Of a stretch of DNA of 20,000 nucleotides, positions 1 to 20,000 are shown piece by piece (position 1 is the stretch's first letter; every line of letters begins with the position of its first letter). The position numbers and the translations under genes were made by a program. Below the pieces are notes generated by a model, which worked only from the letters and a program-made list of their open reading frames with translations, was not told the origin of the DNA and searched no databases. Source of the DNA: an uncultured virus (IMG/VR IMGVR_UViG_3300031867_000039) (lineage: Duplodnaviria; Heunggongvirae; Uroviricota; Caudoviricetes; Schitoviridae). The stretch lies in the IMG/VR virus record IMGVR_UViG_3300031867_000039. One strand, written 5' to 3'.

Positions 1-262
1 TCTTAGATTCAAACATATCCATAAGGAATGTTAATGAGTCAATAACTACAGTATGAATTTGAGGCATAGTCTCTACCCCTGCTAAAGCCTCAAACACTTG
101 TTCTGGTTCAGTTACAGTTAACTCCATAAATTTTGCATTAAACGGTAAAGGTTTACCTTCACAATTAAGATACAAAACACCTTCAGGATTATCCAAATAC
201 TTTAAGCATGTGGATTTACCTGTACCTGATTTACCACAAATTAATACACTTTTCTCTTTCAT
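1..262 (-). CDS. P-loop/AAA ATPase, N4 gp44-like (Sak4-like); runs off the window edge
   Basis: Not in the ORF track. Manual translation from ATG at 262 gives MKEKSVLICGKSGTGKSTCLKYL...HTVVIDSLTFLMDMFESK, with Walker A GKSGTGKS and Walker B-like VVIDS. It follows the primase, as in N4-like phages. Confidence 0.8.
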   Translation of the reverse strand, partial: MKEKSVLICGKSGTGKSTCLKYLDNPEGVLYLNCEGKPLPFNAKFMELTVTEPEQVFEALAGVETMPQIHTVVIDSLTFLMDMFESK

Positions 263-270
263 TTATTTAC

Positions 271-2433
271 CTATACAATAGACTTCATAATAGTATTATC
301 AATTTCAGACTCTTTTAATGGTGACTCTATTTTAGAGTTTAGATCTTTAACTCTGGTTTCAATCTCAATGAGTTCTTTACCCATATCCTTTAGAACCAAA
401 GCATACCTATGCAATAGACTATTTCTACTTCCCTCTTTCATGTTAGATATGAACCAACGTTCAAGATTACCTAAATTCTTATCACTTAACTTGTTATAAG
501 CATCATTAAATTTAATATTTTTAACTGTCTTAGGTATCATAGGTCTTGGATCAAACAATACACCATCATTATAAAAGAATAGTCCATTATTCCCTTTCCA
601 AGCTCTACATCTATCATGAGTTACTTCATCAAGTTCAAATGGTAACCATTTAAAGACATTCTTCATAAATTCCTGATACTCATCTTTTCCCATAGACAGA
701 GTATATTTCATTGGAAGAACAATCCTAAAACGATCACCATTACCCTCTATTTGATGCCTTTTAGTTGTATGTATAAAATACGTAAACTCACTCAAGAGCT
801 TACGTACTACATCTAATTGCACATTATGGTCGCAGTCTAATACCAGCAGATTGAACTGTTCTTGGACATGCGCTTCATCCCTGTAACCATGCGTGTTGAT
901 GTTCTCACTAGTGATGAAATCGCTGAGATGATGGTTACACCAATAGTAAGCACTCTGGCAACAGAGTTGATCAAGTTTATTAAAAGGTGCATATTCGTTC
1001 AAATACCCCTGAGTTATGTTAGTACTATACGATAGTATAACTTCATTAAGATTAGTCTCAGGTAAGCAGACTGCAGATAAAAACTCTACTCCATCATCAA
1101 TAGAATATCGTTTTATCGCTATATTATTATCATAACCCCAAGCAGAAGCTAATGCTAACAAATCATTCTGTTTCTGTTTAGCTTGTGGATAATAAGGAAG
1201 TTCACTCAAATCAGCGTGTGTTAATGGTTTCTTTGCATTAGCAATATACTTAGCTAATTTAACATATGGTTTATCCCTCTTTAAGAGTTGTGCAAAGCAC
1301 TCACCACTGTCTTCAGCTAATTGTATTGCTGCAAGTATATGGTCTTTTGTAACTTCAGTTGAACCATCAACAAAAGCATAAGCTCCTGCAAGTTTTAATA
1401 CTTTATAATACCTATGCTCTAACTCGTTTCTTTGGTTTTCTTCGTTATTATTGAACTTTTTAGCTACCTCTTGACAATAGCTCCTATACTCAATTAATAA
1501 TAATGTATTCTCCTTACTTAAACTAAGATCTTTATTTCTGTTAGTACTATCAGCCAATTTACCAAAATCATTACTAATATCTTCTATGTCTTTTGTAACG
1601 GTTGAATTAGTAACTCTTTCGTAAATTTCCTCTGGTGTTAGAGCAAGACTAGTTTTATCTCCAGTAGCAAAGAAACTTCTTCTAGCATATCCAGTCCTTA
1701 GATATTCAAGAATTAGCTTTTCATTCAATGCACCATCGAATAATCTTCCTGGTTCACCAAACAACAACATATTACAAGGAACAGGATCATCCCTTTCCTC
1801 TGCTCTTTGATTTTCTGCTGTATTCTTTGTTATTTTCTGTTTCAGTCTACCTTTATCAAAGATAACCAAACCATCAATAAGTAATTCATCTAAATTTGTA
1901 ATTACAGAACCAAGTTCATCACATATAAATGATAATGCACCTATACCTGCCATCTGAGCTTTAGTACGTACCTGTTTAAATGCAGCACTAGTACCACTAT
2001 CAAAACTATATGGCATAGCTCCATAACTTCTAAATTCTTTAAGTAATTCCCTTAATGCCTCTTCTCTTACAATACCTGTATCCAAAGAGATTTGATTAGC
2101 ACATTCAGTCATAGTTATATTAGCTACTTCATTAAAAGTTATTTTAAACTTTCTAATAAACTTATCTAATATATTCTCTTCAAGAAATCCTGTTGCTAAT
2201 CCTTTACCTGCACCTGATTGCATGAAACACATGCAATACATATTTACAGGTGTTCTACCACCATAGAAATCACTTAATATATTACATCTCATATTAGATG
2301 CCATCTGAGAAAAGTAAAACCCTATAAGTGTTCTAAAATAAGTTTTAGCATTATTATTTAAGGTTTTACTTTCAAGTACATTAAGTAATTTCTCTGTAAG
2401 TGGATGATAAGGAAACTTTTGATTAAAATCCAT
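271..2433 (-). CDS. DNA primase (N4 gp43-like: N-terminal NTPase-like region, AEP primase motifs, C-terminal PriCT-like domain)
   Basis: 720 aa. QSGAGKG P-loop-like motif, LVLDCD and HTTKRH AEP-type motifs, and GSRNSLL...A PriCT-like C-terminus. Synteny with N4 gp42-gp44. Confidence 0.8.
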   Translation of the reverse strand: MDFNQKFPYHPLTEKLLNVLESKTLNNNAKTYFRTLIGFYFSQMASNMRCNILSDFYGGRTPVNMYCMCFMQSGAGKGLATGFLEENILDKFIRKFKITFNEVANITMTECANQISLDTGIVREEALRELLKEFRSYGAMPYSFDSGTSAAFKQVRTKAQMAGIGALSFICDELGSVITNLDELLIDGLVIFDKGRLKQKITKNTAENQRAEERDDPVPCNMLLFGEPGRLFDGALNEKLILEYLRTGYARRSFFATGDKTSLALTPEEIYERVTNSTVTKDIEDISNDFGKLADSTNRNKDLSLSKENTLLLIEYRSYCQEVAKKFNNNEENQRNELEHRYYKVLKLAGAYAFVDGSTEVTKDHILAAIQLAEDSGECFAQLLKRDKPYVKLAKYIANAKKPLTHADLSELPYYPQAKQKQNDLLALASAWGYDNNIAIKRYSIDDGVEFLSAVCLPETNLNEVILSYSTNITQGYLNEYAPFNKLDQLCCQSAYYWCNHHLSDFITSENINTHGYRDEAHVQEQFNLLVLDCDHNVQLDVVRKLLSEFTYFIHTTKRHQIEGNGDRFRIVLPMKYTLSMGKDEYQEFMKNVFKWLPFELDEVTHDRCRAWKGNNGLFFYNDGVLFDPRPMIPKTVKNIKFNDAYNKLSDKNLGNLERWFISNMKEGSRNSLLHRYALVLKDMGKELIEIETRVKDLNSKIESPLKESEIDNTIMKSIV

Positions 2434-3369
2434 TTAAACCCCCATCATTGATTTATACTGAGAACATAAATCTCTACCTTTACAAAATCTGCAAGCTACT
2501 GGTTCACCTTTACGTTCTTTAACAATACCTTTACCACGTTCATTAAGGCATTTATAAGCCTCTACAGAAGTATCAAATACTTTAGTAGCTCTCTTACTGT
2601 CTGGATTTGCATAATAAGCAAATGTACTTGGTTTAAACTGTAATTCCTCTGCAGTACAGAATGGAATATCTTTCTCATCAGAGTCATAGTACTTATTTAA
2701 TCTTGTTATCTTATCCAAAACATAAGTAGTTACATATGTCTGAGAATGTAAATCTATCTTCTGTTCAAGTACTTTAGCTTTAGGATATCCTGGTGTATTT
2801 ACCTTACTTTCTTGCCAGTTCTTGAAGATAAAGTTAATAGCTATTGTATCTTCTGTAATAAGTGGTGAAAGCCACCTATAAATACTTCCTTGCATACGAT
2901 AGTCATTAGTCTTACAACCAGTTTCATAAGTATATGTACCAGTAGTTTTGAAATCAATAAGCTGTCCATTAAATACCATATCAAACTGACCTGTTACAGT
3001 CCAGTCTAATACTTTCTTCTCTATACGTTGTTCAAGATATACAGGTATATCACCATCATGTACTTCTGTTGGATTAATCTTAATAGCATTAATAGTCTTA
3101 TCTGAATAACCTAATACTTTAAGATTTTCCTTATAGTTATTAGTCCATGCATGTTCTATAGCAGAATGAATAGCAGTACCTACTGCTGCATCTATCCTAT
3201 CTATTACATCTTCTTCACTATTTGTAGATGCTCTTCTACTTAATAATATCTGTCTTACAGACTTTAATAAGGTAGTAGCTGATATAGATTTATCTTCATT
3301 ACTACCTGTATATTCATTATTTACAGCCCATACACTTAATGCTACGGGTACTTCATACTGATTTAACAT
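2434..3369 (-). CDS. PD-(D/E)xK (RecB/Cas4-like) nuclease, N4 gp42-like
   Basis: GTAIH, GQFD...IDFKT and QGSIY motifs plus a C-terminal CxxC...C cluster. Positioned upstream of the primase. Confidence 0.8.
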   Translation of the reverse strand: MLNQYEVPVALSVWAVNNEYTGSNEDKSISATTLLKSVRQILLSRRASTNSEEDVIDRIDAAVGTAIHSAIEHAWTNNYKENLKVLGYSDKTINAIKINPTEVHDGDIPVYLEQRIEKKVLDWTVTGQFDMVFNGQLIDFKTTGTYTYETGCKTNDYRMQGSIYRWLSPLITEDTIAINFIFKNWQESKVNTPGYPKAKVLEQKIDLHSQTYVTTYVLDKITRLNKYYDSDEKDIPFCTAEELQFKPSTFAYYANPDSKRATKVFDTSVEAYKCLNERGKGIVKERKGEPVACRFCKGRDLCSQYKSMMGV

Positions 3370-3385
3370 TTAAACCCCAAAGAAT

Positions 3386-3416
3386 AAAAAAGAGAGATTA
3401 TAGTATCTCCCTTTTT
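3386..3416 (-). terminator. Probable intrinsic terminator (possibly bidirectional)
   Basis: AGAGAGAT-loop-ATCTCCCT stem flanked by A and T runs, downstream of the holin-like gene. Confidence 0.55.
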
Positions 3417-3435
3417 ATAAAAAATTTAAACTGTT

Positions 3436-3873
3436 TTATTTATTAGTTAATGTTTTTTGTTTTTCCCAACTACCTTGACTTGATCCAAGCCAAAATGCCA
3501 CTGCAGTGCTGAAAGCACCACTAACAGTACCTGCAATCATTATTAATACCTGTCCATAAGCCTCAGATGGTGGAATAAGAAATAAAGCTAAGAACATACC
3601 ACATACCATTAGAGCCAAGACAAAGGTTAATGCACTAGGCATCCAATGACCTGTCATTTTGGTTTTAGTTATAGCTTTAAAATCAAGTAAACTGGATTCT
3701 AGTTTATATAACTGAGCCATATTAGTATCATCTGATAATACTTCTAATACTTGTTCTTCATCAGTTATATCTACTTTTAAGATACTTTCTAATAGTTTCT
3801 TACCACTAGCAGTATCTAATAAAGAAGCTACATTAGGTGTAGCTTCTAATTTAGTTTTAATACTGTTACACAT
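3436..3873 (-). CDS. Membrane protein, holin-like (3TM/GTA-holin-like)
   Basis: Two hydrophobic helices near the C-terminus followed by FWLGSS and a basic tail. SD AAGGAG upstream. Confidence 0.55.
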   Translation of the reverse strand: MCNSIKTKLEATPNVASLLDTASGKKLLESILKVDITDEEQVLEVLSDDTNMAQLYKLESSLLDFKAITKTKMTGHWMPSALTFVLALMVCGMFLALFLIPPSEAYGQVLIMIAGTVSGAFSTAVAFWLGSSQGSWEKQKTLTNK

Positions 3874-3905
3874 ATAATCTCCTTATTGGTAACAGTACTA
3901 TAAAG

Positions 3906-4283
3906 TTAATCTACTCTTTTTACAAGGTATGACTGTATCAGAGCTGTGATCTTATCATTACCTAAAGTAAATCTAACATATCCACAAGGTAATGGTTCAC
4001 CATACAATTCGGTTTCAGCTAAAGCCAACAAGATACATAAATAATCTTTAACAGTACAACCACGAACAGTAAAGGTAATCTTAGTAAAATCACCTGCAGT
4101 CAGTTCTTCTAAGTGTTTCTGTTTAAGTTTATATCTATGAATTTCTTTAGGTTCTTCTTCCTTAACTTTTTCTTTTGGTTCAGGACCTTTACGAAGTTCC
4201 TCTAACTCAGCTTTTAAATTGCTAATCTCTTTATTCATTGAATCCAAGATTTTGCTTAATTGAATTTTTGTAGATCTATCCAC
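3906..4283 (-). CDS. Hypothetical protein with N-terminal coiled coil
   Basis: 125-aa ORF whose start overlaps the stop of the polymerase C-terminal part. Confidence 0.7.
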   Translation of the reverse strand: MDRSTKIQLSKILDSMNKEISNLKAELEELRKGPEPKEKVKEEEPKEIHRYKLKQKHLEELTAGDFTKITFTVRGCTVKDYLCILLALAETELYGEPLPCGYVRFTLGNDKITALIQSYLVKRVD

Positions 4284-4998
4284 GATTTTTCTTCTCCAAC
4301 TGTAATAACTTAATTAAATCATCTTTACTAATATCATTAGGTATAGTTACTGGATGTGCCCAGTCAGGATAAAATAAATCAAGTTCACCACCTAAATGTA
4401 CTTTATCATGTGCTATATCACTAGCATCCTGCCACTTCATAGCTTTACCTAAAATCTTATTTAAATAACATATAGCATCAAGATTATCTCGCACTATATA
4501 ATATGAAGCATCATGTATTTGTGCTACTGGTAATATGTCATACTTATAAGGGCTATTCCATACTTGCTCCATTACTTCACATACTGCTCTACAATTAAGT
4601 AATCCCCATGATTGTCCTAATGCATTACCTGCTGTTTTAGCATCTTTAGCTGCTCTAGCAGATGTCTTATTAGTATTAAGGATACTCTCTTTAAGAACAG
4701 GTGTACGTAATCTTAAACCAAAAGCACAAGTAACATATCCATCTTTACATGCTCCATCAAGACGAGTATTAACATACTCATCCGCTACCTTATATAATTC
4801 ATGATATGTATTATATATTCGTTTAGCTTCTTCCTCCGTAGCTATACCACACTCTTCCATAAGAGCTTTAAATGTACCACCGTAAGTAAGTGCAAATGTA
4901 GCACTCTTACTGTCCTGTCTTAGATTTTTATGTTTTTGTTTTATAGAATTTATTATACCTATATGGTATTCTTGTTGTGATATTTCTCTAATCTTCAT
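4276..4998 (-). CDS. Family A DNA polymerase, C-terminal part (motifs B and C)
   Basis: RQDSKSATFALTYGG (motif B), GNALGQS, and VAQIHDA (motif C). Confidence 0.9.
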   Translation of the reverse strand: MKIREISQQEYHIGIINSIKQKHKNLRQDSKSATFALTYGGTFKALMEECGIATEEEAKRIYNTYHELYKVADEYVNTRLDGACKDGYVTCAFGLRLRTPVLKESILNTNKTSARAAKDAKTAGNALGQSWGLLNCRAVCEVMEQVWNSPYKYDILPVAQIHDASYYIVRDNLDAICYLNKILGKAMKWQDASDIAHDKVHLGGELDLFYPDWAHPVTIPNDISKDDLIKLLQLEKKNRG

Positions 4999-5105
4999 AA
5001 TAGTATCAATAAAATTAATATTGCTAACCAGTATTTCGGTATTGTTATAGTATGTTTATTATCACAACTTTTAATGACATTGTTAAGTTCATTCTTAAAT
5101 GTCAT
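4995..5105 (-). CDS. 36-aa peptide with hydrophobic C-terminus (below the ORF-track cutoff)
   Basis: MTFKNELNNVIKSCDNKHTITIPKYWLAILILLILL*. ATGA overlaps at both ends: with the stop of 5102..5296 and with the start of the polymerase C-part. Confidence 0.65.
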   Translation of the reverse strand: MTFKNELNNVIKSCDNKHTITIPKYWLAILILLILL

Positions 5106-5296
5106 TTAACCCAAACCTTATCATATCTATCAGGTAACACATCACAATTTGTTGTAGTACCATCCATATATACTACACGTACACATTGTTTTGTCTCCCA
5201 TGAATATTCAACTTCAGGTGTATTAAGAGCTGTGATAAAACAAAAAGCCAAAAAACCACAAACTGCAATAAATGCAAATAAATCAAATTTAGACAT
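5102..5296 (-). CDS. Small membrane-anchored hypothetical protein
   Basis: N-terminal hydrophobic segment, then PEVEYSWETKQCVRV...C. Overlaps both neighbours. Confidence 0.7.
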   Translation of the reverse strand: MSKFDLFAFIAVCGFLAFCFITALNTPEVEYSWETKQCVRVVYMDGTTTNCDVLPDRYDKVWVK

Positions 5297-5474
5297 GATA
5301 ATATAAATCCCTGTAAAAATCTTCTAATTCTTCCATATTATAGATATCTCTATGCATTTGACCTGAAGTAATAAAGACTACAGATTTAAATCTAAATTCA
5401 CTATAGTCTTTAATATCAGCTTTTATTTTTAACTTAATCTGACGCATTTGCAATTTCCTCATTAACGTCTGCAA
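5289..5474 (-). CDS. Hypothetical protein
   Basis: 61-aa ORF overlapping both neighbours. The start may be at a downstream Met. Confidence 0.6.
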   Translation of the reverse strand: MQTLMRKLQMRQIKLKIKADIKDYSEFRFKSVVFITSGQMHRDIYNMEELEDFYRDLYYHV

Positions 5475-5946
5475 AACATTTATCTAAAGTATCTTTAAGT
5501 ACTGGAAATCTCTTATATAAACCATCAGTTGAAGTACAACTACGTAAAGCCACTTCTAAGCATTCTTGAAACTTATCATAAAGCTCTTTCCTTTTAGCAT
5601 ATAACGATTCAGTCTTAGCTGCATAACTAAAATACTCTTCAGCCTCTTTAGGTGCTAAATCTTTAAAACCAAATCTAACACCAAAATCACTATATACATG
5701 ATAGTAACTACCATTTATACTAATAGAATATCCATCTGGTTTAAGCTGCAATACTTCAGTTAAGAATTGTTCATGTCCTTTATATTTATTCTTAATTAAT
5801 ATATTTAAAGTATTACAAAATTCTTCTTCTGTTACACCAAAGTAATCATGAGGTGCTTTAATAATAGCATCCTTTAATAACTTATCTCTCATATACTCTT
5901 TAAGTGTATATCTGATATTACTAATTAATTCTTTAGTCAAACGCAT
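5434..5946 (-). CDS. Hypothetical protein
   Basis: 170 aa; start overlaps the polymerase N-part stop. No HNH, GIY-YIG or LAGLIDADG motif seen. Confidence 0.7.
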   Translation of the reverse strand: MRLTKELISNIRYTLKEYMRDKLLKDAIIKAPHDYFGVTEEEFCNTLNILIKNKYKGHEQFLTEVLQLKPDGYSISINGSYYHVYSDFGVRFGFKDLAPKEAEEYFSYAAKTESLYAKRKELYDKFQECLEVALRSCTSTDGLYKRFPVLKDTLDKCFADVNEEIANASD

Positions 5947-7946
5947 AATTTTTTATACTCCTCATCATATTCAGATAAGTACTTAACATTACCCTCATCA
6001 TCAATAACTTCATAGAACTTACCACCTTTATTAAGATACTCTAACTTCTCTGTAATATCTGGCATAAGATGTTTATAATAACTGTACGCTCTTAGACAAT
6101 GACCATCAAAAGCGTCAAATTCATAATTCTTAGAAACGCTGAAAGCGTCAGAAGAAACATCTTTAAAGGTCTGATAAAGACTATCACCTGTATAAGTAAC
6201 ACCATTATATTCAATAGTATCATCACTACCTATATACTTGGTTTCACCATTAATAACTACCTTATAGTTAATACCTGGTATATAAACCTTTAACTTTTCT
6301 GGATCTTTAGTAAGTAATGCAGATATATGATCTTCTAATGAAGAAAAATCTGAACCACAAAATACAAATCCATCAGGTGCTTTAAAACACTTCTTAAATG
6401 GTTTAGCCCATACAGTACCAGTAGCAGGTAAATTCTGTAAGTTAGGACTACTACTACTTAATCTACCTGATACAGTACCACCTATATTAAAATTACCATA
6501 TAATCTATTATTAACAGATGATTCCATAGCAGGTATGAAGTTATTCATAATCTGCATAGCACAAGATAGTTCTATTAATTTATCCATTAATACTTTCTGA
6601 TCTTCATTACAATAACTTCTTAAATCCATAATTACATCTTTCTCTGTAGATGGTTGTTTGGATTCAGTATATTTAATAATAGGTAGTTTCATTACTGTAT
6701 AGAGTAATACACGTAATTGAACAGAACTTCTTAGATTAATCTTAAAATCAATAGATGTCTTCTTCTTGGTTTTTAATTTAGCATTAACTTTATCTAATGC
6801 CTCTTTATATAGGATTCTTTCTGCATCTTTTACTTCATCAAATAACAATAAAGTATTATGAGCATCATCAATAGCTATTTGTAGTTTCTCTTTTAATTTA
6901 GCTACTTCATTCATATCCATATATAAACCATTAAGTTCTGTATGGGTTAATACCTTTTGAGTAGGTAATAACAACTCACGATATAGTTTCTCCTGCTTAT
7001 CTTGAACCATAATAGGATAATATTTATTATATACATACCATGTAGCACATACATCTTTTAGGTTATATTCTAATTCAGTCTTAGTATCTACTTTGGATAT
7101 ATCACCTATATCTTCTAATGCATATTTACCTGTATATTCAAATGCTAAATCCTTTAATTTATATGATGGTTTACCTGTAGAATTAAGTGCTAGATATGCA
7201 ATTATCTTAGTATCATCTATGTTCTTATACATAGTGTGTAAACCATACTGTAAACCTACTTGGTCATTTATATCTTTCATAAATAACTCATATATAAGTA
7301 CTTTCACATCAAATGAGGCATTATGGAATATTAATGTACCTTTATAGGTTTCAAAGAATTGTTTTAATTTCTTCTTATCTTTTACTGTAAATGCAATACC
7401 ACCATGCATATCAGTACCAAATGCAATAGAAACCAAACCACAATTATGGAATTTTAATCCATTAGTTTCTATATCTACTGTCAATTTATCATAAGATAAT
7501 AAATCAAATAGATGTTCATCTGTATAATCTGCATGGGTAATAATATTATTAACTTTAGTATTAGCATTATTTAAACAAGCTATACTTGTTTTTAACTTAT
7601 TCATTAGTGATGGGTCATACTTAAATGCTAGATAATTTAATCCAAGAATAACAGTAAATCTACTATCTAATTTACAAGGGTATCTCTTACCAAAGCAATA
7701 TTCAGTAGATTTCTCACCTGTTAATACCTTAAAATATCCTGCATCACATACAAATAATTCATCAATACCTTGATTAGCTAATTGAGGTAATAGATTCTCT
7801 ATATATGTTTTAGCTTCCTTTACGTTAAAGTTCTTACTTGAATAATAGAGTCCCTGACACATACAGTTAGGAACACCATTATTAAAATAATAATACTGTA
7901 TATTCTCCATATACAATAAACTATTTTTAATTAACAAGCATAACAT
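5937..7946 (-). CDS. Family A DNA polymerase, N-terminal part (extra N-terminal domain, 3'-5' exonuclease, polymerase through motif A)
   Basis: Exo I VDIET, Exo II FHNASFD, Exo III YNLKD, TVSGRLSSSSPNLQNLP, motif A GSDFSSLE, and DGHCLRA. Stops before motif B. Confidence 0.9.
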   Translation of the reverse strand: MLCLLIKNSLLYMENIQYYYFNNGVPNCMCQGLYYSSKNFNVKEAKTYIENLLPQLANQGIDELFVCDAGYFKVLTGEKSTEYCFGKRYPCKLDSRFTVILGLNYLAFKYDPSLMNKLKTSIACLNNANTKVNNIITHADYTDEHLFDLLSYDKLTVDIETNGLKFHNCGLVSIAFGTDMHGGIAFTVKDKKKLKQFFETYKGTLIFHNASFDVKVLIYELFMKDINDQVGLQYGLHTMYKNIDDTKIIAYLALNSTGKPSYKLKDLAFEYTGKYALEDIGDISKVDTKTELEYNLKDVCATWYVYNKYYPIMVQDKQEKLYRELLLPTQKVLTHTELNGLYMDMNEVAKLKEKLQIAIDDAHNTLLLFDEVKDAERILYKEALDKVNAKLKTKKKTSIDFKINLRSSVQLRVLLYTVMKLPIIKYTESKQPSTEKDVIMDLRSYCNEDQKVLMDKLIELSCAMQIMNNFIPAMESSVNNRLYGNFNIGGTVSGRLSSSSPNLQNLPATGTVWAKPFKKCFKAPDGFVFCGSDFSSLEDHISALLTKDPEKLKVYIPGINYKVVINGETKYIGSDDTIEYNGVTYTGDSLYQTFKDVSSDAFSVSKNYEFDAFDGHCLRAYSYYKHLMPDITEKLEYLNKGGKFYEVIDDEGNVKYLSEYDEEYKKLCV

Positions 7947-9181
7947 TAGCGTAATCTCCCATAATATAAATATATCTTCTCTTTAGCTCTGGATGCAGCT
8001 ACATAGAACAATCTACTTCTAAGTGCCGGATCTACTATTGGTTTACCATATTTAGTTGTAGCGTATAAATCCTCTATATTGATAAATACCTTATCATATG
8101 TAGAACCTTGAGCAGAATATATAGTAGCTGACTGACAGAACCTTAATTTAAGAACATTCTCACAAAAACATGCATATTCATAAAAATCATGTTTCTTAGC
8201 ACATTTCTTATATAACTCTTTAACTACTGATTCATATTGATCTGGATTATAGAAAGTCTTATATCTACCACTAGCATCTGTAAATGTTACATAACACATA
8301 CCACTTTCAGGTGCATTCTGAATAGTAGATATAGTCTTAATTTCCTCTACATATGTTTTTCTACTCATAGGTGTAGATGGTAATGCACTTTTACAAACAA
8401 CTAAATCACCCTCTTGTATATAGTTAGGTTGGTTCTTTAAGCTACGTAATGCACCATTCATTAAATCCACACATTTATTAGTATGACCCAAGATACGATC
8501 ATTCTCTCCCATAGATAAGAATACATCAGCAATATCTTCATTACGTACTATCTGTATATTCTCAGATGGTTGAATACTCATAATGAAATTATCAATGGTA
8601 GGACAATCAATATGATCTCTACAATCCATAATTAACTGCTTAACATCTTCATGATTAAATCTAATTAATTCAGTTAATTCTACCTGTGGGATATCTGTAT
8701 TAAAGATATTAAAAGTACTATTTACAGGCGGTAGTTGGTTCTTATCACCTACATAAATAATCTTATTCTTCTTCTCTAAAATATCTGACTGTATAAATTC
8801 ATATAGATCATCACCTATCATAGAACATTCATCAATAAAGAATATATTACCTGAGATATTAGGAATACCTTGTCTACGTAATACATCATTACCTGTAGAT
8901 GTATCTTTCTGTGGTTTAATCATAAGAATACTATGAATAGTCCTACCATTAATCAATCTACTAGCTTTATTAGTAGTAGCTGTATTAACTATCTTCTTAT
9001 ATGGGATTTCAAATCCCATTTTATTAAGTGCATCTATTTCTTTTAGTATTCCTGTTAAATCCTGAAGTAAATAAGACTTACCAGTTCCAGGTGAACCAGT
9101 AAGTATTATCTCTTTCTGATGTGGATCTAGTATGAAATTAGCTAGTAGTTCTCTAGCATTTTTTTGTTGCTCTGTCAGCAT
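7946..9181 (-). CDS. SF1B (Dda/RecD-like) DNA helicase
   Basis: GSPGTGKS, TIHS, IDECSM, GDKNQLPPV, AQGSTYD and YVAASRAK motifs. Confidence 0.9.
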   Translation of the reverse strand: MLTEQQKNARELLANFILDPHQKEIILTGSPGTGKSYLLQDLTGILKEIDALNKMGFEIPYKKIVNTATTNKASRLINGRTIHSILMIKPQKDTSTGNDVLRRQGIPNISGNIFFIDECSMIGDDLYEFIQSDILEKKNKIIYVGDKNQLPPVNSTFNIFNTDIPQVELTELIRFNHEDVKQLIMDCRDHIDCPTIDNFIMSIQPSENIQIVRNEDIADVFLSMGENDRILGHTNKCVDLMNGALRSLKNQPNYIQEGDLVVCKSALPSTPMSRKTYVEEIKTISTIQNAPESGMCYVTFTDASGRYKTFYNPDQYESVVKELYKKCAKKHDFYEYACFCENVLKLRFCQSATIYSAQGSTYDKVFINIEDLYATTKYGKPIVDPALRSRLFYVAASRAKEKIYLYYGRLR

Positions 9182-10397
9182 AGATTACTTTTCCTACATA
9201 ATCAAAGTTTGGATTATCAATAATAACCCAGATTATATCATCTCTAGGTGGTTTTGCATCTTCCCAAAACATACCATCAGTGAAGGTAAATACAAGGTCA
9301 GTATCCTCACAATCCTTAAATACAGGTTTGATGTCAGTACCACCTCTACCCTCTATAGGAAGTTCCGAAGGGAACTCATCTTCTCTGTAGATCTCAATAG
9401 GTGTATGTAATCTAGTATCAAAAGGAATAACTTTAATTAGCTCTGGATTAAGGATATCCCTAATACCACTTATTTCAGCTAAATACTCTGTTATTTCCTC
9501 AGAAGATACTGAACCAGATACATCAATATAGATTTTTACAGATTGATTACATGCATTCTTAGATAATCTACCTGGAAGATATACACTTGGATAATGCTTA
9601 TTACGATGAGTAAAAGAATAACCCTCTCTTACTAATTGACATAGATAATCCTGTAAGTGAGATTTCCAATCTATCTTTGGTTCAAGAATGTTTTTAATTA
9701 ATTCCTTAATTTCAGCACAACTTAAACCAGCAGCAGATTTCTCTCCAACCATTCTAGCAGTTTCAACAGCTCTAATAATGGTTTGTTGGATTTGTTCTTT
9801 ACCATCATTACCACCTGGAGTCTGTCTAACATCTTTACCAAAGATATCTTTCAAACCATTTGAACCATCAGAATTACCTTGTTGGTTCTGATCTTGGTTT
9901 CCATTACCACCATTACTATTTGAATCACCTTGGCATTGTTTACAGTTACCTTGTTGTGGTTGGTTCTTACCTTGTTTCTTACATTTCTTCATCAGAATGT
10001 CATAGACTTGTTCTGTAGTCATACCTGCATATTTCTGGTCAATTAAACCATCAGCAGGCATCTTACCTAAATCAGAACTCTTCTTTAATTCTGCATTAAT
10101 AACGTAATCACCTGCAATATTCCATAAGTCTGGATCTCTATCACCCAGTCTTACAGTATGCATGAGAGCTACATGCATAGTCTCATGTGCAAGTAAGAAT
10201 ACCCTTTCATCTTTAGATAACTTACTAAAGAACTCTTTATTAATTAATATATGTTTACCATCAGTACAAGCTGTATCAATTTCATCACTATACTGAGTTT
10301 CCATAGAATAAAAAATGGTGCTTAGAAAAGCACCACCCTTTAATGTAAAATTAATCTTAGCTTGTACTAATATCTTATCAGATGTTTTCTGCGACAT
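9153..10397 (-). CDS. Metallopeptidase-like/VWA domain protein (DUF2201-like, N4 gp25-like)
   Basis: TACTDG, HETMH (HExxH), WNIAGDYVIN, a Q/N/G-rich linker, MIDAS DVSGS, GRGGT and FTDG. Confidence 0.85.
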   Translation of the reverse strand: MSQKTSDKILVQAKINFTLKGGAFLSTIFYSMETQYSDEIDTACTDGKHILINKEFFSKLSKDERVFLLAHETMHVALMHTVRLGDRDPDLWNIAGDYVINAELKKSSDLGKMPADGLIDQKYAGMTTEQVYDILMKKCKKQGKNQPQQGNCKQCQGDSNSNGGNGNQDQNQQGNSDGSNGLKDIFGKDVRQTPGGNDGKEQIQQTIIRAVETARMVGEKSAAGLSCAEIKELIKNILEPKIDWKSHLQDYLCQLVREGYSFTHRNKHYPSVYLPGRLSKNACNQSVKIYIDVSGSVSSEEITEYLAEISGIRDILNPELIKVIPFDTRLHTPIEIYREDEFPSELPIEGRGGTDIKPVFKDCEDTDLVFTFTDGMFWEDAKPPRDDIIWVIIDNPNFDYVGKVIYADRATKKC

Positions 10398-11406
10398 ATT
10401 TACCTGCCTCTATACAAACACCACTGCATAATCTTAACTCATTAGCTTTAGGACCTGTTAAAGCCATTCTAAACAATACAGTTAATAACTCAGGTGGTAA
10501 ACCTTTGCTATATGTAATGATAGGCTGCCAATTATTCTTATCCATTCTATGAGCCAACAATGCAGTCATGTAATAACATTCACCTGTTGTTTGAGGTACT
10601 CTAGTACCTGTAGGATCTTTAATGATTTCTTCAAACTTAGGTAACTTAGCACCTAATTGCTGGAAAGCATTAAATTCAATAGCTGGACCTTGACCAACAG
10701 TACCTGCCATAACCTTAAATAAACCATCAAGATTAGGTGTATCTTTGATAATGTCACTAAGCATATGCCATGTTCTAGGACATGGATAAGTAACATCAGT
10801 ACTATTAGTATCAAACTTCCAGAGTAAATCCTTTCTCTGCTGTAAGAAACCTATAATTCTATAATCAATTTCATTCTTATAAGCCCAGTTCATCCATTGA
10901 TCTATATCTGGTTCAATAAATAAATGAATTAATCGTGACTGTAATGCACTAGATAGTTTATTAACAATAGCTTTATCTGTAGATAAATTACCTGCAGCTA
11001 CCATATAACAATTATCATTTAATACATTATTACCTACTTCTCTATCCAAAAGAATACGATATGCAGCAGCTTGTACATCTCTACCAGCACTATTTAATTC
11101 ATCAAAGAATAATAACCAACCATTATATCCCTCTGGTACTGGTTCACCCTGTAAAGGAAAGTATTTAAGTGGTTTATAATCACACTTAGATCCATCTAAG
11201 AAAGGAAATCCAAGTAATTCAGTTGGTTCTACCTGAGATAATCTAATATCAATTACCTTTAATTTATAGAAATTAGCTACTGCTTTCACAATATCAGATT
11301 TACCTATACCAGGTGAACCCTGTAAGAAAGGAACTCTCTTACCTTTCATAATAGCTATAATATTCTTAACTGCTTCATCTGTATTACTCATTAACTGTTC
11401 GTACAT
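10378..11406 (-). CDS. MoxR-like AAA+ ATPase (N4 gp24-like)
   Basis: GSPGIGKS, LFFDELN, AAGN and PCPRTW motifs. Paired with the VWA protein. Confidence 0.88.
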   Translation of the reverse strand: MYEQLMSNTDEAVKNIIAIMKGKRVPFLQGSPGIGKSDIVKAVANFYKLKVIDIRLSQVEPTELLGFPFLDGSKCDYKPLKYFPLQGEPVPEGYNGWLLFFDELNSAGRDVQAAAYRILLDREVGNNVLNDNCYMVAAGNLSTDKAIVNKLSSALQSRLIHLFIEPDIDQWMNWAYKNEIDYRIIGFLQQRKDLLWKFDTNSTDVTYPCPRTWHMLSDIIKDTPNLDGLFKVMAGTVGQGPAIEFNAFQQLGAKLPKFEEIIKDPTGTRVPQTTGECYYMTALLAHRMDKNNWQPIITYSKGLPPELLTVLFRMALTGPKANELRLCSGVCIEAGKYVAENI

Positions 11407-11413
11407 AATTAAC

Positions 11414-11656
11414 TTACTCCCAATAAGTTTCTATTTCTTCTAAAAATGTTAATTTAACTATGAAATTCTCTTTATTATATGAATTAATAATATTAGCTAA
11501 ATGACTATTACTAATCTCTCTAACTAAATTATTAATATTGATATTAGTATCTATCTTCTTATCTAATAAGAAATCTAAATCTAATACATATTCAATACTA
11601 TCTGATAATAATGCTATAGGATCTATAATATAAATATTATATTTATATAGTACCAT
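11414..11656 (-). CDS. Hypothetical protein
   Basis: 80 aa, very AT-rich. SD-like GAGGG upstream. Confidence 0.55.
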   Translation of the reverse strand: MVLYKYNIYIIDPIALLSDSIEYVLDLDFLLDKKIDTNININNLVREISNSHLANIINSYNKENFIVKLTFLEEIETYWE

Positions 11657-11697
11657 ATAAATACCCTCACCTTTTTCGTCCGCCAGCAGACGCTAGT

Positions 11698-11898
11698 CTA
11701 ATCCAAACTCTGAGAACTGTCAACAAAAATTGCAAAGGTTAGTAAATCTTGTGATGCACTTAACAACTCAACTTCTGCATTGTCATTTACATCAATCATT
11801 CCAAATTTACCTGCAACTACTAATGTATCCTTAGAGTCATAAACTTCTAACCATACATTTTCTTTATAATATTTCTCTTTAAATTCCTTATATAACAT
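11698..11898 (-). CDS. Hypothetical protein
   Basis: 66 aa; SD GAGG upstream. Confidence 0.65.
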   Translation of the reverse strand: MLYKEFKEKYYKENVWLEVYDSKDTLVVAGKFGMIDVNDNAEVELLSASQDLLTFAIFVDSSQSLD

Positions 11899-12032
11899 TT
11901 AAACCTCGTAGAACCACTCAAATACGCTCTCTGAGCACCATACTTTATATTTCCCATATAAACCCCTTACTTTCTATAAAATGCTTAAAAAACATAAAAA
12001 ATCTATGATAGGGCTGAAAGCCCCTAAAAAAG

Positions 12033-12060
12033 AAAAAAAGAGTGGCATTACACCACTCTC
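12033..12060 (-). terminator. Intrinsic terminator
   Basis: GAGTGG-loop-CCACTC stem with a minus-strand T-run, just after the stop at 12068. Confidence 0.7.
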
Positions 12061-12067
12061 CATAAAA

Positions 12068-12577
12068 TTAATACTGATCCATATTTACAAATCTATTATA
12101 TATTGTAACCTCCCTTTTAGTTGGTTCCATACTAGATTCCAACTCTCTCCATGTTTCAGGTAATGGATCTGTTTCATAGTCAACAATACCCTCACTATCT
12201 CTTACCGTAATATGAGATACTTCAGGTAGACCATTTTCATCAAATAACCTGAGCCAACCATACAATGTAACAGTTACAGACTTTTTACCAAAATTACAAT
12301 GAACATCTTTCAACTTAATATATGTTATTGGTTCATCTCTAACCAGCTCTTCATAAGAACTAATTAAACTATTAACCAAACTATACAATAAGTCTAAGTC
12401 CTTATAATCGGTAACCCAGGATTTCATGGTATCCTCTCCTAAGATACATTTACCATTACCTAAATCCTTAAAATAAGTACCTAAGTTTTCACATCCCTCA
12501 ACATAAGGAACAGTGATATACATACAGTACCAATCCCTAATAGGTTTAACTTCTACTTCATATCCTTTACACCTCAT
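12068..12577 (-). CDS. Hypothetical protein
   Basis: 169 aa; SD GGAG upstream; followed by a terminator. Confidence 0.7.
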   Translation of the reverse strand: MRCKGYEVEVKPIRDWYCMYITVPYVEGCENLGTYFKDLGNGKCILGEDTMKSWVTDYKDLDLLYSLVNSLISSYEELVRDEPITYIKLKDVHCNFGKKSVTVTLYGWLRLFDENGLPEVSHITVRDSEGIVDYETDPLPETWRELESSMEPTKREVTIYNRFVNMDQY

Positions 12578-12692
12578 AATCGAAAATCTCCAACAATTCT
12601 TCTCTTGAATAAATCCCTAAATGTATATTATTTCTAAATACATCATAATATGCTGTACCTGCAAAGTACTTCTTAAATTTAACTGATAGCAT
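12567..12692 (-). CDS. 41-aa hypothetical protein (below the ORF-track cutoff)
   Basis: MLSVKFKKYFAGTAYYDVFRNNIHLGIYSREELLEIFDYEV*. Fills the gap and overlaps both neighbours; AAGGGA upstream. Confidence 0.55.
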   Translation of the reverse strand: MLSVKFKKYFAGTAYYDVFRNNIHLGIYSREELLEIFDYEV

Positions 12693-13902
12693 ATCTATTA
12701 TCCCTTATAGCATCAAATATCTGCTGGTTATATGGACCTACATGTTGCCAAATAGCATTGTCTTTTCTGTAATCACAAATGATTGTAGGTAACAATATAC
12801 TTGCATATAACTCTGCAAGAATATCGTTATATACCTGTTTCATTACATTTACATGACTAGGTAAACACATAAATTCATCATGAATACTCATAACTTCAAA
12901 TGGTTCACCATAAAGATTACTTAATACATTGTATAAAGTATCCAAATAATCTTTAGATACATTTCCAACATAACCAGTCTGTAAATACTCAATAGCTTGC
13001 CAGCTATAGAAGTTATACTTCCTAGCTAACTGTTCAAGTCTCTCTAATCTTGGATTAGTTCCAACTTTAGGATATTTTAACGTATTTAAAGCTATATAAT
13101 ATTTATCTTCGTCATAGTTACATCTTCTATGTAATTCACGTAAAATAAATCCATCAATACTATGTGTTACATTAGCACTTAGAGCTTTAGTCTTATCTTC
13201 ACCTTTTTCTTTAGGTGCTAGAACTTCTTCTACATAAGTATAGGATGTATTACCTATCTGATACCTGAATGGCATCACCTTTGTACTTAAAGTTCTAGCT
13301 TGAAAACCATCAGGTAAAGTATGTTCATAAATAACTACATCATTTCTCCATGCATCAATTAATGCGTTATTTACTACAACTACACCTTTGGCTTTCTTAA
13401 AGAAGGCTTTCTGAAACCATTTGTAATAGTCACCAAATACAGCTCTTGGTGTAGCAATAGATCCATATACATATGGTACAGTTGCTTTCTTTACTTGGTC
13501 TCTAGTTAAAGATACTGGTACATACAGTTGCATCTCATCTTGGATTTCCTTATACAAATTAGGAACTTTCTCACTGATAGCACCTGTAGTAACCATTCCA
13601 TCTAAATCTCTAATACCTGTACAATCTATCTGAGGACCTGATGAACTTACATCAATACCTATAGGTATATTAGTATATTTAGTTGTAAGAACATCATTCA
13701 TTGATAACAATGCTCTTACAAACATATCTGGTTCATCAGCCTCTTCAACATATTTCTTTACCACTGCTTCAAGACTTGTACTCTTTAATTCTTCTTTTAA
13801 AGAATTACCAAATTCAAGTCTCTTCTCGAAGGTTTCTTTATCCATTCCATATTTGGATGCTATATCAATAGCAATCCATTCAATAGCTTTAAACTTTTCC
13901 AT
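12679..13902 (-). CDS. RNA polymerase II subunit 2 (N4 gp16-like, T7-family catalytic part)
   Basis: GIDVSSSGPQ (motif A), RDQVKKATVPYVYGS (motif B), ANVTHSIDG, and SIHDEF (motif C). Confidence 0.9.
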   Translation of the reverse strand: MEKFKAIEWIAIDIASKYGMDKETFEKRLEFGNSLKEELKSTSLEAVVKKYVEEADEPDMFVRALLSMNDVLTTKYTNIPIGIDVSSSGPQIDCTGIRDLDGMVTTGAISEKVPNLYKEIQDEMQLYVPVSLTRDQVKKATVPYVYGSIATPRAVFGDYYKWFQKAFFKKAKGVVVVNNALIDAWRNDVVIYEHTLPDGFQARTLSTKVMPFRYQIGNTSYTYVEEVLAPKEKGEDKTKALSANVTHSIDGFILRELHRRCNYDEDKYYIALNTLKYPKVGTNPRLERLEQLARKYNFYSWQAIEYLQTGYVGNVSKDYLDTLYNVLSNLYGEPFEVMSIHDEFMCLPSHVNVMKQVYNDILAELYASILLPTIICDYRKDNAIWQHVGPYNQQIFDAIRDNRYAIS

Positions 13903-13907
13903 AAGTG

Positions 13908-14771
13908 TTATTCCTCTTTTATAATTTCACCTAAATTAAATACAATGGATGCTTTTACAGGCTTAATACCTTGATAATTACATTCATATGCTTTACAATA
14001 AGTTCTACCTCGTTTATCAAATTTGTGAGCTAACCAAAAAGGTCTATCCTTAAATAGCTCTCTTCTCGTGGTGATTGCATCTTTTAGCAGATTGAATGAC
14101 TTTCTCCTCTCTTCTTTCTCTTCTGCCGTTTCAATGTGATCACCACGTACCTTATCTCTTTCATCAAATCTAAATCCTATTAATTCTGATACTCTTGGAT
14201 CATATCTAAAAGCTACAGAATTAACTCGATTTATGTGACTAAGACATAAGTCACCCTCAAGTGGATTAAGTTTAGAACCACATAAGATACGTTCATTAAA
14301 TTCCTCATATCCTATATTGTATTTAGTAACCGCTTTCAGCGGTTTATATGAAGGAACTAAATATCCAACTTTACTAATATCAATATTTAAAGGATATAGT
14401 AATTTAATAAACCATTGATCATTAAGGGTTCTATTACATTTAAATAAACCACTCTCTAATAAAGTTTGGATATAGAAATTAATAGCCATACCTGTTCTAT
14501 GTGCAGTAGAACATGTTAATGCTGGTTTAAGGATAGCAGTCCATTCCTGAATTACTATCTCTGGTTTAAATAAAAATAAAGCAAAGCATTTCTGAGTATG
14601 TTTGATTACATCAAACTTCATATATACTTCTTTAATTTCATTAATCCATTCTTTATCACCATATTCATTAACTTTACTTTCTATTGAACGATAAATAAAA
14701 TTAATAAACTGATCATTAAACTCTACTCTTTTATATTGAAGTTCAGTAGTATATCTATCAATATTGTTCAT
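13908..14771 (-). CDS. RNA polymerase II subunit 1 (N4 gp15-like)
   Basis: C-terminal HKFDKRGRTY...NYQG (DxxGR motif). Directly upstream of subunit 2. Confidence 0.85.
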   Translation of the reverse strand: MNNIDRYTTELQYKRVEFNDQFINFIYRSIESKVNEYGDKEWINEIKEVYMKFDVIKHTQKCFALFLFKPEIVIQEWTAILKPALTCSTAHRTGMAINFYIQTLLESGLFKCNRTLNDQWFIKLLYPLNIDISKVGYLVPSYKPLKAVTKYNIGYEEFNERILCGSKLNPLEGDLCLSHINRVNSVAFRYDPRVSELIGFRFDERDKVRGDHIETAEEKEERRKSFNLLKDAITTRRELFKDRPFWLAHKFDKRGRTYCKAYECNYQGIKPVKASIVFNLGEIIKEE

Positions 14772-14790
14772 TACTTTATATCCTTAAAAT

Positions 14791-14820
14791 AAAAAAACCC
14801 GTATAAACAAGTTATACGGG
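14791..14820 (-). terminator. Intrinsic terminator directly upstream of the RNAP1 gene
   Basis: CCCGTATA-loop-TATACGGG stem with T7 on the minus strand. Confidence 0.75.
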
Positions 14821-14842
14821 ATGCCGAAGGGCATTGGTAAAA

Positions 14843-14953
14843 TTATTCTTTCAGCAAATTAACAATAAAATCAACCAACGCTTCCAGAAGTTTCTTGGCC
14901 TCTGCTCTGAATTTTAATAAAAAGATAATTAATAAAATGATTATAGCTACCAT
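14843..14953 (-). CDS. 36-aa membrane peptide (paralog of 19373..19486)
   Basis: MVAIIILLIIFLLKFRAEAKKLLEALVDFIVNLLKE*. SD GAGGGAG lies in the end of the upstream gene. Confidence 0.7.
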   Translation of the reverse strand: MVAIIILLIIFLLKFRAEAKKLLEALVDFIVNLLKE

Positions 14954-14955
14954 AA

Positions 14956-15213
14956 TTATTGTGCTCCCTCTTTAAATGCAATCATTACAAGTTTAATTTC
15001 ATTAAGACTTAAATTCTCCATATTCAAGTCATAATGATTTAAAAACTTGTTAAAATCATTTAACAATCCATCATCTGTAGCGATGAAGTCAAATTCATTC
15101 TTAACAAATGTTTCACCATCCCATATTGGTTTAACACTTGTTATTAATAAATTACAACCTAACTGAATTGTAAATACCCCTTTGTCTTTAATCTCAAAGA
15201 ATCGTTTAATCAC
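14956..15213 (-). CDS. Hypothetical protein
   Basis: 85 aa; GTG start with a purine-rich SD. Confidence 0.65.
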   Translation of the reverse strand: MIKRFFEIKDKGVFTIQLGCNLLITSVKPIWDGETFVKNEFDFIATDDGLLNDFNKFLNHYDLNMENLSLNEIKLVMIAFKEGAQ

Positions 15214-15236
15214 TGCTGTACTCTCTATTCAAACTT

Positions 15237-15265
15237 AAAAAAGCTACAGATTTCTCCGTAGCTTT
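15237..15265 (-). terminator. Intrinsic terminator
   Basis: AAGCTAC-loop-GTAGCTT stem with a minus-strand T-run. Confidence 0.7.
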
Positions 15266-15290
15266 GATTCCCACATGACAAAGTTAATCG

Positions 15291-15728
15291 TTATGCTTTA
15301 GGCAAGTTGTCTTTGTTAAAGTTCCACTGATAACCCCTTTGCTGTGCAACCGGAGCTTGCTGTACTTGCTGAACATTCTGCGGTGCATAAGGTGCTACAG
15401 TTTGCTGTTGAGCAAGCACTGTATTAGCTTTATCTGCTTGTGCTTTTGCATCAGCTGCCGCAATAATAGCGGCAAATGTAGCGTTATCTTCACTTGCCTT
15501 TTCCTTGTATTGTACGCCCAGACGTACAACATCTGGATTATCAATACAAGCTGATAAGAAAGCCTCAGTATGCGTATTGTAACCAGGTACCATAAGACTG
15601 CACTGCAATACTTTACGCTCCCCTGTTGCACAATCTTCAATGAACAACTGAATGTTGTTGATGAATTTGTTGTTAGAGTTAGTAGAAGTTGCAATGTTAC
15701 CGTTTTGATTCATAAAATTATTAGCCAT
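15291..15728 (-). CDS. Probable N4 gp2/Drc-like ssDNA-binding transcription cofactor
   Basis: Start reassigned to ATG at 15728 (SD GGAG at 15738-15741). Asn-rich N-terminus and an IQLFIE..GERKVL..L beta core resemble gp2-like proteins as I recall them. Early location near the RNAPII genes; Q/A-rich tail. Confidence 0.45.
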   Translation of the reverse strand: MANNFMNQNGNIATSTNSNNKFINNIQLFIEDCATGERKVLQCSLMVPGYNTHTEAFLSACIDNPDVVRLGVQYKEKASEDNATFAAIIAAADAKAQADKANTVLAQQQTVAPYAPQNVQQVQQAPVAQQRGYQWNFNKDNLPKA

Positions 15729-15790
15729 AGCTAAAATCTCCATATATAAAGTAAAAGTAAAAGTCAAAATACTGCCACAAAAGCAGTATT

Positions 15791-15815
15791 ACCACTATCT
15801 ATAAATAATGAAAAC
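15791..15815 (-). promoter_or_regulatory. Conserved early-gene motif, copy 9 (putative phage promoter)
   Basis: + strand ACCACTATCTATAAATAATGAAAAC. Confidence 0.7.
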
Positions 15816-15857
15816 AAAAAAAGTAAAAGGACACCCGAAGGGTGTAAGGGTGTCCCG

Positions 15858-15884
15858 AAAAGACAGTCTCTAAATAATGAGAAC
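15858..15884 (-). promoter_or_regulatory. Degenerate copy of the early-gene motif
   Basis: + strand AAAAGACAGTCTCTAAATAATGAGAAC. Confidence 0.45.
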
Positions 15885-15895
15885 GTGAGAAATAT

Positions 15896-15930
15896 AAAGA
15901 CATACGGATACCTCCTCATACCCGTATGTC
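15896..15930 (-). terminator. Stem-loop/terminator after the NADAR gene
   Basis: GACATACGG...CCGTATGTC inverted repeat. Confidence 0.6.
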
Positions 15931-15935
15931 AAAGG

Positions 15936-16949
15936 TTATTTAGTGAACACTGCTTGCATCTTTGCTCTTAGATATTGTTCCTTATCCTCACCGATGTAAC
16001 CTCGGCATTTTGGATAATTCACAATAGATCTTGAACCAACGCATGCAGTCCTTGTAGCCAGCTTTGGTGTATCAGATGGTTGCCAACCACCTACCCAGTG
16101 ATACCATTCACCGTCATTGGTATTTAGGACATACACATCCTTACCCATGATGATACCGAGGTTCACTGCGGTAGCGGTTCCACCACCAACAACACCATTG
16201 GTTATGCTTGTTACAGCAAGCACTCTATCAGTCAAAGCAACTTGATAGAAGTTTCTTGCATGTAAACCTGCAGTAACCTGAGATGCAGTAGCAAAGAACT
16301 GTTGTGCTGGCTTACCGCTGATTGGTGCATTGAGCTTGCACATATACTCAACTGCGAACTGATGTTCATATGCAGATAAGTAATGATTAAGCCCGATGTT
16401 TTGCTCATATGCTCGCTGTGGATTTCCGTATCCACTTGGTCTTTTCTGACCATAAGCGATCATATGCTCGACAGTGATATTGCATGGAGTAGCATAAGCT
16501 CCCCACACACTGTCAGCACCGAGTGCACCACCACTGATAATGGTTGGATTATCTCGATAGAAGTTTCTCACATACATGAGTACTCTACCGAGCATATTCT
16601 CTCCAACACCATTACAGCGTCCCCAAAACTTGTCACCCCACTCATTATCCTCAACAAGTGGTGTATCACCTGTAGAGAATAATGCAAATCTGAGATGAGC
16701 AGGATAGAACTTGTTTACGATAATGTTAGCCATTATCTCAACCTTGTTCTGTTCCCAGTCATCTCTGAGGTGAACAGTTTTGCCGAGTCTCTTAGCCTCA
16801 ACTCCATTGAGGTTCACAAACTCAGCAGATCTTTCAGGACATTTCTGTGCCTGAAATGCTGCCTCAGCACATGTATAAACATATCCATTAAACTCAACTG
16901 GATATTGATACATGTTGCTGAGAAAAGCATAATTATCTCTGAACTTCAT
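15936..16949 (-). CDS. NADAR (YbiA-like) domain fused to a SLOG-like domain
   Basis: FLSNMY, EAAFQAQK, AKRLG, LVEDNEWGDKFWG and GENMLGRVLM (NADAR). C-terminal half has ISGGALGAD, ARN, GGGTATAV and VGSR (SLOG-like). SD GAGGAGG. Confidence 0.8.
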   Translation of the reverse strand: MKFRDNYAFLSNMYQYPVEFNGYVYTCAEAAFQAQKCPERSAEFVNLNGVEAKRLGKTVHLRDDWEQNKVEIMANIIVNKFYPAHLRFALFSTGDTPLVEDNEWGDKFWGRCNGVGENMLGRVLMYVRNFYRDNPTIISGGALGADSVWGAYATPCNITVEHMIAYGQKRPSGYGNPQRAYEQNIGLNHYLSAYEHQFAVEYMCKLNAPISGKPAQQFFATASQVTAGLHARNFYQVALTDRVLAVTSITNGVVGGGTATAVNLGIIMGKDVYVLNTNDGEWYHWVGGWQPSDTPKLATRTACVGSRSIVNYPKCRGYIGEDKEQYLRAKMQAVFTK

Positions 16950-17199
16950 AGTATTCCTCCTCGTCTATTGTGTTCACAAGATATAAGTCCAAACGTGTAA
17001 TATCACACTCTTTTGGATCAAGGTTATCAGTTTCAAGACAATAGTTGATTGCTTTGTCTTGATCAGCCATGGAAGTTATGGTTAACTTTCTGATGATTTT
17101 GCTGAAATAATGGTTATCTACATTGTAGATTAAACTCACATATGGAATACCATTAACATCAACACCATGATCCATATTTATGATTAACACTGTATGCAT
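16933..17199 (-). CDS. Small early hypothetical protein
   Basis: 88 aa; SD AGGAGG; preceded by the motif. Confidence 0.75.
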   Translation of the reverse strand: MHTVLIINMDHGVDVNGIPYVSLIYNVDNHYFSKIIRKLTITSMADQDKAINYCLETDNLDPKECDITRLDLYLVNTIDEEEYYEVQR

Positions 17200-17223
17200 A
17201 TTTGCCTCCTATATGCTTAACGT

Positions 17224-17252
17224 AAAAACCACAATCTATAAATAGTGAAAAC
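17224..17252 (-). promoter_or_regulatory. Conserved early-gene motif, copy 8
   Basis: AAAAACCACAATCTATAAATAGTGAAAAC. Confidence 0.75.
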
Positions 17253-17261
17253 TATGGAAAT

Positions 17262-17290
17262 AAAAAAAGCCACTGAATTAACAGTGACTT
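17262..17290 (-). terminator. Intrinsic terminator
   Basis: GCCACTG-loop-CAGTGAC stem plus T7 on the minus strand. Confidence 0.75.
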
Positions 17291-17310
17291 CGATAAATTG
17301 AAAATGACTA

Positions 17311-17559
17311 TTAAAGTTTAATCACTTTCTTAAATTGTGGTTTTGTGAAATGTACATCATCTCCGTAGAAATAACGTACACGTTCTCTTATCTTATTCAT
17401 CTCATCCATATGTTTATCTGGATCAAAGACAAATAAGAATGTATCAGTTGTATTTTCACGTACAACATATACCATATATTTGTTATATGGACTGCTGTCT
17501 TCATTGGTGATATCTACAATGATGCATTTTACAACGTAAGCATTGATTTCAATTTTCAT
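17311..17559 (-). CDS. Small early hypothetical protein
   Basis: 82 aa; SD GAGG; motif upstream and terminator downstream. Confidence 0.75.
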   Translation of the reverse strand: MKIEINAYVVKCIIVDITNEDSSPYNKYMVYVVRENTTDTFLFVFDPDKHMDEMNKIRERVRYFYGDDVHFTKPQFKKVIKL

Positions 17560-17582
17560 AGTTTTACCTCTTAGATTGAATT

Positions 17583-17612
17583 AAAAAACCACATTCTATA
17601 AATAATGAGAAC
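17583..17612 (-). promoter_or_regulatory. Conserved early-gene motif, copy 7
   Basis: AAAAAACCACATTCTATAAATAATGAGAAC. Confidence 0.75.
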
Positions 17613-17620
17613 ATGGGAAT

Positions 17621-17649
17621 AAAAAAAGCCTACCAAATTAATGGTAGGC
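17621..17649 (-). terminator. Intrinsic terminator
   Basis: GCCTACCA-loop-TGGTAGGC stem plus T7 on the minus strand. Confidence 0.8.
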
Positions 17650-17657
17650 ACAAAAAA

Positions 17658-17900
17658 TTAACGGTGACGATGAGTTGCCATTATCTCAAGCTCTCGATTC
17701 TGCTGATCGAATGCCTTTTGGATTTTGTTCATCTTCTTTTGTATGAAGATGACACCCTCTTCAACAGTCATGTTAGATCGAGCACAATCGTATTTAAACT
17801 TCTCAGGAAGTTTATCTACCTTTTCGAGCTTACCGTTAACAAAAATCTTAATGATAACATCTCCGTAAATGTACTTAACGATGTATTTAATACTATCCAT
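17658..17900 (-). CDS. Small early hypothetical protein
   Basis: 80 aa; SD AAGGAG. Confidence 0.75.
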   Translation of the reverse strand: MDSIKYIVKYIYGDVIIKIFVNGKLEKVDKLPEKFKYDCARSNMTVEEGVIFIQKKMNKIQKAFDQQNRELEIMATHRHR

Positions 17901-17925
17901 AATTTACTCCTTTATAGTATTAATT

Positions 17926-17955
17926 AAAAAACCACAATCTATAGATATTGAGAAC
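17926..17955 (-). promoter_or_regulatory. Conserved early-gene motif, copy 6
   Basis: AAAAAACCACAATCTATAGATATTGAGAAC. Confidence 0.75.
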
Positions 17956-17963
17956 ACATAAAT

Positions 17964-17992
17964 AAAAAAATAGCACCATGTTAGGTGCTATT
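17964..17992 (-). terminator. Intrinsic terminator
   Basis: ATAGCACC-loop-GGTGCTAT stem plus T-run. Confidence 0.8.
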
Positions 17993-18012
17993 CGATAATT
18001 ATGTTATAAGTT

Positions 18013-18186
18013 TTACAGATTTATTATGGCATACCACAATGCCTTACGGCATTGGGTTTTACTGCAATAATATCTAGGCAGATCATACCAACCGAAATCG
18101 GTGTACACTGAAGCAGTGTAACCGTAGTTGGTTTCAATAATTCTTACCTTGCGAGTTAAATAAATTTTATCTGTAATCTTTACCAT
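18013..18186 (-). CDS. 57-aa early hypothetical protein (below the ORF-track cutoff)
   Basis: MVKITDKIYLTRKVRIIETNYGYTASVYTDFGWYDLPRYYCSKTQCRKALWYAIINL*; SD AAGGAG. Confidence 0.7.
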   Translation of the reverse strand: MVKITDKIYLTRKVRIIETNYGYTASVYTDFGWYDLPRYYCSKTQCRKALWYAIINL

Positions 18187-18203
18187 AATATTTTCTCCTT
18201 GGA

Positions 18204-18317
18204 TTAATTGTGAAACATCATTAGAAATATGGTTAACATAAATAAAATGTAACCAACACCGATGAAGATGATTACTGCATCTTCAATGATATTTAAGATT
18301 TTGAATAACTTATTCAT
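18204..18317 (-). CDS. 37-aa single-TM membrane peptide (below the ORF-track cutoff)
   Basis: MNKLFKILNIIEDAVIIFIGVGYILFMLTIFLMMFHN*; SD GGAG; motif upstream. Confidence 0.7.
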   Translation of the reverse strand: MNKLFKILNIIEDAVIIFIGVGYILFMLTIFLMMFHN

Positions 18318-18337
18318 ACTATCTCTCCATTTAAAAC

Positions 18338-18366
18338 AAAAAACCACTATCTATAGATAGTGAAAA
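18338..18366 (-). promoter_or_regulatory. Conserved early-gene motif, copy 5 (contains a perfect 18-bp palindrome)
   Basis: AAAAAACCACTATCTATAGATAGTGAAAA, with CACTATCTATAGATAGTG at 18345-18362. Confidence 0.75.
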
Positions 18367-18373
18367 AGAAAAT

Positions 18374-18401
18374 AAAAAAGAGCACCATATTTCAGGTGCT
18401 C
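18374..18401 (-). terminator. Intrinsic terminator
   Basis: GAGCACC-loop-GGTGCTC stem plus T6. Confidence 0.8.
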
Positions 18402-18409
18402 AAACAAAG

Positions 18410-18589
18410 TTAATCCTCGAGATAGCTTTGTAGAGATTCAAGGACATATTCAAATGCGGATACTGTATTGTATCCGTATTCATCCTGATATAACCATTCT
18501 CCGGTTGGTAAAAGATAAACTAGAAATGGTTTATCTTTCTTAGGATTCTGGTAATTGAATAATGTTGCTAATCTTAAATCTGTATCCAT
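18410..18589 (-). CDS. 59-aa early hypothetical protein (below the ORF-track cutoff)
   Basis: MDTDLRLATLFNYQNPKKDKPFLVYLLPTGEWLYQDEYGYNTVSAFEYVLESLQSYLED*; SD AGGAG. Confidence 0.75.
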   Translation of the reverse strand: MDTDLRLATLFNYQNPKKDKPFLVYLLPTGEWLYQDEYGYNTVSAFEYVLESLQSYLED

Positions 18590-18616
18590 AATGTGTACTC
18601 CTAGATTAAGTTAAAT

Positions 18617-18645
18617 AAAAACCACTCTCTATAAATAGAGAGAAT
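18617..18645 (-). promoter_or_regulatory. Conserved early-gene motif, copy 4
   Basis: AAAAACCACTCTCTATAAATAGAGAGAAT, with dyad CTCTCTA-TAAA-TAGAGAG. Confidence 0.75.
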
Positions 18646-18651
18646 AAGAAG

Positions 18652-18681
18652 AAAAAAGAGCCACTGATATTTCAGTGACTC
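18652..18681 (-). terminator. Intrinsic terminator
   Basis: GAGCCACTGA-loop-TCAGTGACTC stem plus T6. Confidence 0.8.
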
Positions 18682-18689
18682 AGAACAAG

Positions 18690-18935
18690 TTATTTACGAT
18701 AATGTACGTTATAGTGTGAATTGCAATAACATAGAGAGATTTTCATTTTGTATTTCCTCTCCAACATTTTCTTGATAATAACAATATCATCTGGCTCCAT
18801 GTCTTCTTCCTCAGCCCATGACTCGTGGATATCAAAGCTTTCCACTTTCATCCCAGACGGTGTTGGGATAAAAACAGAATAAGCGGTAATTCCACGATCC
18901 ATATCGTAATATGCACAACTGATGTAAGCTTTCAT
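18690..18935 (-). CDS. Small early hypothetical protein
   Basis: 81 aa; SD AAGGAG. Confidence 0.75.
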   Translation of the reverse strand: MKAYISCAYYDMDRGITAYSVFIPTPSGMKVESFDIHESWAEEEDMEPDDIVIIKKMLERKYKMKISLCYCNSHYNVHYRK

Positions 18936-18960
18936 AGTAAAACTCCTTAGATTAAAATGT

Positions 18961-18989
18961 AAAAACCACTGTTTATAAATAAAGAAAAC
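18961..18989 (-). promoter_or_regulatory. Conserved early-gene motif, copy 3
   Basis: AAAAACCACTGTTTATAAATAAAGAAAAC. Confidence 0.7.
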
Positions 18990-19318
18990 ATGTGTGTTTA
19001 AGTTGAGTTATTATACAGGTATGATACAGGTATTAAGGATTAGATTTGTGTTTTTTGTGATATGAAATTTGTGTTTGTTTTTATTTAAAACCCATGTTTA
19101 AGATACAGGTATGATATGGTGTTTAAAATTAGTTGAATTGTGTTTAAAATTTTCTTGTGTTTAATCATGTGTTTAATATAAATCTTAATATAGATTTATG
19201 TTTTAATTTAAATTAAAACTAAAATTAAAATTAATTGTGTTATTAATTTCTATTTATTTATGTGTTTAATTACGTGTTTGTGTTTGTGTGTTATTGTGTT
19301 TTGTGTTTGTGTTTTAGG
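18990..19318. repeat. Non-coding, G/T-skewed region with short repeats
   Basis: ATACAGGTAT at 19013, 19024 and 19103; many TGTGTTT(AA) units; almost no C on the + strand. Confidence 0.65.
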
Positions 19319-19348
19319 AAAAAAAGACAACCATTTCTGATTGTCTTT
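19319..19348 (-). terminator. Intrinsic terminator
   Basis: AAAGACAA-loop-TTGTCTTT stem plus T-run. Confidence 0.65.
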
Positions 19349-19372
19349 GATAGAGCCAAAATGAATTATCTT

Positions 19373-19486
19373 TTAGTTATTTCCGTCATTCTTCAGACAG
19401 TTGCTGATAAACTCACTGATTGCCTCAATGAGTTTTCCACATTCTTTTCTGAAAAGCAGAATTAAAATTATTAACAAAATAATCAT
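19373..19486 (-). CDS. 37-aa membrane peptide (paralog of 14843..14953)
   Basis: MIILLIILILLFRKECGKLIEAISEFISNCLKNDGNN*; SD GGAG; motif upstream and terminator downstream. Confidence 0.7.
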   Translation of the reverse strand: MIILLIILILLFRKECGKLIEAISEFISNCLKNDGNN

Positions 19487-19510
19487 AATGTATTTCTCCA
19501 TTTGTTAAAC

Positions 19511-19540
19511 AAAAAACCACACTCTATAAATAAAGAAAAC
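19511..19540 (-). promoter_or_regulatory. Conserved early-gene motif, copy 2
   Basis: AAAAAACCACACTCTATAAATAAAGAAAAC. Confidence 0.75.
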
Positions 19541-19561
19541 ATTAAATAAAGAGAATAAGAG

Positions 19562-19587
19562 AAAAAAAGGAGAGTATAAAACTCTCC
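19562..19587 (-). terminator. Intrinsic terminator
   Basis: GGAGAGT-loop-ACTCTCC stem plus T7. Confidence 0.8.
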
Positions 19588-19595
19588 AAACAAAA

Positions 19596-19778
19596 TTAGC
19601 GAACAAATACACGCATATGTCTTTTAACAAGACTTAGAACTTCATCGAAATTTGTAGTCGTTGTAAACTCATTACAATTTTCAATGAGATACGTAATTGT
19701 ATCATCCACTGCTATTAAACGATAAACGGTTAAGTTAACCATTTGTACCAGCACTGTATAATTCAATGTATTCATCAT
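19596..19778 (-). CDS. 60-aa early hypothetical protein
   Basis: Start reassigned to ATG at 19778 (SD AGGAG at 19787-19791), downstream of motif copy 1. Confidence 0.7.
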   Translation of the reverse strand: MMNTLNYTVLVQMVNLTVYRLIAVDDTITYLIENCNEFTTTTNFDEVLSLVKRHMRVFVR

Positions 19779-19801
19779 AATCATGTCTCCTAAGTAAAAG
19801 T

Positions 19802-19829
19802 AAAACCACCGTCTATAAATAGAGAGAAC
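19802..19829 (-). promoter_or_regulatory. Conserved early-gene motif, copy 1
   Basis: AAAACCACCGTCTATAAATAGAGAGAAC. Confidence 0.75.
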
Positions 19830-20000
19830 ATGGAGCGAAGCGACATACTGAAAACAGATGCACACCCCTATAGGGGGGGGGGATATGCTGAAGCATGGAA
19901 GTAGACGGGATAAATAATACCTCTCTCTCAAATTATAATTTTTCCCTACGAGTTTTTGAATTTTAGACTCATATCTAAATATACCTATACAATACCTATA

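Follow-up and report, generated by a model that had tools for sequence, protein, structure and literature searches.

The DNA analysed here (the window, a stretch of 20,000 nucleotides) comes from cattle-gut metagenomes and represents the replication module of a phage that is uncultured and distantly N4-like (Schitoviridae-type); homologues of the N4 RNA polymerase II proteins gp15/gp16 are also found in it, at 12679-14771. A family A DNA polymerase is encoded on the minus strand in two genes, an N-part and a C-part, with four overlapping open reading frames (ORFs) in the gap between them (Table 1). The exonuclease and motif A lie on the 669-aa N-part and motifs B and C on the 240-aa C-part, and the position of the cut is the fingers loop directly before the O-helix. 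The two parts match profile positions 9-179 and 199-360, respectively, of the 381 positions of Pfam PF00476, which agrees with an earlier interpretation of the DNA (the sequence-only reading) that had placed the split between motifs A and B.

Table 1. Features of the split polymerase locus, in gene order on the minus strand.
Feature	Positions	Strand	Basis or remark
PolA N-part, 669 aa: 3'-5' exonuclease, thumb, palm motif A, first fingers half	5937..7946	-	ORF and profile matches
Motif A (D..LED), N-part residues 533-539, catalytic aspartate	6330..6350	-	alignment
In-frame 54-aa insertion, N-part residues 557-610, after LKVY	6117..6278	-	alignment and tail match
N-part tail, residues 632-669	5940..6053	-	comparison with unsplit relatives
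Gap ORF 1, 170 aa, lineage-specific	5434..5946	-	start overlaps N-part end by 10 nt
Gap ORF 2, 52 aa from ATG at 5447	5289..5447	-	
Gap ORF 3, 64 aa, hydrophobic N-terminal segment	5102..5296	-	PHROG matches
Gap ORF 4, 36 aa, hydrophobic C-terminus	4995..5105	-	ATGA overlap at each end
PolA C-part, 240 aa: 15-aa leader, O-helix/motif B, motif C	4276..4998	-	ORF and profile matches
C-part leader, residues 1-15, ahead of INSI and motif B	4954..4998	-	
Motif B (R..K...F...Y.G), C-part residues 27-41, O-helix	4876..4920	-	alignment to Klenow O-helix segment
Motif C (H162, D163), second catalytic aspartate	4510..4515	-	alignment

The N-part, which terminates with the stop codon at 5937-5939, matches PF00476 (E 2.3e-23), the exonuclease family PF01612 (E 1.7e-9), and phrog_17 (E 2.9e-86), and the DNA polymerases of the Schitoviridae are 36-41% identical to it. 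Its motif A, in which D533, L537, E538, and D539 are invariant columns (alignment A6), aligns with the motif A region of Klentaq and 7r0k. The C-part matches PF00476 (E 3.2e-13) and phrog_2573 (E 4.3e-32), while 783 proteins near its length match it at E<=1e-10, and its exact sequence represents a cluster of 52 member sequences. The O-helix (motif B) binds the incoming nucleotide, and R27, K31, F35, and Y39 of the C-part are invariant in alignments A7 and A3, as are H162 and D163, which align with the motif C HD of 7r0k and Klenow.

From the N-part to the C-part, the successive junctions overlap by 10 nt, 14 nt, 8 nt, ATGA, and ATGA, the 14-nt figure assuming that gap ORF 2 starts at the ATG at 5447. 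As every junction overlaps, the ORF map of the gap has no non-coding base between the two parts, and the four ORFs described by the sequence-only reading were recovered; the 61 aa that it had assigned to the second of these (5289-5474, from a TTG at 5474) are less likely, however, given that the ATG at 5447, with GAGGA 8 nt ahead of it, is the more likely start. Overlapping starts and stops are the usual style of the whole gene module, rather than a peculiarity of the gap: the junction between the helicase and the N-part is TAATG, and the ORF that follows the C-part overlaps it by 8 nt. No Shine-Dalgarno-like run was seen upstream of the C-part ATG.

Gap ORF 1 has no family match in the Pfam and PHROG profile searches and no endonuclease signature, and its structure model (pLDDT 70) is largely helical, with no clear fold match among known structures, in keeping with the earlier claim that no homing-endonuclease motif is present in the gap of the window. 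Six homologues were found, at 72-100% identity. Gap ORF 3 is a member of uncharacterised phage families (phrog_8293, E 1.3e-16; phrog_14626, E 1.1e-15), and its ATG is a GTG in all four of the other runs compared, while gap ORFs 2 and 4 matched no family in the Pfam and PHROG profile searches. Among the 40 variants listed of a total of 151, the N-part and the C-part each have 10 synonymous and two non-synonymous changes, gap ORF 1 has six and three, and gap ORF 2 has four and four, which suggests weak constraint on this last ORF. Both parts of the polymerase look to be under selection.

The layout of the locus is real and not misassembled, given that an independent DNA contig and the RNA contigs of three libraries are colinear with it. 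The DNA contig (2894 nt, from a run of another study) spans 4720-7613 and differs from the window by 63 substitutions, without indels, and the RNA-library contigs, from three studies, cover both junctions (X16, 4609-5614 and 5588-6189; X15, 5835-6257; X18, 4712-5167 and 5697-5988). Misassembly, which the sequence-only reading had named as grounds for its own refutation, is thus contradicted, and an assembly chimera, which might be suspected in a window of metagenomic origin, has a negligible probability when both junctions are reproduced in this way. One joint in a DNA run, 4753-to-6088, probably belongs to another organism, since one of its sides has just 23 nt, at 85% likeness.

Of 80 related IMG/VR loci, 21 are cut at the same site, with earlier duplicates being counted once: 15 are window-like (type A) and six are of a second form (type B). 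The leader pattern of the window is present in approximately 66 of the best 120 clusters of C-part length, and a longer leader in approximately 22. Split and unsplit forms are interleaved in the C-part tree, where type A needs six changes, at least two of them forced by well-supported branches, although, in a tree of 217 columns obtained by a quick search, well-supported branches do not require most of the apparent gains and losses. Another idea is that the gene is a decaying, non-functional polymerase in a phage that replicates with another enzyme. A second polymerase could lie elsewhere, given that the visible genome is 20 kb, but the catalytic motifs are all intact, the variants in both halves are mostly synonymous, and the two-gene form is retained in relatives down to approximately 50% identity, many of them on contigs of 70-79 kb, so that decay is very improbable.

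The two parts have extensions at the cut. The N-part ends 38 aa past MPDI, as had been described; the first residues of this tail match the loop of the unsplit relatives, while the other approximately 30 aa are found in split forms only, as are the first approximately 10 aa of the C-part leader, the first part of which is missing from the unsplit relatives. In the 17 unsplit relatives listed, inspection found a loop of 6-20 aa alone between MPDI and INSI, whereas all 21 split loci carry both extensions. The tail, for which 50,697 phage records gave no significant match, is kept in distant relatives, and is conserved rather than junk. In the type A loci compared, its pN/pS ranges from 0 to 0.38, with pN<pS in 12 of 12 pairs, and the values for the leader are similar in the same pairs wherever pS > 0. 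The tail and the leader are under purifying selection and, because this selection acts on both, they appear to be translated rather than spliced out.

This selection on the protein sequence is one of the arguments against the removal at the RNA level, as an intron, of the approximately 1.1 kb between the MPDI and INSI codons, to produce a single chain. In other Schitoviridae, HNH-bearing insertions in the polymerase gene are annotated as introns in GenBank (in Pylas, for example), and although the Rfam scan of the window found no intron match, and none near the threshold, it is a weak negative, given that Rfam performs poorly on introns that carry ORFs, and 13 related control loci, including HNH-interrupted sites that GenBank calls introns, also gave nothing. 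Each base of the gap lies within overlapping ORFs, however, relatives with the same cut have spacers down to approximately 30-50 nt, and no joint spanning the gap was found among the RNA-library contigs. These are assembled contigs that may include DNA and may lose rare forms, and a minor spliced species may exist alongside the colinear RNA, but an intron is most unlikely, as the sequence-only reading had held.

That reading had also seen no intein, and a split intein, through which the tail and the leader would ligate the halves after translation, has an even smaller probability than the intron. No intein or Hint model (NCBIfam, Pfam) matched the 10 tail segments at E<=10, and no Hint or intein profile matched the whole N-part and C-part. 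The Hint fold requires approximately 130 aa, whereas the tail and the leader of the window together have approximately 53 aa, and there is no terminal Asn before the C-extein in the window. The type B tails nevertheless look Hint-like by eye, L077 has a junction cysteine, and the available text of PMC2677866 describes "fractured" genes in which a free-standing endonuclease separates halves that carry split inteins. There, the two halves also flank a mobile endonuclease gene, as in some relatives of the window, but are rejoined by trans-splicing inteins, while none was detected in the window.

The contents of the gap vary among the relatives. A family of 144-156 aa, with no detectable kinship to gap ORF 1 of the window (hhalign probability 0.8%), occupies nine of the 15 type A gaps, the gap of L025 holds a ligase-like ORF, and those of L077 and L084 hold HNH_3/NUMOD4 endonucleases at exactly this site; the other gaps contain different uncharacterised ORFs, or nothing. 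The type B spacers are short, with a minimum of approximately 30-50 nt in L065, and two of the four that were folded (L065 and L058) have a strong hairpin, after which come a U-run and a separate ribosome-binding site. These unrelated contents in the same gap are what would be expected if the break acts as an insertion site for cargo genes, as had been proposed. They also argue against a polymerase of three or more subunits, in which gap ORF 1 or another gap protein would be an obligatory accessory, such as a clamp or processivity factor. Translation of gap ORF 1 is coupled to that of the N-part, and the ORF is well conserved within its lineage, and a chimallivirus split polymerase with a dedicated extra subunit is reported in the accessible part of PMC13648687; yet some gaps are empty, no relationship to gap ORF 1 was detected for the most frequent gap family, and the family of gap ORF 1 is tiny (five clusters at E<=1e-3 in a set of 1.84 billion representatives), which makes an obligatory third subunit improbable, if somewhat less so than splicing or decay.

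The HNH homing endonucleases in the gaps of L077 and L084 point to a mobile-element origin of the cut, a view that comes from these relatives, given that no endonuclease is present in the gap of the window. Another hot spot ("site 1") is located after motif A, where EcP1 and nACB1 lack the N-part insertion and have a gap of 54 columns in the alignment. Over 57 aa, the insertion shares 53% identity (E 2e-16) with the C-terminal tail of the N-part of L111, the polymerase of which is split at site 1, with an HNH gene coming after its N-part, and the sequence that continues past the insertion matches the head of the L111 C-part. Judging from these matches, the insertion corresponds, in unbroken form, to the tail found in a relative split at this site.

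The polymerase of the window resembles split phage polymerases that are already in print. The gp43 of T4-related phages (43A/43B) is split at the finger tip, with anything from 2 bp to 3 kb of DNA between the two genes (Petrov et al. 2006, 2010, via PMC3061061), and its fingers region is regarded as a preferred target of insertion elements in the available text of PMC3061061. Here too, the cut in a replicative polymerase lies in the fingers and leaves two genes that are translated separately, with varied intervening DNA, although gp43 belongs to family B and the polymerase of the window to family A, with its cut before the O-helix; unlike gp43, as portrayed there, the split forms of the window type share conserved tail and leader extensions, and the N-part has another hot spot, which lies 70 residues upstream of the cut and is filled in-frame. 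The same text describes an engineered Pfu polymerase cut near the finger tip and made via an AUGA overlap, which kept full activity non-covalently, but which is artificial, archaeal, of family B, and free of passenger genes (PMC3061061).

In the Aeh1 ribonucleotide reductase (nrdA-a / mobE / nrdA-b), as described in the accessible sections of PMC3045599, an essential gene is likewise fragmented by a mobile endonuclease cassette, the active-site residues are shared out over two chains, and C- and N-terminal tails that are missing from the unsplit homologues, and are essential for activity, occur without RNA or protein splicing. That case involves one phage, with the endonuclease present, whereas the polymerase cut is found across a large uncultured clade, and in the window the endonuclease is gone, or was never there. 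The NrdA tails are also oppositely charged (PMC3045599), while no clear opposition was found between tail and leader in the eight tails compared, in which the net charge is -2 to -3 in seven and 0 in one, with leaders of -1 to +2. The tail and the leader may be in contact, and a role in assembly is suggested for them by analogy with NrdA. Other phage families also have PolA in two genes: OM43 phages, with a small uncharacterised ORF, unlike homing endonucleases, between them (PMC10580990, in part), and an uncultured cyanophage lineage with a split family A polymerase (10.1101/325100, in part).

Within the same polymerase family, the genes of three cultured Schitoviridae, Klebsiella phage Pylas, Escherichia phage Pollock, and Acinetobacter phage nACB1 are interrupted in the fingers region by an HNH mobile endonuclease gene, annotated in GenBank as an intron in Pylas and as two polymerase genes in nACB1. 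This site is inside motif B, approximately 25 residues downstream of the cut in the window, and these phages do not have the window-type tail and leader. The N4 RNA polymerase II, in the same phage family, is a heterodimer of gp15 and gp16 and, like the DNA polymerase of the window, a single-subunit-type polymerase made as two chains, albeit an RNA polymerase. To our knowledge, the gp15/gp16 split is fixed across the whole family, with no cargo between the genes.

It is thus highly probable that the locus encodes a non-covalent, two-subunit polymerase, the remnant of a mobile-element insertion, with a gap that is now a cargo slot. The helicase, the N-part, the four gap ORFs, and the C-part would be transcribed as a single polycistronic RNA, on which ribosomes may travel over the overlapping stop and start codons to reach the C-part start, which is not preceded by a Shine-Dalgarno-like run. 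As neither half can act alone, the active site would have to be rebuilt by the predicted assembly, in which the halves would join via the normal palm/fingers interface, possibly aided by the tail and leader extensions, as the essential Aeh1 NrdA tails suggest. The cut may have originated with the insertion into the loop of a mobile cassette, for which a free-standing HNH homing-endonuclease gene is the likeliest candidate. On the comparisons made here, this cut is widespread and old, and the gap would later have become a tolerated slot with a turnover of contents, which, in this lineage, are four small uncharacterised ORFs.

What is a single polymerase gene in the relatives is represented in the window by two separate open reading frames (ORFs), the N-part and the C-part of a PolA enzyme, and the residues of the active site are divided between them (see the table of features). 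Both halves score above the curated cut-off of PF00476 (34.3 bits), with 83.2 bits for the N-part and 49.8 bits for the C-part; together they cover positions 9-360 of the 381 of this profile, and each also matches DNA polymerase families in PHROGs. All of the genes within 271-14771 lie on the minus strand, and the gap between the two halves is filled by ORFs of 170, 61, 64, and 36 aa, with a stop/start overlap at each junction that leaves no base free. For the 61-aa ORF, the ATG at 5447, 8 nt past a GAGGA, is the more likely start, and would reduce its product to 52 aa. This overlapping chain is not peculiar to the gap, because genes overlap throughout the module, as seen in the TAATG junction of the helicase and N-part genes, and in the 8 nt shared by the C-part and the next ORF.

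Features of the polymerase region and of the remainder of the window
Feature	Position	Strand	Product	Content
N-part	5937-7946	-	669 aa	PF01612 3'-5' exonuclease; PF00476 profile 9-179 of 381
C-part	4276-4998	-	240 aa	PF00476 profile 199-360
In-frame insertion in the N-part	6117-6278	-	54 aa	Follows motif A/LKVY
Low-complexity protein	9153-10397	-	414 aa	Long Gln/Asn/Gly-rich stretch mid-protein; PHROGs label 'HNH endonuclease' (phrog_1314), doubtful
Two adjacent genes	12679-13902 and 13908-14771	-		Match N4-like RNA polymerase families phrog_2051, phrog_2166
Region of higher G+C	15500-17000			G+C 0.36-0.44, against ~0.30 elsewhere
ORF with DprA-like part	15936-16949		337 aa	phrog_768

In the alignment with the unsplit polymerase of Enterobacter phage EcP1, the N-part spans motif A and the DGHCLRAY...MPDI helix, followed by a tail of 38 aa, and the C-part consists of a leader of 15 aa, followed by INSI and motif B. 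In profile and sequence searches against the PDB, residues 25-41 of the C-part fall on the O-helix segment of Klenow, and the N-part falls on the region of Klentaq and 7r0k that contains motif A. The catalytic residues of motif A (D533..D539) are found on the N-part, and those of motifs B (R27, K31, F35, Y39) and C (H162, D163) on the C-part, being invariant in our alignments with the relatives (A6 for the N-part, A3 and A7 for the C-part) and aligned to Klenow and 7r0k. Since motif A is separated in this way from motifs B and C, neither half could, as judged from its residues, be active alone. The ORFs, the coverage of PF00476, the overlaps, and a colinear DNA contig confirm the sequence-only reading of a polymerase split between motifs A and B by four overlapping ORFs.

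This contig, of 2894 nt, was recovered from a DNA run of another study, and covers 4720-7613 with 63 substitutions and no indel, which argues against misassembly. The stretch is present in sequencing runs of bovine gut metagenomes, which belong to 14 studies, and the exact C-part sequence represents a cluster of 52 member sequences. Selection is visible on both halves, each of which has 10 synonymous and two non-synonymous variants among the 40 differences listed of 151, with six and three, respectively, in the 170-aa ORF, and four of each kind in the 52-aa ORF. The start codon of the 64-aa ORF is polymorphic, the ATG of the window (5296) being replaced by GTG in all four of the runs compared.

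A tblastn search with the N-part matched 1441 phage records, the best 40 of which are all N4-like phages, with 35-41% identity. Other genes of the window code for a primase, an exonuclease, a Dda-like helicase, an ATPase, and two homologues of RNAPII subunits, and this shared replication-module gene set, together with the closest polymerase relatives, places the phage in the Schitoviridae (N4-like phages). The giant virion-encapsidated RNA polymerase, another mark of this family, is not encoded within these 20 kb. The products of the two adjacent RNA polymerase genes probably form a two-subunit RNAPII, another two-chain polymerase of this phage family. The region of higher G+C could be a recent acquisition. 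Some short part of 4000-8200 is matched at 90-99% identity by approximately 57 phage records, mostly of Staphylococcus phages, which are not among the matches listed.

The cut is old, and widespread among the relatives. A search with the C-part, confined to proteins of 132-420 aa, gave 949 candidates, 783 of which match at E<=1e-10, many of these being approximately 238 aa long and located on contigs of 70-79 kb. Approximately 66 of the best 120 clusters begin with the leader pattern of the window, M-K-I-E-E-I-S ... V-x-V-I-N-S-I (69 by script, three of which look like truncated gene calls), approximately 22 have a longer leader, and some 13 start upstream of DGHCLRA, which represents a different cut (site 1). 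An alignment-based scan of IMG/VR confirmed 531 relatives, and the best 80 of these 531 loci were classified: 21 are cut at the same place as the window (site 2), two have a leader-bearing start with the N-part beyond the available DNA, seven are interrupted elsewhere, and 50 are unsplit. The site-2 set, in which two loci from an earlier search were counted once, is made up of 15 loci like the window (type A) and six of another group (type B). No cultured phage with the leader was found among the best 40 and best 25 matches of two C-part searches. In one related locus (L019, 6001-10201), the polymerase matches are divided among three pieces set apart from each other (residues 1-501 and 502-537 of the N-part, and then the C-part), and this gene therefore has at least two interruptions.

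The split and unsplit forms interleave in a quick maximum likelihood tree built from the C-part minus the leader (91 rows, 217 columns), from which the duplicates L026, L028, L100, L101, L104, L107, L108, and L112, HSPs shorter than 190 aa, and identical rows were left out. Six changes are needed for type A, at least two of them forced by starred branches, and six for type B, at least one of them forced in this way. At the low resolution of this tree, the pattern fits repeated gain or loss of the cut, as would be expected for a homing element, and it could also accommodate only a few origins.

The two halves carry extensions that are specific to the split forms. In the seven unsplit close relatives inspected, MPDI is separated from INSI by only approximately 12-20 aa. 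The split forms all have approximately 25-45 aa added to the N-part, with the consensus core K-V-Y-K-V-T-x-D-D-G-S-I-E-Y-L, and at least 10 aa added to the C-part. The proportion of non-synonymous differences (pN) in the tail is lower than that of synonymous differences (pS) in every one of the 12 pairs of type A loci compared, with ratios of 0-0.38, and the same is true of the leader wherever pS > 0, these being uncorrected proportions from pairs that are not independent, the distant ones near saturation. From these proportions, the tail and the leader are translated and under constraint. A query of 60 aa from the tail found no match better than E 0.9 among 50,697 phage records. Opposite charges of the kind found in the tails of the Aeh1 NrdA were sought in the tails and leaders, and were not seen.

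Splicing at the level of the protein or the RNA would offer another route to a complete polymerase, one which the sequence-only reading had dismissed in both its forms. With regard to the protein, this dismissal holds: no intein or Hint model matched 10 tail segments at E<=10 or the whole polymerase proteins at E<=0.1, the leader ends in ...HIGI before INSI rather than in the Asn followed by Cys, Ser, or Thr of an intein, and the tail and leader are too short for the Hint fold. The idea that the tails are an intein relic has no HMM support, and is kept only as a low-odds account of their origin.

With regard to the RNA, the rejection of an intron stands on evidence other than the covariance models. 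A permissive Rfam scan of 3800-8200 returned four matches, all to small RNAs with E of 2-9, far below the threshold, and a scan of 13 related loci at the gathering threshold, which included the HNH sites of the phages Pylas and nACB1, returned none. The Rfam result alone is weak, because this control scan was not positive even at HNH sites annotated as 'introns'. Stronger arguments come from the selection on the tail and leader, the short spacers of type B, and the RNA-library contigs, which, in three libraries of three studies, are colinear across both junctions, with no joint over the gap; these contigs may include library DNA and lack rare forms, and are uninformative in either direction for the parts of the window that they leave uncovered. 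An intron is an intervening sequence that is removed and remains untranslated in the host protein, a description that does not suit the gap, given the protein-level purifying selection on the tail and leader and the colinearity of the RNA-library contigs.

The spacers of the type B loci range from approximately 30-50 nt in the shortest (L065) to some 210 nt. In two of these loci, L065 (352-420) and L058 (4880-4985), the spacer folds, directly past the stop of the N-part, to a strong hairpin with a U-run behind it (z = -5.5 and -2.95), and the C-part has a ribosome-binding site of its own; a simple/consensus terminator scan of the two spacers did not list these hairpins. The polymerase halves of type B may be transcribed separately. 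On the minus strand of the window's gap, no terminator-like site was found, and promoter-like matches in the gap are fewer than the shuffle expectation. The start of the C-part is without a Shine-Dalgarno-like run, and the structure of its RNA is nothing special (z = -0.11).

The content of the gap varies widely among the relatives. A family of 144-156 aa is present in nine of the 15 type A gaps, broken in one of them (L046), and contributes one of the six ORFs of the largest type A gap seen (L024, 2790-5001, 2.2 kb). In another gap (L025), an ORF of 71 aa accompanies one of 237 aa (4110-4823) whose product has the OB domain of DNA ligases (PF14743, E 4.3e-9); the gaps of L077 and L084 contain HNH_3/NUMOD4 endonucleases, and those of L020, L021/L022, L035, L040, and L012 have other ORFs of no assigned function. 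The gaps of L052, L056, L058, and L065 contain no ORF. This succession of unrelated ORFs, a ligase-like gene, HNH endonucleases, or nothing bears out the view of the break as an insertion site for cargo genes.

In the window itself, searches of the gap ORFs for endonuclease families and folds found none, in agreement with the sequence-only reading, and no match of these ORFs to cultured phages was found in either DNA or protein. The 170-aa ORF belongs to a tiny family, with six proteins in one search and five clusters in 1.84 billion representatives, and no relative was found in IMG/VR. It shares an M-R/K-L/V-T start with the commonest gap family, and kinship was rejected at an hhalign probability of 0.8%. 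Its AF2 model (pLDDT 70) is mostly helical; an endonuclease fold was rejected, Foldseek returning nothing from the PDB at E<=1e-3, and the highest Z of a wide VIA-align search being 7.3, within what helical noise produces. Look-alikes of Nmad5 reached protein-atlas scores of 0.86 and 0.78, a link that is at most a lead, and Nmad5 was absent from a Pfam hmmscan of five members of the family at E<=10. The 64-aa ORF falls in two PHROG families without assigned function.

The polymerase gene has further hot spots. In the related locus L111, it is cut exactly where the N-part of the window carries its in-frame insertion, being divided into an N-part with a tail, an ORF of 206 aa in which an HNH-like motif is recognized by eye, and a 278-aa C-part. 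The insertion is 53% identical to the tail of L111 over 57 aa (E 2e-16), and the sequence downstream of it resembles the head of the L111 C-part. Given this homology and its continuation, the same kind of module occurs both uninterrupted, in the window, and cut, in L111, and the insertion may be a healed or never-cut second split site. Inside motif B lies a third site, where Pylas, Pollock, nACB1, and the locus L010 have their HNH insertions.

Arrangements of this kind are known from other phages. According to one account (PMC3061061), the gp43 polymerases of T4-like phages are split at the finger tip, with 2 bp to 3 kb between the two genes, and the Pfu polymerase is active when split with AUGA coupling. 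Whereas gp43 belongs to family B, the enzyme of the window is of family A, and would be gp43-like in its working rather than a member of that family. For the split NrdA of Aeh1, Crona et al. (PMC3045599) describe essential tails that came with mobE, predict tail-like extensions for other fragmented genes, and raise an origin from a degenerate intein. Split PolA genes are mentioned in reports on OM43 phages (PMC10580990) and a cyanophage lineage (10.1101/325100). No description of the site-2 cut in N4-like phages was found in the literature searched, a coverage that stops short of subscription journals. The tails are lacking in the unsplit homologues, as in genes-in-pieces of the Aeh1 nrdA type, and a free-standing homing endonuclease between the halves is absent in the window and present in relatives, at L077 and L084 (HNH_3 and NUMOD4), and at site 1 in L111. 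The window is a known kind of arrangement, a phage polymerase in pieces, with the additions of a pair of hot spots, tails that are conserved, and a natural series of large size.

The reading of a split PolA is supported, and a most probable working order for it can be proposed. The helicase, the N-part, the gap ORFs, and the C-part would be carried on one RNA, translational coupling would bring the ribosomes to the start of the C-part, and the halves would then assemble non-covalently, helped by the tail and leader. The cut itself probably originated from an endonuclease cassette. It is a long shot that the tail and leader of site 2 and the homologous module of site 1 are a portable "antidote to fragmentation", which travels with HNH cassettes and clamps the halves together, and which would possibly be the worn-down ends of an HNH-bearing intein. 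If this were true, selfish elements could cut an essential polymerase at will, the module could later be fused back in-frame, as in the insertion of the window, the N4-like PolA would be a natural set of modular, re-joinable polymerase pieces, and accessory genes, perhaps of anti-defence, would be co-expressed from the gap in time with replication.

The two halves considered here indicate that a replicative polymerase of family A can consist of two chains, with the break immediately ahead of the O-helix that binds the nucleotide, and that this cut is a frequent feature of a large, uncultured branch of the N4-like phages, rather than being a one-off. The dozens of natural pairs of tail and leader under selection, together with the related module found in-frame, provide a test set for the reassembly of split enzymes. 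Gene callers and phage taxonomies based on the polymerase as a hallmark will mis-score such genomes unless the halves are joined, and small accessory genes can be sought in the gap.

Follow-up and report, generated by a model that had tools for sequence, protein, structure and literature searches.

The window analysed here, a stretch of 20,000 nucleotides from an uncultured virus, holds the replication genes of an N4-like phage, with one family A DNA polymerase gene. This polymerase probably carries the marks of two separate invasions by selfish homing-endonuclease elements, one healed into a mini-domain and the other leaving the protein in two pieces, the added end-peptides of which probably help them to fit together. 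We put fair confidence in this history as a whole, which includes the pairing of an added tail with an added head and the derivation of a short tail from a long one.

The polymerase is encoded on the minus strand by two ORFs of 669 and 240 aa (Table 1), across which the motifs DFSSLED, RQDSKxxTFALTYG and QIHDA are all present. Positions 9-179 of the Pfam DNA_pol_A profile were found in the 669-aa ORF and positions 199-360 in the 240-aa ORF. In the N piece, DNA_pol_A_exo1 was located at aa 136-308 and DNA_pol_A at aa 382-554, the PHROG match was phrog_17, and the best tblastn matches were Schitoviridae polymerases with 35-41% identity. By its motifs and matches the polymerase is of family A and of the N4-like (Schitoviridae) type. 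A megablast search of phage records with 4 kb of the DNA gave 0 matches. The gene is broken between MPDI and INSI, where it is uninterrupted in 5/5 reference phages and in most of the mapped loci of relatives (numbered with L below). The spacing from MPDI to INSI is 6-7 residues in unsplit polymerases, the exceptions being L058 (9 residues), L009 (14), L038 (17) and L044 (16).

Table 1 Features of the divided polymerase gene and of the gap between its pieces, with positions in the window
Feature	Position	Strand	Remarks
N piece, 669 aa	5937..7946	-	3'-5' exonuclease, thumb, palm motif A, module 1, tail
Motif A, GSDFSSLED, aa 531-539	6330..6356	-	Conserved columns G531, D533, L537, E538, D539 in two alignments
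Module 1, tail-like part, aa 556-597, IPGINY...YQTFKDV	6156..6281	-	Homologous to C-terminal tails at KVY and MPDI breaks
Module 1, head-like part, aa 598-613, SSDAFSVSKNYEFDAF	6108..6155	-	Resembles the end of heads on KVY-site downstream pieces
Short-type tail, 38 aa, aa 632-669, after MPDI	5940..6053	-	Stop codon 5937..5939; missing from unsplit orthologues
Gap ORF, 170 aa	5434..5946	-	Start overlaps N-piece stop; 0 Pfam or PHROG matches
Gap ORF, 61 aa	5289..5474	-	No family in Pfam or PHROG
Gap ORF, 64 aa	5102..5296	-	phrog_8293 (1.3e-16), phrog_14626 (1.1e-15); phage family without assigned function
Gap ORF, 36 aa	4995..5105	-	Stop overlaps C-piece ATG (ATGA)
C piece, 240 aa	4276..4998	-	Fingers O-helix, motif B, palm motif C; phrog_2573
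Head of C piece, 15 aa, MKIREISQQEYHIGI	4954..4998	-	Precedes native INSI; kept in 8/8 C pieces of the same break type
Motif B, RQDSKSATFALTYGG, C-piece aa 27-41	4876..4920	-	With fingers O-helix

The original prediction had singled out two segments, residues 556-613 between KVY and DGHC and residues 632-669 after MPDI. Both lie where it placed them, and alignments with the references and the mapped loci showed both to be extra and not ordinary parts of unsplit orthologues. The first segment, here called module 1, comprises 58 aa encoded by 174 nt (6108..6281), in frame and uninterrupted. The statement that only a few residues separate KVY from DGHC was also accurate: the spacing is 4 residues (KVY-TDGY/LDGY-DGH) in 5/5 unsplit N4-like reference polymerases aligned and in every unsplit polymerase among the mapped loci. 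The place of TDGY of the unsplit genes is occupied by FDAF in the head-like part of module 1. In an AF2 model, the tail-like part was predicted to form two beta-hairpins and a helix (pLDDT 87-91) and FSVSKNY a strand, with pLDDT dropping from 85 to 55; the alignment behind this fold contained no heads, MAFFT having misplaced them on YDG. Foldseek with the model gave 0 matches at E <= 0.001.

The affiliation of module 1 was seen most clearly with an HMM built solely from the long tails that follow MPDI in relatives. Among 16,282 ORFs it matched module 1 of the window (E 1e-5) and all of the tails at KVY-site breaks (Pylas 4.2e-6, L019 6.7e-5, L007 8.6e-5, L027 2.1e-4), and beyond these KVY-site tails nothing under E 1; the reverse search succeeded too. 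Comparison of the KVY family with the MPDI-long family by hhalign gave a probability of 97.9% (E 6e-13). That module 1 belongs to a family of C-terminal tails closing polymerase pieces at two sites, KVY and MPDI, is well supported by these profile comparisons. As to its second part, the head of L007 ends DAFFIKKAGKTEGY directly before DGH, compared with DAFSVSKNYEFDAF before DGH in the window, a likeness judged by eye. The tail HMM, the alignment and the L007 head all support the earlier suggestion that the first segment is a contiguous, re-fused copy of tail plus head. Module 1 would accordingly be an unbroken copy that arose by secondary fusion, fusion rather than fission being the direction that we infer. 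Short contiguous inserts reading like the start of a tail and the end of a head are carried by L009, L038 and L044, which adjoin split lineages on the polymerase tree, and offer a precedent for fusion.

The order of events could also be turned around, with the module as an ancestral accessory domain in whose loop endonucleases landed and with module 1 as its original unbroken state. In favour of this, the model shows module 1 as an intact, well-folded unit. No second unbroken copy was met, however, among 86 loci or among the 89 matches of a profile search of 1.84 billion representatives. P0002, the closest relative below near-identity among the matches listed (60% identity), has the tail but lacks module 1; carriers are scattered on the tree beside unsplit sisters with the plain 4-residue linker, and the same module occurs at a second, different site. 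We regard an ancestral domain as very improbable.

The original prediction had further claimed a common pattern in the two segments of the window, and this did not stand up to direct comparison. Head to head, their best local BLOSUM62 score was 25, a value reached by 1638/5000 shuffles, and hhalign of the short-tail family against the KVY-site family in the register first suggested gave P 0.0034 with a probability of 9.5%. Against a pooled profile of KVY, MPDI-long, variant and T4 tails the short-tail family gave P 0.00028 (probability 41%), and against the MPDI-long tails P 0.027; HMMER cross-matches between the short tail and the long-tail family were absent. Because the short tail is not significantly like the long-tail family, its descent from an endonuclease element is less firmly based. 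The evidence for it consists of the common site, the similarity of short heads to long heads with the native INSI removed (P 0.0017), and L021, a locus of the short-tail type with an HNH gene in its gap. The short tail may be a derivative of the long one.

At the MPDI break itself, all of the best 120 N-piece homologues listed run on for 38-47 residues past MPDI in a common pattern and then end. When phage records were searched by tblastn with the 38-aa tail, the matches were at chance level only (E 7 or worse). In L027 the head reads IREISVAEHNVRR directly before INS. Unsplit orthologues lack both the upstream C-terminal and the downstream N-terminal extension, and in the split ones both are conserved. 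A complex of tail (N piece 626-669) and head (C piece 1-30), predicted from separate alignments, reached ipSAE values of 0.29 and 0.27 (mark 0.32) in runs without controls, an outcome that counts neither for nor against pairing. Neither Pfam nor PHROG assigned any of the four ORFs in the gap to a nuclease family, and there is no endonuclease gene in the window. For the 170-aa ORF, a language-model lead to Nmad5 (score 0.86) was not borne out by BLASTP or Pfam, and the ORF was unrelated by BLAST or hhalign to a family of gap ORFs of ~145 aa in relatives.

The added tails have evolved as protein. Differences at first, second and third codon positions numbered 399/254/548 in the short tails, 432/379/663 in the long tails and 104/92/161 in the KVY tails, and the tails of L023 and L054 differ by 9 synonymous and 4 non-synonymous changes. 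With third-position differences highest in all three families, the tails are, by their codon pattern, coding and under purifying selection. The profile search of 1.84 billion representatives matched family A polymerases only, and the idea that the module recurs in other split phage genes was not upheld by it. In 80/89 matches the module ended no more than 10 residues from the C-terminus.

These data bear on whether tail and head do anything at all. They could be functionless by-products, the one of read-through to the first stop and the other of a start at the first usable codon, with the native interface of palm and fingers being sufficient. The two halves would, from the family A fold, have an extensive native interface and might assemble unaided, and the scars in L009, L038 and L044 imply that most of the module is dispensable after re-fusion. 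The NrdA heterodimer of phage Aeh1 is reported to form without its tails, which act on higher-order assembly (PMC3045599), and the T4 insertion, when fused, is reported to have little effect on activity (PMC11461880); for these two reasons the word clasp may overstate the role of tail and head. On the other hand, the tails are kept across polymerases that are just 35-45% identical, with synonymous changes predominant, the same 40-aa pattern is maintained at two sites, all of the split pieces found retain the module, mostly at the very C-terminus, and the activity of the Aeh1 enzyme is reported to require its tails (PMC3045599). Functionless by-products are held to be improbable, and tail and head may instead pair across the break into a small domain that aids assembly without splicing, in the manner of T4 gp39/gp60 and of NrdA-a/NrdA-b in Aeh1.

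Whether stops and restarts recur within these modules was a check proposed with the original prediction, and they do so exactly there. Among the 86 loci the gene is broken at MPDI in 23 and at KVY in 5, and the KVY tail was found in 19 coliphage and Klebsiella phage records, in 12 of which the match coincides with or adjoins a gene annotated as HNH or homing endonuclease. NUMOD4 and/or HNH_3 genes were present in 4/4 scanned KVY-site gaps and in 3/3 scanned HNH-type MPDI gaps, and such genes lie at the MPDI break of L010, L023 and L075. The gap genes of L054 and L023 gave a 394-bit match. Relatives with an HNH gene at MPDI have a short insert starting with a stop codon, 47 codons into the downstream piece. 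There is no gene between the pieces in L062, L064, L065, L040 and L007; the gap gene of L022 is Tad2-like, and that of L034 is Nmad5. On a tree of 83 polymerases, carriers of the KVY, MPDI-long and variant tails are dispersed among unsplit lineages. With HNH genes between tail and head and carriers so scattered, the suggested link to a mobile, non-splicing element gains support. The architecture of the split genes, the homologies of their added parts and the association with endonuclease genes can all be read from the sequences compared. Endonucleases at KVY and at MPDI match each other with 66-83 bits, no closer than they match those at other, tail-less sites, and MobA of T4 has no BLAST similarity to them, so that the hopping of a single cassette between sites is not demonstrated.

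HNH genes of the I-HmuI type are said, after Goodrich-Blair and Shub in 1994, to be classic passengers of introns in phage family A polymerase genes. The interruptions might accordingly be self-splicing group I introns with HNH genes, as in the polymerases of SPO1-like phages, and the tails their chance in-frame translation. The Pylas interruption was annotated by its depositors as an intron with a joined CDS, and the same polymerase genes also contain, at reference position 554, HNH inserts that lack tail and head and look like introns. In contrast, the tails evolve as coding sequence, the 174 nt of module 1 are in frame and unbroken, only ~50 nt separate stop from restart in L064 and L065, and the HNH ORF of Pylas leaves just ~105 nt on its upstream and ~40 nt on its downstream side for an intron core. 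An Rfam search of 9 sources (the window and 8 loci) at gathering thresholds found tRNAs only, a negative of little weight, as the likely introns at position 554 also escaped detection. Introns as the source of the tails are scarcely credible.

More weight may be given to inteins, although they are also unlikely. The modules would then be decayed split inteins, that is, Hint fragments that are non-splicing or unconventional, and the endonuclease a freed intein endonuclease. The order of tail, free-standing endonuclease gene and head is the layout reported for fractured genes (PMC2677866). A true split intein occurs in the same gene in L027, where it was recognised by CVAGDTQV... in one part and ...GIVNHN before SSS in the other. 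The Aes123 PolB1 split intein 9hth_A was the second-best PDB match of the tail profile at E 0.37, in a sequence-profile search that gave nothing under E 0.3. Against this stands the size of the parts: a minimal Hint domain has ~130 aa, whereas tail and head together amount to only 53 aa for the window and ~72 aa for the long form. Nor is there a junction nucleophile: the first tail residue is T, E, R or Q at MPDI breaks and I, M or T at KVY breaks, and the Cys of 6/7 long tails is 8-10 residues in and is missing from the KVY-site tails and most short tails. No His-Asn precedes Ser, Thr or Cys, the heads ending ...HIGI, ...VEVI or ...NLKR directly at the native INSI. Pfam gave nothing meaningful for 12 tails even at E 10, with no Hint or intein family among the results.

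The two-invasion history that we favour would run as follows. An element would enter the gene at a conserved stretch and bring in its endonuclease gene, flanked by added sequence that gives the upstream piece an in-frame C-terminal extension (tail) and the downstream piece an N-terminal extension (head). The first invasion would have taken place at KVY/DGH, and later in-frame loss of the endonuclease together with the central part of the element would have produced module 1, predicted from the model to fold as a small knob of beta-sheet plus helix on the fingers. The second invasion, presumably old and fixed, would have struck at MPDI/INSI, in the fingertip loop that separates motif A from motif B. 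The gene would have stayed in two pieces since then, with a shortened 38-aa tail and a 15-aa head, and four small cargo ORFs with coupled translation would have taken the place of the endonuclease.

A wider proposal can be made tentatively, and we think it rather doubtful. The tails and heads of the KVY and MPDI breaks, the short pair of the window and the extensions of T4 gp39/gp60 might all be one ancient, portable two-part clasp, perhaps half a Hint fold, spread between genes and between sites by different HNH lineages, and the MPDI cassette with an endonuclease might bring along a 5-6 nt stop-codon insert in motif B that the ribosome skips. If so, the clasp would let HNH endonuclease lineages split essential genes without killing the phage, and the skipped insert would amount to a small-scale version of the T4 gene 60 bypass, shielding the carrier from its own endonuclease.

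The nearest known system is T4 39/mobA/60, in which an HNH endonuclease element splits a replication enzyme (bioRxiv 10.1101/2022.08.31.505936). Both systems, with the relatives of the window taken into account, have an HNH element in an essential replication enzyme, an upstream tail (of ~44 aa in T4), a downstream head, and ORFs overlapping out of frame. They also share the later stages, namely loss of the endonuclease with the tails kept and secondary fusion, both described for the MobA element (bioRxiv 10.1101/2022.08.31.505936). Element-derived tails on T4 gp39/gp60 have been described (bioRxiv 10.1101/2022.08.31.505936; PMC11461880), and the T4 insertion has been termed an 'assembly bracket' (structures 8yo3, 8yo4; PMC11461880). 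The likeness extends to sequence with modest scores: by hhalign the T4-family tail profile gave a probability of 78.6% (P 1.7e-5) with the KVY family and P 0.0011 with the short tail of the window, and the T4-family tail aligns with the polymerase tails without gaps. The pooled HMM matched gp39 at 477-508 (E 1.7e-4, single target), and the module 1 model can be superposed on gp39 477-516 together with the start of gp60. The position of the stop-codon insert in HNH-bearing MPDI relatives resembles that of the T4 bypass. No topoisomerase was among the matches of the module profile in 1.84 billion representatives at E <= 0.001, the polymerase heads had no significant similarity to the T4 head, and MobA elements are called exclusive to Topo2L by Manning and Atkins (bioRxiv 10.1101/2022.08.31.505936). 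The systems differ in that the host gene here is a family A polymerase, as opposed to the topoisomerase of T4, and has two insertion sites in one gene; in that the endonucleases at the polymerase sites are NUMOD4 plus HNH_3 (I-HmuI-like), with E > 0.2 in BLAST comparison with MobA; and in that the window has neither endonuclease nor bypass.

Three further systems were compared. In Aeh1 nrdA-a/mobE/nrdA-b a free-standing endonuclease fragments an essential gene, and activity depends on the C- and N-terminal tails (Crona et al. 2011, PMC3045599); its authors put such tails forward as a general substitute for splicing of RNA or protein (PMC3045599). A free-standing endonuclease, an essential gene in pieces and added tails recur in the split polymerases of relatives, whereas enzyme and endonuclease are different, and the systems are likened by description, not sequence. 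Fractured genes, reported as split inteins with a free-standing endonuclease (Dassa et al. 2009, PMC2677866), have the same order of an upstream piece with a C-terminal addition, an endonuclease gene, and a downstream piece with an N-terminal addition. The modules here differ from them in being without splicing residues and about half the size, and the expected product is two chains. The group I introns of SPO1 and SP82 with I-HmuI-type HNH genes share the host gene family and the NUMOD4/HNH_3 type of endonuclease, but no intron was detected here, and the flanks are translated into conserved protein sequence. No prior description of these polymerase tails was found in the literature searched, subscription journals and supplements being outside its scope.

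The relatives make several stages of a life cycle visible: the endonuclease present, the endonuclease replaced by cargo (an anti-defence gene in one relative), an empty gap, short scars, and the re-fused module of the window. They form a natural series for testing the role of the end-pieces, and the small peptide pair might serve as split-protein tags. For annotation there is a warning in that such polymerase genes are neither pseudogenes nor genes with introns. Selfish endonuclease genes usually lie within an intron or an intein, which protects the host gene. A third way, in which the protein is left in two chains with matching end-pieces, is already known in principle from the element-derived tails on split phage enzymes, tested in Aeh1 NrdA and described in the T4 topoisomerase gp39/gp60. 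The same way appears to have been taken by a large group of N4-like phages in their main replicative polymerase, at two sites and with one tail module.

The polymerase of the window is encoded in two pieces, the first of which, the N piece, also contains a 3'-5' exonuclease domain. The break, which follows MPDI, is located in the fingers, with motif A (DFSSLED) on one side and motif B (RQDSKxxTFALTYG) on the other. The ends of the ORFs in the gap overlap neighbouring ORFs, including an ATGA where the C piece starts. No Pfam family was matched by any of these four ORFs, and the 64-aa ORF is a member of phage families of unknown function. For the 170-aa ORF directly after the N piece (5434..5946, minus strand) a protein language model pointed to Nmad5 clusters (score 0.86, with 176-183 features shared), a lead confirmed neither by BLASTP against the Nmad5 gene of the related locus L034 nor by Pfam. 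Among cultured phages, the nearest relatives are N4-like (Schitoviridae) with 35-41% identity, and there was no DNA-level match to the window among phage records.

Polymerase pieces of the window and genes between polymerase pieces in the window and in related viral loci (L numbers)
Feature or site	Position	Strand	Description
N piece, family A DNA polymerase	5937..7946	minus	669 aa; Pfam DNA_pol_A profile positions 9-179
C piece, same family A DNA polymerase	4276..4998	minus	240 aa; Pfam DNA_pol_A profile positions 199-360
Four small ORFs between N and C pieces		co-directional with polymerase	170, 61, 64 and 36 aa
KVY site			HNH genes in 4/4 gaps holding a gene
MPDI site, long type			HNH genes in L010, L023 and L075; L054 gene matches that of L023 at 394 bits
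MPDI site, L022	L022: 4588-5232		Tad2-like (anti-Thoeris) anti-defence gene, E 1.1e-21
MPDI site, L034	L034: 7803-8507		Nmad5 gene, E 1e-18
Window's type			helical ORF of about 145 aa, no known family
L062, L064, L065, L040, L007			no gene between pieces

In an alignment with five unsplit N4-like polymerases, KVY and DGH are separated by 58 residues in the window (module 1), whereas the unsplit enzymes have TDGY or LDGY. After MPDI the window has a 38-residue tail and a stop, compared to 6-7 residues up to INSI in the five references, and its C piece carries 15 additional residues (the head) ahead of INSI. The same contrast was seen for every unsplit polymerase among 80 related viral contigs. 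The spacing of only a few residues between KVY and DGHC, given in the original prediction for N4-type polymerases, was therefore correct. The proposed likeness of the two extra segments to each other fared less well: in a direct pairwise test the observed score was reached by 1638 of 5000 shuffles. Profile comparisons are no more than suggestive, with P 0.0034 for the KVY family and P 0.00028 for a pooled profile, and both fall in the register originally proposed.

In Klebsiella phage Pylas and 18 more coliphage records the polymerase is broken at KVY|DGH, and in 12 of these 19 the annotation has an HNH or homing-endonuclease gene under or next to the match. The end of the Pylas N piece, MGHTVYEVNINGTIHHIRDDATITFDGKTYTGEEFYDAFGSL, aligns without gaps to residues 1-42 of module 1, and the same arrangement occurs in four metagenomic loci. 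A second group of loci has long tails at MPDI, e.g. EMAKDSEECYTAKVGGTDIWFHETEQIEYLGKTYTGKQLYELLTNQGI. An HMM built only from these long tails picked up module 1 and every KVY-site tail (E 4e-6 to 2e-4), with nothing else in the 16,282 ORFs scoring below E 1; searching in reverse, from the KVY side, likewise succeeded, and hhalign of the two tail families gave a probability of 97.9% (E 6e-13). By these comparisons the MPDI long tails and the KVY-site tails with module 1 are one module. The final 14 residues of module 1, DAFSVSKNYEFDAF|DGH, resemble by eye the KVY-site head ends, such as DAFFIKKAGKTEGY|DGH in L007, the stretch being too short for statistics, and its FDAF occupies the TDGY position. 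Module 1 is thus a tail fused to a head end, with neither endonuclease nor stop. As the 60%-identical relative P0002 has no module 1, and no other unbroken copy was found among 86 loci or 89 library matches, re-fusion after a recent invasion is the simplest reading. Of the predicted contiguous or re-fused copy, contiguity is borne out, and the direction of events is what we infer. MAFFT aligned the native GYDGHSLRAFAYF, downstream of the KVY-site head, to IIYDGKSYTGAEFY of the tail; speculatively, the tail might have originated from a duplicate, since diverged, of the stretch immediately downstream of the insertion site.

That the short tail of the window is the same thing as the long tail is unproven by sequence alone, with several points in its favour. 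Short and long tails occupy exactly the same insertion site, and the short tail aligns with the first hairpin of the long tail, the second hairpin being missing. The heads are alike (IREISVAEHNVRR|INS in L027, IREISQQEYHIGI|INS in the window), with P 0.0017 in a head profile comparison excluding the native INSI. In L021, which has a short tail, the gap contains an HNH gene whose N-terminal part resembles, by eye, the C-terminal part of the long-type endonucleases.

Stops and restarts recur at both modules: of 86 loci, 23 have the MPDI break and 5 the KVY|DGH break. Further breaks occur at about reference position 489 and at positions 554, 593 and 659. A protein search with residues 480-669 returned 2085 proteins, of which the best 120 were examined; all of these are N pieces of 569-659 aa ending 38-47 residues past MPDI, with a common tail pattern of a helix, KEGKVYKVTxDDGSVEYLNE and a short helix. 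The tails change as coding sequence: in each family codon position 3 has more differences than position 1 or position 2, and close tail pairs differ mostly synonymously. The head motif M-x-I-x-E-[IV]-x(5)-[VI]-x-[VI]-INSI is common to all eight C pieces of the window's type. Breaks at position 489 (L010, L015) have short tails of their own, ...LITKYEITDDEIT and ...LMKEYDITEEELNE, and those at position 593 (L021, L031) the pair ...SLNNRRAK and LSEIGLTTLSEHLVEDH...; these end-pieces differ from the module studied in the window.

Of 29 gap ORFs, 11 contained HNH_3 by Pfam, the majority with NUMOD4 as well. The endonucleases group by site, and those of the KVY and MPDI sites are no closer to each other than to enzymes of tail-less sites, so that a single cassette hopping between both sites is not demonstrated. 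In L022 and L034 the former endonuclease slot appears to have turned into a site for accessory genes. In a tree built from 83 of 87 polymerases (reference positions 100-480, support values not inspected; four polymerases with no single ORF across positions 120-470 were left out), carriers of KVY, long and variant forms are dispersed among unsplit sisters, and polymerases of the window's short type fall into two clades. Such a pattern is consistent with endonuclease forms that spread horizontally more than once, and with splits of the window type that are old and were passed on vertically. The unsplit L009, L038 and L044, which adjoin split lineages on the tree, have 14-17 residue MPDI inserts resembling a tail start plus a head end, and these look like additional, more complete re-fusions.

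Other interruptions were seen in the related loci. In L023 (8519-8530), L054, L075 and L010 a 5-nt insert starting with a stop codon separates the Thr codon from the Tyr codon in PTFALT|Y(A/Q)GT of motif B: ACG TAGCG TAT (L023, L054), ACT TAGCT TAT (L075) and ACG TAACA TAT (L010). As the downstream frame has no ATG, GTG or TTG ahead of YAGT, translation requires the ribosome to skip 5 nt or to make a -1 shift. In each case the triplet preceding TAT resembles the take-off codon (ACG/GCG, ACT/GCT, ACG/ACA). The insert sits 47 codons into the piece, a placement similar to that of the bypass in T4 gene 60. It was present in 4/4 loci whose MPDI site has an HNH gene, and absent from the long-type loci lacking such a gene (L022, L027, L034, L035, L066). 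In L021 (9940-9960), with an HNH gene in the gap, a 6-nt insert, TAACTA, puts a stop in frame within motif B, after GP and before TFALTY, where readthrough or bypass is possible. The L027 polymerase is in four pieces, separated by a true split intein at GRL|SSS (7600-8200; N part CVAGDTQVMTEDG..., C part ending GNGIVNHN ahead of SSS), then a KVY-site break with an HNH gene and then an MPDI-site break. At position 554 (L008, L014, L021, L044) the break follows GRLSSSNP and no residues are added; the gap is about 820-830 nt with a long ORF in L008, L014 and L044 (HNH confirmed in the scanned L008 and L044), and 256 nt with no ORF in L021. These breaks are probably group I introns, although Rfam at gathering thresholds gave none.

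The finding is real, and there is more structure to it than could be seen in the original prediction. AF2 modelled module 1, flanked by 10 residues on either side and with an alignment of 12 rows, as two hairpins, a helix and a fifth strand from the head-like FSVSKNY, with pLDDT of 87-91 in the core, down to 55 at the fifth strand. We infer that tail and head bind each other and that this is important for the enzyme. The idea of a module common to many split genes was not upheld by a profile search. A 12-tail profile searched against 1.84 billion representative proteins gave 89 matches at E <= 0.001, of which 24 had E <= 1e-10; the module ended at most 10 residues from the C-terminus in 80 of the 89, and the remaining nine were six with multiple stretches in unrelated repeat proteins and three tails with longer ends. 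Among the 49 of the 89 that were run through Pfam, 22 matched DNA_pol_A and 21 short pieces matched no family; the six repeat proteins alone gave other families. At the sensitivity of this profile the module is confined to family A polymerases.

The principle behind a split with end-pieces is already known. For Aeh1 NrdA, Crona et al. (PMC3045599) demonstrated that activity depends on the tails, which are essential. Manning and Atkins (bioRxiv 10.1101/2022.08.31.505936) describe for the MobA element tails and heads added to split pieces, out-of-frame overlapping ORFs, loss of the endonuclease with tails kept, and secondary fusion; they draw a parallel with MobE in nrdA and state that MobA elements are limited to topoisomerase genes. 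In the T4 structures, a 70-residue insertion formed by the gp39 C-terminus and the gp60 N-terminus is reported to hang outside the TOPRIM domain and is termed an 'assembly bracket' (PMC11461880). The gp39 tail family of six phages aligns with the polymerase tails with no core gaps, and hhalign against the KVY family gave a probability of 78.6% (P 1.7e-5), a link which suggests that more distant relatives of the module lie below the threshold.
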